Part shown: piece by piece, positions 1-64,000 of the stretch | Position numbering within the stretch: the first letter of the stretch is position 1 | Layout: each line of letters opens with the position of its first letter | Origin: an uncultured Rickettsiales bacterium | GTDB taxonomy: Bacteria > Myxococcota_A > UBA796 > UBA9615 > CAYRNR01 | Assembly (NCBI GenBank): GCA_964639985.1 | Contig: CAZXHG010000011.1 | Coordinates: forward strand, 7,871-71,870 | Direction of reading: 5' to 3' | DNA length: 64,000 nt | Position numbers and translations under genes: made by a program | Notes under the pieces: generated by a model | Seen by the model: only the letters and a program-made list of their open reading frames with translations | The model's database searches: none | Told to the model about the DNA's origin: nothing

Positions 1-33
1 TTGTTCTTCACGCTTCGTGGTCCGGGTTCCAGG

Positions 34-1908
34 TTACCAGGGTCGTCCGTGGTTGTGGACCGCCCCCCCCTGGGCCAGGGCCACGGCCTGTTCGGTGATC
101 GTGCGCCACCGTTCGATGCGTTGCTCGACCGCGGCCTCGAGCGCGGGGCGCCTGTGGAACGAGAAACCGCAGATCCGCGAAGGGGTCAGCTTGCGGCCAT
201 AGGAGAAGCGCCATCGCTCCAGCCGCAGCGTTGCCGCGCACACGAACAGCGCGGCCAGGGGCAGGTCGGTCCGGGGGAGCAGCACCAGGCAGTCGTCGTT
301 GACGCCACAGGGCTCGCACTGCACGAACGACTCGCCGATGCTGCCCGTCTGGGCGGTGGTCACGAACGGCGGCCGTAGCAGCGCGTCGAAGTACAGCCAG
401 CCATAGCAGCCGTTGTACTGCTCGGTGGGAGAGACCACCAGGGTGTCACCGGGGGGGATCCCATCGCGGCTGTGCAGCTCCTTCTGGCCGTAGAGGATGC
501 GGAACGACGCACCGATGGTGCCGGGCTCGGCCGGGAGGGCGTCGGCGTTGCGTAGCCGCGCGGGGCTCGCGAGCTGCTCGTAGGGTCGTGGCTGCAGTCC
601 ACCCTCCCGCACGCGACGACGCTGGTTGGCCACGCGGCCCGGGTAGCGGGTGTAGAACGAGGCGAAGCGGCACAGCAGCTCGTCCACGCTGCCCATCAGC
701 TCGTCGTCCGTGGGGTCGGCCAGGGGGATGAACGCGCCCGGCGACCACTCGTCGCCGGGGTGCAGCTCCGCGCTCGCCGAGAAGCCGGGGCTGGTCCGCT
801 GATCCAGCACCGCCTGTACCGCCGAGGCGGTCTGATCGAGGCCGTCGGCTCGCGGCACGCGGACGCCCTTCTTCAGCACCATCCCGTCGTGGCGTAGTCG
901 CACGAACACCGTCCGCCGCGTTGGGTCGTGGGGCACGCCCTTGCGCAGCAGCGCGATGGATGTCGTGGCGCTGGCCCAGGGCTGGAACAGCTCGTCGGGC
1001 AGCTGGATCACCGCGGCCAGGCTGTGGTCGGCCAGGATACGGCCCCGCCAGGGCGAGGTGGCGCGCTTGACCAGCACCGAGGTGGGCAGGATCACGGCCA
1101 GCCGACCGCCGGGGACGAGCGCCTCGAGCGCGCGCTCCACGAACCGCTCGGGTGGCACGTCGGTGTGCTTGTGGGGGAACGGGGGGTTCATCAGCGCCAC
1201 GTGGCAGGCGCCGGTGGGGTAGTCGCTGGCGTCGAGCACGTCGGCACGGCGGATCCCGGCGCGGCCGTCTCCGCGCAGGATCATGTTGGCCACGCACAGG
1301 GCTGCGGTCACCGGTTCGGACTCGTAGCCCACCAGCCGGCCGCGCCCGGCCGCGCGCCGGAGGCAGGCCACCAGGAACCCGCCGGTGCCGCAGGCGGGAT
1401 CGATGACCACGTCGTCGTGCCTGACCTGGCACAGGTCGGCCATCAGCCGGGTGATGTGGCGCGGCGTGAAGTACTGGCCGATGGTGTTGCCGCCGGTGTA
1501 ACGGAAGAACGTCTCGTACAGCTGACCCAGGTGGTCGTGGTCGACGTGGGCGGTGGTCACGTCGAGCTGCTCGAGAAGGGCGATGATCCGCGGCGCCTCG
1601 CGGGCCAGGCGCGCGTTGTCGTCGTCGATGTGCAGGACGCCCGCCAGGTCGGTCTGGCCCGCGTCGCGGAATGCGGCCGCGCAGGCACGGTTGATGTCCG
1701 TCAGGACAAACGGGGCGTCCGCGCGGATCCGGCCGCGAGCGTGCCACAGCGCCAGCATCATCGCGCCGATGTGGGCCGGCCGATACTCGTCCTTGATCGC
1801 GGCCTCGCGCAGGATGCGGTTGACCTCGGTCGCGGCTGCGGCCAGCTCTGCGGGATCGTGTGCCGTCTCGAGATCCGGTGGGTCGGTGCGGTCGTTCGGA
1901 GTGGCCAT
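34..1908 (-). CDS. gamma-class N6-adenine DNA methyltransferase (HsdM/Eco57I-like) with C-terminal putative target-recognition region
   Basis: 624-aa ORF; motif I DPACGTGGFL precedes motif IV NPPF, the gamma-class order; ATG at 1906-1908; ~290-aa C-terminal extension of unknown fold. Confidence 0.7.
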   Translation of the reverse strand: MATPNDRTDPPDLETAHDPAELAAAATEVNRILREAAIKDEYRPAHIGAMMLALWHARGRIRADAPFVLTDINRACAAAFRDAGQTDLAGVLHIDDDNARLAREAPRIIALLEQLDVTTAHVDHDHLGQLYETFFRYTGGNTIGQYFTPRHITRLMADLCQVRHDDVVIDPACGTGGFLVACLRRAAGRGRLVGYESEPVTAALCVANMILRGDGRAGIRRADVLDASDYPTGACHVALMNPPFPHKHTDVPPERFVERALEALVPGGRLAVILPTSVLVKRATSPWRGRILADHSLAAVIQLPDELFQPWASATTSIALLRKGVPHDPTRRTVFVRLRHDGMVLKKGVRVPRADGLDQTASAVQAVLDQRTSPGFSASAELHPGDEWSPGAFIPLADPTDDELMGSVDELLCRFASFYTRYPGRVANQRRRVREGGLQPRPYEQLASPARLRNADALPAEPGTIGASFRILYGQKELHSRDGIPPGDTLVVSPTEQYNGCYGWLYFDALLRPPFVTTAQTGSIGESFVQCEPCGVNDDCLVLLPRTDLPLAALFVCAATLRLERWRFSYGRKLTPSRICGFSFHRRPALEAAVEQRIERWRTITEQAVALAQGGAVHNHGRPW

Positions 1909-1930
1909 GGTCAGGCTGCCGTGCGTGGCC

Positions 1931-3613
1931 TCACTCGTCCTCTTCGTCCGACTCGGGGGGCACCGGGCGGGGGCCGCCGGCGAGTCGTCGCTCGAAGCCG
2001 TGCCGTGGATCGGCCTCGTCCTCCTCGGCGGTGAGGATCTTGAGCTTCTCGCCCTCGAGCCGCGCCATGAATGCCGTGCACGTGCTGTCCCCTGTGAGGT
2101 TGGTGGCCGTACGGAACATGTCCAGCAGGCGGTCTACGCCCAGCACCAGGGCGATGCCCTCGGTGGGTACGCCGACCGCGGTCAGCACCATCGCCAGGGT
2201 GATCATGCCGGCCCCTGGCACTCCCGCTGCGCCGACCGAGGCGAGGGTGGCAGAGATGATGATCGTGACCTGGTCGGCCACGCCCAGGTCCATGCCATAG
2301 ATCTGCGCGATGAAGATCGCGGCCACCCCCTGGTACAGGGCCGTGCCGTCCATGTTGATGGTGGCGCCCAGCGGCAGTACGAAGCTGCTGACCTCGGGGC
2401 TGACGTTGAGGTTGTCCTCCACGCATTCCTTGGTCACCGGCAGGGTGGCCGACGACGACGATGTGGAGAAGCCAAGCAACATGGCCGGGCGGATCGCCTT
2501 GAGGAACGGGATGAACGGCAGGCCCGCGCCGAAGCGCACGACCGAGCCATAGGTCAACGTCAGGTGCAGCGCCAGCCCGGCCAGCACGACCAGGCCGTAC
2601 ACGCCCAGCGCCAGCAGCACCGATGGTCCGGTGGAGCCCACCACCTTGAACAGCAGCGCGGCCACGCCGTACGGCGCGAGCTTCATCACGATGTGGACCA
2701 GCATCACCATGGCCTCGTTGAGGCGGTCGAACAGGTCCACCACGGGCTTGGACTTGCGCTCCTTCATGAACGTCAGCGCGATGCCCAGCATGAGCGCGAA
2801 GAAGATGATCTGCAGCATGTCGCCGCCGGCCAGCGCCTCGACTGGATTGTCCGGGACGATCGCCAGCATCTGGTCGACGAAGGTCGGCGACTCGGCCGCC
2901 TGCTCGATGGTGTCCCCGGCCGCGGTCTGGTAGTTGGCCAGCAGCGAGGCGCGGTCCTCGTCCGACATCAGCTTGCCGGGCTTGACGATGTTGGCCAGGC
3001 CCACGCCGATGATCAGGGCCATGGCCGTGGTGGCTACGAAGAAGCCGACGGTGCGTGCGCCGATGCGGCCGAGCTTGCGGAAGTCGCCCAGGGAGGCCAC
3101 GCCCACGCACAGGGAGAAGAACACCAGCGGCACCACGATCATCTTGATCAGCGCCAGGAACAGCAGGCCGATCCACTCGGTGGCGTTGACCAGGCCCAGG
3201 CCGATGGGAGCGTAGCGCTTGACCTCGGGCACGGTCTCGGCGACCCACCCCTCGAGCTGTTGATCCGGTGCGACGCTGTCGGCCTCCTTCAACCCGAGCT
3301 TCTTCAGCCGGAGCAGGTCGCCGGTGGAGGGGGTCCAGCGGACCTTCAACCAGGTGGGATCACCGGTGCCGGAGTCACCCGGCTGCTCCTCCACGACGCG
3401 CATCCGGCGGACCCCGAAGCCCAGCGGCATGGGATCACCGCCGGGCGTGGTCAGAACCCGGGCGTCGTCCGCGGTCAGGTCGTCGATCGAATCGATCTCG
3501 GGGTGGACCAGCTCCACGCCGTCGTCGGGAAGCAGGAAGGAGTTGGGCCCGACCAGGAAGCCCAGCACCACCCCGACGGCCATGCCGATCAGGATCTTGG
3601 TGTACAGCTGCAT
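1931..3613 (-). CDS. dicarboxylate/amino acid:cation symporter (DAACS, GltP/DctA family)
   Basis: 560 aa; conserved LIKMIVVPLVF and SSSSATLP hairpin motifs; multiple TM segments; ~100-aa insertion after TM1. Confidence 0.85.
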   Translation of the reverse strand: MQLYTKILIGMAVGVVLGFLVGPNSFLLPDDGVELVHPEIDSIDDLTADDARVLTTPGGDPMPLGFGVRRMRVVEEQPGDSGTGDPTWLKVRWTPSTGDLLRLKKLGLKEADSVAPDQQLEGWVAETVPEVKRYAPIGLGLVNATEWIGLLFLALIKMIVVPLVFFSLCVGVASLGDFRKLGRIGARTVGFFVATTAMALIIGVGLANIVKPGKLMSDEDRASLLANYQTAAGDTIEQAAESPTFVDQMLAIVPDNPVEALAGGDMLQIIFFALMLGIALTFMKERKSKPVVDLFDRLNEAMVMLVHIVMKLAPYGVAALLFKVVGSTGPSVLLALGVYGLVVLAGLALHLTLTYGSVVRFGAGLPFIPFLKAIRPAMLLGFSTSSSSATLPVTKECVEDNLNVSPEVSSFVLPLGATINMDGTALYQGVAAIFIAQIYGMDLGVADQVTIIISATLASVGAAGVPGAGMITLAMVLTAVGVPTEGIALVLGVDRLLDMFRTATNLTGDSTCTAFMARLEGEKLKILTAEEDEADPRHGFERRLAGGPRPVPPESDEEDE

Positions 3614-3644
3614 GGAATCTCCGGGGCCATGTTACCCCGTTTGG

Positions 3645-5585
3645 TCAATCCGTTTTCATGGGCCAGGACACGATGCCTGCGCGGCGGATGTCCGTGAACA
3701 TCAGCCGCTCCTCCCAGCGGGGCAGCCAGAGGAATTCCGGGGCCTGTGCGCCGCTGGTGATCTCGGTGGGCAGTACCGAGAAGATGGCGCCGTCGTCGTC
3801 CAGCAGCAGCACGGACGCGTCCTCGCCGCGCCAGGCCATCCAGATCCCGTCGAAGCGCGCGATGGCGAACGTCCACGCGCGATCCTCGTCCTCGCGCCGC
3901 ACCAGCGTGGACGGATCGATTGCATACGGGCCCACGTACAGCACGCTGCCGTCGTCGGCCAGCGCTGAATAGCGCAGGCGGGTCTCCTGCGGGATCAGCC
4001 CTGCCACGGGCGAGGCCGTGGCGGTCACCGCCGACGAGTCGAGATCGATGCGGTTGACGCGGCCGTCCGCGCTGCGCACCACCCACACCCCGTCCTCGCC
4101 TACCAGGACCTCGAGGCGGCCGGACTCGTCCTTGTCGAGCACGTCTCCGCCCAGGTCCCAGGTGTTCGTGACCGAGCCGTCGGACGGGTCCACCTCGACC
4201 AGCAGGTCGTCTCCGCCGTGGGTCAGCAGCAGCGTGCCGCGGTCCGCGTGGGCCACCATGTCCGACAGGGTCAACGTGACGTTCACCGACAGGCCCAGAT
4301 CGTGCTCGGCCAGGGGCTCGAGGGAGTCGAGATCCAGCTCGTGGAGGTGGGCATTCAGCTGGTCCAGCACCCACAGACGCCCATCGAGGATGGTCGGCAC
4401 CACCGGCCAGTCGAAGGTGACGTCGGCGTGCACCTGCTCCTCGCTCTCGAGGTCGATCCACATCAGGGTGCCGGACAGACGGCCGCTGATGTAGATGCGG
4501 GAGGGCTGGTCAGGGTGGGAGGCCATGGACTCCACGTGCACGCCCATGGGCACGCGGTGGACGATCGCGCCGTCGTCCGGGTCCACGGCCCACAGGTCCG
4601 ACGTCCCCTCGGAGTTCATCCACACCAGGCCGGTCTGCTCGTCGATTCCGCCGAATCCGCTGTTCTTGCCCGTGGGCCAGATATCACCCACCAGCTCGAG
4701 ATCCGCGTCGTAGCGCCGCATCACGCCGCGGTTGGGCTCGTCCGGGCCGATCCGGTCGAGCACCACGAACTCGTCGCCGATGGCGGCCACGTCCCAGTTC
4801 TCGTTGCCCTCCACCCGCTCGTGCGCTTCGTCTGCGTCCACGTCGATCAGACCCACCGAGGTGGTCGAGGACAGGGCGAAGTCGCCGGTGCCGAGGGTGA
4901 CGAGGGTGTTGCCCGTGAGGTGGCCGGTGAACGGCGCAGGGTGTGACTGCAGGATCGACAGGTCCTCGGTGCTGCGCAGGTCGATGCGGTCGCAGTCCAT
5001 GAGCACGGCCACGGTGGTGTCGTCCACGCGCTCCAGCTGCACGGGCTGGTTGGCCAGGTCCTCCTGCAGCTCCACCTCGTCCTGTCCGTTCAACACCTGC
5101 AGCGTGTACGGGCCCCCTGCCTGGCCACCGGCCAGCAGCACGCGGTCGTCGTCCAGCCGCAGCAGGTCGTAGGCCTCGACCATGCCGGTGTCGATGGCCT
5201 GCATGTAGCCGTTGTCGGGGTACACGTGTAGCAACGGTGGCGCACCGGCCCGCAGGACCCACAGGTCGTCCGGGCCGTCTCCCACGATCCGTGTGGCCGC
5301 GTTGGGGGACTCGTAGCGGGGCAGGACTCGCACCAGCTCGGCGGTGTCGAGGTCGACCTCGGCGATGCTGCCCAGCAGGCGCGACACGCACCAGGCGCGG
5401 CGACCGTCACTGTCCACGTCGACGTACAGCGGCAACAGGTGGTTCTCGGTGGCCTCGTCCAGCAGCGCGAATTCGTACGACTCGGGCTTGTCCGGCGGGA
5501 TCAGGGGGGTGTCCGGCTCCTCGCCGTCGCAGGCCAGCAGGGCGGTCGGCAGCACCAGCAGCAGGGATCGCAACAGGGATCGCAT
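3645..5585 (-). CDS. lipoprotein, repeat-rich (beta-propeller-like) hypothetical
   Basis: ATG giving MRSLLRSLLLVLPTALLAC lipobox signal; an upstream GTG at 5597 is an alternative start; ~640 aa acidic repetitive protein. Confidence 0.6.
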   Translation of the reverse strand: MRSLLRSLLLVLPTALLACDGEEPDTPLIPPDKPESYEFALLDEATENHLLPLYVDVDSDGRRAWCVSRLLGSIAEVDLDTAELVRVLPRYESPNAATRIVGDGPDDLWVLRAGAPPLLHVYPDNGYMQAIDTGMVEAYDLLRLDDDRVLLAGGQAGGPYTLQVLNGQDEVELQEDLANQPVQLERVDDTTVAVLMDCDRIDLRSTEDLSILQSHPAPFTGHLTGNTLVTLGTGDFALSSTTSVGLIDVDADEAHERVEGNENWDVAAIGDEFVVLDRIGPDEPNRGVMRRYDADLELVGDIWPTGKNSGFGGIDEQTGLVWMNSEGTSDLWAVDPDDGAIVHRVPMGVHVESMASHPDQPSRIYISGRLSGTLMWIDLESEEQVHADVTFDWPVVPTILDGRLWVLDQLNAHLHELDLDSLEPLAEHDLGLSVNVTLTLSDMVAHADRGTLLLTHGGDDLLVEVDPSDGSVTNTWDLGGDVLDKDESGRLEVLVGEDGVWVVRSADGRVNRIDLDSSAVTATASPVAGLIPQETRLRYSALADDGSVLYVGPYAIDPSTLVRREDEDRAWTFAIARFDGIWMAWRGEDASVLLLDDDGAIFSVLPTEITSGAQAPEFLWLPRWEERLMFTDIRRAGIVSWPMKTD

Positions 5586-5617
5586 GGTCGGGCCCACTCT
5601 ACCATCCGCAGGCGGGA

Positions 5618-6841
5618 TCAGAGCATGGTCTGGGTCATGTCGGGCACGGCGTCGCCCTCTGCGGGCAGGGTGAAGAAGAACGTCGTGCCCTGACCGGGCT
5701 CGGACTCCACCCAGATGGAGCCGCCGTGCTGCTCGACGATCTTCTTGGCGATGGTCAGGCCGATGCCCGTGCCCGGGTACTCGTCGCGGCTGTGCAGCCG
5801 CTGGAAGATCTGGAAGATGCGGTCCGTGGCCTCGGGGTTCATGCCGATGCCGTTGTCCGCCACGCTGAAGGTCCAGGTCTCGTCATCGGTGGTCACCCCT
5901 ACGTGCACCACAGGGGGGGCGTCACCGCGGAACTTGATCGCGTTGGCCACGAGGTTCTGGATCAGCTGCACCAGCTGGCTGCGGTTGCCCACCACGATGG
6001 GCAGCCGGTCCCGGTCCACCCGGGCGTCGCTCTCCTGGATGGCCACCACCAGGTTGGCGGTCACCTGGTCGACCACGGCGCCGAGGTCGACCGCGTCCAG
6101 GGACAGCCCGCCCTGGCCCAGCCGGCAGTAGGCCAGCAGGTCGTCGAGCAGCTGCTTCATGCGCTCCGCGCCATCGAGGGCGAACCCGACGAACAGCTCG
6201 CCGTCCTCGTCCAGTTCGCCGTCGAAGCGCTCCGACAGCAGGCGCAGGTAGCTGGTGACCATGCGCAACGGTTCCTGCAGGTCGTGGGAGGCGGCGAAGG
6301 CGAACTGCTCGAGATCGGCGTTGGCCCGTCGCAGCTCCGAGGCCTGTTGCTCGAGCTCCTTGCTGCGCTCCTTCTCCCAGCGGAGCCGCTCCTCGATGAG
6401 CATGCGCTGGTACTCGCGCTCGCGGCCGATCTCGTCCAACGCGGTGAACTGCAGCACGGTCTGGCGGCCGATGCGCAGCCTCGCCGTGGGCGGAAGCTGG
6501 ACCCGCTGGCGTACCTGGTTGCCGTCGAGGAACGAGCCGTTGGAGCTGCCGAGGTCGCGGAACCAGAACATGCCGTTGTGCATGCGCAGGGAGGCGTGGG
6601 CCCGGGAGATGGTGCTGTCGGCGAACACGAAGTCCGCCTCGTCGCCGCGACCGAGGATCCCGCCGGCGCCGCCCACGTAGATCACCCGTCCGACCTCGGG
6701 CCCGCTCATCACCGTCAGCGTCGCGCCGACGGTCTCGTGGGCTGCCCGTTCGCCGCTCTCGGCGACCTCGCGGTTCTCGACGGACGTCTCCTCTTCGCGG
6801 AGGTCCTTGAACCGGGTCTTCCAGCGTACCCGATCGGTCAT
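5618..6841 (-). CDS. FHA-domain sensor histidine kinase (FHA-HisKA-HATPase_c)
   Basis: N-terminal FHA fold (GRxxxxDxxxxDxxISRxHA); H-box FAASHDLQEPLR; G-boxes; alternative GTG start at 6862. Confidence 0.8.
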   Translation of the reverse strand: MTDRVRWKTRFKDLREEETSVENREVAESGERAAHETVGATLTVMSGPEVGRVIYVGGAGGILGRGDEADFVFADSTISRAHASLRMHNGMFWFRDLGSSNGSFLDGNQVRQRVQLPPTARLRIGRQTVLQFTALDEIGREREYQRMLIEERLRWEKERSKELEQQASELRRANADLEQFAFAASHDLQEPLRMVTSYLRLLSERFDGELDEDGELFVGFALDGAERMKQLLDDLLAYCRLGQGGLSLDAVDLGAVVDQVTANLVVAIQESDARVDRDRLPIVVGNRSQLVQLIQNLVANAIKFRGDAPPVVHVGVTTDDETWTFSVADNGIGMNPEATDRIFQIFQRLHSRDEYPGTGIGLTIAKKIVEQHGGSIWVESEPGQGTTFFFTLPAEGDAVPDMTQTML

Positions 6842-6872
6842 GGCCTCTCTCCCGCGACGCACATTCTAGGCC

Positions 6873-6897
6873 ATCTCCGGCGGATTTGTCTCCGGAG
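6873..6897. promoter_or_regulatory. inverted repeat TCTCCGG-N11-CCGGAGA in the divergent FHA-kinase/decarboxylase intergenic region
   Basis: 7-bp perfect inverted repeat read directly in the 244-bp divergent spacer. Confidence 0.25.
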
Positions 6898-7105
6898 AGG
6901 CGAATCTCGGGGCCAAGCGGCGGAGGGCGGTGAACAGCCGCTCGAAGTCGGGCTGTGAGATGAGCTGGCGGTGCTCCACGGCCAGGACCGGCGTGGTACA
7001 GGTGGATCGCGCACAATGGGGCGGGTTTCGACACACCGGCCTCCCGGTTCGACGGTAGCGCCGTCGCAGCGGGGGGGACACCCCTTCGGACCGGGAGGTG
7101 CACGG

Positions 7106-8524
7106 ATGAGCGACGGCTACCACATGACCCCCGACCAGTTCCGCCAGCTCGGGCGGACCATGGTGGACGTGGTCGCGGACTACATGGAGCAGGTCGAGCA
7201 CTTCCCGGTGCAGTCGCCCGTGGAGCCGGGCTCGGTGCGCGCGGCGCTGCCGGACGGGCCCCCGACCGTCGGCGAGTCCTTCGACGCGGTGTTGCGTGAC
7301 GTGGCCGAGGTGATCATGCCCGGCCTGACCCACTGGCAGTCCCCCAACTTCTTCGCCTATTTCCCGGCGAACACGTCCGGACCGTCGATCCTGGGCGACC
7401 TGCTGTGCGCAGGCCTGGGGGTCCAGGGCATGCTCTGGTCGACGAGCCCGGCGGCCACTGAGCTGGAGACGCACGTGCTGGACTGGCTGGTGGAGATGCT
7501 GGATCTGCCGGCGAAATTCCTCTCCAGCGGCGCTGGAGGCGGCGTGATCCAGGACACGGCGTCGAGCGCGACGCTGTGCGCGCTTCTCACGGCCCGGGAA
7601 GGTGCCACCCGTTTTTCCGGGACCTCGGATCTCGTGGTCTATGCGTCGGCCGAGGCCCACTCCTCGGTGGACAAGGCGGTCCGGATTGCGGGGCTGGGGG
7701 AGGAGCAACTCCGTCGCATCCCGGTGGATTCGCGGCTGGCCATGCGTTCCGATGCCCTGGCCAAGGCCATGCGCGATGACGTGGATGCGGGGCGCACGCC
7801 GTGTTTCTGTGTGGCCACGGTCGGGACGACGTCTACCCACGCCCTCGATCCGGTGGCCGAGATCGGCGAGGAGTGCGAGCGCCACGGTGTGTGGTTGCAT
7901 GTGGACGCAGCCATGGCGGGTACGGCCGCGCTGTGTCCCGAGTTGAGGTTCGTCCACCAGGGGCTCGAGCTCGCGGACAGCTACTGCTTCAACCCGCACA
8001 AGTGGATGTTCACCGGGTTCGACTGCGATTGTTTCTACGTGGCCGACCGGGCGGCGCTGATCCGGACCCTGAGTGTGCTCCCGGAGTACCTGCGCAACCG
8101 TGCGACGGAGTCGGGAGCCGTGATCGACTACCGGGACTGGCACATCCCGCTGGGCCGGCGGTTCCGGGCGCTCAAGCTGTGGTTCGTGATTCGCCACTAC
8201 GGGGTCGAGGGGTTGCGGTTCCACGTCAGGCGCCATGTGGAGCTCGCCCGGGATTTCGCCGCCTGGGTCGACGAGGATCCCCGATTCGAGCTGGAGGGCG
8301 AGCCCCCGTTGAATCTCGTCTGCTTCCGCGCGTCAGGCGGCGACGAGCTGAACCAGCGCCTGCTCGATGCCCTGAATGCCTCGGGCAGGTTGTTCCTGAC
8401 ACATACCCGGGTCGGGGGAGCGCTGACGTTGCGGCTGTGCGTTGGCCAGACGAACACGACGCTGCGCCATGTCCGGGCCGCCTGGGACCTCGTCCGGGAC
8501 ACGACCCATGAGCTGACTCGATGA
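7106..8524 (+). CDS. PLP-dependent aromatic-L-amino-acid decarboxylase (group II)
   Basis: SxNPHKW PLP-lysine motif; full-length DDC/TyrDC-like fold; ATG at 7106 preceded by GGGAGG. Confidence 0.85.
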   Translation: MSDGYHMTPDQFRQLGRTMVDVVADYMEQVEHFPVQSPVEPGSVRAALPDGPPTVGESFDAVLRDVAEVIMPGLTHWQSPNFFAYFPANTSGPSILGDLLCAGLGVQGMLWSTSPAATELETHVLDWLVEMLDLPAKFLSSGAGGGVIQDTASSATLCALLTAREGATRFSGTSDLVVYASAEAHSSVDKAVRIAGLGEEQLRRIPVDSRLAMRSDALAKAMRDDVDAGRTPCFCVATVGTTSTHALDPVAEIGEECERHGVWLHVDAAMAGTAALCPELRFVHQGLELADSYCFNPHKWMFTGFDCDCFYVADRAALIRTLSVLPEYLRNRATESGAVIDYRDWHIPLGRRFRALKLWFVIRHYGVEGLRFHVRRHVELARDFAAWVDEDPRFELEGEPPLNLVCFRASGGDELNQRLLDALNASGRLFLTHTRVGGALTLRLCVGQTNTTLRHVRAAWDLVRDTTHELTR

Positions 8525-9828
8525 GACTGTTGCTAGTCAATCCTGCACGTGTCGGCCGGGGCCAGTCCTCGGTACGGTTCGTCGACGCAACGCCGCTGGC
8601 GCTGCCCACGTTGCATGCGCTCACACCGGACGACGTGGACGTGCGTGTCGTCGACGAAGGGCACACCCGCATCCCGTTCGACGAGCCCTGGGATCTCGTC
8701 GGTATCACCACCATGCTGCACGTGTGGCCTCAGGCCAGGAGCATTGCAGCCAGGTTTCGCGAGCGGGGCGTGCCCGTGGTGCTGGGCGGCATGTTTCCGT
8801 CCCTCTGGACCGAGCAGGTGACCGATCACGTGGATGCGGTCGTCGCCGGTGAGGCCGAGGCCGTCTGGGGTGACGTCGTCCGCGACGCCGAGCGCGGGAG
8901 GTTGCAGTCCCTGTACCGCTGTGAGCACCGCGTGGACATGGCCGACGTGCCCTTCATCCCGCCGGAGTGCTTTCCCCACGACGATCCCTACTTCAGCATC
9001 GAGAGCACGCGGGGCTGTCCCTACGCCTGTGATCACTGCACGGTCACGGCCCTGTACGGCGCCAGCTTCCGGCACCGACCCATCGATCACGTGGTGCGGC
9101 AGCTGGACGCATTCGAGGGGCGCTGGATCTCCTTCGTGGACGACAACATCACCGGTCATCCGCGGTACGCCCGCGAGCTGTTCACGGAGATGATCCCGTT
9201 GCGACGCAAGTGGAATGGTCAGTTCTCACTGCACTATGCGCAGGACCGAGCGTTGATCGAACTCGCGGCCGAGAGTGGGTGTCAGATGCTGTTCACCGGC
9301 ATCGAGTCGCTGAACGTCGACAACCTCCGAGCCGTCAACAAGCGGGGGGCTGACCCGGGACGGTACGCAGATTGGATCCGGACCGTGCACGATGCGGGCA
9401 TCGCGGTCTACGCGTCATTCATGTTCGGGTTCGAGCAGGACGACCCGGATGTGTTCCGCCGCACGCTGGATTTCTGCGAGGACAACGAGATCGAGCTGGC
9501 CCTGTTCTCCTCGGTCGTCACCTATGAGGGGGGAGATTTCCACCGTCAGCTGGTCGAGGAGGGGCGCCTGTTCGAGACCGATCAGGCCCGGTTCAATGGC
9601 CAGTACGCGACCTATCACCCTCGCAACATGACCGCGACCCAGCTGGAGGAGGGGCTGCGGTGGTCGTGGCGCAGGTTCTACTCACGTGACAGCATCCGCT
9701 CGCGACTGGCCCGCGTGCTGGGCCAGGAGAAGGCCGTGGCGACCGTCGACCGTGTGGGTGGTCTCAGTCGAGGTGAGGTGCTGCTGGCGCTGAACGCGGC
9801 ATTTCGGCGGGCAGCCGAGAGGTTCTGA
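8521..9828 (+). CDS. B12-binding (class B) radical SAM enzyme
   Basis: CPYACDHC CxxxCxxC cluster after an N-terminal Rossmann-like B12-binding region; ATGA start/stop overlap with the decarboxylase. Confidence 0.85.
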   Translation: MRLLLVNPARVGRGQSSVRFVDATPLALPTLHALTPDDVDVRVVDEGHTRIPFDEPWDLVGITTMLHVWPQARSIAARFRERGVPVVLGGMFPSLWTEQVTDHVDAVVAGEAEAVWGDVVRDAERGRLQSLYRCEHRVDMADVPFIPPECFPHDDPYFSIESTRGCPYACDHCTVTALYGASFRHRPIDHVVRQLDAFEGRWISFVDDNITGHPRYARELFTEMIPLRRKWNGQFSLHYAQDRALIELAAESGCQMLFTGIESLNVDNLRAVNKRGADPGRYADWIRTVHDAGIAVYASFMFGFEQDDPDVFRRTLDFCEDNEIELALFSSVVTYEGGDFHRQLVEEGRLFETDQARFNGQYATYHPRNMTATQLEEGLRWSWRRFYSRDSIRSRLARVLGQEKAVATVDRVGGLSRGEVLLALNAAFRRAAERF

Positions 9829-11091
9829 TCAGCGACGCTTTCGCGTGACCAGCGCAAAAAGCGCTCCTCCGGCGATGAGCGGGAGCAGCGTGAGGAGGAC
9901 CGCGATGCGCTGGCTGCCCGTTGCGGAGGCCACGAGACCGAACAGCAACGGCCCCGCCACGGTCGAGGACTTGGTGACCAGGGCGTACAGCCCGAACGAG
10001 AGTCCAGCGGAGTCCTGTGGGTACAGCCGGGAGTACCAGGCCCGCATCAGCGCCTGGGTCGAGCCGAGAACCCCGGCGCCGAGCAGTGAGACCGTTGCGT
10101 AGTGAGCCGCGGTGGAGGAGGCGGCCAGACCAGCCAACAGCAGACACCAGGCTCCGACGGTCGCCAACAGCACCGGACGTGTGCCGAACCTCCGGGCGAG
10201 GCGACCGGCCAGCGCCGTGGCCGGGAAGGCCAGCAGCTGCACCGACACGAAGATCACGCCGATCGTCCGGATTGGCAGTTGCAGGGTCTCGCGGCCGAAG
10301 AGGGCCGAGAAGAACATGACGGTGACGATGCCTTCGTTGATCAGCCAGAAGGCGAGCAGGGTCTTGAACAGGGTCGGCCTGGCGACCGCGCGCACCGCCG
10401 CGCCGAGATCCAGGCCGAGTCGACCTGATTCGCGCGGCAGGAGCCGCACGGCGACCGCGGCGAACACGCCGAAGAACACCGCGGTCACCCACAGTCCCGG
10501 AGCAGCCGGGGTCAGCGAATTGCCCTGGACCAGTAGAACCAGCGCCAGGCAGACCACGCCGCCGAGGTAGCCGAATCCCCAGGCAAACGTCGACGTGCCG
10601 GCGCGGTCGTCGCCGAGGTGGGAGAGGTACGAGTCGCAGAGGGCGACGGACAGCACGTACAGCGCGTGCGTGGCGACGAACGTGATGCCGACCAATGCAG
10701 CCGCGGAGTTCGTCCTGCTTGCCAGCACCGCGAGCGCAAACACCCCCGAGACCGCCAGCAGGACGACCGTGCCGAGCACCGCCCGGCGAGATCGCCGGTC
10801 GGCAGCATATCCGAGGAGTGGCGCCGTCACGCCAGCGACCACCACGGACGCAGAAACACACAGACCCCACCAGAAGTCCGCGCGGCCGTCGTCGACGAGC
10901 AGTTGCTCGCGGAACCACAACGGGAACAGGAACATGCCGAACACGACCACGTATCCGGAGTTGGCGAAGTCGTAGAGGAAGAACCCCCAGCGACCCTTCC
11001 TGTCCGCAGCTGTGGCCATGTGGCTCGACTCGACTCCCGCGGTTGCGTCCGTGCCTGGAGCTGGTGTGGTTCCACGCACCGTCAGCTTCAT
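9829..11091 (-). CDS. MFS transporter, UMF1/Atg22-like family
   Basis: WGFFLYDFANSGY signature and 12 predicted TM segments; alternative starts at 11130 and 11019. Confidence 0.75.
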   Translation of the reverse strand: MKLTVRGTTPAPGTDATAGVESSHMATAADRKGRWGFFLYDFANSGYVVVFGMFLFPLWFREQLLVDDGRADFWWGLCVSASVVVAGVTAPLLGYAADRRSRRAVLGTVVLLAVSGVFALAVLASRTNSAAALVGITFVATHALYVLSVALCDSYLSHLGDDRAGTSTFAWGFGYLGGVVCLALVLLVQGNSLTPAAPGLWVTAVFFGVFAAVAVRLLPRESGRLGLDLGAAVRAVARPTLFKTLLAFWLINEGIVTVMFFSALFGRETLQLPIRTIGVIFVSVQLLAFPATALAGRLARRFGTRPVLLATVGAWCLLLAGLAASSTAAHYATVSLLGAGVLGSTQALMRAWYSRLYPQDSAGLSFGLYALVTKSSTVAGPLLFGLVASATGSQRIAVLLTLLPLIAGGALFALVTRKRR

Positions 11092-11136
11092 CTTAAGCTC
11101 GCCTCTCGCATGGCGCGCATCCGCGGGCAACCAACG

Positions 11137-12075
11137 TCATGGTGGCTGGCCGCGCACGAGGGCCCGTGCGCTCCAGGCCGGAGGAGGGAACGTGTACCTC
11201 GGGAACCGAACCCGCGCCGCTCCACGGCGCCATCGCCGCGAAGCCCTGGTGTAGTCATCCCTGACTCCTCGGAGCTCGTCTCGGTAGTCCCCCCACACGG
11301 CCACGTCCGCAGCGTGGCACACGGGCGCGGGGCGGCGTTCCGGCCGCCTGCCTGGTCGACCGTGCGGGTCCTGGTTCCTGATGCGTGCCACACCCAGCGC
11401 CCGCGAGCCGTTCTTGCGGTGCATTTGCCGGGTCCGCCTCTCGATGCGTCGGATCACTCGCCTGAACCAGGCTCGTTGCTCGTCCACCGTCTTGTCGGCC
11501 AGGAACGGCGGTGACATGAGGTGGATCTCGTAGCGAGTCGCGTAGTCGTACCTGCCAATGCGTTCACCTCGGCGCCTTGCTCTGCTCTCGGCCGTGCGAT
11601 CGAACCAGGTGCCGCGGAGGGGCTCGCCCTCGAGCACCGCCTTGACGCTGTTGACCCCAGGCCACTGGCAGGGCCGGTTGATCAGTCCCTCCTTGCATCC
11701 CTGCTCCAGCACGTCCTCGATTCGCTCGCCGAGCGCCTCGTCGTCGAGCACGGCGGCGGCGGAGAACCGCTTGCTCCACACGCTCTCTTCCCAGCTGTGG
11801 AGTCTGCCCACTTCCTTGGCGAGGTTGCCCTTGAAGAAGCACATGAACTCCGACTGGGTCACGGAGTCCGGGATCCACACGAGCATGTGGATGTGGTTGG
11901 ACATCACGTGGATCGCTATCAACCGCACCGGGTAGTACTCCATGGCCTTGCCGAGTACGCCGACAACGAGTTCATTGAGCTCCTCGGACGGCCTCAGCAG
12001 ATACCGCCGCTGCACTGCCCGGCAGGTGATCTCGACGATCGAACCAGGCTTGAAATAACGGATTGGGCGTCCCAT
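11137..12075 (-). CDS. IS200/IS605-family Y1 (HUH) transposase-like protein (RAYT-like), possibly domesticated
   Basis: HIHMLV HuH motif and Transposase_17-like core; 312 aa with Arg-rich tail; no paired TnpB or terminal inverted repeats seen. Confidence 0.65.
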   Translation of the reverse strand: MGRPIRYFKPGSIVEITCRAVQRRYLLRPSEELNELVVGVLGKAMEYYPVRLIAIHVMSNHIHMLVWIPDSVTQSEFMCFFKGNLAKEVGRLHSWEESVWSKRFSAAAVLDDEALGERIEDVLEQGCKEGLINRPCQWPGVNSVKAVLEGEPLRGTWFDRTAESRARRRGERIGRYDYATRYEIHLMSPPFLADKTVDEQRAWFRRVIRRIERRTRQMHRKNGSRALGVARIRNQDPHGRPGRRPERRPAPVCHAADVAVWGDYRDELRGVRDDYTRASRRWRRGAARVRFPRYTFPPPAWSARALVRGQPP

Positions 12076-12146
12076 TCACCCCAACCTTGGCAAGGTTCGT
12101 GCCAGGGGCGACGTGTAACGTTCGTGGAGATTGACGAGCAGGCGAC

Positions 12147-12186
12147 CGTTCGATTTCCGGACGGTGCGTTCGATTTCCGGACGGTC
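12147..12186. repeat. tandem 2 x 20-bp direct repeat CGTTCGATTTCCGGACGGT(G/C)
   Basis: read directly; noncoding spacer between the transposase-like gene and the REC-EAL gene. Confidence 0.8.
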
Positions 12187-12187
12187 T

Positions 12188-12233
12188 GGGAAAACGGGTG
12201 GCACCGGGGTGGATTGGGAAAGCGGGTGGCACC
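12188..12233. repeat. two copies of GGGAAA(A/G)CGGGTGGCACC spaced 28 bp apart
   Basis: read directly; the 17-mer GGAAAACGGGTGGCACC recurs inside the cyclase gene at 29252-29268. Confidence 0.75.
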
Positions 12234-12313
12234 CGAAAAAAGCGGCTGTTCTAAGAACCTGCCCGATACCGGACAGTGTGATGGTGCTCTATCATCGCGA
12301 TGAGGGGTCATCC

Positions 12314-13456
12314 ATGAGCACGTCTCGAGTCCTGGTCGTCGACGATGAACGAGCCATCCGCCGTGGCATTGCGCGGGTGCTGGAGAGGCACGGATTCGAG
12401 GTTGCCACCGCGAGCGATGGTCAGTGTGCTTCGGAGTGGTTGGACGACCATGGGTGTGATGTGGTCGTGTGCGATATCAGCATGCCACGGCTGGATGGGT
12501 TGGGGCTGTTACGCCACGTTTCGCGGTTCGACCTGGACATCCCGGTGGTGTTGATCACGGGCGCGCCCACGCTGGAGTCGGCGATCCAGGCGATCGAGTA
12601 CGGAGCCTTCCACTACCTGACCAAGCCCTTCGAGCCCCGCGAACTGCTGAAGACGGTGGTGCGGGCCGCCCATCTGCGGCGTATGGCCTCGCTGAAGGCG
12701 CAGGCGCTGGCGCTCTCCGGCCTGCCCGGGGGGCGGGCCGGCGACCTGGGCGCGCTGACCGCGAGTTTCGAGCGGGCGCTGGGGTCACTTTGGATGGCGT
12801 ATCAGCCCATCCTGCGGGCCTCCGACGGCAGCGTGATGGGGTACGAGGCGCTGATGCGCACCGAAGATCCCGGTCTCCCGCACCCGGGGGCCATGCTGGA
12901 TGCGGCCGAGAGGTTGGCTCGCTTGCCGGAGCTCGGACGGGCCGTGCGCTCCCGGGCGGTCGGGCCGATGATTGACCAGCCGGGCCTGCTGTTCATCAAT
13001 CTCCACCCCCGCGATCTGGACGACGAGAACCTGTGGTCCGTCGAGGCACCGCTCACCAGCATGGCGGAGCGGACGGTGCTGGAGATCACGGAGCGGGCCT
13101 CGCTGGAGAACGTGCGCAGCGTGCGCAAGCGGGTCGAGGCGTTGCGGGACCTGGGCTTCCGCATCGCGGTCGACGACCTCGGAGCCGGGTACGCGGGCCT
13201 GACGAGCTTTGCCTCGTTGCAGCCTGATTTCGTCAAGTACGACATGAGCCTGGTCCGCGGTGTGCACCGGGATCCGGTGCGGCAGAAGTTGATCCGGTCG
13301 ATGACCGATCTGTGCGTGGAGATGGGGATCGAGGTCGTGGCCGAGGGCATCGAGACGCCCGAGGAGCGAGATGTGCTGGCGAAGCTGGGGTGCCACCTGC
13401 TGCAGGGCTTCCGCTTCGGAAAGCCCGGCCCTCCATTCCCCGAGGTGACCTGGTAG
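12314..13456 (+). CDS. response regulator with EAL c-di-GMP phosphodiesterase domain (REC-EAL)
   Basis: REC VLVVDDE...D; EAL motifs YEALMR, EITE, DDLGAGYAGL, KYDMSLV; ATG 12314 after GAGGGG. Confidence 0.85.
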   Translation: MSTSRVLVVDDERAIRRGIARVLERHGFEVATASDGQCASEWLDDHGCDVVVCDISMPRLDGLGLLRHVSRFDLDIPVVLITGAPTLESAIQAIEYGAFHYLTKPFEPRELLKTVVRAAHLRRMASLKAQALALSGLPGGRAGDLGALTASFERALGSLWMAYQPILRASDGSVMGYEALMRTEDPGLPHPGAMLDAAERLARLPELGRAVRSRAVGPMIDQPGLLFINLHPRDLDDENLWSVEAPLTSMAERTVLEITERASLENVRSVRKRVEALRDLGFRIAVDDLGAGYAGLTSFASLQPDFVKYDMSLVRGVHRDPVRQKLIRSMTDLCVEMGIEVVAEGIETPEERDVLAKLGCHLLQGFRFGKPGPPFPEVTW

Positions 13457-13480
13457 GACGGGCGAGAGGGCGGGGACCTG

Positions 13481-15916
13481 ATGAAAGACCTCGAGACGTT
13501 GATCCTCGAGAACGAGGACTGGTTGATGGAGCGCGTGCTGAGGTACGCGCTGGACCGCGGGTATTCGAAGTACACCTCGACGCTGGTCGAGGCCTGGAGA
13601 CTCTCGATCCAGGGAATCTCCGGGGCCTTGGTCACGGCGATCCGAGCCAGCGGCGGGGACCTGGAACTGGGGCCGGACGACGACTACACGAGGGACCCGG
13701 CCATGGCCTTCGGCATCGAGGAAGCGCGGCGTCACCGCGAACGCGGGATCGCGCCGCCCATGTTCCTCGGGTTGCTCAAGTACTACCGACAGACCTACCT
13801 CGACCTGATCGATTTCCAGGATCTGGACCAGGAGGTGGCTTGCCGGTGGCGAGACACGTCGAACCGGTTCTACGACCGCCTCGAGCTCGGGCTCTCCCAG
13901 GAATGGGCGATCGGCGGAGGCCAGGGGCGCCTGGACGAGGTACGGGCACGACACCGGGAGATCGTGAACGAGAAGAACAAGTACCTCACGCTGTTCGAGA
14001 GCCTGCGCATACCGGTCATGCTCGTGGACCAGGCCCTTCATGTCGTGGGGGCCAATCGTCACGCGGCCGAGACCTTTCCACCGCTCTCGGCCTGGGCGGA
14101 CAAGTATGCGGACAGGCCCCCTGCTCCCCACCCCCTCCCATTCCTCGCCGACCAGATCGAAGAGATCGCCAGGGCGGGAATCGAGGCCGTCGACGTGGAG
14201 TGTCGACTGGCGACCGGCGAGGATCAGCGCTGGTATCAAGCGCATATCTGTCCGATGGTCGACGTGAGCCAGAAGTTCGATGGTGCCGTGATAGCCCTGC
14301 ACGACGTATCGCACAGGCGGGACAACGAGGAGCGGCTTCGCCGCACCCGTGCCGAGCTCTCGGAGCAGGTGGACGAGCGGACGGCCGCGCTGGCCGAGAC
14401 CGCCGAGCGCCTGGCCGAGGCGCAACGGATCGGACGCATGGGGAACTGGGACTGGAACATCCTCACCAACGATCTGGTGTGGAGCGATGAGATCTACCGG
14501 ATCTTCGGCCTGCAACCCCAGGAGTTCGGTGCCAGCTATCCGGCGTTCATCGAGCGTGTACATGCAGAGGACAGGGAGCGCGTCGAGCGGGCGGTCGCGC
14601 GCGCCGTCGATGGAGAGATCGACTACGCGATCGACCACCGCATCGTGCTCCCCGACGGGCTGGTGCGGACCGTGCACGAGCAAGGCGAGGTGTTCCGCGA
14701 TGGTGGCGGCCAGCCGGTCCGCATGGTCGGAACCGTGGTCGACATCACCGAGCGGCAGCTGCTCGAGGAGCAGCTGCGCCAGTCGCAGAAGATGGAGGCC
14801 GTGGGCCGGCTGGCGGGCGGCGTCGCCCACGACTTCAACAACATGCTGCAGGCGATCCTGATGCACCTGGGCTTCGCGGCCGACGACCTCGCGACCCCCG
14901 AGCAGCGCGAGGAGGATCTCGAGGAGATTCGCAGGGCCACCGAGAAGGCCACGGAGCTCACCCGGCAGCTGCTGGTGTTCAGCCGCCGCCAGGTGCTGCA
15001 CCTCGAGCGGATCGACCTCGACGAGTTGCTCGAGCACATGTCACGGATGCTGCGACGGCTGCTCGGTGTGGATATCGAACTGCACTACGAGCCCTCCGCG
15101 GACCTGGGTACCGTGCGCGCCGACCGGGGCCAGCTCGAGCAGGTGATCCTCAACCTGTGCCTCAACGCGCGCGACGCCATGCCCGACGGCGGCCGGCTGA
15201 CCCTCGATTTGCGCAACTGCCTGCTGGACTCGGTGTATCGCCAGAGCCACCCCTGGGTCGCGCCGGGCGCCATGGTCCAGCTCTCCGTCTCCGATACCGG
15301 CTGCGGCATGAGCAACGAGGTCCAGGCACAGATCTTCGAGCCCTTCTTCACGACCAAGGGCCCCCAGGAGGGCACCGGGCTGGGGCTGGCCACTGCCTGG
15401 GGCGTGGTCAAGCAGCACGAGGGGTTGATCCACGTGTACAGCGAGCCCGGCCAGGGCAGCACCTTCCGGGTGTACCTGCCCCTGGACGAGACCCCGGACG
15501 AGACCTGGACCGGATCGGGGGAGGAGGGCGTGTACACCGGCGGCAGCGAGACGCTGCTGGTGGCCGAGGACGACCCTGGCATCCGCACGGCGCTGGAGCG
15601 AGGGCTCACGCGCGCAGGCTACACGGTGATCCTCGCCTGCGACGGGCAGGAGGCGCAGGGGCTCTTCGACCAGCACCGCGACACCATCGCGATGGCCATA
15701 CTCGACGTGGTCATGCCCGAGGCCAGCGGCCGCGAGGTGTACGACCACATCCACCTGCGGGCTCCGCGCCTGCCGGTGCTTTTCAGCAGCGGCTACAGCT
15801 CGTCCTCGATCCACAAGCAGCAGATCCTCGACCGGCGCAAGGAGCTGATCGAGAAGCCCTACGACATGCGCGAGCTGCTGGGCAGGATCCGGGATCTGCT
15901 GGACCGGGTGGACTGA
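13481..15916 (+). CDS. PAS-domain hybrid sensor histidine kinase (PAS-HisKA-HATPase-REC)
   Basis: PAS repeats, H-box HDFNNMLQAI, G1/G2 boxes, C-terminal receiver; 24 bp downstream of the REC-EAL gene. Confidence 0.85.
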   Translation: MKDLETLILENEDWLMERVLRYALDRGYSKYTSTLVEAWRLSIQGISGALVTAIRASGGDLELGPDDDYTRDPAMAFGIEEARRHRERGIAPPMFLGLLKYYRQTYLDLIDFQDLDQEVACRWRDTSNRFYDRLELGLSQEWAIGGGQGRLDEVRARHREIVNEKNKYLTLFESLRIPVMLVDQALHVVGANRHAAETFPPLSAWADKYADRPPAPHPLPFLADQIEEIARAGIEAVDVECRLATGEDQRWYQAHICPMVDVSQKFDGAVIALHDVSHRRDNEERLRRTRAELSEQVDERTAALAETAERLAEAQRIGRMGNWDWNILTNDLVWSDEIYRIFGLQPQEFGASYPAFIERVHAEDRERVERAVARAVDGEIDYAIDHRIVLPDGLVRTVHEQGEVFRDGGGQPVRMVGTVVDITERQLLEEQLRQSQKMEAVGRLAGGVAHDFNNMLQAILMHLGFAADDLATPEQREEDLEEIRRATEKATELTRQLLVFSRRQVLHLERIDLDELLEHMSRMLRRLLGVDIELHYEPSADLGTVRADRGQLEQVILNLCLNARDAMPDGGRLTLDLRNCLLDSVYRQSHPWVAPGAMVQLSVSDTGCGMSNEVQAQIFEPFFTTKGPQEGTGLGLATAWGVVKQHEGLIHVYSEPGQGSTFRVYLPLDETPDETWTGSGEEGVYTGGSETLLVAEDDPGIRTALERGLTRAGYTVILACDGQEAQGLFDQHRDTIAMAILDVVMPEASGREVYDHIHLRAPRLPVLFSSGYSSSSIHKQQILDRRKELIEKPYDMRELLGRIRDLLDRVD

Positions 15917-15958
15917 CCTCGCGGCACGCGATATGTCGAACTCTGCCGATCCGGGGAG

Positions 15959-17152
15959 CTACTCGGCGACCACGTCCATGAACATCTGGGTCAGCTGGGC
16001 GTGTCCGTCCGGGTTGGGGTGGATGCAGGTGAAGTCGAACCACTCGGCGGTGTTGGCGCCGCGGTAGCACGGCGCGGTCGGATCGTCGGCGTTGAAGCCG
16101 TGGCCGCAGAACTCCTCCAGCGCGAAGATCATGTCGACTTGATTATCCACGGCGATCGACATGAACTCCTCGTTGGCGTGGATGACCATCTCGGCCAGCT
16201 CGTCGGGATCGTCCCAGGGTGCGCCGAATCCTGCCAGCGCGGCCGCGGGGCAGGCGTCGGTGTCGCCGGTGCCGTCCGTGAACTCGAACATGTTGGCGAA
16301 CACCACGTACACGCCGTTGGGGAAGCGGTCCGGCGGGTCGAAGAACCACTGCACGGACTCGCGGAGGAGCTCGGTGAACTCGTAGACGTCGTCCCAGATG
16401 TCGGCGTAGGGTACGCCGTCGAGGCCATCCTGGGTGATGTTGGCGATGTCGTTCCCGCCGATGGTCATCACCACCAGCGTGGTCTTGTGCCGCTCGTCTT
16501 CGGGGATGCAGTCCTCGATCTGGGAGCCGTCCTGCATCAGGTCGTCGGTGCGCGCGCCCCACTCGGAGCAGGCGGCGAAGTCCCCGGACTCCTGCACCAG
16601 CGGCGTGCCGTCGAACACGTTGACCATGTCCCACAGCGCGCCGGGCGGCTCCAGGCCGAACTGCACGGCCAGCTCGTCGGCGAGCGTGGCGCGGTAGTAG
16701 TCGCTCGAGGACCATGGCGGTGTGCCGGTGGTCACCGAGTCGCCCACGAACACCACCCGCTCCACGCCCACGATGTCCTGGTGGTCGGTGCCGTAGCAGT
16801 GGCTGCCGACCGCGGGGCCGAACTGGTCGTAGTCCGGGCCCATCGGAGGCGCGTTGACGAACGCGTTGGCGTAGCACTCGGTGACGGTCAGGTCGGGCTC
16901 GCCGCCGCTGGTGTCGTCGTCGCCGACGTCCTCCGTGTCGTCGTCGGTGACGTCGTCATCCACGTCGTCGTCGTCCGCGTCGTCGTCGTTCGCGTCGTCG
17001 TCGTCTCCGATGGGGGTGTCGTCGTCGTCCGCCATCGAGTCGTCGTCCCCCGCGGGGGGGCCGTCCCCGGGCGGCTCGTCACCCCAGGTCGTCTCACACC
17101 CGCACACCAGCAATCCCGCGCAGAGCGCACCCAGCAACGTCCGATGATCCAT
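15959..17152 (-). CDS. secreted SGNH/GDSL-family hydrolase lipoprotein with poly-Asp linker
   Basis: lipobox LLVCGC; GDSV block VFVGDSVT; C-terminal DxxH; 60-aa Asp-rich tract. Confidence 0.75.
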   Translation of the reverse strand: MDHRTLLGALCAGLLVCGCETTWGDEPPGDGPPAGDDDSMADDDDTPIGDDDDANDDDADDDDVDDDVTDDDTEDVGDDDTSGGEPDLTVTECYANAFVNAPPMGPDYDQFGPAVGSHCYGTDHQDIVGVERVVFVGDSVTTGTPPWSSSDYYRATLADELAVQFGLEPPGALWDMVNVFDGTPLVQESGDFAACSEWGARTDDLMQDGSQIEDCIPEDERHKTTLVVMTIGGNDIANITQDGLDGVPYADIWDDVYEFTELLRESVQWFFDPPDRFPNGVYVVFANMFEFTDGTGDTDACPAAALAGFGAPWDDPDELAEMVIHANEEFMSIAVDNQVDMIFALEEFCGHGFNADDPTAPCYRGANTAEWFDFTCIHPNPDGHAQLTQMFMDVVAE

Positions 17153-17173
17153 GTCCCTGTCTCCTTCCCCTCG

Positions 17174-17827
17174 TCAGGCCCCGAAGCCCGTCAACCCGGG
17201 CATGCGTCCGCGGTACAGGCCGTCCACCAGCGTGGCCAGCTGCTTGAGCGCGTCCACGCCCTTCCGGGTCCGCTCCGGCTCCTGGTAGATCCCGGCCACG
17301 GCCAGGCCGGTGAGCACGGCGAACGCGAACTGTGGCGTCTGCCGGTAGATGGCGTCGATCGAGCCGGAGCGGGGGAAGATGTCCTGGTACAGCCGGCGGA
17401 CCCCCTGCTCGAACTCGGAGATGACCTCCCGCACGCTGGCCCGCAGCGCCGGGTCGGTCCGCGCCGCCACCACCAGCTCCAGCCACGCGTAGTGGCTCGG
17501 CCCCGAGAACGACGACCACAGCTGCTCCATGGCCCAGGCCGCGCGGTCCGCCTCCACGGGCAGCTCGGAGAACGCCGCCTCGAAGTCCGCGAGCTGTCGC
17601 TGCAGCACGAAGCCGACCGCGGCCGCCACCAGGTCCGCCCGGGTGGGGTAGTGGTGCAGCATGGCCCCGCGGGACAGGCCGCAGCGCCGCAGGATCTCCG
17701 GTGTGGAGGTGCGCGCGTAGCCGAGTTCGACCAGGCAGTCGAAGGTCGCGGTCAACAGGCGCGCGCGCGTGGCTGCGCTGCGCTCCTGCTGGCGGTTGCC
17801 GTTGCTCTTCGGGTTGGCTCGGGTCAT
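17174..17827 (-). CDS. TetR-family transcriptional regulator
   Basis: N-terminal HTH typical of TetR/AcrR; 217 aa; 21 bp upstream of the SGNH hydrolase on the same strand. Confidence 0.85.
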   Translation of the reverse strand: MTRANPKSNGNRQQERSAATRARLLTATFDCLVELGYARTSTPEILRRCGLSRGAMLHHYPTRADLVAAAVGFVLQRQLADFEAAFSELPVEADRAAWAMEQLWSSFSGPSHYAWLELVVAARTDPALRASVREVISEFEQGVRRLYQDIFPRSGSIDAIYRQTPQFAFAVLTGLAVAGIYQEPERTRKGVDALKQLATLVDGLYRGRMPGLTGFGA

Positions 17828-17828
17828 G

Positions 17829-17846
17829 ACAGTCAGCGCTGACTGT
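17829..17846. promoter_or_regulatory. perfect 18-bp palindrome ACAGTCAGCGCTGACTGT, putative TetR operator O1
   Basis: abuts the TetR start codon; perfect dyad symmetry. Confidence 0.55.
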
Positions 17847-17878
17847 TGTCTGGTCGGGCGCCCGAGTCAATGAAAAAA

Positions 17879-17894
17879 AGTCAGCGCTGACTGT
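17879..17894. promoter_or_regulatory. second copy AGTCAGCGCTGACTGT, putative TetR operator O2
   Basis: 16-bp palindromic core identical to O1, 50 bp upstream. Confidence 0.5.
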
Positions 17895-18017
17895 ATTATC
17901 ATCGGCCTCGGCGATCACCGGGGGCGGTCGTCGCGAGTGTTCCCTGGCGCGATCTTGCCGAACCGACTCCTCGCGATCCGGCCCACGGGGACGCACGGCT
18001 CCAGCCGAAGCGCCGGA

Positions 18018-18632
18018 TCAGCGCTTCTCGAGCACCTCGTCGCGACAGTCGGGGCAGATCCCGTGCGTGAAGCGCACACCGGCGCGGGCGGCCAGGTAGC
18101 TCTCCAGCGTGTGCCAGTACGCCTCGTCGTCGCGGACCTTGTTGCACCACGCGCAGATCGGCAGCAGGTCCTGCAGGGACTGGACCTCGGCCAGGGCCTG
18201 CTCCAGCTCGTCGACGGTGCGCTCCAGCCGCGCCGTACGTTCGTCGACCTGCGCCTGGAGCCGTCGGATCCGCAGCCCGGCGCGGATCCGCGCCAGCAGC
18301 TCCCGCGGGTCGAACGGCTTGCCCACGAAGTCGTCGGCGCCCAGGTCCAGGGCCATGACCGTGTCGTCCCGTTCGGACCGGACCGTGAGCATGATCACGT
18401 ACAGGGCCTCGGTGCGCGGCTCGGCGCGCAACGCCCTGACCAGCTCCGGGCCGTCCATGCCCGGCATCATCCAGTCGGTGAGCACCAGGTCAGGGAGGTT
18501 GCCCTCGAGCAGCTCGAGCGCCTCGGCCCCGTCTCCGGTGGTCAGCACCGAGTAGCCGGCCTTCTCCAGGGTGCGGCGCAGGTGCAGGCGTGTGGCGCGG
18601 TCATCCTCCACCAACAGGACGGTCTCGGCCAT
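18018..18632 (-). CDS. response regulator, REC plus C-terminal Cys4 (CxxC...HGxCPxC) putative zinc-binding output domain
   Basis: REC LLVEDD...D; C-terminal ICAWCNKVRDDEAYW...HGICPDC. Confidence 0.8.
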   Translation of the reverse strand: MAETVLLVEDDRATRLHLRRTLEKAGYSVLTTGDGAEALELLEGNLPDLVLTDWMMPGMDGPELVRALRAEPRTEALYVIMLTVRSERDDTVMALDLGADDFVGKPFDPRELLARIRAGLRIRRLQAQVDERTARLERTVDELEQALAEVQSLQDLLPICAWCNKVRDDEAYWHTLESYLAARAGVRFTHGICPDCRDEVLEKR

Positions 18633-18833
18633 GGGATCTCCCTCGTCCGGTCCACCTTAGCACCGGGGTTTTCTCCGCTCCCGGGGTGTTTTTTTTCTCA
18701 CAACCTGTTCGGATCTCCCCACAACCAGTGAAACGCGCACGGCGATCACCCGGGCCGGGATCCGCGTGATGAGCGCCCGGCGGCGAGAGGAGCAGGGACC
18801 TTGTCGGCATCTGCACTGTTCGATTCCGAGGAG

Positions 18834-19157
18834 ATGATGGACCGCGTGGGAGACGACCTCGAGCTGCTCGAGGAGATGGTCGAGATCCTGGTCGAGGAGA
18901 GCCCGGAGATGCTGGCCCAGCTGCGCGCCGCGCTCGCTGCGGGCGACAGTGAGACCGTGGAGCGGGTGGGGCACGCGTTCAAGGGCTCCGTGGCCAACTT
19001 CGCCGCGCCCGCGGCCACGGCAACCGCATTCGCCCTCGAGCAGGGGGGACGCAACGGCGATCTGGCCGAGGCAGGGGCCCTGATCGACCGGCTCCAGCAG
19101 CAGTACGAGGAGTTGGTCGTCGCCCTGAACGATTTCGTCGCCCAAGGCGGTCGATGA
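18834..19157 (+). CDS. Hpt histidine phosphotransfer protein
   Basis: HAFKGSVANF Hpt signature; stop overlaps the next start (ATGA). Confidence 0.7.
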   Translation: MMDRVGDDLELLEEMVEILVEESPEMLAQLRAALAAGDSETVERVGHAFKGSVANFAAPAATATAFALEQGGRNGDLAEAGALIDRLQQQYEELVVALNDFVAQGGR

Positions 19158-20221
19158 GGGTCCTGATCGCCGAGGACGAGCGCATCACGCGGCGCGTGCT
19201 GGAGTCCACGCTCACCCGCTGGGGGTACGAGGTGAGCGCCGTCTGCGATGGGGACGAGGCCTGGGAGGCGCTGCAGAAGCCGGACGCCCCCAACCTGGTG
19301 GTGCTGGACTGGATGATGCCGGGCCCGGACGGGCCGACCCTGTGTCGGTGGTTCCGCGCCGAGCCGCGCAAGCAATTCACGTACATCATCCTGCTCACCG
19401 CGCGCGAGGGCCACGAGGACGTGGTCGCAGGCCTGGAGTCCGGTGCCGACGACTACGTGACAAAGCCGTTCGACCGCGACGAGTTGCGGGCGCGGCTCGA
19501 CGTGGGTCGCCGGATCGTGGAACTGCACCGGCTCAAGAGCGATCTGATCTCCGTGGTCTCCCACGAGCTGCGCAACCCGCTGACGTCGATCCTGTCGTCC
19601 ATGGACCTGGTCGGCAGCGGCGTGCTGGGGCCGCTGCCGGACAAGGCCGGGCCCCTGGTGGACGCCGCCCACCGCAACGGCAAGCGCATGCTGCGGCTGA
19701 TCAACGACCTGCTCGACCTGGAGAAGATCGAGGCGGGCCGCATGGACCTGGAGATCGCCCCGGTGGGGCTGTCGTCCCTGGTCGCCCAGGCGCTCGAGGG
19801 CTGCGAGGCCAACGCCCGCAGCCGTCACGTGGTGCTCGCCTTCGACGAGGGCGACGCCCTGGTCGTCGAGGCGGACGCCGACCGGGTGCTGCAGGTGCTG
19901 GTCAACCTGATCGGCAACGCCATCAAGTTCTCGCCCGAAGGCGGCACCGTGCGCGTCTCCGCCCACCTCACCGAGGCCGGTGCCCGGGTGGAAGTGGCCG
20001 ACATGGGCCCCGGGATCCCCGAGGAATTCCGGAGCCGCATCTTCCAGAAGTTCGCCCAGGCCCGCACGCGGAGCAGCGGCCGCAAGGAGGGGTCCGGCCT
20101 GGGCTTGGCCATCTCGCAGGCCATCGCGGAGGCCCACGGTGGCGCCATCGGGTTCGATACCGAGGTCGGACGGGGGAGTACCTTCTGGTTCGAGATCCCG
20201 CTGGAGAGGAGGGGAGAGTGA
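19154..20221 (+). CDS. response regulator-histidine kinase fusion (REC-HisKA-HATPase_c)
   Basis: REC VLIAEDE; H-box VSHELRNPL; N/G boxes. Confidence 0.85.
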   Translation: MRVLIAEDERITRRVLESTLTRWGYEVSAVCDGDEAWEALQKPDAPNLVVLDWMMPGPDGPTLCRWFRAEPRKQFTYIILLTAREGHEDVVAGLESGADDYVTKPFDRDELRARLDVGRRIVELHRLKSDLISVVSHELRNPLTSILSSMDLVGSGVLGPLPDKAGPLVDAAHRNGKRMLRLINDLLDLEKIEAGRMDLEIAPVGLSSLVAQALEGCEANARSRHVVLAFDEGDALVVEADADRVLQVLVNLIGNAIKFSPEGGTVRVSAHLTEAGARVEVADMGPGIPEEFRSRIFQKFAQARTRSSGRKEGSGLGLAISQAIAEAHGGAIGFDTEVGRGSTFWFEIPLERRGE

Positions 20222-20640
20222 GCAACGACAATCCGAACGCGCCGCCGACCCGGGCGACCATCCTGGTGGCGGACGATACCAAGATGATGCGGCGCACCTG
20301 CCAGCGCGTGCTGGAGAAGGCCGGCCACCGCGTGGTGCTGGCCGAGGACGGGGACCAGGCGCTGGCCGTGGCCGCGGACGAGCCCGTGGACGTGGCCCTG
20401 CTGGACGTGAAGATGCCCGGCCCGTCAGGCCTGGACGTGATGGAGGCGATCAAGCGCGACAACGACCTCGTCGAGGTGCTGATCATGACCGCCTATGCCA
20501 CCGAGGACATCGCCCGCGAGGCGCTGCGGCTCGGGGCCAGCGACTTCCTGACCAAGCCGTTCGACAGCTACGCAGTGCTGGCCGTGGCCGCGTGGCTGCC
20601 GTGGAGATCCTGGTGTCCACGCCAGCGCTGGCCAACCTGA
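20218..20640 (+). CDS. single-domain response regulator (REC) with an out-of-frame C-terminal tail
   Basis: GTG start after GGAGG; REC ILVADD...D...TKPFD; last ~15 residues are read-through into the PilT-remnant frame. Confidence 0.55.
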   Translation: MSNDNPNAPPTRATILVADDTKMMRRTCQRVLEKAGHRVVLAEDGDQALAVAADEPVDVALLDVKMPGPSGLDVMEAIKRDNDLVEVLIMTAYATEDIAREALRLGASDFLTKPFDSYAVLAVAAWLPWRSWCPRQRWPT

Positions 20641-20813
20641 TCCGGGAGGGCAAGACCCACCAGATCCCGACGGTGATCCAGACCGGCAAGCGGGAGGGGA
20701 TGATGTCCCTGGACGAGGGCCTGATGGATCTGCTGCGGCGGCAGGCGATCTCCGCGGAGGAGGCGTACCGCGCGGCGATCCACAAGGAGACATTCGCCAG
20801 GTTCGTGTTCTGA
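20586..20813 (+). pseudogene. remnant of PilT/PilU twitching-motility ATPase C-terminus (last ~75 aa), +1 frame relative to the REC gene
   Basis: GRVAAVEILVSTPALANLIREGKTHQIPTVIQTGKREGMMSLDEGL matches the conserved PilT C-terminal block; no upstream ATPase core. Confidence 0.55.
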
Positions 20814-20822
20814 GTCCCGGCC

Positions 20823-23800
20823 TCAGCCGCCCCGTCTGCCGGTCACCTGCTCACCCGCGAACCGGCCGATCTCGGTCTCGAGGTGGGTCAACGCCGCGGC
20901 GAGGTCCGTGTCATCCCCGTCGGCGCACACGCGCTGCAGGCCGGCGGCGGCGGCGGCCACGCCCTCGTCCCGGAGCTGGCCCGCCATCCCGCGCAGGCGC
21001 CCGGCCAGTTCGACCAGGGCCCTGCGATCCGATCGGTCCGCCGCCCTGCCAGCCCGCGCGAGGAGCTGGGTGCAGTCCTTGAGCACCTGGCGCGTCGCCT
21101 GGTCGAGCAGGGAACGGCTCTCGTCCACCCGCGCCAGCAGCTCGATGGTGCTCGTCGCCTGGGAAAAGGCCGCGGAGGGGGCGGGCGACGCCTGCTCGCG
21201 CTCGGGCGGGAAGAACCTCTGTAGCTCCCCGGCCAGCACCCTGGGCTTGATCGGCTTGGACACGTACCCGTCCATGCCTGCGTCGAGACAGCGCTCCCGG
21301 TCTCCCTTCATGGCGTGGGCCGTCATGGCCACGATTGGGGTGTGCCCCCCCTCGGTCGCCTCCCGCTCTCGGATCGCGGCCGTGGCCTCGAGGCCGTCCA
21401 TCTCGGGCATCTGTACGTCCATCAGCACCAGGTCGAAGCCGCCGCTGCGCCACGCGTCGAGCGCGGCCCGGCCGTCCTTGGCGTGCACGACGTCGTGGCC
21501 CCGCTTGCCCAGGACCCGGGTGGCGAGCTTGGCGTTGACCGCGTTGTCCTCGGCGAGCAGTACGCGCAGCGGCGGCTCCTTGGCCGCGGCCGCCGGCCTT
21601 GACGAGGGCGCCCGACCAGTGCCGACCGCGGGGCCGTCGCGACGCACCCCCAGCACCTCGCGCAGCGCCTCCAGCAGGCGTGTCTGGTGGATCGGCTTGG
21701 CCATGTAGCGGGCCACGCCCAGTTCGGTGCGCTGCTCCTCGGACAGGCTCGTGCCTATGGAGGACAGCATCATCACCGTGGGGTGGCCGTAGCGGTCGTC
21801 CGCCTTCAATCTGCGCGCGACCTCGAAACCGTCGATCCCCGGCATCTGCACGTCCAGCAGCACCAGCCGGATCGGGCGCTCGGCCGCCAGGGCGTCGGCC
21901 GCCCGCGCGAGCCCTATCTCGCCGTCCTCGGCAGCCAGGGGCACCATCCCCCAGCTCGTCAGCGCCTCCTCCAGCACGCGTCGATTGGTCGCGTTGTCGT
22001 CCACGATCAGCACCTGCAGGTCGCGCAGGGCTTCCAGGCTCGCCGGCTCGACGCGCGCCGCCGGCTCGGCTGGCTTGCCGAAGTCCGCGGTGAAGCTGAA
22101 CGTGCTGCCCTCGCCGAACACGCTGTCCACGGCGACGGCGCCGCCCATCATGCCCACCAGCTGGCGGGTGATGGTCAGGCCCAGGCCCGTGCCGCCGTAG
22201 TGGCGCGTGGTGGAGCCGTCCGCCTGGGTGAAGGACTCGAAGATCGCGTCCTGCTTGTGCAGGGGGATGCCGATGCCCGTGTCGCTCACCGAGAATTGCA
22301 GCCGGAATCCGTCGTCGCGCCGCGCCTCGGGGTCGACGCGGATCACGATCTCGCCCTCGGTGGTGAACTTGATCGCGTTGCCGCCGAGGTTGATCAGGAT
22401 CTGGCGCAGCCGCCCGGGATCGCCCACGATGCTGTCGTCGATGCCCGGGCGGATGTGGGTGATCAGCTCCAGGTCCTTCTCCCGGGCCCTGGGCAGTAGG
22501 GACTTCAGCGACCCGTCGACCACGTCCCGCAGGCTGAACGGGATGTGCTCGAGCTCCAGCCGGTCCGCCTCGATCTTGGAGAAGTCGAGGATGTCGTTGA
22601 TCAGGTCCAGCAAGGCGTCGGCCGACGAGCGCACGATCTCCAGGTACTCCCGCTGCTCGGCGTCCAGGGTGGTGTCCAGGGCCAGCTCGGTCATGCCGAT
22701 GATGCCGTTCATCGGCGTGCGGATCTCGTGGGACATGTTGGCCAGGAACTCGCCGCGCGCCTTGTTGGCCCGCTCGGCCTCGTCGCGGGCCACGGCCAGC
22801 TGCTCGTTGAGCTGCTTCTGTGTCTGGAGGGCCTCGGCCATGCCGCGGCTGAGCTCCTCGGCCTCCCTCCGGGCCTGGACCAGCGCGGTCACGTCGACGA
22901 CGTTGAGCAGCACGCCGTCATAGGTGTCGTTGCGGTAGATGGGCTGCACCCGGAGGATCATGTGCTTGCCCCCGATCTCCCGCTCGATCACCACCGGTTC
23001 GGAGCCCACGTCGGAGCGGAAACGGTACAGCAGGCTGTACAGCTGGTTGCTCGCGTCGCCGTCGTGGAAGTCCCACAGCGTGTGGCCGACGAGCTTGTGG
23101 CGGGGCAGGTCCATCAGCTCCAGGAAGTAGCGGTTGACCTCGATGATCAGGTCGTTGCCGTCCGCGAAGACGATGCCCTCCTCCATGCCCGTGATCATGG
23201 CCTGGAGCTTGGCCGTCTCCCGCTGCAGCACGTCGGCTGCGGCTCGGCTGGCCGCCTCCATGGCCCGCTTGCGGGTGGTGATGTCCTCGGACATCTCCAC
23301 GGCCGCCACCACGTCGCCAGCCTCGTCCAGGATCGGGGACGCCACCGTGCGCAGGATCCGCGGTTCGCCGTCGATGACCTCGGTGCGCTCGGTCTCGTGG
23401 ATCTGGCCGTCCTCGAGCGTGGCCAGCACGGGGCAGCGGTCACAGGGCTCGGCGCGTGGAGGGTCGTGGAACGCCGTGTAGCAGTGGGCCCGAACGCCGA
23501 TCTTCACGTCCGGATGGCGGTCCCGCAGCTGTCGATTCAGCGCGAGGATGTCGAGGTCGCGGCCGAGCACGGCGATGCCGAAGCCGAGTTCGTCCACGAT
23601 GCGTTGCTGCCAGGGGCCGATGGCCAGCCCGGTCAGGGTGTCGTCCGACATGGACACCGAAGCGATCTCGCCGGCCGCCTCGCCCACCGACGGCTCGGCG
23701 AGGAACAGCGCGAGCGAAGCGTGGCTCCCCTCCTCGACAGGGGCGATGCGGCAGTCGAGCATCCGCTTGCCGCCACCGTCCATGCGGATCAGCGCGGTCC

Positions 23801-24026
23801 GGTCCCGGACCTGGCCGTCGTCGAGCGCCTTGCGAGCGGCTGCCACAACCGGGGTTCCACCCCATCGCTCGCTGCCCCAAAGGTTCTCCAGGTCCAGCTG
23901 CTCGTGTGACGTGTCGAGCAGGCGCAACGCCCGGGCGTTGACGAACGAGCAGCAACCCGAGGTGTCGTACATCACCACGCCCACGGGCACGGCTGCCCAC
24001 AGCGCGTGATCCTGGTGGTCGGACAT
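20823..24026 (-). CDS. large hybrid sensor histidine kinase (PAS/GAF-like, HisKA-HATPase, 2x REC, C-terminal Hpt-like)
   Basis: true ATG at 24024-24026 after AGGAGGGA; H-box [12 protein letters not shown]; two receivers (LIVDDN, LLAEDN); the upstream 797 aa of the track ORF are antisense of the STK-FGE gene. Confidence 0.85.
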
Positions 24027-24107
24027 GCGTCCCTCCTGCGTGAGTGCAAGAGTATCGAAACCCGCGCATGCCGGCGCCGGTTTCGTTACCTCCGCGCGTG
24101 GAGGACA

Positions 24108-26558
24108 ATGGAGATCGAGGCAGCCATGGATCGTTACGAGGACCTGGGACCGATCGGCGGCGGCGGCATGGGCGAGGTGCGGCGGGTGCGGGAGCGCGCG
24201 CTGGGCCGGGTGCTGGCGATGAAGATCGTGCGCGCCGAGCTGGTGGACGATCCGGCGCTGCACGCGCGCTTCGCCGAGGAGGCGCGCATGACCGCGTGGC
24301 TGCAGCACCCGGCGATCATCCCGGTGCACGACGTGGGCCGGCTGGACGACGGTCGGCTGTACTACACCATGCCCGAGGTGCACGGCCGCACCCTGACCGA
24401 AGCCATCGCCGAGGTGCACGACGCGGTGCAGGACCGCACGTGGCGGCCCGCTCCCGACGGCCTCACGTTTCGCGGCCTGGTCGAGTCCTTCCGCCGTGCG
24501 TGTGACGCGGTGGCCTACGCGCATGCCCACGGGGTGGTGCACGGGGACCTCAAGCCCGACAACCTGATGCTCGGGCCCCACGGCGAGGTGTTCGTGCTGG
24601 ACTGGGGTCTGGCGCGCGTCGTGCGGTACGACCGGGGAGCCCCCGGGCCCGAACCCGCGGCCGCCTCGCTGCTGGACCTGGCCGAGCTCCCCGAGACCGA
24701 ACCGCGAATCGGGGGGACGCTGGCCTACATGGCCCCGGAGCGGCTGTGGAGCCCGGAGCTGGAGCAGTCCGCAGACGTGTACGCGCTCGGTGCGCTGCTG
24801 TACGAGCTGCTGGTCGGCGAGCCGCCGTACGGTCGAGAGGTGACGCAGGGATCGTTGCTGCAGCGGGTCGCCTCCACGGCGCCAGCGCCCGTACGGCTGG
24901 CCGCCGGTGAGCGGGAGAGGCCCGCTCTGCCGGATGTGCTGGCCGACGTGGTCGAGGCGGCCATGCGCCGGGAGGCGGACGATCGGCTCGAGGGGGTCGC
25001 GGCGCTCGGCGACGACGTGGGGGACTGGCTCGAGGGGACCCGCCAGCTGCAGCAGGCCGAGGAGCTGGTCGCGGGCGCCCGCAGGGCGCGGGACGAGCTG
25101 GCCGAGGTGCGCGGTGAGGCGAGCCAGCGGCGCGAGCTGGCCGCAACCCTGCTGGCGGCCCTGCCGGCGCAGGCGCCGGTGGAGGACAAGGCCGAGGCCT
25201 GGGACCTCGAGGCGGGTGCGGCCTCGTCCGAACGCTGGGCCGCGCGGCTCGAGGCGGAACTCACCGAGGACCTGCGCGCCGCGCTGGCCCTGGTGGAGGA
25301 CCTGTCCGAGGCTCACGAGATGCTCGCAGAGCACTTCAGGCAGAAGCACCAGGCGGCCGAGGAGTCGCGTGACCTGCTGGCCGCGGAGCGTTTTGCCGTG
25401 CGGCTGCGGCACCACGATCGACCCGGGCGGTTCGTGCGCTACCTGCAGGGGGATGGTGCCCTGACGCTGGTCACGGCCCCACCCGGGGCGCGCGCCGAGC
25501 TGTTCGAGGTGCAGCGGGAGGGACGGCGGCAGGTCCTGCGCCGGGTACGCGATCTGGGCACCACCCCCCTGGTGGAGGTCCCCCTGCCCATGGGCAGCTA
25601 CGTGGTCCGTCTGCGGGCCGAGGGGTGTGCGGAGGTGACCTACCCGGTGCACGTGCGTCGGGGGGAGCACTGGCACGGCCGGCAGCCGGGCGATGACGGA
25701 CCCTGGCCGGTCCTGCTGCCCGCGGAGGGGGAGCTGGAGGACGGCGACTGCTACGTGCCGGCCGGGTGGTTCGGCAGCGGCGGCGACCCCCACGCCCCGG
25801 GCAGCCTCCCCGCACGGCGGATCTGGCTCGACGCCTTCGTCATCCGGCGCGATCCGGTGACTCACGCCGAGTTCGTCGCCTTCCTCGACGACCTGGTCGG
25901 CCAGGGTCGGGAGGGAGAGGCCCTGTCGCTGGCCCCCAGGCTGGGCAGCTCCCCGGGCAGCGGAGAGGGGGAGCTGCTGTACGGTCGGTCTCCTGACGGA
26001 TGCTTCACGCTGGATGGAGGCGTCGCTGCCCTGCCGGTCACGCCGGACCGGCCCGTGGTCTGCGTGTCGTGGCGGGCGGCCGCCGAGTACGCGCGCTGGC
26101 TGATCCTGAACAGCTTCCGCGGCTGGCGGCTGCCTGGTGAGCTCGAGTGGGAGAAGGCCGCCCGCGGCGTGGACGGCAGGTTCTTCCCCTGGGGCGACCA
26201 CCTGGACCCGGGCTGGTGCTGCATGCGCGACAGCCACCCCACCCACCCGGGCATGGCCGCGGTCGGGGATTTCCCGGTGGACTGCAGCCCCTACGGCGTG
26301 CGCGGCATGGCCGGCAACGTGCGCGACTGGTGCCTGGACGCGTTCCGCCCGGATGGCCCCGAGGTGGTGGACGGCGGCTGGTTCCCGGCCGGTGACCCGC
26401 CCGACGGCGTCCCTCACGTGGGCCGCGGTGGCACGTGGTGCGTCAACCCGGTCGGACTGCGCGCGGCCTACCGCGCCTGGTTCGCGCCCACCTTCCGCGC
26501 GGACGATTCCCTGGGATTCCGCCTCGCCTGCTCGTACCCGGACGACTGGAACCAGTAG
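24108..26558 (+). CDS. Ser/Thr protein kinase fused to formylglycine-generating-enzyme (FGE/SUMF1) domain
   Basis: GxGxx[28 protein letters not shown]; C-terminal FGE-like block with [13 protein letters not shown]. Confidence 0.85.
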
Positions 26559-26615
26559 GTCGGGTCAAGGAGCGTAGCGACGGACCCGACACAACACGGG
26601 TAGACTGGGCACCTG

Positions 26616-28145
26616 ATGAACTCGACCCCACACGAAGACATCGAACGCATCCGCACCGAGCGGGACCTGTTCCTGCGGCTGCTGCAGCTCAGCGGCCAGG
26701 AGGATCTGCACGGGTTCCTGCGCAGCTCCCTGGACCTCGTCCTGGAGCTGACGGGCGCGCGCAAGGGCTACCTGGAGCTGTACACCGAGGAGGACGGCCC
26801 CCCGCGCTGGTCCCTGGCCTTCGGCTGCACCGAGGACGAAGTCGAGGGGATCCGCGAGGCCATCTCCCACGGCATCATCGCCCGCGCCATGGCCTCGGGC
26901 GAGACCGTGTCCACGGCCTCGGCCCTGAACGATCCGCGCTTCGCCGAGCAGGCGTCGGTGCAGTTCAACAAGATCATGGCCGTGTTGTGCGCGCCCATCG
27001 GCGGTGGGGACGGCGAGGCTCCGATGGGCGTGCTGTACCTGCAGGAGCGCGCCAAGATCGGTCCGTTCGACAAGCAGGACAAGCACTACGCCGAGCTCGT
27101 CGCTCGTCATCTCGCGCCCCAGGTGGACCGCCTGCTGCTCAAGCAGCACGCCCTGGACCAGGCCGATCCCACCCGGCCCTGGCGGGACAAGCTCGACATC
27201 GACGGCTTCGTCGGCGCCAGCCAGCCCATCGCGGACGTGCTGCGCACCGTGGCCCTGGTCGCACCCCTGGACATGGGTGTGCTGATCACCGGCCCCACCG
27301 GCACGGGCAAGTCGGAGATCGCGCGCGCCATCCACCGCAACAGCCCGCGTGCGTCCGGGCCGCTGGTGGAGATCAACTGCGCCGCCATCCCCGACACCCT
27401 GGTGGAGAGCGAGCTGTTCGGGGCCATGCCCGGGGCCGCCTCCGGGATCACCAGGAAGATGGAGGGCAAGGTCAGCGCAGCCGAGGGGGGCACCCTGTTC
27501 CTCGACGAGATCGCGGAGCTGCCGCTGCAGTCCCAGTCCAAGATCCTGCAGCTGCTGCAGTCCCGCGAGTACTATCGCCTCGGCTCGTCCCGACCCGAGG
27601 TGGCCGACATCCGCATCGTGGCGGCCACCAATCGCGATCTCGACGAGGCGGTGGCCGAGAAGCACTTCCGCGAGGATTTGTATTTCCGTCTCAACGTGGT
27701 GCCGCTGCGCATGCCCGGTCTGGCCGAGCACCCCGAGGACGTGCCGCTGCTGGCCGACTTCCTGCTGGAGCGCGCGGTGCGCAAGTACCGGCTACCCCGC
27801 CTGCGCCTCAGCCCGGCCGCGGCCGTGGCCATGACGTCCGCGGAGTGGCCGGGCAACGTGCGCGAGCTGGTCAACACCCTCGAGCGCGCCGCGGTCATGG
27901 CCGCGGGCGACGCCTCACCCACCATCGAGCCGGCGCACGTGTTCCCGGACCGCGCCGCACCCGAAGCGGACGAGCTTCCCGGCGACCTCACCTTCCAGGA
28001 GGCCACCCGCCGCTTCCAGCGCACGCTGATCGCCGACGCCCTGGCCGACACCGGCTGGAACGTATCCGAGACCGCGCGGCGCCTCGGCCTGGCCCGCTCC
28101 TACCTGTACGACCTGATCAACGCTCACGGCCTCCAGCGGAGCTGA
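26616..28145 (+). CDS. sigma-54-dependent Fis-family transcriptional activator (GAF-AAA+-HTH) with degenerate GAFTGA loop
   Basis: Walker A GPTGTGKS; ESELFG followed by AMPGAASG instead of HEKGAFTGA; C-terminal Fis HTH. Confidence 0.85.
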   Translation: MNSTPHEDIERIRTERDLFLRLLQLSGQEDLHGFLRSSLDLVLELTGARKGYLELYTEEDGPPRWSLAFGCTEDEVEGIREAISHGIIARAMASGETVSTASALNDPRFAEQASVQFNKIMAVLCAPIGGGDGEAPMGVLYLQERAKIGPFDKQDKHYAELVARHLAPQVDRLLLKQHALDQADPTRPWRDKLDIDGFVGASQPIADVLRTVALVAPLDMGVLITGPTGTGKSEIARAIHRNSPRASGPLVEINCAAIPDTLVESELFGAMPGAASGITRKMEGKVSAAEGGTLFLDEIAELPLQSQSKILQLLQSREYYRLGSSRPEVADIRIVAATNRDLDEAVAEKHFREDLYFRLNVVPLRMPGLAEHPEDVPLLADFLLERAVRKYRLPRLRLSPAAAVAMTSAEWPGNVRELVNTLERAAVMAAGDASPTIEPAHVFPDRAAPEADELPGDLTFQEATRRFQRTLIADALADTGWNVSETARRLGLARSYLYDLINAHGLQRS

Positions 28146-30765
28146 CGCCCCGCACCACGTGGAAGACGGGGAAGGTGCCGTAGCCCTTGGGGAGGGGCTG
28201 GGTGCCGGCGTATTCGCAGGTGAAGTCGTCGACGCCCTCGGCCGCGGCCAGGGCGGTGAAGGCGCGGGAGGCGTAGACGGTGCCGGCCGGGGTGATCTGC
28301 TCGATGCGGGCGGCGCGGCTGACGTGGGCGCCCATGAAGGTGAACTGGCCGGTGACCGGGTCGGTGAGGGCGTGGGTGGGGCCGGCGTGCAGGCCGACGC
28401 GGGTGCGGAGATCGGGGGGCATGCCGGCCTGCTCCCAGTCCGTGGCGCGGAACAGCTCGGACAGTTCCAGGGCGAAGAGGCCTGCGTCGCGGACGGAGAG
28501 GAAGACCATGTACAGGCCGTCGCCCCAGGTGTTGCGCACCACCGGCGCGTGGGCCGAGCGGTCGACGAGGGCGGCGATCTGGCCCAGGTGGTGCTCGGCG
28601 AAGCGGCGGAGCTGCACGTCGTCCAGCTGGCTGAAGCGGGCCGTGTCCGCGAACAACAGGGCCACGATGCGGTGGTCCGCGCCGTCGTCCGTTTCCGGCT
28701 CGTCGGCCGCTGCGTGGGGCAACGGCAGCACCGTGGGTTCGAGCTGGCGCTGCTGCCACAGGGCGATCGTGGCGGCGACGCCGTCCTCGCCCGGTCCGCC
28801 GCCGGACGCGGCGATCGGCACCACGGACGAGCCGAGGTGGCGGGCGCGGAAGGTGGCCAGCCCGAGAGCGACCCGTCGGGCGTAGTCCACGGCCGCGCGG
28901 TTCTGCAGGGCCTGGCGGCGGCCCATCACCTCCACGGTGGCGGCCTGTTCCAGGACCTTGTCGAAGCGCTGGCCCCAGCCCGGCGCCGTGGCCACGCGCT
29001 CGCGCCGGAACTCCTCCACCGGGCAGGGTAGGACGAGGTGCAGGTCACCACCGCGGGCGGCCATGGCCTCGGCGAACATCAGCTCCGCGCCGGCTGCGGC
29101 CGAGGTGTAGCCGTAGCGTGCGCCCGTGCGGTCGAGCTCGCGGGAGAGATGGTTGGCCAGCGCGATCTCCTCGGTCATGGACGAGGTCGGATCGTGGGCG
29201 TGCCGCACCGGCGCCACGAACAGGGCTACGGGTGGGGCAGGAGTCGGGTCCGGAAAACGGGTGGCACCTTCGTTCGCACCTTCGTTCGCAGCACCTTCGT
29301 TCGCACCTTCGTCCGTGACCTCGTCGTCGAATCCGGACAGTCGCCGCTGGTGCAGCAGGGCGCGGGCGCGGCCGGGGGCGCCTCCGGCTCGCAGGGCGGT
29401 GGCGAGCTGGGGGGCGAAGCGGTAGGAGGCCTGGGGCCAGCGGCCGAGGGCTTCGGTCAGGACCTCGGAGGCGAGCCAGGGTTCGCCTGCGGCGAGCAGG
29501 GCATCGGCGATGCGGCGGTAGAAGCCCGGGTTGAGGCGGGCCATGTTGGCGGGTCGGCCGTCCCAGATGGCCAGGAGGTCGGCGAGGCGGGTGGGGAGGG
29601 GGGCGGCGTCCCGCTCCATGCTGATCAGGGAATCGTCCAGGGAGATGCTGGCCGGTCCGCCGGCGGGTTCGCTGCCCAGCCGCTCCAGGGCCCAGCGGGA
29701 GAACATCCGGGAGCCGGCCACGAAGCGGTTGGTGCCCACCTCGCGGATCAGGCCGTTGACCAGCAGCTGGTCGAGGGCGTCCTCCACCCGGTCGACGTCG
29801 CCGCCGTAGATCTCGATGGCCGTGAACTTCTTGAACGGCTCGCGGGCGTGGGCGATCGGCCCGTAGAGCTGGCGTGCCTCGTCGCCGCACGACCCCCACC
29901 ACCGCTGGAAGTCGCCGCGTCGCTCCTTGAGGAAGCGCTGGCGGGCGCGCTCCAGCGCGTCGAGGTCCCCGCCGTCCTCCCAGAGCCTGCCCAGCAGGTA
30001 CTGGGCCAGGTAGGGGTGGCCGCCGACCTCGATGAGCAGCTCGCGTTCGGTGTCGGCCGGGAGGTCCTGGTCGAATCCGGCGCGCACCAGCTCCCTGACC
30101 GCGTCGTCGTCGATCAGCGCCATCTCCACGATGGTGACCACGTTGTAGAACGGCGATCCGGCCGTGCTCCACAGGTCCACGCTGGACAGTGTGCCGGCGA
30201 TGATCACGTTGAACCGTTGACGCAGCGCGCTCTGGCTGATCAGGAAGCGGGTGTTGGTGAAGAAGTCCTTGGACCACTCGTGCTGCCGCAGCTCGTCGAT
30301 CTCATCGAGCATGACGAACAGCTGCACCGTGTCGTCGAGGTCCATCACCTCCCGCAGCGTGTCCACGAAGTGCTCGAACGCGAAGTGCTCGGCCACCTCC
30401 CCGCCGCGCAGGTCCCGGATGGCCACGCCGAGCAGGTCCCGTGCCTCGGCGTGCAGCGAGCCGGAGGTGCGCAGCTCCGACAGGATGGCCGCGAACACGG
30501 CCGAGCGGGCCAGGCGGCCGAACTGCTGGGCGCTGAGCAGCACGGGCACCACCCGCAGCCCGGCGGCGGTCTCGGGCTGACGCCGCAGCTCGTGGGCCAC
30601 GCGCATCAGCAGGGAGGTCTTGCCGATGCGGGTCCCGCCGAGCACGGCAAAGGACTCGCCGCGGCGCGCGCGGCCCGCGATCTCGGCGACCTGGTCGTGG
30701 CGGCCGACGAACAGCGCCGGGCGGTCCTCGGGCTGGTCGAAGCGGTAGGGGGTCTCGCCGTTCAT
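28117..30765 (-). CDS. STAND/AAA+ NTPase, LOG/SLOG-like Rossmann domain and class III adenylate/guanylate cyclase fusion protein
   Basis: Walker A GGTRIGKTS, Walker B LFVMLDEIDE, GxP motif GGHPYL; central YGYTSAAAGAELMFAEAMAARGGDLHLVLP and SGGGPGEDG segments; C-terminal cyclase motifs LLFADTARFS, GDGLYMVF, RVGLHAGP, SRAARIE. Confidence 0.8.
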   Translation of the reverse strand: MNGETPYRFDQPEDRPALFVGRHDQVAEIAGRARRGESFAVLGGTRIGKTSLLMRVAHELRRQPETAAGLRVVPVLLSAQQFGRLARSAVFAAILSELRTSGSLHAEARDLLGVAIRDLRGGEVAEHFAFEHFVDTLREVMDLDDTVQLFVMLDEIDELRQHEWSKDFFTNTRFLISQSALRQRFNVIIAGTLSSVDLWSTAGSPFYNVVTIVEMALIDDDAVRELVRAGFDQDLPADTERELLIEVGGHPYLAQYLLGRLWEDGGDLDALERARQRFLKERRGDFQRWWGSCGDEARQLYGPIAHAREPFKKFTAIEIYGGDVDRVEDALDQLLVNGLIREVGTNRFVAGSRMFSRWALERLGSEPAGGPASISLDDSLISMERDAAPLPTRLADLLAIWDGRPANMARLNPGFYRRIADALLAAGEPWLASEVLTEALGRWPQASYRFAPQLATALRAGGAPGRARALLHQRRLSGFDDEVTDEGANEGAANEGANEGATRFPDPTPAPPVALFVAPVRHAHDPTSSMTEEIALANHLSRELDRTGARYGYTSAAAGAELMFAEAMAARGGDLHLVLPCPVEEFRRERVATAPGWGQRFDKVLEQAATVEVMGRRQALQNRAAVDYARRVALGLATFRARHLGSSVVPIAASGGGPGEDGVAATIALWQQRQLEPTVLPLPHAAADEPETDDGADHRIVALLFADTARFSQLDDVQLRRFAEHHLGQIAALVDRSAHAPVVRNTWGDGLYMVFLSVRDAGLFALELSELFRATDWEQAGMPPDLRTRVGLHAGPTHALTDPVTGQFTFMGAHVSRAARIEQITPAGTVYASRAFTALAAAEGVDDFTCEYAGTQPLPKGYGTFPVFHVVRGVSSAGGRER
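29266..29312. repeat. tandem 12/15-bp coding repeats (TTCGTTCGCA[GCA]CC) encoding the (G-A-N-E)n linker of the cyclase protein
   Basis: read directly; encodes GANEGAANEGANEGA. Confidence 0.7.
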
Positions 30766-33700
30766 GCCTCGATGTCCAGTCGCCGCACCCGGATGTACGT
30801 GCGCAGCAGCCTCATGGTGAACCGGTACTGGTCGCCGCGGCGATCCAGCAGGGAGAACTGCTCGAGGTTCTGCAGCTCGCGGTCGAAGCGGTCGGGATCG
30901 TCGAACAGCCGCGACGTGCGCTGCTGCAGTTCGGTGCGGGTGATGGCGCCGTCCTCGTCCGCGGCCACCGCGTCGAGGATCCCGCGCTGGAAGGAGTTGA
31001 GGTAGAAGCTGAGGATCTCGCCGAAGTACCCCTTCTTCAGGGTCAGGTAGCTCTCCGCGGCCACCCGCACCGTCTGGGCGTTGATCGTCACCGGCCGCTG
31101 GTCACCGGCGACCTTGGCCGTCTCCGAGCACAGCTGGCGGCAGACCATGGGGTGTCCGCCGCTGAGGTCGTACAGGGTGACCAGCGCGTCGTCGGTGAAG
31201 CCCAGGCCCATGCCCGCGCCGAGGTTGGTCACCATCTCCGCGGTCTCGGACGTGCTCAGCGGGCCCACGAACAGCTCGGACAGGTACTGGAAGATGGGGT
31301 TGTCGCGGCCGCCCCAGCGGCCCTGCAGGCACAGCCGGGCGTCCGCGCCGACCACGGCGAAGCCGAACACGTCGCGGAAGTCGGTCTGGTGCAGGCCGCG
31401 CAGCAGGCGGAAGAACGTGTCGTAGTGGGTGAAGCCGTCGTGGAAGTTGCCGCCGTCGAGTTCGTGGGGGATCAGGTGCTCGATCTCGTCGATCAGGAAG
31501 AACAACGTGGTGATGGAGGACGTCTCCAGGATGGCCGCGCGCAGGGTGCGCAGGTTGCCTTCGAACGCGACCATGGCCCCGGCCGGATCGTCCGGCAGCG
31601 GCGTCAGCTCCGGGCCCTCCACGTGCGGGAACTTGGCGGCCCAGTCCTCCAGGGCGCGGTCGCACAGCAGCTGGGCAAGGGAGAGGCAGGACGACGACGC
31701 CACCTCCTGCAGGTCGACCATGGCCACCACCGAGTCCGACAGGTGGGTGCGTAGCCGGTGGGCCAGCGAGGTCTTGCCCATCTTGCGGATGCCGAACACG
31801 CCGAACACCTCGCCCCGGTGCACCTTGCGCACCAGGGTGCGCAGCACCTGGCCGCGGCCGAAGAACTCGGCAGCGTCCAGCACCGGGTCCTTCTTGTCGA
31901 ACAGGTCCTCGCCGAGCAGCCACTGGGACCGCAGCTGGGTGAGCATGGCGCGGGTGCGGAAGTCGGCGACCGCGTCGCGCAGGGTGCGCTCGTCCAGGGG
32001 CAGCATGTGCAGCCGCGGCTGCTCGATCATGGAGGTCATGATCAGCTCGGTGGTGCCCGCGCTGGGCCGGGCCGCGCTGACCAGGACGGCCAGCCCCCGG
32101 GCCGTGCCGTCCCGGTCCTCCATGGAGCGACGGAAGTCCAGCACGTCCTCCGGGGACGGCGCGCGGTTGAGGTAGACCCGCACGCGCGCGTGATCCAGCT
32201 CCTTCCACCACCCGCTCAGGGGTGCGGCGGGGTGCACGAAGATCAGCTCGACCAGGCCGTCGCGGGTCTGCTGCAGCGGCCGGGCCTGCAGACCCAGGGA
32301 GGCGGCCAGCAGCTCGACCACGCCCACGGTGTCGAGGTCCTGCACCAGGGACGCGGCGTAGCGGCTGGCGAACGAACGGGTGTCCGGGATGTGGCTGGCC
32401 CGCTCCAGCGCGGTCAGGGCCAGGGTATGCCGGCCCAGCTTGCGGTGGATCCCGGTCAGCGCCAGCCACAGGAAGCCGTCGGCCGGGTTGCGCCGCGCGT
32501 ACTCCTCGAACGCGGCCTCCACGGCCTTGAGGTAGGGTACGGACTCGTCCACCGCGTCGGCCGAGGCCAGCAGCTGCTCGCGGCAGTCACGGTCCTCGAG
32601 CATGTCCACCACGGCCGAGGTGATCACCCCCACCTGTGGCTCGTCGGTCTCTTCGTAGAACTCCTTGAGCCGGTCGGCGATCATCGGGGCGAGATCCGGC
32701 CGCTGCTCGGCCACCTTGAGCAGGGCCGGGTAGAGGAACAGGATCCCGCCAGACGGGGGCGAGGCCCAGATGATGTGCTCCTCGAGGTCGGTCTCCAGCA
32801 GCGCGTCGGTCAGGCAATCCACGGCCTCGGCCGTGGGGTGCTCGGCCACGGCCTGCTCGGCGAACTCGATGGCCTTGCCCGCGTTGCCCGCGGCGAGCTC
32901 CATGCGGGCGAGCTGGACCATGAAGCGCAGGCGGGGGTCGGGCAGCGCCAGCGTGCGTTCGTACACGGATCGCGCCTCGTCGTCCGCCCGCGCCCGCTGG
33001 GCGTGGCCCAGCGCCAGCAGGGGCAGCAGCGGCGTGTCGGGATCGGAGCCCACCGAGCGGGCCAGGGTGGTGTAGAGGTCCTCCTCGACCAGGCCCAGGG
33101 TCTGCTGGGCCTCCAGCAGGCTGACGAGCTGGTCCGGCGACAGGTTCCGCACGGCGTCGAGCTGCAGCAGGATGTCCCGCACCCCCTGCATGTCCCCCAC
33201 GCGGGAGTAGTACTCGAACAGCCGCTGCAGCACCTCGGGCTCCCGCGGCCACTGGGAGCGGGCCTGCTCCAGCACGGCCCGCTCCTCGTGCGCGTTGGCC
33301 TCTCGCTTGTGGATGCGCGCCATCTGCAGGAAGGGTCGCTTCCACGCCGGCATGATCGTGGCCAGATAGGTGAATGCGGCGCGCGCGAGCTGGGACTTGC
33401 CCAGCGCCAGGAACAGGTCGCCCTGCAGCAGCACCACCAGCGCCAGCCCCACGGCCAGCGCCAGGGCGCCGAGCACCCAGCGACCCAGCGCGCCAACGCG
33501 CGCCTCCCGGTCCTGCTGCACGGCGATGTAGGTCTGCATCTCCTGGGCCTGGGGGTGCCACGGCTCCAGGGCCAGCACGGTCGCACACGCGGCATCGGCC
33601 GCCTCCCAGCGGTGGTCCTGCACGGCCTGCTGGCAGCGGGCGAACTCCCCCTCCACCCGGTCCGGATGGGCGGCCTGGCGGGCCCAGGCGCGGCGCCGGC

Positions 33701-34307
33701 TCAGCTCCCAGTCGTCGGGGTAGAACCGAAGCGCGGCCGTGGTCAGGGTCTGCACGTCCAGCGCGTACTCGTCGGTCAGCGGCCGTTGCAGCGCCAGCGA
33801 GCGCAGCTGCTGGCCGATGGCGTCGGTCCACGCGCGCAGCACGGCCGCGTCCGCGGGCAGGGCCTGCTGGGCGACGAACAGCTCGAGCTCACCCTGGCGG
33901 TAGTCCCCCTCGTCGAGCAGCCGCGTGCCCAGCACGTAGTGGGCCGTGGCCAGGTTGCCGGCCCGGTCGAACAGGCAGCCGTGGCCATGGTCCACGCCCA
34001 CGCCGATCACCTCGGCCACGGCCACGTCGCACAGGGGGTGGTCGGTCTCGGGCAACCGTTCGCGGCAGTCCGCACCGAACTCGTCCAGCGCCAGCGTGGT
34101 CACCGTCAGCCAGGCCTCGTGGGAGAACGAGTCCTCGGCCCAGCACGGCGACAGCTGGCTCACGCGGTCCAGCAGATCCGGATCGACCTCCGGGATCTCG
34201 ACCTGGGCCGCGGCGTGGCCGCCGAGGAGCAACGACAGCAGCAGCAGTGTGGGATGGAGCGATCGCCTCACACGGCGATCGTAGGGAGGTGGGGTGCGGG
34301 CGGTCAA
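30762..34307 (-). CDS. membrane-anchored STAND NTPase with periplasmic N-terminal domain, TPR-like region and C-terminal NTPase
   Basis: signal peptide ...GGHAAAQ, one TM (LGALALAVGLALVVLL); Walker A FGIRKMGKTS, Walker B LFFLIDEIEH, GGHPMV; TTG start at 34307 (alternative GTG at 34271); ATGA-type overlap with the cyclase gene. Confidence 0.75.
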   Translation of the reverse strand: MTARTPPPYDRRVRRSLHPTLLLLSLLLGGHAAAQVEIPEVDPDLLDRVSQLSPCWAEDSFSHEAWLTVTTLALDEFGADCRERLPETDHPLCDVAVAEVIGVGVDHGHGCLFDRAGNLATAHYVLGTRLLDEGDYRQGELELFVAQQALPADAAVLRAWTDAIGQQLRSLALQRPLTDEYALDVQTLTTAALRFYPDDWELSRRRAWARQAAHPDRVEGEFARCQQAVQDHRWEAADAACATVLALEPWHPQAQEMQTYIAVQQDREARVGALGRWVLGALALAVGLALVVLLQGDLFLALGKSQLARAAFTYLATIMPAWKRPFLQMARIHKREANAHEERAVLEQARSQWPREPEVLQRLFEYYSRVGDMQGVRDILLQLDAVRNLSPDQLVSLLEAQQTLGLVEEDLYTTLARSVGSDPDTPLLPLLALGHAQRARADDEARSVYERTLALPDPRLRFMVQLARMELAAGNAGKAIEFAEQAVAEHPTAEAVDCLTDALLETDLEEHIIWASPPSGGILFLYPALLKVAEQRPDLAPMIADRLKEFYEETDEPQVGVITSAVVDMLEDRDCREQLLASADAVDESVPYLKAVEAAFEEYARRNPADGFLWLALTGIHRKLGRHTLALTALERASHIPDTRSFASRYAASLVQDLDTVGVVELLAASLGLQARPLQQTRDGLVELIFVHPAAPLSGWWKELDHARVRVYLNRAPSPEDVLDFRRSMEDRDGTARGLAVLVSAARPSAGTTELIMTSMIEQPRLHMLPLDERTLRDAVADFRTRAMLTQLRSQWLLGEDLFDKKDPVLDAAEFFGRGQVLRTLVRKVHRGEVFGVFGIRKMGKTSLAHRLRTHLSDSVVAMVDLQEVASSSCLSLAQLLCDRALEDWAAKFPHVEGPELTPLPDDPAGAMVAFEGNLRTLRAAILETSSITTLFFLIDEIEHLIPHELDGGNFHDGFTHYDTFFRLLRGLHQTDFRDVFGFAVVGADARLCLQGRWGGRDNPIFQYLSELFVGPLSTSETAEMVTNLGAGMGLGFTDDALVTLYDLSGGHPMVCRQLCSETAKVAGDQRPVTINAQTVRVAAESYLTLKKGYFGEILSFYLNSFQRGILDAVAADEDGAITRTELQQRTSRLFDDPDRFDRELQNLEQFSLLDRRGDQYRFTMRLLRTYIRVRRLDIEA

Positions 34308-34325
34308 TCGCGGCGACCCGCGGGA

Positions 34326-35750
34326 TCAGCCGGGGAACAGGTTGATCGGGAACACGGCCTCGTACTCCTCGCCCGTGGCCGGGAAGCTCCAGCGTTTGAC
34401 CCGGCGGCACAGGTCCAGGCCCAGGTCGCGGTTGCCCGTGGAGTTGGCCGACGTGGTCACCTCGATCACCTTGCCGTCCACGCCCACCAGCACCGTCAGC
34501 TCCACCTTGCCCGCGAGCTCGGGCTCGTCCTTGAGGTGGCGCTCGTAGATGTGCTGCACCTCGCCGGCGTGGCGGGACAGCACAGCGGCGACCGAGCCGT
34601 GGTCCACGCCCGGGTCCACGAACGGGTCCTCGGGCTCGATGATCGCGGTCACCGCGGCCTGGTCGCGGTCGGTGGTGCCCGTCTCGCCCGCGCCGAAACC
34701 CCCGTGCTCGCCGATGGTGCCGGCCGTGCCGTCCCCGCCGCCGGTGTGGCGGGTCGACTCGCGAGCGTCCGCCACCGTGGCGTTGCGGAAGCCATTGGAG
34801 CGGCCGATGGCCTCGTCGAGGTTGGCCTCGAGCGTTCCCGAGTCGGCCATCAGGTCCAGGGTGGCCGTGCCGTTGTTGTTGTCCGAGTTGGTCGGGATCA
34901 GGGCTGCGGCCAGGCCCATGCTGCGCAGCTGCTCCATGCGCTGCGCGCGCAGCTCCTCGGCCGACAGCTGCTCGCCGCCGTCGGCCAGCGCGTCGTCCTC
35001 GCCCGGGCCCGGCTCGCCCGGATCGTCCGCCTCGGCCGTGGCCGGGTCGTCCGTGGGCGTGGGGATGTCCAGGGTCGGCTCGTCGATGGGGTCCTCGGCG
35101 TCCGGGTCGATCTGCAGCATCTCGTCGACCACCTCCTCGGGCAGCCAGATCTCGGCGAACCGCTCCGGGATGTCGTCCAGACCCAGGTGGGGCGGTGGCG
35201 CGGGCCGCGACTGCAGGTAGGTGTAGCCCGCGATGTTGAGCACCGTGGACAGCACCACGAACGACCAGAACACCCAGTCCACCTCGGCCATGTTCATGGG
35301 GCTGAAGCTGACCGCCACCCGCCGGGGCTCCGGGGGCGCGGGCACGAACTGGAACAGCACCGTGGTGCCGCCGATGCGCACCTTGCCGCGGTTGCCGTCA
35401 GCGAGCTTGAGGTGGTGCACGCCGCGGCGCTGGGGCGTGGCGCCGGCCAGCCGCTCCAGGGTCTGCACGGTGCCGTCGATGAACACCTTGCCCTGCATCT
35501 TGCGGTCGAAGGCCAGGTGGTAGCCGTCGGCGCGGGCCACGAACAGCCGGTGGTGATCGGGCAGGTGCGAGGCGGGCAGCACGAACATGTTGTCCGCGGC
35601 CTCGCCCACGGTCACGCTACGGCCGCTGCGGATCAGCCGCTCCTCCACGATCCGCGGTCCCTGGATGATGCCGATGCGCAGGACCTTGCCGCGCGGGCGG
35701 TCCTTGCGGGACAGGCTGCGGGTCTTGCTGATGATGCCGTCGGTACCCAT
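34326..35750 (-). CDS. TonB C-terminal domain protein with N-terminal cytoplasmic beta-rich (FHA/PilZ-like) domain and acidic linker
   Basis: ATG after GGAGGAAACGACG; one TM; C-terminal KVELTVLVGVDGKVIEV...RWSFP matches TonB_C. Confidence 0.7.
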   Translation of the reverse strand: MGTDGIISKTRSLSRKDRPRGKVLRIGIIQGPRIVEERLIRSGRSVTVGEAADNMFVLPASHLPDHHRLFVARADGYHLAFDRKMQGKVFIDGTVQTLERLAGATPQRRGVHHLKLADGNRGKVRIGGTTVLFQFVPAPPEPRRVAVSFSPMNMAEVDWVFWSFVVLSTVLNIAGYTYLQSRPAPPPHLGLDDIPERFAEIWLPEEVVDEMLQIDPDAEDPIDEPTLDIPTPTDDPATAEADDPGEPGPGEDDALADGGEQLSAEELRAQRMEQLRSMGLAAALIPTNSDNNNGTATLDLMADSGTLEANLDEAIGRSNGFRNATVADARESTRHTGGGDGTAGTIGEHGGFGAGETGTTDRDQAAVTAIIEPEDPFVDPGVDHGSVAAVLSRHAGEVQHIYERHLKDEPELAGKVELTVLVGVDGKVIEVTTSANSTGNRDLGLDLCRRVKRWSFPATGEEYEAVFPINLFPG

Positions 35751-35917
35751 CGTCGTTTCCTCCGGCCCGTCCGGGCCATCGCTACAGGCGCACTGGAGGT
35801 CCTGTGCACGGGGTGTGCCAGGAATGCAGATGGGGCGACGTCAGTCGTTCCGGGGAACAGGGGTGTCCGGAATAGCGGACAGGCTATCGAGGGCGGGTGT
35901 CGGCGGGGGCGGACAGG

Positions 35918-36268
35918 CTACCAGCTGGTGTCGTCGTCGCCGCCGGTGTCGTCGTCGCCGCCGGTGTCGTCGTCACCGGAGTCGGCGTACCACGCCGGCG
36001 CGCAGTCGTCGCCGCAGCCGCACTCGTCGACCAGTTCCCATTCCAGTACCGGATCACCGGCGCAGGAGTCCTGGGCCCAGGTCTCGCAGTCGTCGAGCGC
36101 GTCCGCCTCGGTGGTGCAGGCGCGGTTCTCGCCGTACGTGCCCTGGCAGGAGTAGAAGCAGCTGGCGAAGCTGCCGTCGTCGTCGTCTCCGCCGCCTCCG
36201 GCGCAGGCCCACAGGGCGAGGGGTAGGGCGATGGCGGTGATGATCAGCGCGGTCTTGAGGTGGGTCAT
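35918..36268 (-). CDS. small Cys-rich lipoprotein with (GGDDDT)3 tail
   Basis: lipobox LALWAC; 12 Cys; C-terminal tandem repeats. Confidence 0.55.
   Translation of the reverse strand: MTHLKTALIITAIALPLALWACAGGGGDDDDGSFASCFYSCQGTYGENRACTTEADALDDCETWAQDSCAGDPVLEWELVDECGCGDDCAPAWYADSGDDDTGGDDDTGGDDDTSW
35927..35980. repeat. 3 x 18-bp tandem repeat GGTGTCGTCGTCGCCGCC (coding, minus strand gives GGDDDT)
   Basis: read directly. Confidence 0.8.
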
Positions 36269-36358
36269 GGGTTCCTCCCCGGGCGAGTCCTGGTGTGGGT
36301 TGGGCTGGATTCTATGACAGGTTGGAATCCAGGTGCGAGCGTGCTCCGAACGAGTCGG

Positions 36359-37816
36359 TCAACTGCGAGCGTGCCTTCTCTTCACCCGTCTTCCGACCAG
36401 GCAGGCGGTTCGCGTGTCGGTGAAGCCGTCGGCGGTCCTGCTGGTCACGAACCGTCGCCCGTCCTCGCGGCGCGCGTACATCACCACGCGCGTGGGCTGG
36501 CCGGTGCGGTCGTACAGGGCGGTGTAGGTCTCGATGGTGCCGTCGGCGTCGGGGGTGTCGACGACCTCGACCGGGGGATCGCCCACGAGGGGGGCGGCGG
36601 CGTCCTGCGGGTCGAACCGGGCCAGCTCCCCGTCCCCGGGCTCGCAGGCGTACACGCCGGCGGCGTGCTTGTGCAGGAACCAGCTCAGGGCGGTGACCAG
36701 GCCGTTGTCCAGGTCGCCGTGGGCGATGCGCTCGGCCAGGGTGGCGATGCCGTGCAGGTTGTAGTCGTTGCCCGGGCCGCCGAAGAAGCCGAGACCGCCG
36801 GTGAGGGTCAGGGGGCGGGGGTCGTCGTGGGCCAGGCCCAGCTCGTGGCAGGCCATGGTCACGGCGCAGGGGAAGCAGCTGTACAGGTCGAAGGCCTGCA
36901 TCTCGTCGACCGTGATGCCGGCGCGCGCCATGGCGCGGGAGGCGGCCGCGCCCAGGGCCGCGTTGCGGGTGAAGTCCCGCTTGTGCACCAGGAACCGCTG
37001 ACGGTCCTCGGTGCAGGCGCCGCCGCGGAAGTACACCGGTCGCAGGCCCTTGCGCGCCGGGGCCAGGTCCGCGCGGGCCAGCAGCACGGCCGCGCCCTGG
37101 TCCACGGTGACCAGGGAGTTCATGTACTTGGTGTAGGGGAAGGAGATACGGCGGTTGTCCGGCGTGGGCGTGATGATCTCCTCGACGGTCCGAGCCTGCG
37201 GGGTCCAGGCGTAGGGATTGCGGGCCGCGACCTCGCTGAAGCGCGCCCACATCTCGCCCACCTGCCGACGCCACGCGTCCAGTTCCATGCCCGACGCCGC
37301 CCACAGGGCGACCTCGAACAGGGGGAACCCGTGGATCGGCGCCACGATCCCGTGCTCCCGCTCCAGGTCCGTGGAGCCGCGCAGGTCGTCGCCGTCGTAG
37401 TCGTCCTTCACACCCGCGAACAGCGCCTGGTCGCCGGGCAGGCCCTGCAGCCGGTTGCGGTAGTAGGCCTCGGCCCCGACCACGAGCACGCGGTCGAGCT
37501 CGCCGCGCGCGATCAGGCCTGCGGCGCGGCTGACCAGGGTCTGGGGCGAGTTGCCGCCGATGCGGGAGACCTCGAGCAGGCGTGGGCGGGCGCCCAGCCG
37601 TTCGGTCAGCCGGGCCTCGCCGTCGCCCACGTGCGCGCTCATGGGCCGCACCACGAGGATGGCGTCGACCTGCCGCAGGATATCCGGGTCGCGGGTGGTC
37701 TCGGCCGCGCGCCGCGCCGCGGTCTCCATCAGGCCCACGGGCCCGCGGCGTTCGCCGGTGTGCTCCTTGCGCTGGACCACCTGGCCCCAGCCCGCGACGA
37801 CCACCTTCACGCCCAT
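36359..37816 (-). CDS. thiolase-like protein (acetyl-CoA acetyltransferase / SCP-x thiolase family)
   Basis: 485 aa; thiolase-like Cys-containing N-terminal half and conserved C-terminal GGLGFFGGPGNDYNLHGIATL block. Confidence 0.7.
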   Translation of the reverse strand: MGVKVVVAGWGQVVQRKEHTGERRGPVGLMETAARRAAETTRDPDILRQVDAILVVRPMSAHVGDGEARLTERLGARPRLLEVSRIGGNSPQTLVSRAAGLIARGELDRVLVVGAEAYYRNRLQGLPGDQALFAGVKDDYDGDDLRGSTDLEREHGIVAPIHGFPLFEVALWAASGMELDAWRRQVGEMWARFSEVAARNPYAWTPQARTVEEIITPTPDNRRISFPYTKYMNSLVTVDQGAAVLLARADLAPARKGLRPVYFRGGACTEDRQRFLVHKRDFTRNAALGAAASRAMARAGITVDEMQAFDLYSCFPCAVTMACHELGLAHDDPRPLTLTGGLGFFGGPGNDYNLHGIATLAERIAHGDLDNGLVTALSWFLHKHAAGVYACEPGDGELARFDPQDAAAPLVGDPPVEVVDTPDADGTIETYTALYDRTGQPTRVVMYARREDGRRFVTSRTADGFTDTRTACLVGRRVKRRHARS

Positions 37817-37823
37817 CGTCGTC

Positions 37824-38963
37824 CTACCTGTCCTCTCGCAGCTCGTAGCGGATCCAGCGGGCGTCCACCGGACCGATCTGCACGGGGTGGCGGCGGGCTG
37901 CCTTGAGCCGCAGCGGTCGGGTGATCGCGGAGTCGCCGGACAGCAGGTGGGCCGTGGCCCCGGCGCACTGGTCCTTGAGGAACCGTCCCAGGTCGGTCCA
38001 GGCCTGCTGCTGTGTGTCCTCGTCCAGCCGCCTCCCCCACGGCGGGTTGCAGACCACGTGGTCGGGGGGGGACGGCCGGGTGTTGTGGGCGAGGTCCGTG
38101 TGCTGCAGGTCGATGCGGTCGCGCACGCCCGCGGCCGTCAGGCTCTTGCGGGCGATGCCCAGCGCGCCGGCGTGGTGGTCCGCTCCGGTGATGTGGAAAT
38201 CGCGTTCTCGCCCGTCCGCGTACCGCTGCTCGGCCTCGTCGAGCAGCGCCCGCCACGGCCCCGCCTCGAAGTCGGGCCAGCGCTGGAAAGCGAACCGCCG
38301 CCGCAGCCCCGGCGCCCGGTCCTGGACCAGGTGGGCCGCCTCGACCAGGAAGGTGCCCGATCCGCACATGGGGTCGTGCAGCGAGCCCTCACCGGCCCAG
38401 CCCGTGAGCAGCAGCAGCCCGGCGGCCACGGCCTCGTTGAGCGGGCTCTTGACCTGCACCGGCCGCCAGCCCCGGCGGTGCAGGCTGTCGCCGCTGAGGT
38501 TGCGCAGCATCGTGGCGCGGTCGTCGCGCACGATCACGCGCAGGGGCACGTCCGGGTCGGCCGTGTCCACGTCGGGCCTGCGTCCGTGCTTCGCCCGCAG
38601 GCGGTCGACGATGCCGTCCTTGACCACCAGCGAGACAAAGCGCGAGTCGCTGGCGCGGCTGTCGTTCACGGCCGCGGTCACGGCCAGGGTGCAGTCCGGT
38701 TCGATCACCGGATCCCAGTCGAAGCCGCGCACCGCGTCGTACAGCTGCTCGCGGCTGGCGGCCGGGCGGTTGCGGAACAGCTGCTCCTGCACGCGGCTCG
38801 CCGCGCGTAGCCACAGGCAGGCCGCGTACCCCGTGGCCAGCGGGCCGTGGAACTGCACCCGTCCGCGCAGCGTGCGCAGGTGCTGCACGCCCAGGGCCTG
38901 CAGCTCGGCGGCGACGACGTCCTCCAGCCCGAGGGCGCAGGTGGCGAAGAAGGTGCGGCTCAT
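37824..38963 (-). CDS. THUMP-domain class I SAM-dependent RNA (m2G-type, RlmL/RlmKL-like) methyltransferase
   Basis: true ATG at 38963; GSGTFL SAM motif and NPPWG catalytic motif; the upstream part of the track ORF is an out-of-frame overlap of the next gene. Confidence 0.75.
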   Translation of the reverse strand: MSRTFFATCALGLEDVVAAELQALGVQHLRTLRGRVQFHGPLATGYAACLWLRAASRVQEQLFRNRPAASREQLYDAVRGFDWDPVIEPDCTLAVTAAVNDSRASDSRFVSLVVKDGIVDRLRAKHGRRPDVDTADPDVPLRVIVRDDRATMLRNLSGDSLHRRGWRPVQVKSPLNEAVAAGLLLLTGWAGEGSLHDPMCGSGTFLVEAAHLVQDRAPGLRRRFAFQRWPDFEAGPWRALLDEAEQRYADGRERDFHITGADHHAGALGIARKSLTAAGVRDRIDLQHTDLAHNTRPSPPDHVVCNPPWGRRLDEDTQQQAWTDLGRFLKDQCAGATAHLLSGDSAITRPLRLKAARRHPVQIGPVDARWIRYELREDR

Positions 38964-38974
38964 GGCCGCGCAGT

Positions 38975-40573
38975 CTACTCGAAATGGAACAGGTGGAAAG
39001 ACCAGCCGACCCGGCCTGCGACCTCGTGGCGGGCCAGCCAGTCGGTGGGTACGCCGTGCTGTTGCTCGTACAGCCTGCCGCGGATGAGCTCCTGGGTGCT
39101 CAGCGCGTACCAGCCCGGCGCCGGCTCGGCCGCGGCCCACGACCCGTCGGTCAGGGGCTCGTGGTCGATGCCGTAGTACGCGGGATCCGCGCTCACGACC
39201 CACGCGTAGCGCAGGTGCACGCGCCCGATGCCGCGGCGGTCGAGCTCGGCCTTCAGCCGCCGCAGGTCCTGACCCCAGTCGATGTTCGAGTCGTCGAGCA
39301 CGGCGTGGCCGTTGGCCGATCCACCGACCAGGTCGCTGAAGTACGACATCTGGTGGGGGTGCACCACGGCGGTGGACAGCACGGCCCGGGCCACCAGCAG
39401 GCCCAGCACGATCTTCATCACGTTGTTCGTCCACAGCGCCGGCGCCACGCGGCCCACGAACACGAACAGCAGCGGGTAGCACGGCAACAGGTAGCGCGCG
39501 CCGATGTTCGCGGCCAGGGTCGCGGTCACCACCGCGAACAGCAGCGGTGGCAGCACCAGCCACAGCTCCTCCATGTCGTCGTCGGTGCGCCTGTGACCGA
39601 ACAGGGCCAGCCCGCAGGCCGCACCCAGCAGCACCAGCACGGCCAGCCGGGTCTTGGCCAGGAAGGCCGCGGGGAAGTACCACCAGACCCCCCCCTGTTC
39701 GAAGCGGCCGAAGGCGTAGAAGTGGTAGTCGTCCGCGTGATCCGCGTTCACCCGCAGCAGGCCGTCGAGGTAGAAGCCCGCGTCCAGGGGGAAGCCGTAG
39801 CAGGCCCAGGCCACCAGCGCGCCAGTGGCGACCATGGCTGCGCCGATGGCCACGGTCTTGCCGAAACGGCGGCCGGGCGTGACCCCGGTGCCGCGGCGGC
39901 CCGAGCCGTCGAACGGCCGCAGCACCCACGTCAGCAGCAGCACGGCCATGACCGGCAGCAGGAACACCCCCGAGAACTTGGCGGCGAGGGTGCCGCCCAG
40001 CATCACGCCGGCCACGCCCAGCTGCGCGTAGGCGCCGCCGCGCAGGTAGGCGCGCAGGTGGAACAGGGTGGCGGTCCAGAACAGGGCCAGGCCCACGTCC
40101 ATGGTGACCAGGCCGGTATGACCCAGCACCAATGGGCAGGTGGCATACAGCAGCAGGGACAGGGCCGCGCCGCGGGTGCCCCACAGGGACCGGGACCACA
40201 GGTAGACGTAGATCCCGAGCACCAGGCCCAGCAGCACCATCGGCAACCGGCCCCACAGCAGCAGCAGGTCCGCGTCGTTGCCGTACAGGAAGCGGTGGCC
40301 GAAGCCCCACTCCTCCACCGGGTCGGAGGTCCAGCCCGGATCGTCCAGGTCGAGCTCGGGCTGCAGGCCCAGCAGCGGCAGGCCGGCCAGCAGCTTGATC
40401 AGCGGCGGGTGCTGCGGGTTGAGGCGGTAGTCGCCGGTGGCCAGGTAGGTGTAGCCCGCGGGCAGGTGGGTGACCTCGTCCGAGGTGGCGCTCGAACCCC
40501 AGGTGGCGGTCACGGCCAGGACCGCCATCAGCACCAGCCCGGCCGCGATCACGGCCAGGTCGAGGCGGGGCAT
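38975..40573 (-). CDS. glycosyltransferase family 39 (ArnT/PMT-like, phospholipid-carrier-dependent) membrane protein
   Basis: ~11 TM; N-terminal DE motif region (SDEVTHLPAG); ATG 40573 (MPRLDLAV). Confidence 0.8.
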   Translation of the reverse strand: MPRLDLAVIAAGLVLMAVLAVTATWGSSATSDEVTHLPAGYTYLATGDYRLNPQHPPLIKLLAGLPLLGLQPELDLDDPGWTSDPVEEWGFGHRFLYGNDADLLLLWGRLPMVLLGLVLGIYVYLWSRSLWGTRGAALSLLLYATCPLVLGHTGLVTMDVGLALFWTATLFHLRAYLRGGAYAQLGVAGVMLGGTLAAKFSGVFLLPVMAVLLLTWVLRPFDGSGRRGTGVTPGRRFGKTVAIGAAMVATGALVAWACYGFPLDAGFYLDGLLRVNADHADDYHFYAFGRFEQGGVWWYFPAAFLAKTRLAVLVLLGAACGLALFGHRRTDDDMEELWLVLPPLLFAVVTATLAANIGARYLLPCYPLLFVFVGRVAPALWTNNVMKIVLGLLVARAVLSTAVVHPHQMSYFSDLVGGSANGHAVLDDSNIDWGQDLRRLKAELDRRGIGRVHLRYAWVVSADPAYYGIDHEPLTDGSWAAAEPAPGWYALSTQELIRGRLYEQQHGVPTDWLARHEVAGRVGWSFHLFHFE

Positions 40574-40706
40574 GTTCGGGGCCTGGTCCGGGGGTGTGGG
40601 CACGGTCCGATCGTAGTACGGAGGGCCATGTTGCGGCGCAACAAATTCCCTTGATTTGTTGTGCGAACGCACATAGGGTGTGCGTGACGAGGCTGGAGGA
40701 AGGACC

Positions 40707-42239
40707 ATGATCCACGGCAACTGGCTGCAGCGCTGGGCCACCTACGAGCCGGACAAGGTGGCGCTTGTCGACATGGATGGTCGGCGATCGGTCACCTATT
40801 CCGAGTTGAACGAACGTGCCGATCGGGCGGCGAACATGTTGCGCGACCTGTACGGCCTGGGGTTCGGGGATCGGGTGGCCGTGCTGGGTGCCAACCGTTT
40901 TTCACAGGTCGACCTCTATTTCGCAGTTGCGAAGCTGGGGGCGGTCCTGGTGCCGGTCAACTGGCGGCTGACGGCGGACGAGGTGGCGTTCGTGCTGGAC
41001 GACGCCGATCCGGATCTGCTGGTGTATGGCGCGGACGTGGCCGATACCGTGGCCGGGCTGGACGGCGTGTGGGGCGGCGAGCTGCTGGCGTTCGATCCGG
41101 TCGAGGGGGAGGTCGGTTATGCGGAGCTGATCTCCGGGGCTTCCTCGCTCCCGGTGAGCACCGACGGCATCGAGGCGGAGACGCCAGCGATGTTGCTGTA
41201 CACGTCGGGGACCACGGGCCGGCCCAAGGGGGCGGTGCTGACCCACGGCACGATCACCTGGAACGCGATCAACACGTGTGCGGGGTGGGACATCCGCAAC
41301 GACGACGTGACCATCACGCACACGCCGTTCTTCCACACCGGCGGCTGGAACGTGCTGACCCTGCCGCTGCTGCACCGGGGCGGGACCGTGGTGCTGGCCG
41401 ACCGCTTCGACGCGGACGCGACGCTGGACGCCATCAGCCGCCACGGGGTGACCGTGCTGTTCGCCGTGCCGACCATGTTCCAGATGATGGTGGACAGCGA
41501 GCGCTTCGCCGGAGCCGACCTGTCGCCCGTGCGGTTCTTCATCAGCGGGGGCGCGGCCTGCCCGGTGCCGCTGATCGAGACGTGGCAGGCGCGGGGGGTG
41601 GTGTTCAAGCAGGGCTACGGGCTGACCGAGGTGGGGCCCAACTGCTTCGTGCTGCACGAGCGCGACGCGGTGCGCAAGGCTGGGTCGGTGGGGTTCCCCA
41701 CGCTGCACCTGGATACGCGGCTGGTGGACGGCGACGGGCGCGAGGTGGGGCCGGACGAGGTGGGCGAGCTGCAGCTGCGCGGGCCCACGGTGTGCGCCGG
41801 CTACTGGCGCAATCCCGAGGCCACGGCCGGGGCCCTGCAGGACGGCTGGTTCGCCACCGGCGACCTGTTCCGGCGGGACGCCGAGGGCTACCACTTCGTG
41901 GTCGGGCGGCTGAAGGAGATGTTCATCTCCGGCGGGGAGAACATCTATCCCGCGGAGGTGGAAAGGGTGCTATACGAGATTCCCGCCGTGGTCGAGGCTG
42001 CGGTGGTGCCGCAGCCGGACGAGCGGTGGGGTGAGGTGGGGCACGCGTTCGTGGCCCTGGGCCGGACCAACGGCTCGGGCGCGCCCGACCCCGACGACAT
42101 CCTGGCGTTCTGCCGGCAGCACCTGGCCCGCTACAAGGTGCCCAAGGCGCTGACGATCCTCGGCGAGCTGCCCAAGGGCTCGTCCGGCAAGATCCTCAAG
42201 CGTGAGCTGACCGAGCGCGCGGCCGGGGCGGTGCGATGA
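40707..42239 (+). CDS. AMP-dependent acyl-CoA synthetase/ligase
   Basis: AMP-binding motif LLYTSGTTGRPKG; GYGLTE; C-terminal conserved Lys; ATG after GGAGGA. Confidence 0.85.
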   Translation: MIHGNWLQRWATYEPDKVALVDMDGRRSVTYSELNERADRAANMLRDLYGLGFGDRVAVLGANRFSQVDLYFAVAKLGAVLVPVNWRLTADEVAFVLDDADPDLLVYGADVADTVAGLDGVWGGELLAFDPVEGEVGYAELISGASSLPVSTDGIEAETPAMLLYTSGTTGRPKGAVLTHGTITWNAINTCAGWDIRNDDVTITHTPFFHTGGWNVLTLPLLHRGGTVVLADRFDADATLDAISRHGVTVLFAVPTMFQMMVDSERFAGADLSPVRFFISGGAACPVPLIETWQARGVVFKQGYGLTEVGPNCFVLHERDAVRKAGSVGFPTLHLDTRLVDGDGREVGPDEVGELQLRGPTVCAGYWRNPEATAGALQDGWFATGDLFRRDAEGYHFVVGRLKEMFISGGENIYPAEVERVLYEIPAVVEAAVVPQPDERWGEVGHAFVALGRTNGSGAPDPDDILAFCRQHLARYKVPKALTILGELPKGSSGKILKRELTERAAGAVR

Positions 42240-43822
42240 GGAGCGAAGGCGTGGGAGACGATCCGAGCCGGAAGCTGGTCGACCTGTGGGCCGAGGCGGC
42301 TCGCGGCTACACCGACGCGGTGCAGTCGTTCTGGGAGCAGGCCGGGAAAGCGGCTGGCACCCCGTCCGACGACCCGATGGCGGCCTGGGAGCAGGCGGTT
42401 GAGCAGTGGCAGCACGGCATGAGCACGCTGACCTCGCTGCAGGCGTCGTTCCTGGAGCAGCTGCTGGCCGACGCCCCGGACACGGGCGAGGCGCGGGTGG
42501 ACGCCCAGACCTTCGGCCAGCTCGACCGGCTGGGCAAGGCCAACTGGGAGGAGGAGCTGCGGCTGCTGTCGCAGCTGCCGGCTGCGGCTGCGACCCGCGC
42601 CGAGGGCGTGGACTCGGCGCGGCTGGGGCGGCTGTTCGAGGGCATGTGGGCCGAGTACCTGCGCGACCTCGAGGCCATGCCCGACGGTGCCTTCCGCATG
42701 GACCTGCAGCCGCTGGCCGAGGCCTGGACGCGGGTGCTGACCGGCCAGGGGGACGACGAGGCGCACAAGGTGGTGGACCGGCTGGTGCAGGCCGCGGCGG
42801 TCAAGGCCCGCTACGGCAGCGAGTACTACGCCGATCCCGAGGACACGAAGGTGGGGTTGACCCCGCGCGAGTGCGTGCACGAGCAGGGACGGCTGAAGCT
42901 GTACCGCTACCTGCCCGCCGAGGGGGTGGAGCCCGCGGACGCGCCGCCGGTGCTGATCGTGTACTCGGTGATCAACAAGCCCTACATCCTCGACCTGCTG
43001 CCCGGGCTCAGCTTCATCGAGCACCTGCTGGGCCAGGGCCTGGACGTGTACCTCATCGACTGGGGCGAGGCCGAGCGCGGGGATCGGACCACCACGCTGG
43101 ACAGCTACATCGACCCGGGCATCGCCGGCTGCGTGCTCGCCATCCGGGAGCGTACCGGCGCCGAGCAGGTCTCCCTGTTCGGCCACTGCATCGGCGGCAA
43201 CCTGGCCCTGATGTACGCCGCGCAGCACCCGGCCGCCGTCGCCCGGCTGATCACCCTGACCACGCCGATCACGGCCGCCGAGGGCGGGGTGGTGGCCCTG
43301 TGGACCGACCGCGACGTGTTCCCCGTGGATGCGCTCGTCGACGCCTACGGCCACATGCCGGCCAAGCTGATCCGCTACACCTTCATGGCCATCAAGCCCT
43401 ACTACGAGGTCATGAAGTGGAAGATGTTCCTCGAGAACCTGGGCAACGACGCGGTCATGGACCTGTTCCTGCCCGTGGACCGCTGGGCCAACGAGAACGT
43501 GGACATCCCCGGCGAGGTGATGCGGAAGTTCGTCGTGGAGGTGTTCCACGACGATCGCTTCCGCGACGGCGAGACCCGGATCAACGGCCGCAAGGTCGAT
43601 CTGGGCGCGATCACCTGCCCGCTGCTGAACCTGGCGGCGACCAAGGACTGGATCGTGCCGTCCGCGTCCGCGTCCGTGCTCAACGACCTCGTGGGCAGCG
43701 AGGACAGCCGCTACGTGGAAATCGAGGGCGCGCACGTGAGCATCATGATCGACCCGCGCTCGCGGCCGGTTTGGACCACGATGAGCGACTTCCTCGCCGG
43801 CCGGGACGAGGACGGCGCGTGA
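42236..43822 (+). CDS. PHA-synthase-like (PhaC-like) alpha/beta hydrolase
   Basis: lipase box with Cys nucleophile LFGHCIGGN; 528 aa; ATGA overlap with the ligase. Confidence 0.7.
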   Translation: MRSEGVGDDPSRKLVDLWAEAARGYTDAVQSFWEQAGKAAGTPSDDPMAAWEQAVEQWQHGMSTLTSLQASFLEQLLADAPDTGEARVDAQTFGQLDRLGKANWEEELRLLSQLPAAAATRAEGVDSARLGRLFEGMWAEYLRDLEAMPDGAFRMDLQPLAEAWTRVLTGQGDDEAHKVVDRLVQAAAVKARYGSEYYADPEDTKVGLTPRECVHEQGRLKLYRYLPAEGVEPADAPPVLIVYSVINKPYILDLLPGLSFIEHLLGQGLDVYLIDWGEAERGDRTTTLDSYIDPGIAGCVLAIRERTGAEQVSLFGHCIGGNLALMYAAQHPAAVARLITLTTPITAAEGGVVALWTDRDVFPVDALVDAYGHMPAKLIRYTFMAIKPYYEVMKWKMFLENLGNDAVMDLFLPVDRWANENVDIPGEVMRKFVVEVFHDDRFRDGETRINGRKVDLGAITCPLLNLAATKDWIVPSASASVLNDLVGSEDSRYVEIEGAHVSIMIDPRSRPVWTTMSDFLAGRDEDGA

Positions 43823-44742
43823 GCCGGACCGCACTGGCGCTGCTCGCCTCGACCTCGCTCACCGTGGGGGCGGGCTGTGGTGCCAGCTTCTACGAGGATC
43901 CCGAGCCCGACGACCGCGTGCAGTGGGGACAGACCGACCTGCCCGCCGCGCCCTGCGTGGGCGACGGTGACGGCCTGATCACCATCGACGAGTTCATGGT
44001 CGACCCGGAGGTGGGCATCACCGCGTGGTACACGGCCAACCGCGGCGGCACCGAGGTGGTGCTGGACGAGCCGTCCGGGGTGGATGTGGACGGCGCGCTG
44101 ACCTGGGACCTGACCGGGGTCGATCCGGACCGCGACGAGCTGCTCGACATCGCGCCGACGTCTCTCGAAGGCCGCTGGTACGCGGACCTGTTCGGCGACG
44201 GGGCCGACACGTTCGACGCGTTGCTCGACGCCTCCAGCGGCATGATGGGCGTGTACCGGCTCGACGCCGACGCCGAAGCGCTGATGTTGCTGGGCATCGC
44301 CGCGCAGGACGAGGGGGACCACCTGGTCTACGACCCGCCCGTGCCGATGCTGACCTTCCCGCTGGCGGACGGCGACGCCTGGACCCCGGAGGACGCCGCG
44401 GCCGAGGGCGAGGTGGACGGCGATGTCTACCCGCAGGACCTGGGCGTGGACGGCGTGGTGAGCCTGGTGCACACGTACGACGTGGAGGTGGACGGCGAGG
44501 GCCTGCTGCTGACCCCCCTGGGCGACCTGCCCGTCCTGCGGGTGCGGGTGACCCACCGCCAGGAGGCGTACAACAGCATCGCCGGGCTGTTCGCCGCGGA
44601 CAGCTCGCGGGCGACCCTGTTCGTCAGCGAGTGCCTGGGAGTGGTCGGCCGGCTGCGCAGCGTGGCCGACGAGGTGGACGCGGACTTCGACGTGGCCACC
44701 GAGGTGCTGCGGCTGGGCTACGCCGAGGAGGTGGCGCCGTGA
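43819..44742 (+). CDS. lipoprotein, family A (paralog of 47256-48089)
   Basis: GTG start overlapping the previous stop; lipobox LTVGAGC; shares LVYDxPxxxxxFPxAxGDxW and ECxGxxGRxxS blocks with the paralog. Confidence 0.55.
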   Translation: MSRTALALLASTSLTVGAGCGASFYEDPEPDDRVQWGQTDLPAAPCVGDGDGLITIDEFMVDPEVGITAWYTANRGGTEVVLDEPSGVDVDGALTWDLTGVDPDRDELLDIAPTSLEGRWYADLFGDGADTFDALLDASSGMMGVYRLDADAEALMLLGIAAQDEGDHLVYDPPVPMLTFPLADGDAWTPEDAAAEGEVDGDVYPQDLGVDGVVSLVHTYDVEVDGEGLLLTPLGDLPVLRVRVTHRQEAYNSIAGLFAADSSRATLFVSECLGVVGRLRSVADEVDADFDVATEVLRLGYAEEVAP

Positions 44743-45659
44743 TGCCCCGGCCCTGCTCGCTGGTGCTGTGCCTGGGCCTGCTGGCGGCCAGCCAGGGGTG
44801 TGCGCTGAAGTACCAGTCCGGAGCCCTGGACTACCGCGACGAGCCCCTGGCTGTGGTCGAGCTGCAGGGCGCGGACATCCGCTACGACGACCAGGGGCCG
44901 CGGGACGCCGAGGCCGTGGTGCTGATCCACGGGTTCGGCTCGTCTCTGCACAGCTGGGACTTCCAGGTGCATGCCCTGGCCGAGCGCTTCCGGGTGGTGC
45001 GGCTGGACCTCGAGGGCTTCGGCCGGTCGAGCAAGTACGACGGCGGCTACGGCCCCGAGGACCAGGCCGCGGTCGTGCTGGCGCTGATGGACCACCTCGG
45101 CATCGAACGCGCCCACCTGGTGGCCCACTCCTACGGCAGCCTGGTCGCCCTGGTCCTGGCCCTGGACGAGCCCGAGCGGGTGGGCCGGATGGTGCTGACC
45201 GGCGCCTTCGTGTACCCCGAGCAGCTGCCGTGGTCGCTGAGGTCCGCGCGCACGCCGGGCATGGGCGAGCTGATCTTCGGGCTGTGGTACGTCGAGAACC
45301 TGGAGTGGCGGTTCGGGCTGTCGTTCCACGATCCGGACCGCTGGATCTCCGAGGAGATGCTGTGGCGGGCCCGCTACACCCTGTCGCAGGACGGCGCGCG
45401 GGCCGCGGCCCTGGCCACGGTGAGGGCCATGGACCTGGAGCAGTGGCAGCTCCGCTACGGCGAGGTCGAGGCGACGGCACTGCTGGTCAGTGGCCGTGAG
45501 GACGTGGTCGCCCGGCCCGCGTTCGGCGAGCGCCTCGCAGCCCAGTTGCCCGATGCCGAGCTGGTGGTGCTGCCGTACTGCGGGCACTTCCCCATGGTCG
45601 AGCACCATGGGCGGTTCAACGACCTGGTGCTGGCCCACCTGCGGGGAGGCGAGCGATGA
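44742..45659 (+). CDS. alpha/beta hydrolase-fold lipoprotein
   Basis: lipobox LAASQGC; HGFGSS and nucleophile elbow AHSYGS; catalytic His near C-terminus (CGHFPM). Confidence 0.7.
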   Translation: MPRPCSLVLCLGLLAASQGCALKYQSGALDYRDEPLAVVELQGADIRYDDQGPRDAEAVVLIHGFGSSLHSWDFQVHALAERFRVVRLDLEGFGRSSKYDGGYGPEDQAAVVLALMDHLGIERAHLVAHSYGSLVALVLALDEPERVGRMVLTGAFVYPEQLPWSLRSARTPGMGELIFGLWYVENLEWRFGLSFHDPDRWISEEMLWRARYTLSQDGARAAALATVRAMDLEQWQLRYGEVEATALLVSGREDVVARPAFGERLAAQLPDAELVVLPYCGHFPMVEHHGRFNDLVLAHLRGGER

Positions 45660-47245
45660 GCCGCCTCGCCCTGCTCCTGGCCGTCGCAATCGCCTTGCCC
45701 GCGCTCGCCGCGGAGCCACCCGCGCCGGTCGAACCCCCGGAGTGGATCTCCCTGGACGGATACCTGCGGACGCGTGGCGCGCTGTTCGTCAACCACGACC
45801 TGGACCGCGGATCGACCCACACCACGGGCGAACCGGTGTTCCCCATCCCGCCGTCCGGCGGGCAGATCCTCGGATCGGTGGATGCGCGCCTGCGCCTGGA
45901 CCTGGGCATCCACGTGGGGGACGTGGTGTGCGTGCACGCCCGCATCGACGCCCTGGACAACCTGGTGCTGGGCTCCACGCCCGAGGGGTTCCCCCGCACC
46001 CGCTGGGCGCCCATGGCCTGGGCCTCCACCGGTCAGGAGGCGCCCTCGGCCGGGACCAACAGCTTCAGCGACAGCGTCCGGGTAAAGCAGGCCTGGGGCG
46101 AGGTGTTCACCCCGATCGGGATCCTGGCCGTGGGCCGCATGGGCCTGCCCGCCTGGGGCCTGGGCGTGGTGGCGGCCGGGTCCGACGGGCTGGACGACGA
46201 CTACGACGACGACGTGGACCGCGTCGCCTTCGTGACCTCCTTCCGCGACCACTTCGTGGGCGCGTCGTTCGACCTCAACGCCATCGGCCCGACCACGGCC
46301 TCGACCAGTGGCGCCAGCACGCGGCGCGCCATCGACCTGGAGATGCGGGACAACGTGTACACGGTGTCGGTGGCCCTGGGCCGTAAGACCACCGACGAGG
46401 CGCTGGCGCGGCGTCGCGCCTGGGGCCGGCCGACCTTCGACTACGGCCTGTACGCCACCTATCGCTGGCAGCAGGCCGAGTTCCCTGCGTTCTACCTGTC
46501 CGGGCTCGACGGCGAGGACATGGACTGGGCCACGGACGACGCGCTGGCGCGGGACGTGCAGGCCCTGGCCCTGGACCTGTGGCTGCGTTTCGTCAGCGCG
46601 CGGGTGCGGGTGGAGTTCGAGGCCGCGTACCTGCGCGGCAGGGTGGGCAACTCGTCGCTGTACCCCGGCGTCGAGATGCCGCCGTTGACCTCCAACCAGG
46701 CGGGTGGCGCGCTGCAGGTCGAGGTGGTGGCCGTGCCCCGCAAGGTCGACGTGCAGCTCGAGCTGGGGCTGGCGTCCGGGGACGACGCCCCGGGCCTGGG
46801 CGTGGCCCCGCCCGTGGATCAGGCCACCTCTCATGCCGGTGACCTGGACGGCCCCCAGTTCCACATCGACGACGACCTGACGATGAACAACTTCCGGTTC
46901 CACCCCAACAAGGTGGTGGACGTGGTGTTCTGGCGGCAGATCGCAGGCACGGTCACGGACGCGTTCTACGCCCGGCCCGAGGTACGGCTGCACCCGAGCC
47001 CCTACTTCACCCTGGCGGTGGCCGGTATCCCGTCGTGGGCGGTCAGGGCGTCGTCCACGCCCAGCGGCACGCCCTTCTACGGCTTCGAGGTCGACCTGCA
47101 CGCCCGCTGGCACCCGGTGCCCGGGTTCGAGGTGCGGGCCGACCTCGGCGCGTTCTTCCCCGGCCGCGCGCTGGACAACCCCACCAAGGACCTGGTCGCG
47201 AAGCCGGCCCTGGGCGCCCACCTGATGGTGGCGTTCCCGTTCTGA
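45656..47245 (+). CDS. outer-membrane beta-barrel protein
   Basis: signal peptide AIALPALAA; alternating amphipathic strands; C-terminal aromatic (…MVAFPF). Confidence 0.65.
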   Translation: MSRLALLLAVAIALPALAAEPPAPVEPPEWISLDGYLRTRGALFVNHDLDRGSTHTTGEPVFPIPPSGGQILGSVDARLRLDLGIHVGDVVCVHARIDALDNLVLGSTPEGFPRTRWAPMAWASTGQEAPSAGTNSFSDSVRVKQAWGEVFTPIGILAVGRMGLPAWGLGVVAAGSDGLDDDYDDDVDRVAFVTSFRDHFVGASFDLNAIGPTTASTSGASTRRAIDLEMRDNVYTVSVALGRKTTDEALARRRAWGRPTFDYGLYATYRWQQAEFPAFYLSGLDGEDMDWATDDALARDVQALALDLWLRFVSARVRVEFEAAYLRGRVGNSSLYPGVEMPPLTSNQAGGALQVEVVAVPRKVDVQLELGLASGDDAPGLGVAPPVDQATSHAGDLDGPQFHIDDDLTMNNFRFHPNKVVDVVFWRQIAGTVTDAFYARPEVRLHPSPYFTLAVAGIPSWAVRASSTPSGTPFYGFEVDLHARWHPVPGFEVRADLGAFFPGRALDNPTKDLVAKPALGAHLMVAFPF

Positions 47246-47255
47246 GGAGACCCGG

Positions 47256-48089
47256 ATGAGGCGAGCGCTGGTGGTGATGGCGGCGGTGCTGGTCCAGGGC
47301 TGCGGTCCGTCCGTGCTCGCCGACGATCCGGGCTCGGCGCCGCTGCCCGAGTGCGCCGCCGAGCTCGACAGCACTATCACCCTCGACGAGCTGCCCCTGG
47401 CTCCGGGCATCGACGTGCGCTACACCCGCAACGGGGTGGGAGAGCCGGTGGACGTGGACCCGGACGGCGACGACCAGGGGGACGGCACCCGGCTGTGGGA
47501 CTTCTCCGGGGACGCCGGGGAGGTCGGCGCCACCTTGACGCTGCTCGATCCGACCGATGCGCCCCACGCGGAGCTCTTTGGGGACGCGACCTACGTGGCA
47601 CCACTGGCCCTGGAGACGCCGGACCTGCTCGGCTGGTTCCGCCTCGACGACCACGGCGACGGCAGCGGCGAGCTCGAGATGCTCGGCATGGCCACGGCCG
47701 ACGGCGTGGACCCGGCCAGCCGCACGCTGCTGGTGTACGACGAGCCCCTGGTGCTGTACCGCTTCCCCTTCGCCCTGGGCGACAGCTGGGAGCAGACCGT
47801 CACCTACCGCGACGCGGTGGCGTTCGGCATACGCGAGCAGGGCACGGAGCACTACCGCTTCGAGGTGGACGCGGTCGGCACCGTGCAGCTGCCCGGCCAC
47901 ATCGAGGTGTCGGATGCCCTACGCATCCGCGTGGACGTGGGCCAGACCCTGGCCATCGCCCAGGGCGAGCACACCCGCACCTTCCACCAGCTGCTGTGGG
48001 TGCGCCCCTGCTTCGGCGAGCTGGGGCGGATGGTGAGCACGGATCCGATGTTCGCCACGGTCGACGAGTTCCGCCGCTACTACCCCTGA
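47256..48089 (+). CDS. lipoprotein, family A paralog
   Basis: lipobox LVQGCG; paralogous to 43819-44742. Confidence 0.6.
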   Translation: MRRALVVMAAVLVQGCGPSVLADDPGSAPLPECAAELDSTITLDELPLAPGIDVRYTRNGVGEPVDVDPDGDDQGDGTRLWDFSGDAGEVGATLTLLDPTDAPHAELFGDATYVAPLALETPDLLGWFRLDDHGDGSGELEMLGMATADGVDPASRTLLVYDEPLVLYRFPFALGDSWEQTVTYRDAVAFGIREQGTEHYRFEVDAVGTVQLPGHIEVSDALRIRVDVGQTLAIAQGEHTRTFHQLLWVRPCFGELGRMVSTDPMFATVDEFRRYYP

Positions 48090-48135
48090 CTCCGGCGCCC
48101 GGCCGCGTGATAACGTGCCGGCTCGGAGGTCACCC

Positions 48136-48546
48136 ATGCGCTGTCCCGTCTGCGAGGCCGATACGCTGCACCCCCTGGAGCACGAGGGCGTGGAACTGGA
48201 CTTCTGCAGCGCGTGCAAGGGCACCTGGTTCGACCAGGGCGAGGTCGCGTTCTACGTGGAGACGGCCACGGACATGCCCGCGTTCAAGGACGTGGTCGGC
48301 ACGGCCCGGCCGACCGAGCGGCTGTGCCCCCACTGCCAGCGCGAGATGCTGGAGCTGAAGTACCGGCCCGAGGCCGGGCTGATGCTGGACGTGTGCGGCT
48401 CCTGCCGCGGCATCTGGCTGGACGCGGGCGAGCTGCGCTGGCTGGAGCAGCTGTCCACGGTGTTGCACGCGGACGGCAAGGTCATGCGCGCGGTCGGCGC
48501 GCTCGGAGCCAAGGGCTACGTGGTGCTGGGCGCCGGGGTCAAGTAG
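48136..48546 (+). CDS. TFIIB-type zinc-ribbon protein (2x CxxC...CxxC)
   Basis: CPVCEAD...CSACKG and CPHCQRE...CGSCRG with W...D spacing typical of zf-TFIIB. Confidence 0.6.
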   Translation: MRCPVCEADTLHPLEHEGVELDFCSACKGTWFDQGEVAFYVETATDMPAFKDVVGTARPTERLCPHCQREMLELKYRPEAGLMLDVCGSCRGIWLDAGELRWLEQLSTVLHADGKVMRAVGALGAKGYVVLGAGVK

Positions 48547-48550
48547 CCGC

Positions 48551-49651
48551 CTACAGGTACGACAGCCACCACCAGTGGCGCTTCGCCCGCTTGAGCCTGC
48601 GCCACCCGACGCAGGCCGGCCACAGCACGGCCAGCAGCCCCATCCACGCCAGGTAGATCAGCGGCAGGGACAGGTCCACGGTCGCGGGGATGGTGCTGTC
48701 GCCGTAGCGCAGCTGCGCGTGCACGATGCCGGCCGCGTGGATCAGCGGCAGGTGCATCAGGTAGAAGAACATCGGTACCCGGCCCCAGGCCAGCACCACG
48801 TCCGCGGTGGGGCCGCGCCAGCGGGCCAGCAGCGGCAGCGCGGCCACGGCGATGCCGAGGAACAGCAGCTGGAACATCAGCGACGGCGGGTACTTGCTGG
48901 GGTTGAGGAAGTGGGCGACCGTGGCCCAGTCCCCCCGCTCCTGCACCATCCACGCGCTGGGATCGCCGAACCCGTTGAGTGCACGCAGGCCGCCGAACAG
49001 CGCCAGCATCACCAGCCCGGCCAGCGGCAGCCAGCGCTGGCTGCGTTCGCCCACCAGCAGATCGGCTACCCCGTACCCGCAGGCCATCACCCCGAACCAC
49101 GGCAGGATGGCGTAGCTCAGGTGGAACTTGTGGCCCAACAGCTCGATGGTGTTGGGCTGGCACAGCACGCCGAGCACGGGCAGGTCGCCGGGCACGGGCA
49201 GCGCGGCGAACAGCAGCGTGAGGGTGAGTCCGAGCACCCCCACGGCCCGCGCGGGCAGCCACAGCACCGCGGCCAGCAGTACCATGGAGCCGCCGATGGC
49301 CCACAGCACGCCCAGGTGGGTGAAGTCGAGGTGGAAGTACCAGGCGAAGCTGACCCAGGTGCCCTCGAGCACCATCAGCCACAGACCGCGGGTCAGCAGG
49401 AAGCGCAGCGCGGGTCGGTCGGGCCGGTTCTGCCTGTACAGGGCCACGGCCACGCCCGCCAGGAAGATGAACCCCGGCGCGCAGAAGTGGCTGATCCAGC
49501 GGGTGACGAAGAACGCCACCGAGGTGGTGTCGAACGCCTCGGGGACCGAGCCCGCGGGTTGGAAGAAGTCGCGGGTGTGGTCCAGCGCCATGGCCGCCAC
49601 GATCAGGCCGCGCAGCAGGTCGATGGATGCGACTCGTCCAGGAGAGGTCAC
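48551..49651 (-). CDS. DUF1624/heparan-alpha-glucosaminide N-acetyltransferase-like membrane acyltransferase
   Basis: N-terminal R..SIDLLRG...ALDHTRDFF motif; ~10 TM. Confidence 0.7.
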   Translation of the reverse strand: MTSPGRVASIDLLRGLIVAAMALDHTRDFFQPAGSVPEAFDTTSVAFFVTRWISHFCAPGFIFLAGVAVALYRQNRPDRPALRFLLTRGLWLMVLEGTWVSFAWYFHLDFTHLGVLWAIGGSMVLLAAVLWLPARAVGVLGLTLTLLFAALPVPGDLPVLGVLCQPNTIELLGHKFHLSYAILPWFGVMACGYGVADLLVGERSQRWLPLAGLVMLALFGGLRALNGFGDPSAWMVQERGDWATVAHFLNPSKYPPSLMFQLLFLGIAVAALPLLARWRGPTADVVLAWGRVPMFFYLMHLPLIHAAGIVHAQLRYGDSTIPATVDLSLPLIYLAWMGLLAVLWPACVGWRRLKRAKRHWWWLSYL

Positions 49652-49720
49652 CGCGTGGCATACTACCGCGAGTTCCGGTGGGCTGCGCTGTTAAGATCGC
49701 GATCTCCTGTGGAGGTGCTC

Positions 49721-50701
49721 ATGGTTCCGGGTCGTTGGTGGCTGGTGGTCGTCGGGGCGTGGCTCGCCGCTCCCCTGTCGGCGGCGGTCGCGCAGGGGAC
49801 GGACGACGACGAGGCACCCGCCGAGCAGACCACGGCGGCCAGCAGCGAGGTGCCCGAGCATGGACAGCTAGGCGAGGGTGAGTTCGCCGGCCTGGTCTAC
49901 GACGCGGACCTGGAGATCTGGGTCCCGATCGAGGACGGCGTGGAGCCCCTGGCGCCCGAGCCGGTCGAGGAACCGGTCGTCGACGAGCCCACCGAGCCGC
50001 CTGCCGAGGACGTGGACCCGGAAGAGTCAGTGGAGAGCGTGGCGGACGACTCCGAGCCGCTGGTGGACGCCGCCCCTGCCGATTCCGGCGCCGAGGCCGA
50101 GGCGCCCGCGTACAGCCGGCGGGTGGGCCTGTGGATCGACCTGACCGTGGGGCTGAGCGCGCCCCGCCAGGTCAACGCGTACGTGGACGGGGCGCGGACC
50201 GTGTCGACCTACGCCGACGACCGCAAGCTGGGGGGCTACATCGGCGGCGGCATCGCCGCGCTGATCCCGGTGCGGTCGTGGCTGATCCTGCGGCCCAGCA
50301 TCGAGGGATACGTGGGCGCCAAGGGCTACACCGACCCGGCCGCAGTCGAGGGCACGGTGATCCTCAACGCCTTCGCCCCGGGCATCGCCGCGGACTTCGT
50401 GCTCAACCCCGGCGGCAAGGTGGTGCGCGGCTTCCTCAGCGCGGGCTTCGCCTTCGTCATCTCCGGGTTCGTGGGCGAGTCCGGCGACACCTTCCAGGGC
50501 ATCGGCCCCTCGGCCGAACTCGGCGGCGGCGTGCTGTGCTTCTGGGGCAGCCGCTTCAAGGTCGGCTTCCACGCGGGCATCTTCGGCCGCATCGCCCCCA
50601 CCGCGGTGGTCGCCTCGACCCACACCACGGCCCACCCGGCCGTGGAGGCCATCGACTTCAGCGGTGCGATGTTCAGGTTCGGGCCGGCGATCCGGTTCTG
50701 A
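49721..50701 (+). CDS. secreted/outer-membrane protein with acidic N-terminal region and C-terminal beta-barrel-like domain
   Basis: signal peptide; Asp/Glu-rich segment; ends FRFGPAIRF; ATG after GGAGGTG. Confidence 0.55.
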   Translation: MVPGRWWLVVVGAWLAAPLSAAVAQGTDDDEAPAEQTTAASSEVPEHGQLGEGEFAGLVYDADLEIWVPIEDGVEPLAPEPVEEPVVDEPTEPPAEDVDPEESVESVADDSEPLVDAAPADSGAEAEAPAYSRRVGLWIDLTVGLSAPRQVNAYVDGARTVSTYADDRKLGGYIGGGIAALIPVRSWLILRPSIEGYVGAKGYTDPAAVEGTVILNAFAPGIAADFVLNPGGKVVRGFLSAGFAFVISGFVGESGDTFQGIGPSAELGGGVLCFWGSRFKVGFHAGIFGRIAPTAVVASTHTTAHPAVEAIDFSGAMFRFGPAIRF

Positions 50702-50707
50702 GCCGCG

Positions 50708-51256
50708 TCAGCGCTTCTTCCCCAGCCGCTCCAGCAACGCATCCATGCGGCCGCGCAGGTCGTGCATGTCGTCCCCCTGACCCGGAGCGCCGCCGACCGC
50801 CGGCTGCTCGCCGCTGTCCGCGGCGGTCTCGTCGGCATCGACGGAAGGGTGCTCGCTGGGCGGCTCGGTGCGCTGGCCGGGCCAGCCGTCGAACATGGCG
50901 TCCACCTGCCGCTGGAACAGGCTGCCCGTGGCGTTGAACTGCTTCATCGCCATGCTCAGGAACGAGGCGAACGGGCCCTGCAGCATGGTGCCCTGCACCT
51001 TGATGATGTGGTGCAGCATCTCCACCGGGATCAGGTCGAGCCGGTCCTGCTCCTCGAGGATCACCTGGGTCAGCACCTGGCGGGTGAGGTCGGTGCCCTT
51101 GTTGGCGTCGACCACCTCCACCACCACGCCGTCGCGGATCATCTGGGCCAGGTCCTCGAGGGTGATGTAGCGGCTGCGGCGGGTGTCGTAGAGCCGGCGG
51201 TTGGCGTACTTCTTGATGGTCAGCGGCTCGCTGTTCGCGAATGCAACCGGGGACAT
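50708..51256 (-). CDS. phaR: polyhydroxyalkanoate synthesis repressor PhaR
   Basis: IKKYANRRLYDTRRSRYITLEDL N-terminal DNA-binding signature of PhaR; ATG after AAGGAG. Confidence 0.8.
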   Translation of the reverse strand: MSPVAFANSEPLTIKKYANRRLYDTRRSRYITLEDLAQMIRDGVVVEVVDANKGTDLTRQVLTQVILEEQDRLDLIPVEMLHHIIKVQGTMLQGPFASFLSMAMKQFNATGSLFQRQVDAMFDGWPGQRTEPPSEHPSVDADETAADSGEQPAVGGAPGQGDDMHDLRGRMDALLERLGKKR

Positions 51257-51422
51257 CACCGAGCTCCTTTTCGTGGTAGCGAACAAACTACCCCCGGGGT
51301 GGCGTCGAGGGCAACGTCTTTCTTGATGGTGCAGTGCAAAAAGTCGGTTGATCCGGGCGGGTGGAGGGGCTAGGATTCGAGGCGTACCTCATGTTGCAAC
51401 TGCGAAAAGACGGGAGAGCGGG

Positions 51423-51740
51423 ATGAGCGGATCGGATCGCAGCGGACCCTTCGGCTTCGGACCCCAGATGCTGGGGATGGGACAGGACGCGCTGGACGCG
51501 TGGTGGGCGCTGCTGCTGGAGAACCGCCAGCGCATGGAGCAGCTGGCCCGGTCGCTGCAGGACGCAGGCGGTGGTTCCGTGTCCCAGGACGACCTCTCCG
51601 CCGTGGTCGAGGCGCTGACCCTGGTCGAGAACCGGCTCGACGAGCTCGACGGGCAGGTGCGCACGCTGACCGCGGGCATGGCGCAGATCGTGGAGCTGCT
51701 CGAGCGCCTGGGTGGGGACCAGGACGGCGGCGATGACTGA
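51423..51740 (+). CDS. small coiled-coil protein, possibly phasin-like
   Basis: 105 aa; ATG after GGGAGAG; stop overlaps the next start; no recognisable domain. Confidence 0.4.
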   Translation: MSGSDRSGPFGFGPQMLGMGQDALDAWWALLLENRQRMEQLARSLQDAGGGSVSQDDLSAVVEALTLVENRLDELDGQVRTLTAGMAQIVELLERLGGDQDGGDD

Positions 51741-53544
51741 TCGGTCCCCGGCGCCCTGGGTGGTAGCGCTGACGATCCTGCTGCTCCCCGGCGCGGCGCG
51801 GAGCACGGACGCGTTCGATCCGACCGCGGTGGACGCCACCTGGGACGAGACCTCGACCGTGGCCCAGGACACCGACGGCCTGCCCCTGTGGGACCGGGTC
51901 GAGCGGCTGGTGGACGGGGACACGGTGCTGTTCCAGCAGGAGGACTTCCCGCCGGGGTGGGCGTGGGACGACGCGTCACCCGCATCGCCCCACGTGGCCA
52001 CCGCCTTCGGTACCGCCACCCCCCATTCGGGCACCTTCCTGCTGCACTTCGCGCCCGGCTGGGCGCTGGCCGACGAGCCCCGCCCGGTGCTGCTGATCCC
52101 GGGCGCGGGCGTCAGCGCCGGCGGGGTGATGGCGCCCCTGGCGCGGTTCCTGGCGGCCGAGGGGCGCTCGGTGTTCGCCATCACCTTCGCCCACCCCCAC
52201 GGCGACTGCTACCAGCAGGCCGAGCAGGTGGCCAACGCCGTGGCCCGCATCGCCGAGGTCACGGGCCGGGACACCGTGGATCTGGTCGGCCACAGCAAGG
52301 GGGCCATCGCCGCGGCCCTGTACGTGAGCAACCACGCGGGCGTGGACTGGGGCGCAGGCGATGACGAGCGCGGCCAGCGCTACACCCAGCGGGGCACGGC
52401 CTTCCGCGGCGACGTGCTGCGGTTCGTGGCCGCGGGTGCGCCCCTGGGCGGGGCGGACACCGCCTTCCGCTGGACCTCGGCGCACATGGCCACCGGCTGG
52501 GGCTCGGACCCGATCACGCCCAGCCCCTGGGCGTTCTTCTACCCGTACACGACCGGCAACCTGCTGGTGTACGAGGACCTGCGCGGGGTGGACCTGTGGC
52601 CGGACGAGGGCGACTCGTTCCCCGGCCAGGCGCAGCTGCTGGCCCCGTGGGACGACACCTACGACCTGCCCGGGTCGGATCCGGTGCTGGGGGTGTACGC
52701 GCTGCAGCAGGACTGGTTCACCACCTATCACGGGGGGTACGGCTTCTACAGTTTCTCGGCGGGCATCGACGACGCCATGGACGAGGCGGGCGGGCTGCTG
52801 GACAAGCTGCGCGGCGCGGGCGTGGACCCGGGCGTGGAGGTGGCGGCGCTCGCCGGGACCAACCCGCTCATCTGGCTCGACGGCCGCGAGGTGCTCGTGG
52901 ACGCGTTCGGCGAGTTCCTGGTGGACTTCCTGGGGCAGTCGTCGGCGTTCTACACCCAGTTCCTCGCCGATGTGATCGAGCCCCGCTTCCCCGGGTTCGA
53001 GCTGACCGACGACGAGCTGTTCGGGGTGACCCACGGCCACCTGGTGTTCGGCGAGATCTCCGGGCAGAGCGACGGCGTGCTGTTCACCGCGTCGGCCCTG
53101 GACACCGACGGCCTGCTGTCCCGCGGGGCGGTGCTGCTGGACGCGCACACCGCGGACCTGGCGCACATGGACCTGCTGTTCGCCGGCGACGAGATGGGCC
53201 AGTGGCTGATCGACGCGGGCAACGCCGATCCGGACGAGCAGGCCCACCTGCGGGCGCTGGGCGAGCGCTACCTGGCCGAGGACACCTTCTCCTGGGTCGA
53301 GGCCATGCTCGGTGACGACGACGACACGGCCGACGACGACGACAGCGCCGGCCCGGCCGACGACGACACGGCCGACGACGACACGGCCGACGACGACGAC
53401 AGCGCCCACGACGACACCCCGGCAGACGACGACGACCCGTGGGGCGATGGCTGTGAATGTGGTGTGGCCCACGGAGGCAGCCGGGCGGCCCTGCCCGCCC
53501 TGCTGCTGGTCGCGGCCGCGCTGCTGCGCCGGAGGAACGCATGA
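51733..53544 (+). CDS. secreted lipase/esterase-like alpha/beta hydrolase with poly-Asp linker and MYXO-CTERM-type tail
   Basis: signal peptide; GHSKG nucleophile elbow; D-rich tract; C-terminal GDGCECGVAHGG...LPALLLVAAALLRRRNA. Confidence 0.75.
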   Translation: MTDRSPAPWVVALTILLLPGAARSTDAFDPTAVDATWDETSTVAQDTDGLPLWDRVERLVDGDTVLFQQEDFPPGWAWDDASPASPHVATAFGTATPHSGTFLLHFAPGWALADEPRPVLLIPGAGVSAGGVMAPLARFLAAEGRSVFAITFAHPHGDCYQQAEQVANAVARIAEVTGRDTVDLVGHSKGAIAAALYVSNHAGVDWGAGDDERGQRYTQRGTAFRGDVLRFVAAGAPLGGADTAFRWTSAHMATGWGSDPITPSPWAFFYPYTTGNLLVYEDLRGVDLWPDEGDSFPGQAQLLAPWDDTYDLPGSDPVLGVYALQQDWFTTYHGGYGFYSFSAGIDDAMDEAGGLLDKLRGAGVDPGVEVAALAGTNPLIWLDGREVLVDAFGEFLVDFLGQSSAFYTQFLADVIEPRFPGFELTDDELFGVTHGHLVFGEISGQSDGVLFTASALDTDGLLSRGAVLLDAHTADLAHMDLLFAGDEMGQWLIDAGNADPDEQAHLRALGERYLAEDTFSWVEAMLGDDDDTADDDDSAGPADDDTADDDTADDDDSAHDDTPADDDDPWGDGCECGVAHGGSRAALPALLLVAAALLRRRNA

Positions 53545-54584
53545 CCGGATCGCTGACCGCGGTGAACGAGCTCGCCACACGACAGCGACGCTTCCTCGAC
53601 GCGACCGTGCTGCGGCACAACCCGGGACCCCGCTGGATCACCCCCAACGAGGTGGCGGTCGAGCAGTCCGCGTACCGGCTGCGGGTGTTTCGCGGCCCGG
53701 TGGACGGTCCCACCGTCCTGCTGGTCCCGCCCGAGGTCAACCGCGCCCACATCGTGGACTTCGCGCCCGGCCAGAGCCTGGTGCAGGCCGTGCTCGACGC
53801 GGGCTTCGGCCGCGTGGGCGTGGTGGAGTGGCGGGACGCCCGGCCGGACTCCAGGCGCGTGTGCGACCGGGACGTGGACGACTCCCTGGGCACGATCCTG
53901 GACTGCGCCGATCACCTCGGCGGGCCGGTCCACCTGGTGGGCCTGTGCCAGGGGGGGTGGGAGTCGGCCATGGTCGCCGCCCTGCACCCGGAGGTGGCGG
54001 CCTCCCTGACCCTGGTGGCCGCGCCCATCGACTTCCACGCCGGAGAGGGCGTGCTGAAGGACGTGGCCCGCAGCATGCCGATGACGACCTACGCCTCCCT
54101 GGTGGCGGCGGGTCGCGGCGCCATGCGGGGCGAGTTCATCTCCATGGGCTTCGACAACCTGCTGCCGCTGGAGCGCCACTGGCTGAAGTGGCTGCGGGTG
54201 TGGCGCGAGCTCGACGACGCCGAGGCCATGGAGCGCTTCCACCGGCTCGAGGACTGGTACCGCTGCCCCAAGGACCTGCCCGGCCCGATGTACCTGCGCG
54301 CCGTGCGCGAGCTGTTCAAGGAGAACCGCCTGGTGCAGGGGCGGTTCGTGGCGCTGGGGCGGACCGTGGACCTCGGTGCGATCACGTGCCCGCTGGCGCT
54401 GGTGATGGGTACGCGTGACCACATCACGCCGCCGGCGCAGACGCGCGCGGCAGCGGACCTGATGAGCTCCGAGCGGGTCCTGCGGACCGAGGTCCCGGCG
54501 GGGCACGTGGGCACGTTCATGGGGCAGCGGGCGCTGGAGGGGTACTGGCCTGATGTCCTACGGTGGTTGCTCGACCGATCCTGA
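53541..54584 (+). CDS. alpha/beta hydrolase with Cys lipase box, class III PhaC-like (tentative)
   Basis: VGLCQGGWES G-x-C-x-G box; 347 aa; start overlaps the lipase stop. Confidence 0.6.
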   Translation: MTGSLTAVNELATRQRRFLDATVLRHNPGPRWITPNEVAVEQSAYRLRVFRGPVDGPTVLLVPPEVNRAHIVDFAPGQSLVQAVLDAGFGRVGVVEWRDARPDSRRVCDRDVDDSLGTILDCADHLGGPVHLVGLCQGGWESAMVAALHPEVAASLTLVAAPIDFHAGEGVLKDVARSMPMTTYASLVAAGRGAMRGEFISMGFDNLLPLERHWLKWLRVWRELDDAEAMERFHRLEDWYRCPKDLPGPMYLRAVRELFKENRLVQGRFVALGRTVDLGAITCPLALVMGTRDHITPPAQTRAAADLMSSERVLRTEVPAGHVGTFMGQRALEGYWPDVLRWLLDRS

Positions 54585-54595
54585 GGGATTCGCCC

Positions 54596-55132
54596 TCAAC
54601 CCTCCTCGGACGAGCCTCTTTTCTTCCTGAACGGCGAGACGCCTGCCATGGTCAGGACTCGCTCGAGAACGTGGAGCAGGCTGACGTAGGCGAGGGCCCA
54701 GGCCACCCACGCGGGGAACCTCGGCTGCCGGTCCGCGAGCTCCAGGGCCAGCAGCGCCAGGGCGGCGTAGAGCAGGGGGAAGACCCACATCAGGACCTTC
54801 GAGTACGTGTACTTCCCCCCGATGAAGAAAGCGCGATCGTCCAGCCGAAACGAGCCGATGCCCTCGACCGCGCGGGTCGACCACTGCGCCAGGGCATAGC
54901 AGGGGATGCCCAGCAACCAGCAGGAGGTGGTCGCGAGCAGCCAGCTCCACAGCCCGCCGTCCACGTGCATGGACCACCCGATGCTGACCAGGGGAGCCAG
55001 GAGCAGTGATATCGGCCCGAGGTGGCCGGGAAAGGTCGGGTTGGGCACCCAGCGCAGGTCCCAGGAGAACAGGAGCATGGCCAGCACCGCGTTGACGGTC
55101 GCTGCGAGGGCGGCGATCAGGAACAGGGACAA
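54596..55132 (-). CDS. hypothetical 5-TM membrane protein
   Basis: TTG start inferred; coding-like GC3 bias; five hydrophobic segments. Confidence 0.45.
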   Translation of the reverse strand: MSLFLIAALAATVNAVLAMLLFSWDLRWVPNPTFPGHLGPISLLLAPLVSIGWSMHVDGGLWSWLLATTSCWLLGIPCYALAQWSTRAVEGIGSFRLDDRAFFIGGKYTYSKVLMWVFPLLYAALALLALELADRQPRFPAWVAWALAYVSLLHVLERVLTMAGVSPFRKKRGSSEEG

Positions 55133-55197
55133 GAGGAGTACCGTCGTCGTCCTCGCAACCCCTGGTGGCGGATGGCTGTTCCCCGGCCGGTGAATCG

Positions 55198-56466
55198 TCA
55201 GCCGAACTTCATCGGCCGGTTGCTGAAGTCGGCGCGGGTCTGCAGGTAGCCGGCGAGCACCTCGTAGACCATCTCGTTGGCGGCCTTGTCCGGGATGTGC
55301 AACAGCGCGGCGACCGCGGTCATCAACTCCTGCTCGCCGGCCTGGAGCCGCCCGTCGACGGCCACCATGTGGGCCAGCTGCCGGAACAGGAAGAATCGCT
55401 CCTCGCCGGCGTTGTCCCGGAGCCAGGCCGCGGTCTCCTCCAGCCGGGCCTGTGCCTGTTCGACCGTCTCGATGCGGTCGATCTGGGCCTCGGGGTCGGA
55501 CGTGAGCGGCAGCAGCAGGTTGATCAGCAGCTGCCACTGATCGTCGGTGATGCCCTCCTCGTCCGAGTGCGCGGCCAGCAGGCCGCCGGCGAGCAGGAAG
55601 TCGCGGGCGTGCACGTCGAGCTCCTTGGTGACCTCGTAGTCGAGAAGCCGTGCGATCCGGGCGATGTCCGCGTCCACGGGCTCGAGGGCGCCGGCGCCGC
55701 CCGACGGGTCGAGCGAGCCGCCGGCCTCGGTGAACAGCTGAAGCGCGCGGACGCGAACCGGGGTGACGGGGTGGCTGAAGGTGGCCAGTACGTCGCGGCG
55801 TTTCATCTTCTGCAGGTCCTCGAGCTGCTCGAGGAACGCAGAGATGTCGAAGCGCAGGTGCTCGGGGCCCAGGCCGCTGGCCAGCTTGAAGAACGCCGAG
55901 ACGATGGTGTCCAGGTCCCCGTCGACGGCCACCAGCCCGGCACGGTCCGCGCTCAGCTCGGCCAGCCGGCTCCAGGTCTGCATGCGCGCGCCGAGCAGGG
56001 GCGGCACGCGGGAGTTGCCGCGCTCGTCCTGGCCGATGGCGTGGTCGATCAGCAGGGCGCGGTAGTGGCGGTAGTGCAGGTGGCCCAGCTCGTGGCCGAG
56101 GGCGAACAGGAGCTCGGCATCGGTCATGCGCTCGACCATGCCCGCGGTCAGGCTGACCACGTGGGGCTGATCTGCGGCCAGCGAGTGCAGGGCGAAGGCG
56201 TTGACCACCGAGTCCGGGGCCACGTACAGCTCGACGGCGTGGTCGAACCGGATGCGTTCGCGTGCCTGGTCGAGCAGTGTGCACAGTCGAGGGGCGAGCA
56301 GCGGCGTGAGCCGCAGCTGAGTGCTCATCACGAACTCGTAGTAGCGGCCGGCCTCACCGGAGCGCTCGAAGTGGTCGATGTGCTCCTCGAGCGCGAACTG
56401 CTCGAACAGGTGGTCGATCAGGGCGCGTTCGGGCTGGAAACGGACCTCGTCGAGGGGGTGGGGCAT
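55198..56466 (-). CDS. M48-family zinc metallopeptidase with C-terminal TerB-like domain
   Basis: HELGHLHYRH HExxH motif plus downstream Glu; C-terminal FLFRQLAHMVAVDGRLQAGE TerB-like block; ATG after GGAGGA. Confidence 0.75.
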   Translation of the reverse strand: MPHPLDEVRFQPERALIDHLFEQFALEEHIDHFERSGEAGRYYEFVMSTQLRLTPLLAPRLCTLLDQARERIRFDHAVELYVAPDSVVNAFALHSLAADQPHVVSLTAGMVERMTDAELLFALGHELGHLHYRHYRALLIDHAIGQDERGNSRVPPLLGARMQTWSRLAELSADRAGLVAVDGDLDTIVSAFFKLASGLGPEHLRFDISAFLEQLEDLQKMKRRDVLATFSHPVTPVRVRALQLFTEAGGSLDPSGGAGALEPVDADIARIARLLDYEVTKELDVHARDFLLAGGLLAAHSDEEGITDDQWQLLINLLLPLTSDPEAQIDRIETVEQAQARLEETAAWLRDNAGEERFFLFRQLAHMVAVDGRLQAGEQELMTAVAALLHIPDKAANEMVYEVLAGYLQTRADFSNRPMKFG

Positions 56467-56822
56467 ACGGATGTCCTCCGGTGCAGGCGCCCATGGTACC
56501 AATGCCCTCGTACGACTGCGCTCCTTGACAGACGCCTGGGAGTCGGGAGGGCAGACCCCGCGGCATCCACCGCAGAGCGTCGTTGTCGTTCCGTACCGTA
56601 CGCGAAGGTGGATTGCCCGCAGGCCGGCCTGAAAGAATCACTCCGTTCCATCGCGTAGAGGGGCATCGCGTTGACGTCCCCAGGATCGTGGCCTGGGCGG
56701 GCATCTGGAACCTGGTTGCTGGCGGGGCCGGTATCGTGATCTTGTCCTGGTACATCGTGGGGCGCTACGGTCTGTTCGCGGACCGGATGGAGAAGCTCGA
56801 CCCGCTGGATTGAAGGGTGGCC

Positions 56823-57284
56823 ATGCCTGATCTGCTGAGTTGCTGTTTCGATCCGGACTTCGAGATGGAGTTCGAGCTGGAACTCCCATCGACTGCCGAG
56901 ATCGGCCTGGCGCGGTGTGCGAGGTGCGGCCGATTCTGGATCCTGTATCTGCGAGTCGACGTGGAATCTGCGTCGACGCTGACACAGCGCCACGCCTGCG
57001 GTGATGACGAGACCGTCGTCGCGGTCATGGTGCAGCTCACGACACCGGAAGCGCGTGCCATGATCCTGCTCCACGATAACCTGCCCCCCACCGAGGCGCT
57101 CGAACGCATCGGGAGGACGCGGCTCGAACCTCGTCCCCACCTCTTCTTCCGCACTGCCCAGTGCCAGGCCCAGGCTACTGTATGTGATCTCCGGGCGCTT
57201 GCCTCGGAGCTGGAGTACTCGCAGGTCTTCGAACCGGACGACCCGGAGCAATCGTTCGAGCTGGGGAGTGTCTGGCTGGGATGA
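56823..57284 (+). CDS. hypothetical Cys-containing small protein
   Basis: ATG after GAAGGGTGG; CC...CARCGRFW; stop overlaps the phosphatase start. Confidence 0.45.
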   Translation: MPDLLSCCFDPDFEMEFELELPSTAEIGLARCARCGRFWILYLRVDVESASTLTQRHACGDDETVVAVMVQLTTPEARAMILLHDNLPPTEALERIGRTRLEPRPHLFFRTAQCQAQATVCDLRALASELEYSQVFEPDDPEQSFELGSVWLG

Positions 57285-58069
57285 CGCGTCTCATCGCCAT
57301 CGGTGACGTACACGGCTGCCGCGACGAGCTCGAGCTGCTACTCGACCGGCTCTCGCTCGCGTCGGATGACCGCCTGGTCTTTCTCGGGGACCTGATCGAC
57401 CGCGGCCCCTACCCGCTGGATGTGCTCCGGCGCGTGAAGCAGCTCACCGACGAACACCCTCGCTCCGCCTCGCTGCTGGGGAACCACGAGTACAAGTGGA
57501 TGCGGCGGCTTCGCAGGGGGCGGCCGCTCCCTAACGACGACCTGCAATCGGCCACTCCCGAGGAACTGGACTGGCTCGTGCAGCGCCCGCTGTTCGCACG
57601 CGAGCGTTCCAGGGATCTCGTGTTCGTGCACGCCGGCTTCGCCACGAGCTACTTCCGGCACTACGGTTCCCTGCCCGAGGACCCCGAGGAGCTGGAGTCC
57701 GCCCCTCGCAAGCAGCGCGATCGTGCCAGCCGGTTCGTGTACATCCGGCACCTGACCCCGGGGGGCGACATGGTGAGCCTGGGCCAGGAGACCGCAGAGA
57801 CGCCCTACTGGGCCGAGGTCTACGACGGCTGCGAGGGGTTCGCATGTTTCGGTCACGAGATCTTCATGGACGACGCACCGCGCCGTTTTCCCCACGCGCT
57901 CGGGCTCGACGGGGGCTGCGTGTTCGGCGGTGAACTGCTCGCCGCGGTCTGGGAAGGGGATGTAGAGCCCGATCGACCTCGGATCGTGCGGCAGGCGGCG
58001 CTGGACGTGTATGCCGAGCTGCGGGATCTGCACGGGCCCCTCGATGGCCGCGGGGGCCGTGGACCGTGA
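57281..58069 (+). CDS. PPP-family metallophosphoesterase (Ser/Thr phosphatase / ApaH-like)
   Basis: GDVHGC, GDLIDRGP, GNHE motifs. Confidence 0.8.
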   Translation: MTRLIAIGDVHGCRDELELLLDRLSLASDDRLVFLGDLIDRGPYPLDVLRRVKQLTDEHPRSASLLGNHEYKWMRRLRRGRPLPNDDLQSATPEELDWLVQRPLFARERSRDLVFVHAGFATSYFRHYGSLPEDPEELESAPRKQRDRASRFVYIRHLTPGGDMVSLGQETAETPYWAEVYDGCEGFACFGHEIFMDDAPRRFPHALGLDGGCVFGGELLAAVWEGDVEPDRPRIVRQAALDVYAELRDLHGPLDGRGGRGP

Positions 58070-58821
58070 TCCGGCAGGAGGGCCCTGCCGTCCAGCATCA
58101 CCAGGTCTCGGCCGGGCTTGTCCGGTTTCCCATCCCTGCGCTCGGGTATGCCTGTGTCGTGGCCTGGTTCTTCCTGGAGCTGATCCTGCCGTTCCAGGTC
58201 GAGGCCGTCGATCTGGTCGTCCCAGGACTGCAACTCGCACGGACCCCCACCGACGAGTGGCGACCGTCGGCCATGATGTACTTCAACCATGCCAGGGTGC
58301 TGGCCTGCATCCCTCTGTTCGTGCTCGGTACGTGGATGGCGACGGCGTGGGCGTGTCGGGGGAGCGGATTGTCGCGATCCTGGGTGGTCCGCGTGTGCCG
58401 CACGGCGGCCAGGGCTGCCTGTGTGGTGATCGCAGCCGAGTCGATCTTCTGGGCCCTGGGTAGCGACCGACGGCTTCTGCTGGGTGATGCCGAGTGGAAC
58501 GGCGTTGCCGTGCTCGCAGCGCTCGTGGCCTCGTGCTGGTTCTTGGGGATGATGCTGTACACCGCCCGGCTGGTCGGAACGGCGCGTGCTTCAGCGTGGT
58601 TGATGATGGTGTGGTTCGCTCAGGTGGCCTGGCTCCTGCTCGGATCCACGGCGTCCCATGCGCTGGTGATGGCATCGCGTGGAGGTAGTGGATGGCCTCC
58701 GTTGGGGCAGATCGCCGTGGTCGACAGTCTGGCAGCCACCATGTTGTTCGTGGCCTTCGTTCATTCGTGTGCGATGGCGTACGGGGTGATCGGTGATCGG
58801 ATCGTCGATCCGGTCCCCTGA
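58066..58821 (+). CDS. hypothetical polytopic membrane protein
   Basis: GTGA overlap with the phosphatase; ~6 hydrophobic segments. Confidence 0.45.
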   Translation: MIRQEGPAVQHHQVSAGLVRFPIPALGYACVVAWFFLELILPFQVEAVDLVVPGLQLARTPTDEWRPSAMMYFNHARVLACIPLFVLGTWMATAWACRGSGLSRSWVVRVCRTAARAACVVIAAESIFWALGSDRRLLLGDAEWNGVAVLAALVASCWFLGMMLYTARLVGTARASAWLMMVWFAQVAWLLLGSTASHALVMASRGGSGWPPLGQIAVVDSLAATMLFVAFVHSCAMAYGVIGDRIVDPVP

Positions 58822-59244
58822 CAGTGGTGATCGCCGTCGAGCAGTGCATCGAGGTCGACCAAGATGTCGTGCGTTCGGTGTTCGACGGCGGAGACACCGG
58901 TGTCGTGGACCGTGGCCTTCAGCACGCCCGCCTCGACCACCCCCTCACCACCATGTTGCGTGTCCAGGGCGAGACAGCTTGGGGTGAACACCAGGGATGG
59001 GAGCAGGAACACGGAGGAACAGCGTCGCTGGACTCGGGTGGGCGTATAGCTGGCGAACATCGGCCCTGGATGATCTGATCCAGTGGCGCGTCGACCAGCG
59101 GGAACGGCGACGTCGGGTAATGGTGCGCGCGGGAGTGGGGACCGTGGTGGGGGTGGTGATCGCCCTCGGAGAAGGCGTGGGATGCCCTCCCTGATGTCCG
59201 GTCGACGATCGCAGTAGGATCGGTGGTCCAGCGAAGGGAGCACC

Positions 59245-61329
59245 GTGAGCCGCGTCCGCTACGAGTTCGTCCCGTGGGGATACGTCCTGGAGCCCCGTGC
59301 CGGCGTCGTCGCGATCGACGTGGGGAACAAGATGGTCCCCGGCGTGATCGACCACCACCAGGCATCGTGTGACTACGGGTGCGCGGCCTCCTTGCTGGTG
59401 AGGCGACCCGACCTGGTCCTCGAGCACAAGCGAGCCCACCCGACCACGCGCCTGACCCTGGTCATGCATCGCCACCCGGACTTCGACTGCGTGGTCAGCG
59501 CGATGCTGGCCCAGGCGCTGTGGTTCGACGGTGAGCTGCCGCTCGAGGTGGAGCCGCTCGCCGAGTTCGCGCGTCAGGTCGATTCGGCGACGGTTCCCAG
59601 GTCGATGCCGCTGGGAGACTCGTTGCACACGGTCTATCTGGCGCTGGGCGAGATCCTGGCCCAGCAGCACCGAGGTGACGCGGGCGAGCTGTTCGTGGCG
59701 CAGGTGGAACGGGGGCTGAAGCTCGTACGCTACGCCGTGCAGAAGTACCGCTCTGCCCGGGCGCGGGGCCGTGCCCGGGATTTCGCTTACCACGCACCCC
59801 ACCTGTTCAACGGTCGCCACCCGTTCCGCGAGGAGGTGGCGTACCTGCGGGCGGACCACGAGCGCTACGAGGCCGACCTGCGGCGCGGTGAGGTGAATCG
59901 TGTGTCGGTCCTTCATGCGGACGAGGACCGTCTGGTCGAGGTGGACTCACTTCGGTTGACCGATCCGCAGAGCGCGCTGTTCAAGTACTTCGCCCGGGCG
60001 GACGTCGGCAACAGTCCGGGCGGTCGTGGTTTCCCCCTGACCCACGTGGTCTTCGCGGATGTGCTGGAGGATGGCGATCGTCACGTCATTTCCACGGATC
60101 CGGAGGCGCGCCTGTCCCTGCGCGGTCTCGGCAAGGCCCTCGAAGAAGAGGAGACAGCAGCACGGCTGTTGTCCGGCCACCCTCGCGGAGGCGTTCCCCG
60201 CTGGCCAGACGTGGACAACGGTGATCCGTGGTACGACGGCCGCGGTCCCCTGCACAGGTACACCATCGTCGACAGCCCCCGCGCGGGATCCGTGCTGGAC
60301 ACGCTGCACGTCGAGGCTGTTCTCCGTCGCCCGACCACGGACCCGGACTCGTGGCAACAGCGGGGTCTCCGGCGAGCCCAGTGGCTCTGCCTCGGTTGCG
60401 GGACGCCGACCGACGAGGAAGGGGAGTGCTCGCTCCACGGTGAGGACCGCCTGCCCACGGTCGTCTCCAGCTACGAGATCCAGGGCCAGATCGGTGAGGG
60501 TGGGATGGGTCGCGTGTACCTGGTGCTGGACCGCGTGCGTGCACGCCCCGCGGCCATGAAGGTCGTCCGCGCGGAGATCCTCGCGAACCCGGCCGTGGCC
60601 GAGCGGTTCCTCAAGGAGATCCGTCTCGCCAGCGCGCACGTGCACGCCAACCTCATCGACACCTACGATCGGGGCATGGACGACAGGATCGGCCTGTGGG
60701 TCGTGATGGAGTTCCTGCGCGGGCAGGACCTGCGGCACGTGCTGCGCGACTGGCAGGAGAGCCACCCGGGTCGCCCCTTCCCGCCCAGCGCCACCGTGGG
60801 CATCTTCACGCAGATCTGCAGGGGGCTCGATGCCCTGCACCGGCGTGGCATCGTGCACTGCGACCTCAAGCCCTCCAACGTGTTCATCACGCGGGACGAC
60901 GCTGGCTGGCCGCGGGTCAAGCTGCTGGACTTCGGGTGCGCGGATCAGCTGTGGATGCTTGCCGGGCAGGATGAGCGCGACGTGCTGGTGACGGGCACGA
61001 TCCCGTACATGGCGCCCGAGGCGTTCGAGGGGGAGCGGCGTACGGGGACCGACGTCTATGCGCTGGGCTGCATGCTGTTGCAGGCCCTCACGGGCCGCGT
61101 TCCGCACGTGAAGTCCGGTGATGACTCCGAACCCGTGTCCGCGCTGGTCGAGCGCCGCAGGGGTGGCGCCCCCGACCTGTCCGGCATCGCCGCGTCCGCG
61201 AACCGACGGGTCGCCAACCTCGTTCGAGATGCCCTGGTGGCCGACCCGCGGCGTCGCATCCAGGATGTGCAGGTGTTCAGCCGTCGCCTGATGCGGGCGT
61301 ACGACCGTTCGGCCGATGGGTGGCGGTGA
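59245..61329 (+). CDS. Ser/Thr protein kinase with ~400-aa N-terminal domain carrying DHH-phosphoesterase-like motifs and a zinc ribbon
   Basis: GTG start after GAAGGGAG; N-terminal VIDHHQ and HRHPDFDCVVSAMLAQAL; WLCLGCG...ECSLHG; kinase GxGxxG IGEGGMGRVY, HCDLKPSN, DFG, APE. Confidence 0.8.
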   Translation: MSRVRYEFVPWGYVLEPRAGVVAIDVGNKMVPGVIDHHQASCDYGCAASLLVRRPDLVLEHKRAHPTTRLTLVMHRHPDFDCVVSAMLAQALWFDGELPLEVEPLAEFARQVDSATVPRSMPLGDSLHTVYLALGEILAQQHRGDAGELFVAQVERGLKLVRYAVQKYRSARARGRARDFAYHAPHLFNGRHPFREEVAYLRADHERYEADLRRGEVNRVSVLHADEDRLVEVDSLRLTDPQSALFKYFARADVGNSPGGRGFPLTHVVFADVLEDGDRHVISTDPEARLSLRGLGKALEEEETAARLLSGHPRGGVPRWPDVDNGDPWYDGRGPLHRYTIVDSPRAGSVLDTLHVEAVLRRPTTDPDSWQQRGLRRAQWLCLGCGTPTDEEGECSLHGEDRLPTVVSSYEIQGQIGEGGMGRVYLVLDRVRARPAAMKVVRAEILANPAVAERFLKEIRLASAHVHANLIDTYDRGMDDRIGLWVVMEFLRGQDLRHVLRDWQESHPGRPFPPSATVGIFTQICRGLDALHRRGIVHCDLKPSNVFITRDDAGWPRVKLLDFGCADQLWMLAGQDERDVLVTGTIPYMAPEAFEGERRTGTDVYALGCMLLQALTGRVPHVKSGDDSEPVSALVERRRGGAPDLSGIAASANRRVANLVRDALVADPRRRIQDVQVFSRRLMRAYDRSADGWR

Positions 61330-61362
61330 GGCGGGGGGAAGGTGGACGCGCACCCGTGTCTC

Positions 61363-64000
61363 TCAGGTCCCCAGGAGCGTCTCCACGACGATCCTCGCCA
61401 CGTCCTCGCTGCGCAGCACGTGTCTCGTCAGCGGATCCACCAGGAGGGCGGACCCGCGTCGCGGGATCGAGTCGAGCACGAAAGCGTGCTCGAGATCACA
61501 TTCGGGGCAGGTCGCCAGTACGAGCCACGGGTCGAGGTCGGCCCGGGTGCCGTCTGGCCACTCGTGCAGGAGGTGCGGTCCGCGGTCGGGGCGATGCGCG
61601 CGATGGAACTCCCCGGCCGCAAAGACCGGATCCTCCTCGCCGAGACGGGCGAGCGCGGCTGCCAGCTCGTGGAGCCTCTCGATGGCCTGCTCGTCGACCA
61701 TGCCGGGGAACCGCCGGGCCTCGGTGAACCACCGGATCCAGGGCTCGGCGAGCTCACCGAGTCGGGTGTCCCTGTCGGGGATCCCGGACCATGAGCCCAG
61801 GTGCTGCAGGAGGTTCAGCCGACGGCTCGGGACCGCCCGCTGCTGCAGTGCCTGCAGGATGAAGCTTCCGTGCTCGGACGGGCCACCTGCGCACGCCACG
61901 TGGTGTGCCAGCTCGGTGACGAATGCATGATCGAGTGCGCCGCGGAGCAGGTCCTGTGTCCGCAGCAGGATCTCCCGGGGCGCGGGATTGCTCTCGACGG
62001 CCTCGGACCAGCGGCGAGCCAGTTGCGAGAGGTGCGGCAGATCGGCGCGGTACGCGACCTGGGCACCGGGGACCGTCCGGACGATCGACGACACGGGAGG
62101 CAGAGGATGGCCGCCAGCGGTGGATTCGGATGGGGCGGTTCGCGTTCGTTCACCACGACAGGTCTCCCGGAATCCCCCTTCGTTCCGCGTCCCGGGCACG
62201 GTTCGCTGGCGACCATCTCCAGCATGAACGTAGGTCCACTGCCTTCCAGACCAGCGTTCGTAGAGCAGCAGCGGAGCGCCGGCGCCCGGCCATTCGTCGA
62301 ACAGGACGAAGGGCCGGAGACTGATCGGTTCGTTCTCGCCCCAGCGGAAGAACACCTCTCCGGGGCTTGCGGTGCTCGTGAACGGACGCACCACGGGATC
62401 GTCGAGGCGCGGACGAGGACCGCGTAGCCGGAGGAACGTCGATCCGGCTTCATCCCGGTACTGGTAGACCAGCAGTTCTGCACCTGTCAGTGCGTCGAGC
62501 AGTTCGAGGTACTCCGAGGCCAGCTGCAGGAAGTCCGTGAGCGTCTTCTCGGCCTCGTCCTGGTGTGGGGCCCCACCGTGCGCCAGCTGGTTCCGGGTAT
62601 GGACCAGCCGGCTGGCCTTCTCCGCCAGACCGCGGCCGATTCTCCCTCGTGCGAGGTCGGCGAGGTCGGGGAACGCGACCTGTGCGCCCTCGCGGTCGGC
62701 AGCTCGGTAGTATGCCAGCGGCAGCTGGGCCCACACGCCCATGGATGGGCGCCGTAGCTGGTCGAATATTCGAGGTGGTGGGAAGCCCGTGTGGAGCGAA
62801 TCGCACGCGGCCAGAACACCCACGAACTTCATCGCGTTCGCCACGGCCCCGACGAGCCACCAGGTGAGCCCCAGCGGCGAGTCGAAGTGCGCCGATTCCT
62901 CGATCACCCCGGCGACGGTCGAGGGCATCTGGCGGAGACGGTAGAGGAACGATGTGAGCCGGGCTCCTGATCCGCTCATCTCGCCCAGCCGGCCAACCAG
63001 CAGGCCGTCGACGAGGTCGCGGTGGTCCACGCGCTGCTCCTGCATGCTGGCCGCCAGCGAGGCGATGTGGTTCCACTCCTGGCCCGCAGCCACTCCCTCC
63101 ACCAGGGACAGCGCCGCCTCGGTCGCCCCCGATGCTGCACAGTGCGCCAGTCCATGTCGGGCCAGGTAGTCGCGGGCGACGTGTCCCTCGCGCAGCTGGG
63201 CCCAATCCGCCGACAGGTTGCAGTACTCGGCCGACGCGAGCTGTCCCTGCAGGCGCATTCGCGCGGACTCGCGCACGTGCATGCGGAAGGTGAGGTGATA
63301 GGGCTCCACGCCCAGCTGCTCACCCGAAGACATCGGCGTCCAGCGGAGCATGGCGGAGACGGTCCTCAGGCCTTCGTCGAGGATCTCGCTCCCCGCCTCG
63401 TCGTCGACGAGCACCTTGCGCCGCACCATCAGGCATTCGAGCACCTCCCTTGCCAGGGGCGCGCGGGCCCAGGCGACCGTGGTCACCAGCGGGGTGAGCA
63501 ACGCCTGCAGGTCTCCGAGGGACATGCGGTGGAGCAGATCGTCGTAGTAGTCGTCGAGACTGGGGGGGAGCCTGGATGCGAGATCGGCGACCGACAGGTG
63601 ACCTGCGAGCAGGTCCTGCACCACGAAACGCACGTAGAGCGGAAGACCGCGGGCATGCCTGGCGACCTCGTCGACCAGCCGGTTCTCGACCTCCTCCCGG
63701 TCGGGGATGTCCACGTCGGCCCGCAGCAGCTCGTACTTCAACCTGCCCGTACCCTCGACGAGCATCGCCCGGATGTCGCCGGGATCCATGGGGCCGAGCC
63801 CATCCTCGAAGACGTGCTTGCAGCGGTCCCTGGCGTAGATCGAGGGCAGGTCACCTTCCGGTCTCCCGGCGCAGAGCCACACGACGTTGGGGCCTCCGAG
63901 CTCGAAGGGCAGTCGGGCGACTCCCGGGTCGATACGCGAGATCTCGTCGAGCCCGTCGAGGACGAACAGCGCGCGGGGTGGGCGAGCCCTCGGGTCCGGG
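61363..64000 (-). CDS. STAND (NACHT/NB-ARC-type) NTPase, 5' end beyond the window
   Basis: the in-frame reading continues upstream of the GTG at 63882 to the window edge and encodes the Walker B block ALFVLDGLDE; GxP motif GLPLYV; ~600-aa C-terminal region of unknown function. Confidence 0.7.
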   Translation of the reverse strand, partial: PDPRARPPRALFVLDGLDEISRIDPGVARLPFELGGPNVVWLCAGRPEGDLPSIYARDRCKHVFEDGLGPMDPGDIRAMLVEGTGRLKYELLRADVDIPDREEVENRLVDEVARHARGLPLYVRFVVQDLLAGHLSVADLASRLPPSLDDYYDDLLHRMSLGDLQALLTPLVTTVAWARAPLAREVLECLMVRRKVLVDDEAGSEILDEGLRTVSAMLRWTPMSSGEQLGVEPYHLTFRMHVRESARMRLQGQLASAEYCNLSADWAQLREGHVARDYLARHGLAHCAASGATEAALSLVEGVAAGQEWNHIASLAASMQEQRVDHRDLVDGLLVGRLGEMSGSGARLTSFLYRLRQMPSTVAGVIEESAHFDSPLGLTWWLVGAVANAMKFVGVLAACDSLHTGFPPPRIFDQLRRPSMGVWAQLPLAYYRAADREGAQVAFPDLADLARGRIGRGLAEKASRLVHTRNQLAHGGAPHQDEAEKTLTDFLQLASEYLELLDALTGAELLVYQYRDEAGSTFLRLRGPRPRLDDPVVRPFTSTASPGEVFFRWGENEPISLRPFVLFDEWPGAGAPLLLYERWSGRQWTYVHAGDGRQRTVPGTRNEGGFRETCRGERTRTAPSESTAGGHPLPPVSSIVRTVPGAQVAYRADLPHLSQLARRWSEAVESNPAPREILLRTQDLLRGALDHAFVTELAHHVACAGGPSEHGSFILQALQQRAVPSRRLNLLQHLGSWSGIPDRDTRLGELAEPWIRWFTEARRFPGMVDEQAIERLHELAAALARLGEEDPVFAAGEFHRAHRPDRGPHLLHEWPDGTRADLDPWLVLATCPECDLEHAFVLDSIPRRGSALLVDPLTRHVLRSEDVARIVVETLLGT

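Follow-up and report, generated by a model that had tools for sequence, protein, structure and literature searches.

[quoted passage not shown] A preliminary description had proposed a minimal cassette that makes and exports a modified aromatic amine, for instance a C-methylated one, which the locus probably is not. In the reading favored here, AADC would convert an aromatic L-amino acid to an arylethylamine and CO2, and the neighboring MFS permease would carry the amine out of the cell or exchange amine for amino acid, by analogy with known decarboxylase/antiporter pairs. The rSAM enzyme would be co-transcribed with AADC via an ATGA overlap, yet perform a reaction of its own that is common to its clade. 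This would probably be a radical reaction acting on acyl or lipid-type molecules, and it need involve neither cobalamin nor methyl transfer.

The AADC gene (positions 7106 to 8524, plus strand) encodes a group II PLP enzyme of 472 amino acids, and its ATG is preceded at a distance of 8 nt by a GGAGG Shine-Dalgarno sequence. Direct reading of the sequence confirmed the previously described ATGA stop/start overlap at 8521 to 8524 (plus strand) with the rSAM gene (8521 to 9828, plus strand; 435 amino acids), whose TGA stop codon (9826 to 9828) abuts the stop codon (9829 to 9831, TCA on the plus strand) of the convergent ATG22/UMF1-family MFS permease gene (9829 to 11091, minus strand). Directly upstream of the MFS gene lies an IS200/RAYT-like Y1 transposase gene (11137 to 12075, minus strand). 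On the other side of AADC, beyond a divergent intergenic region of 243 bp (6863 to 7105), follow genes for an FHA-HisKA-HATPase sensor histidine kinase (5618 to 6862, minus strand; assigned by Pfam) and a predicted lipoprotein of 650 amino acids with a weak match to PF13360, a PQQ-like beta-propeller (p650; 3645 to 5597, minus strand). The AADC/rSAM overlap indicates co-transcription, not necessarily a common pathway; such 4-base start/stop overlaps are frequent in the window (19154/19157, 30762/30765, 42236/42239, and 58066/58069). The GC3 values of AADC, rSAM, and MFS range from 0.83 to 0.86 versus 0.90 to 0.96 in flanking genes. Together with the overlap, this common lower GC3 fits co-expression of the three genes and possibly reflects a shared history, both of which count against our reading. 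As described before, no PKS or NRPS gene was present among the roughly 30 largest open reading frames of the window in a Pfam scan, and no acyl-activating, KS, or ACP genes were found within 25 kb of the AADC/rSAM operon.

Judged from its sequence, the window decarboxylase is demonstrably a complete AADC-type enzyme, and its previous assignment to the group II PLP decarboxylases was borne out. The match to PF00282 (E = 4.5e-111; 371.7 bits versus a gathering score of 27) covers profile positions 1 to 374 of 375. Alignment with DDC places the PLP-binding lysine of the NPHKW motif (nucleotides 7991 to 8005, residues 296 to 300) at K303, the histidine stacking on PLP (HSSV; 7658 to 7669, residues 185 to 188) at H192, and the aspartate binding the pyridine nitrogen (HVDAA; 7898 to 7912, residues 265 to 269) at D271. 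The catalytic-loop tyrosine (PEYLRN; 8081 to 8098) aligns with DDC Y332, where the Arabidopsis enzyme AtPAAS (6eei) reads PEFLKN; since tyrosine and not phenylalanine is kept, the enzyme is predicted to be a decarboxylase rather than an aldehyde synthase. At the Gly/Ser selectivity position a glycine is found (IPLGRRFR; 8144 to 8167), as in DDC and TDC (bioRxiv 10.1101/404970), which fits a substrate of the Trp, Phe, or DOPA type. The best PDB matches were plant TyrDC/PAAS 6eei (7e-143), DDC 1js3 (1e-135), and human AADC 3rbf. Whether the enzyme groups with Glu/Asp/DABA decarboxylases had been set beforehand as a refuting test; it groups instead with the aromatic (DDC/TyrDC/TDC) enzymes, with E values of 7e-143 to 1e-110 against these versus 1e-25 to 1e-46 against GADL1, CSAD, GAD, and DABA decarboxylases. 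Within the PDB, the best matches span 7e-143 to 1e-117, and other group II enzymes reach about 1e-45 or weaker. Full-length alignments with EC 4.1.1.28 enzymes (pig DDC 1JS3, human 3RBF, plant TDC/TyDC 6EEW/6EEM) gave E values of 1e-132 to 1e-143, and all four residues named above are shared with them. Unlike these enzymes, the window AADC, whose function is putative, belongs to a highly conserved bacterial environmental family with 65 to 73% identity across phyla. The recurrent partner of this family in other lineages is a class I SAM methyltransferase, encoded directly upstream of AADC orthologs in 27 of 80 loci.

The rSAM gene product matched PF04055 (E = 9e-13; 49.1 bits versus a gathering score of 29.5), and its start agrees with the family N terminus MRxLLxNP. 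It carries the cluster motif CPYACDHC (CxxxCxxC; 9016 to 9039), of which C166-x3-C170-x2-C173 is invariant in 30 homologs. In the AF2 model (pLDDT 89.7), an N-terminal Rossmann-like (B12-like) domain is followed by the rSAM barrel. The earlier assignment to class B rSAM enzymes is consistent with this motif, the PF04055 match, and the domain order, but its "B12" label leaned on a match to the B12-binding profile PF02310 that stays below threshold (25.8 bits versus 32.1) and is also weak or faint in relatives. All 16 NCBIfam matches were far below cut-off, the best being TIGR04479 with 77 bits versus 600. The best PDB fold was AprD4 (6fd2; full-length match with a TM score of 0.77 and a Foldseek E value of 2e-21), with further matches to MgmA, TsrM, CysS, OxsB, and TokK. 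For AprD4, the literature states that cobalamin is not bound (PMC12931638). Because PF02310 is sub-threshold, no NCBIfam methylase family is reached, and the best fold is that of an enzyme that does not bind cobalamin, the designation as a B12-dependent methylase is not established. AprD4, which acts in apramycin biosynthesis as a radical-SAM 1,2-diol dehydratase, shares the Rossmann-like domain and barrel with the window enzyme, but identity is only 19 to 20% (phmmer E = 1.4e-6), NF033070 scores 23.8 bits versus a cut-off of 500, and the locus has neither an aminoglycoside context nor an AprD3-type partner. The class B methylases TsrM (a Trp C2-methylase acting on tryptophan), MgmA, CysS, and TokK have the same domain order and match the fold significantly (TM scores 0.57 to 0.69), while identity is 13 to 18% and the window enzyme lacks the C-terminal domains present in TsrM and TokK.

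The gene neighborhood was compared with related genomes. A more distant relative (locus L181) has a syntenic block of p650 (60% identity), FHA kinase (68%), AADC (71%), and MFS (68%), and these four genes have stayed together despite replacement of the neighboring 15 kb between the window and L181. No rSAM match was found in the 21 kb of this syntenic locus, where a TM2-domain gene lies between AADC and MFS. Only the window species and a sibling with 84% identity carry the rSAM gene between AADC and MFS, both with the order AADC-(X)-rSAM-MFS; in the sibling, an unrelated gene of 456 amino acids intervenes between AADC and rSAM. In both the sibling and L181, the p650 ortholog follows the FHA kinase gene. 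Neither this rSAM nor this MFS was encoded at any of 80 AADC-ortholog loci from other phyla, and reciprocally, neither AADC nor this MFS was found within 10 kb of rSAM relatives (33 to 59% identity; 0 of 80 loci). The proposed cassette of AADC, rSAM, and MFS therefore held in part: the AADC-MFS adjacency is kept at about 70% identity, but rSAM is not a conserved partner, its neighborhood being retained only in the 84% sibling. The adjacency was seen in only three related genomes, those that could be examined, and could be inherited synteny, which counts against our reading. So does the possible presence of both AADC and rSAM, unlinked, in the organism of L181 and L089, where the two may cooperate in trans.

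The rSAM enzyme belongs to a tight, uncharacterized clade spread across many phyla (Nitrospirota, Auribacterota, Chlamydiota, Nitrospinota, and others), with orthologs of 47 to 59% identity. Four contigs with 77 to 78% identical rSAMs yielded no AADC, MFS, or kinase match; there the neighbors are a Usp and a PFL-like enzyme, an FHA protein and DUF4340, or GH123 and a metallophosphatase. The window enzyme differs at 15 of 133 family-conserved positions, and P0003 and P0004, two relatives not linked to AADC, differ at 17 to 18. All 15 substitutions but M91 are common to P0003/P0004, so the protein bears no mark of a new function. Several clade members lie in FAS-II-like contexts (L009, with the order KS-FabA-rSAM-KS-KR-DH-KS, as well as L010, L173, and L175 to L178), and these branch early in an NJ tree. 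Genes around the early-branching members encode KS, KR, FabA-like DH, alpha/beta-hydrolase, and GT2 proteins; L173 additionally includes a GH3-type amide-forming ligase, and an MMPL-rSAM fusion occurs in a 36% identical relative. Given these FAS-II-like surroundings of the early branches, a substrate of the acyl or lipid type is probable. The gene contexts from which this lipid role is drawn come from about 5 of 16 distinct neighborhoods, none of them in this clade, which counts against our reading. The clade resembles ladderane-type FAS-II lipid clusters with a B12-like rSAM (TIGR04072; PMC13459092, PMC2649909) in that early members stand amid FAS-II-like genes, but the window enzyme scores 51.7 bits versus a TIGR04072 cut-off of 360, and FAS-II-like genes were not found near its gene.

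The MFS permease (396 to 420 amino acids) matched PF11700 (ATG22; 59.5 bits versus a gathering score of 24.1) and PF07690. About 11 to 12 hydrophobic segments are predicted as TM helices, and JGI names its relatives "UMF1 family." Family and convergent orientation with abutting stops agree with the preliminary description; its TTG start at 11130 does not, as an ATG at 11091 or 11019 is more likely. Amino-acid decarboxylases are paired with transporters in TyrDC-TyrP, HdcA-HdcP, and GadB-GadC, and the AADC-MFS neighborhood resembles these pairs in that a decarboxylase gene stays beside a membrane transporter gene in related genomes. It differs in that the transporter is an ATG22/UMF1 MFS and not an APC-type antiporter, the genes are convergent and not co-transcribed, and no acid-stress context is evident; exchange activity is putative and proposed by analogy.

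Several alternatives have to be weighed against this reading. The original proposal, in which an aromatic amine made by AADC is C-methylated by a co-translated cobalamin-dependent rSAM enzyme and leaves the cell through the ATG22-type MFS, is quite unlikely in our estimate. The ATGA overlap, the aromatic type of AADC, the class-B-like architecture and fold matches of rSAM (TsrM, MgmA, CysS, TokK), and the preservation of the trio in the 84% sibling all speak for it, and the 27 loci with an upstream methyltransferase suggest that "AADC plus a methylase" may recur, with rSAM able to take over that part. Against it stand the missing rSAM in L181 and at all 80 AADC-ortholog loci, about 90 rSAM-family loci (the 77 to 78% relatives included) that are devoid of AADC, the B12-binding and methylase profile scores, an AprD4-like best fold, the unrelated gene separating AADC and rSAM in the sibling, and the lack of lineage-specific rSAM substitutions accompanying the new context. 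Recruitment of rSAM for a new, non-methylating task, by analogy an arylethylamine dehydration, cyclization, or C-C coupling, or the joining of the amine to the acyl/lipid substrate of the clade to give an N-acyl arylethylamine-type product, appears very unlikely. Translational coupling, the close spacing of a gene that has only recently arrived, the AprD4-like fold, and the lipid-type contexts of the clade, including the ligase in L173, would suit such a task. Its support is context analogy, however, and it is at odds with the missing acyl-activating, KS, and ACP genes near the operon and with conserved rSAM sites that are unchanged relative to unlinked relatives. In a related reading, which we regard as unlikely, an rSAM enzyme of a deeply conserved clade that is associated with lipid clusters in other phyla would have joined an aromatic amine operon. 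Translationally coupled to the decarboxylase, it would act on the arylethylamine or attach it to an acyl chain, and the ATG22-type MFS would export an unreported amine-derived metabolite; if true, radical chemistry would have been recruited to a biogenic-amine pathway only very recently.

All three genes might also be functionally independent, with the AADC-MFS adjacency mere inherited gene order and the MFS cargo unrelated, which we consider somewhat unlikely. Being convergent, the MFS gene is transcribed on its own; in the window a RAYT-like gene lies upstream of it, and a TM2-domain gene splits it from AADC in L181. This MFS is missing at all 80 AADC-ortholog loci in other phyla, and, to our knowledge, no bacterial ATG22/UMF1 member has a tested substrate. 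The persistence of the four-gene block next to replaced DNA in L181 argues against independence. If the favored reading of a conserved AADC-transporter neighborhood with an inserted rSAM gene holds, the locus is ordinary, consisting of an AADC from a family widespread in bacteria, a transporter, and a passenger rSAM gene, and treating it as a cryptic biosynthetic cluster would be unwarranted. Worth more than the cassette claim are the uncharacterized rSAM clade, with its early branches in FAS-II-like clusters, and likewise the pairing of the AADC family with a class I SAM methyltransferase, which suggests that soil bacteria make methylated arylethylamines by a route different from the one first proposed.

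The transposase gene matched PF01797 (E = 5.8e-8), scored 58 bits against NF047646 (cut-off 80), and is absent from the 84% sibling and L181. The divergent FHA kinase had been put forward as a candidate regulator together with a 244-bp spacer containing an inverted repeat. Kinase and repeats are present, the spacer measuring 243 bp, but regulation of the AADC operon by the kinase is not supported, as nothing ties it to the operon, though it is kept beside AADC in L181. The spacer has no Rfam match, its hairpin is not conserved in L181, and its fold z-score is only -2.2. Inverted repeats lie at 7040 to 7055/7083 to 7098 and at 6847 to 6858/6888 to 6899, one of which is predicted to be able to sequester the AADC Shine-Dalgarno sequence.

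The gene calls, the overlap and the motifs of the preliminary description were confirmed, with small corrections, by the ORF table, Pfam and the sequence itself. [quoted passage not shown] A convergent permease gene (MFS) ends at position 9829, and its stop abuts that of the rSAM gene (TGA/TCA, 9826-9831). By sequence the permease is, at the Pfam level, a member of the ATG22/UMF1 family (PF11700 ATG22, 59.5 bits). Divergent from the AADC gene lies a gene for a kinase with FHA, HisKA and HATPase domains (5618-6862). The window has a G+C content of about 70% and holds numerous two-component, sigma-54 and Ser/Thr-kinase genes, which would fit a Myxococcota-like genome. Start/stop overlaps of 4 bp are common elsewhere in it.

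The decarboxylase belongs to the DDC/AADC family by every criterion that can be tested on its sequence. It matches PF00282 (E 4.5e-111), and its full-length matches among solved structures are aromatic enzymes, namely plant TyrDC/PAAS 6eei (7e-143), pig DDC 1js3 (1e-135) and human AADC 3rbf (4e-132), whereas non-aromatic group II enzymes match far more weakly (1e-25 to 1e-46). The clustering with Glu, Asp or DABA decarboxylases that had been named as counting against an aromatic enzyme was not observed, and this part of the preliminary description stands. The NPHKW motif is located at 7991-8005, and alignments revealed that the PLP lysine, the cofactor-site histidine and aspartate and the catalytic-loop tyrosine are all present. 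AtPAAS, an aldehyde synthase, reads PEFLKN at the tyrosine site, and the window enzyme reads PEYLRN. Plant enzymes have a Gly/Ser position that controls the choice between indolic and phenolic substrates (bioRxiv 10.1101/404970); here the window enzyme carries glycine (IPLGRRFR), as do DDC and AtPAAS, while TyDCs carry serine (IALSRRFR). The family is highly conserved as well as widespread: members from Anaerolineae, Terriglobia, Planctomycetota, Nitrospinota and Bipolaricaulia are 65-73% identical.

Among 80 loci with AADC orthologs (L092-L171, of which only 59 extend at least 1 kb upstream), 27 encode a conserved class I SAM methyltransferase of 254 amino acids (PF08241) directly 5' of the AADC gene and in the same orientation, with a gap of typically 25-140 nt (e.g., L159:738-1502, with AADC at 1608-3023). 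This methyltransferase, missing from the window, is the real recurrent partner of the AADC family, a hint that soil bacteria may make methylated arylethylamines.

The rSAM protein harbors PF04055 (E 9e-13) and the motif CPYACDHC at 9016-9039. Its B12-binding domain remained below threshold in Pfam (25.8 bits versus a gathering score of 32.1), and no NCBIfam model came near its cut-off, the best being the PhpK family with 77 bits against 600. Only MgmA (9ccb) and AprD4 (6fd2) were matched among PDB sequences (E 1e-6 to 1e-7). An AlphaFold model built from 30 homologs is confident (pLDDT 89.7, pTM 0.88) and, as a prediction, most closely resembles AprD4 (TM 0.77), followed by MgmA, TsrM, CysS, MiaB, OxsB and TokK. 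AprD4, the known protein most like the window rSAM, does not bind cobalamin despite a Rossmann-related domain and its presence in B12-rSAM similarity networks (PMC12931638, 2026 review), and a B12-dependent methylase is therefore a possibility rather than a finding. Of the B12-rSAM methylase proposed earlier, the class-B architecture is retained, but the protein fails the sequence tests of cobalamin-dependent methylases.

Phylogenetically, the protein falls into a tight clade (47-59% identity) with members in Nitrospirota, Auribacterota, Actinomycetes, Chlamydiota, Nitrospinota and Omnitrophota, set off from relatives whose identity does not exceed 40%; the wider superfamily comprises 1,575 cluster representatives (E <= 1e-30). 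A Rosetta-stone fusion of rSAM and PLP decarboxylase was sought among the top 150 cluster representatives, and STAS and MMPL fusions were found instead. These fusions, in which the partner is either STAS domains or an MMPL/RND transporter domain, occur in relatives at 36-44% identity (P0438, 1210 amino acids; P0071-P0082), the MMPL fusion in one with 36% identity.

The preliminary description had joined AADC, rSAM and MFS into one cassette, and this proposal failed the test of co-occurrence. Neither an AADC nor a window-type MFS was found near rSAM relatives in any of 80 genome loci with flanks of up to 10 kb, and a window-type rSAM or MFS was likewise missing near AADC orthologs in all 80 metagenome loci. 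Four contigs with rSAMs of 77-78% identity held no AADC, MFS or kinase match nearby, and their neighbors differ, among them an amino-acid permease plus Usp upstream with a PFL-like enzyme downstream, an FHA protein plus DUF4340, and GH123 plus a metallophosphatase. In 78% relatives, the genes preceding that for the rSAM encode an amino-acid permease and a protein with tandem Usp domains, and 3' of it (L089:1994-4813) lies a gene for a 940-amino-acid PFL-like glycyl-radical enzyme whose N-terminal region is SCP2/alkyl-sulfatase-C-like. The only relative that keeps the rSAM beside AADC (84% sibling) has the entire neighborhood, starting with the N6-methylase gene and ending with the PAS kinase, and its synteny thus cannot discriminate between models; a 456-amino-acid gene lies between its AADC and rSAM genes.

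The decisive locus is that of a more distant relative (L181), reached via the MFS. It encodes orthologs of p650 (a predicted 650-amino-acid lipoprotein with a weak beta-propeller signal, 3645-5597, - strand; 60% identity), the FHA kinase (68%), AADC (71%) and MFS (68%), as well as an AP-endonuclease-2-fold protein, an 83-amino-acid TM2 protein and orthologs of window genes from 26-34 kb. No rSAM is present across its 21 kb; a 78% rSAM relative lies on another contig of the same metagenome (L089) at similar coverage. Since L181 has the block without the rSAM, the conserved unit appears to be AADC plus MFS, together with the FHA kinase and p650, and the rSAM is probably an insertion, confined to the window species and the 84% sibling. 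AADC-MFS adjacency was inspected in three related genomes. Each gene of the locus is of a known kind, and it is their arrangement that is specific to the lineage; our literature search on AADC and cobalamin rSAM clusters found no paper joining all elements. A second, independent juxtaposition of AADC and a class-B rSAM was found in one of the 80 AADC-ortholog loci (L146:5565-6803, - strand), where the gene for an unrelated 412-amino-acid rSAM, whose B12-binding domain is genuine (PF02310, 41.7 bits), converges on AADC about 0.5 kb downstream.

We further analyzed whether the inserted rSAM has changed. Twenty-six distant members of the family served as reference, and 133 positions conserved in at least 92% of them were compared. 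The window protein departs from the family at 15 of these, and all substitutions but M91 (14 of 15) recur in two relatives without an AADC link (P0003/P0004), which themselves depart at 17-18 positions. Neofunctionalization of the AADC-linked rSAM was rejected on these grounds; at the sequence level, the new context comes without a signature of new function.

Taken together, we favor, at a probability of roughly 0.55, a reading in which AADC would produce an arylethylamine, this amine would be moved, or exchanged for the amino acid, by the ATG22-type MFS (the sole conserved membrane neighbor of AADC), and the rSAM would perform its clade-wide job independently, although the ATGA overlap points to co-transcription of AADC and rSAM. 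That overlap could also speak for recruitment of the rSAM to the amine, but such overlaps are common in the window. Recruitment models may further draw on the lower GC3 (0.82-0.86, versus 0.90-0.96 in flanking genes) common to the five-gene run at 6971-13456, i.e., AADC, rSAM, MFS, a RAYT-like gene and an EAL response regulator (RR-EAL), and on the methyltransferase recurring beside AADC in other lineages, which is, however, of the class I type. The C-methylation cassette appears improbable, given that the rSAM is missing from L181 and that both surveys gave zero hits. Recruitment of the rSAM to a different reaction, on the amine or between amine and acyl group, is slightly less probable still. 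Complete functional independence of AADC, rSAM and MFS, set beside the conserved AADC-MFS unit, is unlikely, if less so than either form of recruitment.

The sole recurring theme around members of the rSAM clade is fatty-acid-synthase-like chemistry. Such clusters contain a KS pair, KR, FabA/ApeI-like dehydratases, an alpha/beta-hydrolase and GT2, or GH3 with Methyltransf_20 and DUF1571. Their gene orders are KS-FabA-rSAM-KS-KR-DH-KS (L009:1-6037), rSAM-KS-KS-Methyltransf_20 ... DUF1571 (L010:5474-13036), GH3-Methyltransf_20, three DUF1571, two hydrolases and rSAM (L173:1-7305), and DH-KR-DH-KS-KS-hydrolase-rSAM with a convergent GT2 (L175-L178; L175/L177:697-8600). FAS-II-embedded members branch early in the clade in a neighbor-joining tree without support values. 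Modification of ketoacyl lipids is a candidate role for the rSAM in these clusters, and the lipid link, drawn from gene context, is a lead; other contexts are unrelated to FAS. In Auribacterota, the rSAM gene is followed, overlapping or adjacent, by one for a polytopic membrane protein of 650-665 amino acids with a TPR-like C terminus and no Pfam match (L001:4326-6311, L002:9286-11235, L013:11286-13283; copies 40% identical to each other). BLASTP found no similarity between p650 and this protein. A conserved histidine-kinase partner of the rSAM was also rejected: the kinases beside it in L005, L006 and L007 have unrelated sensors (CHASE, dCache, PAS), and their likeness is thus confined to the kinase core. 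No FAS-II, GH3, DUF1571, GT2 or PFL-like neighbors of rSAM orthologs were found in the window. A group at 36359-43822, about 27 kb from the rSAM gene and not linked to it, resembles partners near rSAM orthologs elsewhere and encodes a thiolase-like protein (TLP1) and a PMT_2 GT-C membrane protein, as well as an AMP-binding enzyme and an alpha/beta-hydrolase whose genes share a 4-bp overlap.

The spacer between kinase and AADC measures 243 bp, not 244 bp as first described, and does contain an inverted repeat. The repeat CCTCCCGG...CCGGGAGG (7040-7098) is predicted to form a hairpin able to mask the Shine-Dalgarno sequence of AADC; an alternative pairing involves 7061-7076. A riboswitch or leader was rejected, as the fold z-score was only -2.2, Rfam gave no match and the hairpin is not kept in L181. 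Directly 5' of the MFS gene lies the RAYT-like gene (IS200/RAYT-like Y1 transposase, 312 amino acids, 11137-12075, - strand), whose lack in the 84% sibling and L181 indicates a local rearrangement beside the feature. Beyond it, at higher coordinates, lies a stretch rich in signaling genes (12131-26417; RR-EAL, PAS hybrid kinase, RR, Hpt, RR-kinase and a 1864-amino-acid multi-PAS hybrid kinase), in place of which L181 has a single Pkinase/FGE-sulfatase gene.

Follow-up and report, generated by a model that had tools for sequence, protein, structure and literature searches.

A STAND-type NTPase-SLOG-cyclase protein of Myxococcota, the probable output side of a rare membrane signalling pair with two ATPases

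Introduction

The Pucsar preprint (10.64898/2026.08.12.744502) groups fusions of STAND NTPases to cNMP cyclases as "Immune clade 1", and NTP-dependent conflict systems include cyclases among their effectors (Kaur et al. 2020, PMC7159879). It is well established, and restated for PucC (10.64898/2026.08.12.744502), that catalysis by class III cyclases requires dimerisation. Among Thoeris effectors, ThsA joins SIR2 to SLOG and ThsI a CMP-hydrolase to TPR repeats; the ThsA SLOG domain is described as binding 3'cADPR (10.64898/2025.12.03.692087). YpsA, a SLOG protein of B. subtilis, is a stand-alone protein tied to cell division (PMC6459960).

Here we describe an 882-aa protein (the target) encoded in a 64,000-nucleotide stretch of DNA (the window) and assigned to an uncultured Myxococcota bacterium. 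It adds a variant to the catalogued STAND-cyclase fusions, with which it shares a class III cyclase and a STAND-type NTPase on one polypeptide; all are predicted immune or conflict proteins and are experimentally uncharacterised. Compared with Thoeris, its output is a cyclase rather than a SIR2 or hydrolase domain, its locus carries no TIR gene and its sensor elements are truncated or remodelled. In mycobacterial Rv0386-type proteins an N-terminal cyclase is followed by an AAA_16 ATPase, TPR repeats and a LuxR DNA-binding output. These share with the target the class III cyclase, AAA_16-type STAND ATPase and TPR elements but, with domain order compared by inspection, have neither SLOG nor a paired membrane NTPase. 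Plant sensor/helper NLR pairs offer a works-like comparison, with no sign that the two kinds of pairing share an ancestor; in the bacterial pair the sensor partner is anchored in the membrane, and its interaction with the target is presumed. We propose that two paralogous AAA+/STAND-type NTPases form the basis of a module restricted to a lineage of Myxococcota, with the target as its output subunit. Taken with its mechanism and origin, we judge this reading to have an even chance of being correct.

Results and Discussion

Domain organisation of the target protein

A sequence-only reading of this DNA had recognised a protein of three modules at 28117-30765. The ORF and all three modules proved real (Pfam, homologs, AlphaFold), and the strand, which that reading left unstated, is minus, with an ATG at 30765 and a stop at 28117. 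The features are:

28117..30765, minus strand: target gene, 882 aa, NTPase / truncated TPR-S / SLOG-like / cyclase, stop codon included (ORF list and translation)
29671..30765, minus strand: AAA+/STAND-type NTPase core, helical lid and winged helix, residues 1-365
30613..30639, minus strand: Walker A GGTRIGKTS, residues G43-S51 (translation, homolog alignment)
30292..30321, minus strand: Walker B LFVMLDEIDE, residues L149-E158 (translation, homolog alignment)
30007..30024, minus strand: GGHPYL, GxP-type motif in the lid, residues G248-L253 (homolog alignment)
29320..29565, minus strand: remnant of the TPR-S sensor scaffold, residues 401-482 (custom profile, E 1.6e-14)
29264..29315, minus strand: low-complexity (D/N)EGA linker, 12/27-bp tandem repeat (TRF; a gap in all homologs)
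28696..29235, minus strand: SLOG-fold domain with remodelled pocket residues, residues 511-690
28150..28674, minus strand: class III cyclase homology domain, residues 698-872 (Pfam; profile against PDB; family residue counts)

The target ORF is not a chance product of GC-rich DNA, because the identical protein was called on four metagenome contigs, 15 full-length homologs (45-65% identity) conserve the motifs, Pfam recognises AAA_35 (33.5 bits, cutoff 27) and Guanylate_cyc (23.2 bits, cutoff 21.9), and the AlphaFold models are confident (pLDDT 89.0 for the NTPase, 87.5 for the middle domain). Every motif quoted earlier is present in the translation, including the glycine-rich motifs of the middle domain, YGYTSAAAGAELMFAEAMAARGGDLHLVLP (residues 551-580) and SGGGPGEDGVAAT (654-666), and those of the cyclase, FADTARF (705-711), GDGLYMVF (748-755), RVGLHAGP (789-796) and SRAARIE (816-822); the middle segment, given there as 28696-29232, spans residues 512-690.

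A P-loop NTPase module of AAA+/STAND type is borne out by the Walker A and B motifs, the AAA_35 match above cutoff and the confident model; its core leads into a helical lid and then a winged helix, a NOD-like arrangement. The module may belong to a recognised STAND clade (NACHT, NB-ARC/AP-ATPase, MalT, nSTAND) or be an Orc/Cdc6-like AAA+ protein. Residues G48, K49, T50, D154 and E155 do not vary in a set of NTPase homologs that takes in the partner protein described below, and are at least 90% conserved in a further homolog alignment; G249, H250 and P251 are invariant among target homologs, the partner equivalent being GGHPMV. No C-terminal repeat sensor (TPR, WD40 or LRR) was found on the target polypeptide, which has only the TPR-S remnant of about 80 residues; the TPR array of the system sits on the partner.

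Identity to clade orthologs is highest in the cyclase (80-84%), intermediate in the NTPase (62-66%) and lowest in the SLOG domain (46-60%).

A cyclase with unusual specificity residues

The cyclase family profile aligns residue by residue with solved cyclases of the PDB (E 1e-13), and Guanylate_cyc (PF00211) is matched by 16/16 family members (best 2e-08), in agreement with the earlier assignment of a class III domain with both metal-binding Asp. These are D707 and D749, and the phosphate-binding and transition-state Arg are R789 and R820. The four residues occur in 96, 94, 93 and 88% of the family, respectively, and in all 16 NTPase-fused members. Other catalytic positions have changed. The transition-state Asn (N1025 of AC IIC2) is replaced by S816, with Ser in 16/16 NTPase-fused members; the wider family has Ser in 47%, Asn in 17% and Thr in 15%. 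The base-specifying pair is N745/T809, neither Lys/Asp (ATP) nor Glu/Cys-type (GTP), and Asn occupies the Lys position in 77% of the wider family and 16/16 NTPase-fused members. Owing to these substitutions, the base of the product is not predictable from sequence, and catalytic rate and substrate are uncertain. The production of a cNMP, as the sequence-only reading suggested, is plausible, and the non-canonical specificity residues make the product worth identifying.

The same substitutions, together with a Pfam score barely above cutoff and the observation that certain fusions in conflict systems carry cNMP cyclase domains without activity (Kaur et al. 2020, PMC7159879), would fit a domain that is not a cNMP synthase at all, acting as a pseudo-enzyme or nucleotide-binding scaffold or carrying out another reaction (NTP depletion, a non-canonical product). 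We consider this improbable: the metal and Arg residues are widely kept, the cyclase is the most constrained domain of the protein, and the SLOG-cyclase family looks enzymatic because 17% of relatives keep the transition-state Asn.

A remodelled SLOG domain from a widespread family

The earlier assignment of the middle domain to LOG/SLOG holds for the fold: the predicted structure is a Rossmannoid alpha/beta domain whose best structural matches are SLOG members. Sequence profiles gave no such match. A Pfam search with two versions of the domain returned nothing at E up to 10, its family profile found nothing below E 1.4 in the PDB, and none of the described SLOG families (LOG, DprA, YpsA, LSDAT, LD clusters, TPALS) was matched by a sequence profile; identity to YpsA (PDB 2nx2) is 11%, with no sequence-profile relationship. 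By sequence the domain thus matches no Rossmann family, and it is structure alone that overturns this outcome.

SLOG and cyclase form an obligate two-domain module, fused in 143/165 relatives with a median linker of 8 aa, the remainder being mostly truncated. The module comprises about 3,757 protein clusters at 50% identity and is found in Acidobacteriota, Cyanobacteria, Verrucomicrobiota, Gemmatimonadota and others, usually with a TPR-S sensor ahead and normally as a separate protein without an NTPase. The pairing of SLOG with cyclase is therefore not novel, and the rarity of the target lies in the NTPase fusion, present in 5/185,579 species genomes (about 16 protein clusters); the architecture as a whole is, as anticipated, rare and uncharacterised.

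NTPase-less relatives have TIR genes as neighbours in 42/71 loci, with an odds ratio of 6.3 (p 1.5e-9) for immediate neighbours, and nSTAND1-TPR genes also occur beside them. If the model proposed here holds, the SLOG-cyclases represent a large uncharacterised family genomically tied to TIR and nSTAND1 genes, and are candidates for a new, cyclase-based output branch of signalling that depends on TIR. They were left out of the recent systematic Thoeris/TIR survey because it explicitly discarded TIR systems containing PF00211 as presumed Pycsar.

In the target the sensor part of this module is strongly altered. A custom TPR-S profile of 231 positions, built from the segment that precedes SLOG in 80 relatives, is matched by the target at positions 2-82 (81/231) and by protein P0010 at positions 1-230; about two-thirds of TPR-S has been deleted in the target's clade. 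The (D/N)EGA linker, unique to the target ortholog, stands where the deleted part was. The SLOG motifs of the wider family are sGH..., AACGADILFxEA and WDGxxGDGxGGT. From these the target keeps G559 and G662 and has lost G518, H519, D561 (now E), W654, D655 and T663; the signature substitutions, which lie at strand ends, are G518A, H519P, D522H, R526P, R530M, D561E, N630R, W654S, D655G and T663V. Overall 32/52 family-conserved SLOG positions are kept and 20/52 replaced, against 36/39 kept in the cyclase. Within the clade, the substituted residues are in turn conserved (E561 in 9/9 sequences, R590 in 8/9, R630 in 9/9), so that ligand binding may have changed in specificity instead of being lost. 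The case for nucleotide sensing by SLOG, part of the original interpretation, is weak in the target's clade since signature residues are replaced and the TPR-S sensor is truncated.

These data bear on the idea that the target is an autonomous receptor-like switch, in which SLOG would bind a nucleotide-derived ligand (for example of the ADPR/cADPR type) and gate the cyclase together with the NTPase. The SLOG fold, the ligand of ThsA, the TIR genes adjoining SLOG-cyclase relatives and the clade-conserved substitutions, compatible with a new ligand, all speak for it. We nevertheless regard it as unlikely: the strand-end signature is replaced, most of the TPR-S scaffold is gone, SLOG is the least conserved domain, neither the window locus nor its orthologs carry a ThsB-type TIR gene, and the target is obligately coupled to a membrane partner.

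A membrane partner with a paralogous NTPase

The two genes preceding the target comprise:

30762..34307, minus strand: partner gene, 1181 aa from TTG (1169 aa as called by JGI)
33420..33476, minus strand: partner transmembrane helix, residues 278-296 (Kyte-Doolittle 2.42)
30765..31880, minus strand: partner NTPase module, residues ~810-1181, paralog of the target NTPase (BLASTP, tblastn)
34326..35750, minus strand: gene 1, first of the run, 474 aa (NCBIfam NF033768, 58.2 bits, cutoff 40; partial GltG match; synteny)

The partner is predicted to consist of a signal-peptide-like N-terminus, an extracytoplasmic region of about 240 aa, one transmembrane helix, a cytoplasmic TPR array and the paralogous NTPase. 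The last aligns with that of the target over 285 aa (BLASTP, 25% identity, E 1e-10), including Walker A/B and GGHP. A single strong helix (Kyte-Doolittle 2.2-2.5) lies at a comparable place in 6/6 partner orthologs, most of which have a signal-like N-terminus. The partner stop overlaps the target start (ATGA), with GAGG upstream, and by this arrangement the target is translationally coupled to the partner; this coupling to a membrane TPR protein with a paralogous NTPase departs from the self-contained receptor first envisaged. Junctions between partner and effector genes are equally tight at all homologous loci. The effector slot is swapped among sister modules: the gene that follows a partner ortholog (40-72% identity over almost the entire protein) encodes an NTPase-SLOG-cyclase, an NTPase-TIR (P0020, TIR_2 E 1e-16) or an NTPase-HEPN (P0017, HEPN_Swt1) protein.

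We suggest that the partner, as a single-pass membrane protein with an extracytoplasmic N-terminus and cytoplasmic TPRs, is the likely sensor. On activation its NTPase and that of the target would co-oligomerise, as in sensor/helper NLR pairs, allowing the C-terminal cyclase domains to form the head-to-tail dimers required for catalysis and then to cyclise a nucleotide. As to origin, the SLOG-cyclase unit and its TPR-S scaffold may have been captured whole from the widespread family; once wired to the NTPase, TPR-S would have been truncated and the SLOG pocket remodelled, with the cyclase under the strongest constraint. The Myxococcota module would then be a natural experiment on what becomes of a sensor domain after its effector is hard-wired to a STAND switch.

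A more far-reaching interpretation, which we put forward only tentatively, sees the pair as a membrane-spanning bacterial counterpart of sensor/helper NLRs and the target as the short-circuit of a TIR-signal relay. A periplasm-facing TPR-STAND receptor would recruit a cytosolic helper STAND with an interchangeable head (SLOG-cyclase, TIR or HEPN). The very large, undescribed SLOG-cyclase family would turn TIR-made, NAD-derived signals into a cyclic-nucleotide output, and in the target direct NTPase control would have replaced ligand control, a natural by-pass of the relay. If the main model holds, the pairing of an effector STAND with one anchored in the membrane would extend plant NLR sensor/helper logic to bacteria and to extracytoplasmic sensing.

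Genomic setting and gene 1

The locus is syntenic across orthologs (54-63% identity) among housekeeping-type genes (AMP-binding, sigma54 activator, Pkinase-FGE), and PADLOC gave zero matches on the window; given this vertical synteny and lack of PADLOC matches, it is unlike a mobile defence island. No CNBD effector (CNBD-TIR or 3TM, as in Pycsar/Pucsar) was found among the called neighbours of the target locus and its orthologs, and a crude regular expression found no phosphate-binding-cassette motif of a cNMP receptor within the window.

The same machinery could have a housekeeping rather than an immune or abortive role, an envelope or extracellular cue being sensed by two periplasm-facing proteins, gene 1 (GltG/AgmX-like) and the TPR partner, and passed through a cyclic nucleotide to transcription. 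The synteny and the PADLOC result would fit, as would the periplasm-facing partner and the TonB-C-type tail of gene 1. A candidate for the last step is a GAF-domain sigma54 activator, convergent with and overlapping the target 3' end in L001 and still close to the target gene in L005 and L008; binding of cNMPs is within the known repertoire of GAF domains. This link is putative. The activator is absent beside P0010-type orthologs. The TIR and HEPN domains of sister modules are, moreover, typical toxic effectors, and TIR and nSTAND1 genes are associated with the SLOG-cyclase family. We hold a housekeeping role to be rather doubtful; by analogy with the TIR or HEPN in the effector slot of sister modules, a conflict or abortive-type role is favoured.

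Gene 1 has an N-terminal domain of about 150 aa, a probable transmembrane segment, an acidic linker and an AgmX/PglI (GltG-like, TonB-C-type) tail, and occurs only alongside cyclase versions of the module.

The target gene and its protein

The 882-codon target ORF, found in the ORF list and confirmed by translation, lies on the minus strand, with its ATG at 30765 and its stop codon at 28117-28119. The sequence-only reading had the coordinates and residue numbers right but left the strand unstated; every motif that it quoted is found in the translation. The window DNA has a G+C content of about 70%, which explains the long spurious ORFs in other frames, and opposite-strand ORFs over the target (e.g. 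29038-31005, plus strand) were dismissed as GC-rich artefacts. We consider the target ORF to be real because four metagenome contigs carry gene calls for the identical protein, full-length homologs (n=15) with 45–65% identity conserve its motifs, two Pfam families match it (AAA_35, residues 34-269, 33.5 bits, cutoff 27; Guanylate_cyc, residues 699-841, 23.2 bits, cutoff 21.9) and two AlphaFold models of its parts are both confident. A promoter and terminator scan was uninformative. The protein includes the following domains:

Residues 1-365, minus strand: NTPase module (Walker A, Walker B, GGHP and structure model)
Residues 511-690, minus strand: SLOG-like middle domain (assigned at fold level)
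Residues 698-872, minus strand: cyclase domain (family profile against solved class III cyclases)

The Walker A, Walker B and GGHP motifs are invariant or nearly so in homologs of the NTPase module, and its model (pLDDT 89) shows an NTPase core, a helical lid and a winged helix. These features make the module a switch NTPase of AAA+/STAND type, placed no more finely since nSTAND1 and NACHT both fall under their own Pfam cutoffs. Matches of the NTPase profile to PDB sequences were confined to the P-loop of ABC ATPases and were uninformative.

The C-terminal domain had been read as a class III cyclase with both metal-binding Asp residues, and this is borne out: the family profile matches solved class III cyclases in the PDB (E 1e-13), Guanylate_cyc scores above its cutoff, and both residues are present. 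Residue roles were mapped from HMMER alignments with AC5 C1/C2 and other cyclases.

Catalytic and specificity positions of the target cyclase domain
D707: metal-binding Asp
D749: metal-binding Asp
R789: phosphate-binding Arg
R820: transition-state Arg
N745: adenine-specifying Lys position
T809: Asp partner of the adenine-specifying Lys
S816: transition-state Asn position

The four catalytic Asp/Arg residues are present in 88–96% of family sequences. In 77% of the family Asn stands at the Lys position, and the transition-state Asn position is occupied by Ser (47%), Asn (17%) or Thr (15%). Judged by these residues, the domain looks enzymatic; its substrate specificity is non-canonical and is not predicted by the sequence.

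A remodelled SLOG-like domain

The earlier assignment of the middle domain to SLOG is right at the level of fold but has no counterpart in sequence profiles: at no threshold do residues 512-690 match a Pfam, NCBIfam or PADLOC entry, and a search of all PDB sequences with a family profile (20 sequences) yielded nothing beyond chance matches (E of at least 1.4). By these searches the family is a sequence orphan. An ASK-type identity was ruled out, as the MAP3K_TRAF_bd match of relatives sits in their TPR region.

Compared with 149 sequences of the wider family, the target retains 36 of 39 conserved positions in the cyclase and 32 of 52 in the SLOG domain. Losses in the latter include G518A, H519P, D522H, R526P, R530M, D561E, S590R, N630R, W654S, D655G and T663V, plus others. 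Placed on the secondary structure of the model, most of them would fall at the C-terminal ends of strands and the N-terminal ends of helices, where Rossmannoid folds usually have their ligand crevice. Identity to clade orthologs is 80–84% in the cyclase, 62–66% in the NTPase and 46–60% in the SLOG domain. Since several replacements, E561, R590 and R630 among them, are fixed within the clade of the target, it is safer to call the domain remodelled than dead.

The TPR-S domain is also reduced. A profile of this region matches the target over only the first 81 of its 231 positions (E 1.6e-14), and in place of the remainder it has an (N/D)EGA linker encoded by a tandem repeat. The sister clade P0010-P0015 retains most of these SLOG residues and a complete TPR-S. 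The repeat (12/27 bp, 29264-29315, minus strand) encodes a low-complexity linker, occurs in this ortholog only and sits exactly at the missing distal two-thirds of TPR-S.

The three-gene locus

The target is the last of three genes in a run on the minus strand, preceded by:

34326-35750, minus strand: gene 1, 474 aa; N-terminal domain, probable TM segment, acidic linker and GltG/AgmX-type TonB-C tail
30762-34307, minus strand: gene 2 (the partner), 1181 aa; TPR array and C-terminal NTPase

The N-terminal cytoplasmic domain of gene 1 (residues 1-150) has no family match. The gene 2 product begins with a signal-peptide-like N-terminus and has about 240 predicted extracytoplasmic residues and one strong TM helix (278-296). 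Its NTPase aligns with that of the target over 285 aa (25% identity, E 1e-10), Walker A/B and GGHP included, and is, on this alignment, a paralog. The target start overlaps the gene 2 stop as ATGA, with GAGG just upstream.

The run and its flanks are syntenic in orthologous contigs: an AMP-binding gene lies upstream, and a convergent GAF-sigma54 activator gene and a Pkinase-FGE gene lie downstream. The activator gene, which also encodes HTH_8 (26616-28145, plus strand), overlaps the 3′ end of the target by 29 bp; it is found near the target homolog in loci L005 and L008, not in P0010-type loci. No cNMP receptor is evident among neighbours in the window and orthologous loci, and a regex, a crude test, found no CAP-type cNMP-binding cassettes in the window; the activator is a speculative candidate for a cyclic-nucleotide receptor. 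The region 20823-26558 is dense in signalling genes:

About 20823-24026, minus strand: PAS-HisKA-HATPase-receiver hybrid kinase
24108-26558, plus strand: Ser/Thr kinase fused to an FGE-sulfatase domain (Pkinase-FGE)

A 1864-aa ORF listed at 20823-26417 (minus strand) is a GC-rich over-extension. Just upstream of gene 1, an unannotated 116-aa ORF (about 35918-36268) contains an 18-bp tandem repeat (2.9 copies, 97% match; 35927-35984, minus strand).

A widespread SLOG-cyclase module linked to TIR genes

A search of 1.84 billion proteins with the middle-domain profile (E up to 1e-3) found 3,757 cluster representatives. A cyclase directly follows the middle domain in 143 of the 165 sequences in hand (median linker 8 aa) and nearly all the others are truncated fragments. 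The usual architecture of relatives is [RyR]-TPR-S(PF20308)-SLOG-cyclase-[RyR/TIR], of 600–800 aa. The complete NTPase-SLOG-cyclase fusion was found in about 16 clusters among 5.8 billion proteins and in 5 of 185,579 species-representative genomes. The SLOG-cyclase pair is thus the widespread module and fusion to the NTPase the rare part. The "uncultured Rickettsiales" label of the five fusion-bearing MAGs was rejected as a taxon: NCBI nr gives cluster members as Myxococcota, and gene 1 carries a myxobacterial AgmX/PglI tail. One JGI protein (P0170, 1210 aa) is about 360 residues longer than the 851-aa representative of its 90% cluster, P0002, and could result from fused gene calls or represent a variant architecture.

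RyR domains are frequent at either end of free-standing SLOG-cyclase proteins (P0038, P0026, P0070, P0111, P0129), one of which has a TIR/ThsB_TIR fragment at its C-terminus. Both features again hint at nucleotide or NAD-linked signalling.

Among 71 genome loci with NTPase-less SLOG-cyclase genes, 42 include a nearby TIR-like ORF; the distance is at most 1.5 kb in 34 of these and at most 300 bp in 23. TIR-like ORFs make up 30 of 127 immediate neighbours compared with 22 of 472 other ORFs of the same loci (odds ratio 6.3, p 1.5e-9, for loci which are not phylogenetically independent), and TIR_2/ThsB_TIR was confirmed by Pfam in representative neighbours. A gene for an nSTAND1-TPR protein of 900–1,500 aa comes after the TIR gene in about 19 loci; in one locus, from a cyanobacterium, an AAA_35-WD40 gene lies 16 bp downstream. 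The contexts of two further homologs, P0024 and P0021, were uninformative. A trio of TPR-S-SLOG-cyclase, TIR(-DUF4062) and nSTAND1-TPR recurs in Acidobacteriota and other phyla (within L015-L089), for example at:

L015:1996-10884
L049:4991-10863
L072:3768-9239

This trio appears to be a TIR-linked system, so far undescribed, whose output is a cyclase. For the TPR-S scaffold, a role in TIR-mediated signalling was predicted by Aravind and colleagues. The type VIII Thoeris effector ThsI has TPR-S and answers to canonical cADPR, and the authors of the preprint that describes it presume that its TPR is the sensor (10.64898/2025.12.03.692087). Their Thoeris survey discarded TIR systems with PF00211 as presumed Pycsar, and the SLOG-cyclase family therefore escaped it.

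A paired-NTPase module with an interchangeable head

The closest NTPase-only relatives of the target end in other domains, TIR_2 in P0020 (E 1e-16) and a Swt1-like HEPN in P0017. Their genes lie directly downstream of gene 2 orthologs, stop and start a few bases apart. Over nearly the full length of the window partner these orthologs share 40% and 50% identity with it, and a single strong TM helix occurs in each at a comparable place. What is conserved is therefore a core module of two genes and two NTPases, in which the head of the second subunit is interchangeable. Gene 1 is found only beside cyclase versions of the module, not beside TIR or HEPN versions. The partner family (14 clusters) equals the target family in rarity.

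Class III cyclase domains must dimerise for their active sites to form. We infer that a cue would be sensed by the membrane partner, perhaps jointly with gene 1, through the extracytoplasmic part, the TPR array or a combination of the two; the NTPase of the partner would then nucleate co-assembly with the paralogous NTPase of the target, bringing cyclase domains together so that nucleotide is cyclised. We favour a conflict-type role for the module on account of the TIR and HEPN alternatives and the TIR/nSTAND1 links of relatives. A housekeeping role in envelope signalling is a possible alternative, with which the vertical synteny of the locus, the lack of PADLOC matches at the window locus and the periplasm-facing parts would agree.

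Fusions of STAND and cyclase domains have been catalogued before, as predicted immune proteins (PMC7159879; 10.64898/2026.08.12.744502); none of those catalogued is characterised, and no description of them includes a SLOG domain or a membrane NTPase as partner. We found no paper on the combination of SLOG, cyclase and TPR-S, which the SLOG- and TPR-S-defining papers (Burroughs et al. 2015; Burroughs & Aravind 2020) may list; 'YspA-Tpr' assemblies are mentioned in a preprint citing these Aravind-lab papers. The main value of the target is as a pointer to a large unexamined TIR-linked SLOG-cyclase family and to the paired-NTPase design.

In the P0010 sister clade, which keeps TPR-S, a K+-channel-like gene (L006:11141-12859 and L007:4310-6028; Ion_trans and two TrkA_N/TrkA_C RCK pairs) begins on the same strand 18 bp past the NTPase-SLOG-cyclase gene and is a possible downstream target.

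Follow-up and report, generated by a model that had tools for sequence, protein, structure and literature searches.

What kind of signalling system is encoded where a gene for a putative membrane-anchored STAND NTPase runs directly into a gene for a second STAND NTPase that carries a nucleotidyl cyclase domain? This arrangement lies on the minus strand of a 64,000-nucleotide stretch of contig CAZXHG010000011.1, from an uncultured bacterium; this whole stretch is called the window here. The upstream gene of the pair is designated T (sensor STAND) and the downstream gene P (effector STAND).

Architecture of the two genes

The features of the cluster are as follows.

26616..28145, plus strand: convergent gene for a GAF - sigma-54 activator - HTH_8 protein, sharing its last 29 nt with the 3' end of P
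28117..30765, minus strand: P, 882 aa
28120-28695, minus strand: class III cyclase domain of P, aa 691-882 (Guanylate_cyc 23.2, cut-off 21.9)
28696-29655, minus strand: TPR-S-like region and a conserved domain without assignment in P, aa 371-690 (TPR-S seen in homologues)
29656-30765, minus strand: N-terminal NTPase of P, aa 1-370 (AAA_35 33.5 bits, cut-off 27)
30762..30765, minus strand: ATGA, the TGA of T overlapping the ATG of the cyclase gene, within gaggcATGAacggc
30762..34307, minus strand: T, maximal ORF from TTG 34307, 1181 aa
30765..31964, minus strand: STAND-type P-loop NTPase, helical domain and C-terminal winged helix of T, aa 782-1181
31149-31160, minus strand: GGHP of T, aa 1050-1053
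31479-31505, minus strand: Walker B of T, LFFLIDEIE, aa 935-943
31767-31793, minus strand: Walker A of T, GIRKMGKTS, aa 839-847
31965..32297, minus strand: alpha/beta domain of T, aa 671-781, strand-strand-helix-strand-helix-strand-helix-strand (pLDDT 80-93)
32298..33419, minus strand: cytoplasmic TPR-like helical repeats of T, aa 297-670
33420..33476, minus strand: single transmembrane helix of T, VLGALALAVGLALVVLLQG, aa 278-296
33477..34205, minus strand: predicted extracytoplasmic all-helical domain of T, weakly TPR-like, aa 35-277, six invariant Cys
34206..34271, minus strand: signal-peptide-like N-terminus of T, MRRSLHPTLLLLSLLLGGHAAA with Q next, aa 13-34 in the 1181-aa numbering, read directly from the translation
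34278..34307, minus strand: sigma-70-like promoter match TTGACC-N18-TACGAT, last base 7 nt before GTG 34271
34326..35750, minus strand: upstream gene, 474 aa, a cytoplasmic domain at the N-terminus being followed by a hydrophobic segment around aa 157-178 and an acidic/Pro-rich linker

An earlier, sequence-only reading of this DNA had described T as the 1181-aa frame at 30762-34307 (-). That frame is present, and its codon-position GC (0.74/0.44/0.95) agrees with that of real genes of the window. Its TTG at 34307, which that reading preferred as the start while doubting the boundary, is the first hexamer of the sigma-70-like match, a consensus match only, found once against 0.2 expected. In the related loci L001 and L012, TTGACC (-35) is identical, the -10 hexamer is TAC(C/G)AT and the GTG of T is kept, and the spacer between both hexamers diverges at all codon positions in relatives. 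These patterns make GTG 34271 a likelier start than the TTG. Translation from the GTG gives 1169 aa, to which the NCBI call P0001 (starting MRRSL) is 100% identical. The match also suggests that T is transcribed from a promoter of its own and begins leaderless or nearly so.

The N-terminus of T resembles a signal peptide (RR-LLLLSLLLGG-HAAA before Q), and all 12 homologues likewise have a hydrophobic stretch with AxA-Q at its end. The domain predicted to lie outside the cytoplasm is modelled as helical throughout (pLDDT ~85-90) and, compared with known families, matched none, with weak TPR similarity only. Homologue alignment gave six invariant Cys residues in it (C55, C81, C93, C111, C225 and C241), instead of the four counted previously, together with many further invariant residues. 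The transmembrane helix, which every family member has, is a single segment of strong hydrophobicity (Kyte-Doolittle 2.42; charges after the segment +4/0) within an unbroken predicted helix, 252-301. Hydrophobicity, charge bias and the conserved Cys point to an inner membrane protein whose N-terminus lies outside and whose C-terminus lies inside the cytoplasm. The one hydrophobic segment and the signal-peptide-like N-terminus thus favour the membrane-anchored STAND with an extracytoplasmic domain that had been proposed, and its Walker A, Walker B and GGHP motifs read as they had been given.

The cytoplasmic repeats of T match TPR_14 (24.6 bits, cut-off 23.5) and PrsT-like TPR (E 5.5e-12) and are predicted to form helical hairpins (pLDDT ~80). 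Between the repeats and the NTPase lies an alpha/beta domain (aa ~671-781) that had gone unmentioned. It is kept across the wider T-type family (conserved GF, E/D687, R710 and P770), and its modelled topology resembles a restriction-endonuclease fold, a tentative fold assignment; it showed no conserved catalytic triad and no PDB sequence match. T itself scored below cut-off against every Pfam NTPase family. Across the NTPases of T, P and their relatives, the Pfam matches are AAA_35, AAA_16, nSTAND1 and nSTAND6, and the nearest folds are the archaeal ATPase_2 type and NB-ARC. BLASTP aligns the two modules over 285 aa at 25% identity (E 2e-10); they are homologous, as the paralogy claimed for them would have it.

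In the cyclase domain of P, both metal-binding Asp residues and the Arg are the same in all 17 homologues compared; the canonical substrate Lys is replaced by Asn and the transition-state Asn by Ser. Because these two residues are missing, the activity and the product of the cyclase are uncertain. The overlap of the T stop with the cyclase start, already reported at 30762-30765, is real. It is likewise 4 bp in L001 and L012 and gives way to gaps of 3-4 nt in L003 and L005. An insertion of 0.9-2.2 kb separates T from P in L008 and L010, so the coupling is not obligatory.

Pairing and co-divergence of T and P

The T-type NTPase has more than 1000 representative relatives, in which it is always C-terminal, behind variable N-terminal regions (TPR, WD40, or a signal peptide with propeller and TM). 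The gene after T is P in 13 of the 13 close loci (L001-L013). Among 38 informative loci, defined as non-redundant metagenome loci with a strong T-type match and at least 900 nt downstream, a P-type NTPase (that of the cyclase-fusion family) stands directly after T in 31, P lies upstream in one more, and three more have weak P-like matches. L014 contains a distant cytoplasmic pair, HTH-TPR-T and a bare P. The identity matrices of T and P correlate with r=0.94 over 42 pairs, a value that not one of 2000 Mantel permutations attained; for pairs with T identity under 45%, r=0.59. Co-occurrence of the two NTPase families elsewhere had been proposed as a check, and the idea that their homologues never co-occur fails decisively in the face of this adjacency in all close and 31 of 38 distant loci.

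All 42 T and all 42 P proteins have the Walker A Lys. Walker B reads DE in 42/42 T; in P its Asp is likewise invariant (42/42), whereas its Glu is kept in 40/42. A conserved Arg is found in 42/42 T and 41/42 P. From these intact motifs both NTPases look active. Could T instead restrain P as a guard or antitoxin-like partner, P firing once T is lost, degraded or disturbed? The tight, T-first translational coupling would ensure that T is there whenever P is made, and the first product of other two-gene conflict systems is often a regulator. Full motifs in both proteins and a co-divergence like that of subunits of one complex speak against restraint, as does the lack of any sign of T instability, and we regard it as very improbable.

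Which part of T would receive the cue? The cytoplasmic TPR-like repeats may be the true ligand sensor, as in soluble STANDs, while the periplasmic domain and TM merely anchor or localise the protein. Most T-type relatives are indeed soluble, with N-terminal TPR or WD40 repeats, and identity among homologues is higher in the repeats (about 51-72%) than in the outside domain (about 34-55%). However, in the latter the six Cys are invariant, as are many further residues. Hydrophobic segments occur in 72 of the 161 top T-type relatives. In each of the six TM-type relatives that were checked, propeller repeats of the Reg_prop and/or Sortilin/BNR type precede the cytoplasmic NTPase, and five of the six have a hydrophobic segment at the N-terminus plus another after the propeller. 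Mere anchoring is hard to square with recognised ligand-binding propellers in this position in distant relatives, and we consider it distinctly unlikely. The loci L021, L025, L038, L043, L056, L058 and L078 each pair a TM-bearing T protein with P, and by sequence, membrane-spanning sensors appear to recur in the T-type family.

Interchangeable outputs and gene neighbourhood

The output domain of P is not constant. In L013, where T is 40% identical and keeps the signal-peptide/Cys-rich N-terminus, P carries TIR_2 (E 1e-16). In L005, with T 50% identical, P carries a HEPN_Swt1-like domain with an RNDQAH motif (E 2.7e-4; 21.6 bits, below the 27.5-bit cut-off). The 34 distant P proteins include CHAT, CAP12/Pycsar TIR and a pPIWI-associated nuclease (three each), caspase, EAD7 and the phosphoesterase domain Metallophos (two each), and SLFN-AlbA_2, TIR_2, TIR and DUF4062. 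Next to orthologues of the membrane sensor, the output thus appears to vary between cyclase, TIR and probable HEPN. Judged from these domain assignments, the cyclase is one interchangeable output of P rather than its defining feature, and such swapping is a signature of immune or conflict systems, not of housekeeping signalling. The relay had been called two-component-like; adjacency and co-divergence uphold the functional pairing, but the label is too small for a pair that belongs to a large, output-swapping two-gene family.

The neighbourhood raises another reading. In the closest relatives (61-72% identity) the cluster is stable and syntenic amid a hybrid histidine kinase, a Ser/Thr kinase-FGE fusion, the GAF-sigma54 activator and metabolic genes; no defence island was seen around it there. 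The gene upstream of T has an AgmX/PglI-type TonB_C-like C-terminal domain (NF033768 58.2 bits, cut-off 40; GltG-like E 4.8e-25). Its counterpart lies next to T only among the closer relatives, in 10 loci (L001-L004 and L007-L012, 40-51% identity), and is absent in L005 and L013. The GAF-sigma54 gene is syntenic in L001, L007, L008 and L012, whereas L003 and L010 lack this synteny; as a downstream receiver it is no more than a candidate. The same two-gene machine may therefore be domesticated here for housekeeping signalling, with no conflict role, reporting envelope or motility state as cAMP or cGMP, perhaps via the AgmX/GltG-like TonB_C protein, and could feed the GAF-sigma54 activator. GAF domains can bind cNMP, and the cyclase found in all close relatives is no toxic effector. 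A stable signalling and metabolic neighbourhood fits domestication as well as defence. Yet orthologues of the same sensor at 50% and 40% identity come with the probable HEPN and the TIR, the wider family has caspase/CHAT proteases and nucleases, and the AgmX-like and sigma54 genes are missing from several loci that keep T-P. Moreover, cNMP cyclases are common outputs in conflict systems too (PMC7159879). We hold domestication to be possible but rather unlikely.

Proposed mechanism and comparison with known systems

On balance, we lean towards T and P being a split sensor/effector STAND NTPase pair, most likely a conflict or alarm system by descent. T would run from a disulfide-bearing helical periplasmic domain through the TM, the TPR-like repeats and the alpha/beta domain to the NTPase and winged helix. 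P would be cytoplasmic, its NTPase followed by an output module of TPR-S, the domain without assignment and the class III nucleotidyl cyclase. A cue on the sensor region of T (the periplasmic domain, possibly with the cytoplasmic repeats) would lift autoinhibition. T would then swap nucleotide and seed a hetero-oligomer with P via both NTPase modules, by analogy with NAIP/NLRC4 and sensor/helper NLRs. Such clustering would gather the cyclase domains of P, which work only as dimers, and thereby yield a cyclic nucleotide. In orthologous pairs the same trigger would switch on TIR or HEPN instead. The most likely origin of the module is therefore a system for conflict or alarm (over phage, attack on the envelope or conflict among kin) rather than a metabolic regulator, and it may still serve in that capacity.

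The arrangement had not been recognised as a described system, and we likewise found no description of the two-gene module in PADLOC or the literature searched; no PADLOC model matched either NTPase. The pair is one member of a widespread and apparently undescribed module. In plants and animals, sensor/helper NLR pairs and NAIP-NLRC4 (PMC11298796) use one NTPase to sense and a homologous one to execute via hetero-oligomers. The logic is that proposed for T-P, but those pairs are eukaryotic, cytosolic and independently evolved. The Avs or bacterial NLR-like antiviral STANDs (SeAvs3, PDB 8dgc) are single cytoplasmic polypeptides in effector-NTPase-sensor order, whereas T-P comprises two genes, the sensor is N-terminal to the NTPase and the sensor protein is predicted to span the membrane. 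The 2026 STAND census covered sensors C-terminal to the NTPase, so that the T-P layout would escape it (PMC13581612). The predicted nSTAND2 counter-invader system (Kaur et al. 2021, PMC8195603) likewise has adjacent genes with a STAND module in each, variable effectors including HEPN on one partner, and a predicted hetero-multimer. [quoted passage not shown] The archaeal Walker-type ATPases PABY2304 and SSO1545 (Pfam ATPase_2) and Pfam AAA_35 proteins are stand-alone, of function not known, and, unlike T-P, lack sensor repeats, a membrane anchor, an effector and a paired partner.

As for the output, the mycobacterial Rv0386-type proteins carry an N-terminal class III cyclase in a single protein with a STAND module and a LuxR HTH. 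They resemble P in joining this cyclase to a STAND NTPase and in non-canonical substrate-specifying residues, and differ from it in the N-terminal place of the cyclase and in the one-protein layout with LuxR HTH. Pycsar also uses cNMP as a conflict signal, but pairs its cyclase with a cNMP-binding effector, of which none is found in the T-P cluster. Hybrid two-component sensors with periplasmic Reg_prop propellers share their outside part (signal peptide, Reg_prop/BNR propeller, TM) with distant T-type relatives, a likeness that supports extracytoplasmic sensing in the T-type family. Their output is a histidine kinase and receiver, whereas the T-P proteins of the window have neither HK nor REC and have a STAND NTPase instead. 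The split STAND pair described here would thus combine a membrane-spanning sensor with a cyclic-nucleotide output, both of them predicted.

The sensor gene and its protein

The genes discussed here are, in order along the window:

26616-28145 (+), GAF, sigma-54 activator and HTH_8 gene, convergent with the partner gene, their 3' ends overlapping by 29 nt
28117-30765 (-), partner gene, an effector STAND of 882 aa with a cyclase fusion
30762-34307 (-), sensor STAND gene, 1181 aa as numbered from TTG 34307
34326-35750 (-), upstream gene, 474 aa, with an N-terminal cytoplasmic domain, one hydrophobic segment, an acidic/Pro-rich linker and an AgmX/PglI-type TonB_C-like 'myxo_SS_tail' C-terminal domain

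The sensor ORF is present in the window, and its GC content by codon position (0.74/0.44/0.95) follows the pattern of real genes at the 70% GC of this window. The TGA of the sensor gene and the ATG of the partner gene share bases as ATGA, which bears out the overlap described in the sequence-only reading. The start codon of the partner is sound since the protein begins just ahead of the family-wide N-terminal motif NPY..P..F.GR. The end of the upstream gene lies 18-54 nt ahead of the sensor gene on the same strand. The sequence-only reading had left the sensor start between TTG 34307 and GTG 34271, with no strong ribosome-binding site. A sigma-70-like match, TTGACC-N18-TACGAT, was found at 34278-34307 (-), one match as compared with 0.2 expected by chance. 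TTG 34307 coincides with the -35 hexamer of this match, and the -10 hexamer stops 7 nt short of GTG 34271. In two related loci, L001 and L012, TTGACC is identical, the -10 hexamer reads TAC(C/G)AT and GTG 34271 is kept as well. The hexamers and the GTG are conserved but the 18-nt spacer between the hexamers diverges at all codon positions, and GTG 34271 is therefore the favoured start. The product from this start has 1169 aa, as does the identical NCBI protein P0001. The promoter-like conservation speaks against TTG 34307 as the start, not conclusively. These features suggest that the sensor gene is transcribed from a promoter of its own, with a short leader or none. A leaderless or nearly leaderless transcript from GTG 34271 would account for the missing ribosome-binding site.

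The sensor protein opens with MRRS followed by LLLLSLLLGG-HAAA/Q, a textbook signal-peptide shape with n, h and c regions and an AxA motif, and this shape is maintained across all homologues despite the divergence of the sequence. Residues 35-277 are all-helical in a confident AF2 prediction, and six Cys residues, confined to aa 55-241, are invariant among the homologues. PDB sequence and profile searches with this outside domain (aa 35-277) returned weak similarity to TPR and nothing beyond. The sole strongly hydrophobic segment is aa 278-296 (KD 2.42), and the charge following it is +4/0. Together, the signal peptide, the hydrophobic segment, the charge bias and the Cys set are consistent with predicted Sec export by a cleavable signal peptide, a single-pass topology and an oxidised outside domain. 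Residues 297-670 form TPR-like helical repeats (TPR_14, 24.6 bits against a cut-off of 23.5). They precede the NTPase, an inversion of the classical STAND order.

The NTPase at the C-terminus contains a Walker A motif (GIRKMGKTS), a Walker B motif (LFFLIDEIE) and GGHP. Across the T-type set, as we call the NTPases of the sensor kind, the Walker A Lys and the Walker B DE are found in 42/42 sequences, and within GGHP the G, H and P are kept in 42/42, 40/42 and 42/42, respectively. A full-length AF2 model built from 13 sequences was poor over the NTPase (pLDDT 35-60), and aa 665-1181 were remodelled with a 41-sequence alignment, giving a pLDDT of 90.4 and a pTM of 0.76. The modules run in the order alpha/beta domain (~671-781), P-loop NTPase, helical domain and winged helix, and the C-terminal end consists of helices followed by a strand hairpin and a helix. 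The NTPase fold is nearest to known structures of the STAND/ORC-Cdc6 clade. The sensor scored below the curated Pfam cut-off (in parentheses) of every NTPase family, with 21.9 for AAA_16 (32.6), 19.7 for nSTAND6 (27.7) and 12.4 for AAA_35 (27). Its assignment as a STAND-class NTPase follows from the Walker motifs and the AF2 fold, and the ORF with a C-terminal STAND NTPase proposed from sequence stands. The alpha/beta domain preceding the NTPase resembles restriction endonucleases in its strand order and has a conserved GF motif, but the catalytic triad is absent from it. Since a PDB profile search with this domain gave no match, we infer a restriction-endonuclease-like fold as a guess from the modelled topology and the GF motif.

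The partner protein and its cyclase domain

The N-terminal NTPase of the partner passes AAA_35 (33.5 against a cut-off of 27). It shares 25% identity with the sensor NTPase over 285 aa (E 2e-10), so that the relatedness of the two modules, initially read from motifs, is now backed by an alignment. A TPR-S domain is seen in partner homologues, and a well-conserved domain lies between TPR-S and the cyclase. PDB sequence and profile searches with this middle domain gave nothing usable; as a guess, it may be SLOG-like. A tandem repeat at 29264-29315 (period 12-15 nt, ~3-4 copies) codes for DEGANEGAANEGANEGA, a low-complexity (A/E)NEG linker of the partner, and relatives are without it.

The C-terminal part (aa 691-882), a class III nucleotidyl cyclase domain, passes Guanylate_cyc (23.2 bits, cut-off 21.9), and homologues reach 31.4 bits. 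The two metal-binding Asp residues (FAD, GD) and the catalytic, transition-state Arg of AAR align with those of Rv1264 and are found in all 17 sequences compared. The substrate-specifying Lys is replaced by Asn in 17/17 cyclase homologues and the Asp by Thr. The transition-state Asn is a Ser in the 16 paired NTPase-linked cyclases and is retained by P0033, a stand-alone TPR-S-cyclase. Neither the canonical Lys/Asp (or Glu/Cys) substrate pair nor the transition-state Asn is thus found in the partner cyclase. The domain is probably an enzyme.

Pairing of the two genes and exchange of output domains

Close homologues of the sensor are few, 12 among 5.8 billion clustered proteins. A partner homologue follows the sensor gene in every recovered locus (L001-L013), usually at a spacing of 0-4 nt. 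In two of these loci, 0.9-2.2 kb is inserted between the genes (L008, 10180-12430; L010, 10140-11060), which indicates that the coupling can be broken without loss of either gene. The insert in L008 carries a permease fragment, a small lipoprotein-like ORF and a PIN/VapC-like ORF. The T-type NTPase module as such is far more widespread: 1009 representatives pass E<=1e-10, and in the best 150 of these the module occupies the C-terminal end or a position close to it. HMMs of the T-type NTPase and of its partner counterpart (P-type) were built and used to scan 80 metagenome loci, which had been retrieved with a 9-sequence alignment. After removal of redundancy, 38 loci combined a strong T-type hit with 900 nt or more of downstream sequence; a P-type gene was directly downstream in 31 of them and upstream in 1, and weak P-like hits were seen in 3 more. 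The co-occurrence elsewhere that the sequence-only reading had put forward as a check is therefore observed. More distant sensor-like proteins are mostly solo, with 2/16 paired; the contigs of P0034, P0036 and P0039, three proteins from the searches, end too soon to show a partner gene. A tblastn search of plasmids returned just distant proteins (22-27% identity) annotated as AAA-like, ATP-binding or NACHT, and in the Klebsiella and Deinococcus plasmid regions inspected the matches were solo, with no pair.

The identity matrices of sensors and partners are correlated with r=0.94 over 42 pairs, a value reached by none of 2000 Mantel permutations, and among distant pairs the correlation is still r=0.59. 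The Lys of Walker A and the Asp of Walker B are present in 42/42 sensors and in 42/42 partners. The next acidic residue is kept in 42/42 sensors and 41/42 partners, and a conserved Arg is invariant or nearly so in both. By these measures, sensor and partner behave as a cognate pair whose members co-evolve and both appear active.

The output domain of the partner is exchanged among relatives, even alongside the same membrane-anchored sensor. In L005, where the sensor orthologue is 50% identical, the partner carries an HEPN-like domain of the Swt1 type that includes an RNDQAH motif, its Pfam score being below the cut-off. In L013, where the sensor orthologue is 40% identical, it carries a TIR domain (E 1e-16). 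The signal-peptide/Cys-rich part of the L013 sensor (8994-10067) is out of frame with the remainder (10004-13033), probably an assembly frameshift or else a real pseudogene. Among 34 distant partners, the outputs assigned by Pfam are CHAT, caspase, CAP12/Pycsar-type TIR, pPIWI-associated nuclease, SLFN-AlbA_2, Metallophos, EAD7, TIR and DUF4062, and PADLOC recognised some of these effector parts. The sensors vary as well. TPR was found at 14/29 N-termini of T-type proteins and WD40 at 5/29, and a crude scan gave hydrophobic segments in 72/161 relatives. All six relatives with hydrophobic segments that were checked have Reg_prop and/or Sortilin/BNR-type propeller repeats N-terminal to a cytoplasmic NTPase, five of them with two hydrophobic segments, the first at the N-terminus and the second past the propeller. 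Sensors with a transmembrane segment were found within paired loci. Beside the sensor orthologue P0034 (43% identity), the L101 contig encodes a Trypsin_2-TIR-TPR-S-MAP3K_TRAF_bd protein and a Metallophos protein (1387-5167 (-)), both on the opposite strand, and it stops before the expected partner gene. The Trypsin_2-TIR-TPR-S protein indicates that TPR-S recurs with conflict-type effectors near these sensors.

A constant NTPase core joined to a variable sensor in one protein and to a variable toxic or signalling effector in the other is the pattern of a conflict (immune) system, and the swapping of the partner output is the decisive observation for the kind of system. We tentatively suggest, as a possibility that falls somewhat short of probable, that these pairs are widespread, so far undescribed bacterial immune or alarm receptors, in which a sensing STAND, in many of them membrane-spanning and equipped with a true extracytoplasmic ligand-binding domain, works with a co-evolving executor STAND whose output (TIR, HEPN, caspase, nuclease or cyclase) is swappable.

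The neighbourhood brings in a second reading. Among the closest relatives, the genes around the cluster are signalling and metabolic ones in stable synteny and do not form a defence island, and a TonB_C/AgmX-like gene is co-conserved there. Given these two points, the cyclase-bearing pairs may have taken on a domesticated role in envelope or motility signalling. The GltG/AgmX-like upstream gene is co-conserved with the pair in 10 related loci and absent from the HEPN and TIR versions. PDB searches with its N-terminus gave just a non-significant hint (E 0.7) to the FHA domain of Rv1747; that it is FHA-like is a guess. The GAF-sigma54 gene is syntenic in some relatives, not all, and as a speculation it is a candidate receiver of the cyclic nucleotide. 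Elsewhere in the window, a minus-strand ORF of 1864 aa, 20823-26417 (-), is partly a shadow. The real genes are a PAS-HisKA-HATPase-2xREC hybrid kinase at 20823-23822 (-) and a Ser/Thr kinase-FGE-sulfatase fusion at 24006-26558 (+), the latter 63% identical to the syntenic L001 gene. As compared with the closest relatives L001, L007 and L012, the window has ~5 kb of extra DNA (35750-40700) between the AgmX-like gene and an AMP-binding/hydrolase block, with PMT_2 glycosyltransferase-like and thiolase-like genes, partly common to L003, L008 and L010. The MAGs of the closest relatives (L007-L012) are labelled uncultured Rickettsiales. These labels look like placeholders or errors, the 70% GC and the Myxococcota-specific NCBIfam matches (GltG, myxo_SS_tail) pointing to Myxococcota.

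Proposed activation and relation to known systems

In the mechanism proposed for the pair, a cue at the sensor region would lift autoinhibition, the NTP-bound sensor would nucleate a hetero-oligomer with the partner through the homologous NTPase modules, and the resulting clustering would switch on the partner effector. The active sites of class III cyclases form solely at the dimer interface, and activation by clustering is therefore mechanistically natural for such a domain. The sequence-only reading had likened the pair to a two-component relay. The likeness holds by analogy alone: a two-component system joins a histidine kinase to a receiver, and HisKA, HATPase_c and Response_reg are all absent from the sensor, the partner and the upstream gene. 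Taken together, the observation made from sequence is confirmed with corrections, and its interpretation, substantially extended here, is partly supported. What had been a 'hypothetical TPR protein plus odd cyclase' in the window becomes a defined, testable two-protein module, for which the orthologous sensors wired to TIR or HEPN are natural controls.

The literature searched, with incomplete coverage, gave no published description of the pair, in keeping with the first impression that the arrangement is not a described system. PADLOC v2, run with the sensor, the partner, the upstream gene and 8 distant-pair proteins, had no model for either NTPase. On the sensor itself it gave a P-loop-level match alone (E 0.056), and its matches in distant pairs were limited to effector domains. 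A 2026 census of defence STANDs took sensors C-terminal to the NTPase (PMC13581612) and would therefore have missed the present layout. PADLOC v2 and censuses of C-terminal sensors thus leave a survey gap in which this family is overlooked. The nearest published precedent found is the predicted two-gene nSTAND2 system, in which one of the partners is inactive and the effectors are GT4 or HEPN (PMC8195603). Both have two adjacent STAND genes. Whereas one nSTAND2 partner has eroded NTP-binding motifs, sensor and partner here both keep their Walker motifs. nSTAND2 is also missing among the Pfam matches listed for the pair itself and, in the sets of distant partners and T-type proteins, for the first member and the commonest families; the matches listed include AAA_35, AAA_16, ATPase_2, nSTAND1 and nSTAND6. 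The pair thus fails two defining features of the nSTAND2 system.

The difference from Avs is one of layout. Avs carries effector, NTPase and sensor in that order on one polypeptide, whereas here the sensor is N-terminal, the NTPase C-terminal and the effector on a second protein. The bacterial STAND/NLR-like immune sensors described in the literature searched each consist of one cytoplasmic protein and detect phage proteins once these are inside the cell. If the receptor reading is true, membrane-spanning members would give NLR-type switches surface sensing, and an NLR-type response could be triggered ahead of any entry into the cell, for example by kin contact, phage adsorption or an attack on the envelope. 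As a split sensor and executor, the pair would be a bacterial counterpart of sensor/helper NLR pairs and would extend to bacteria a principle of plant and animal NLRs.
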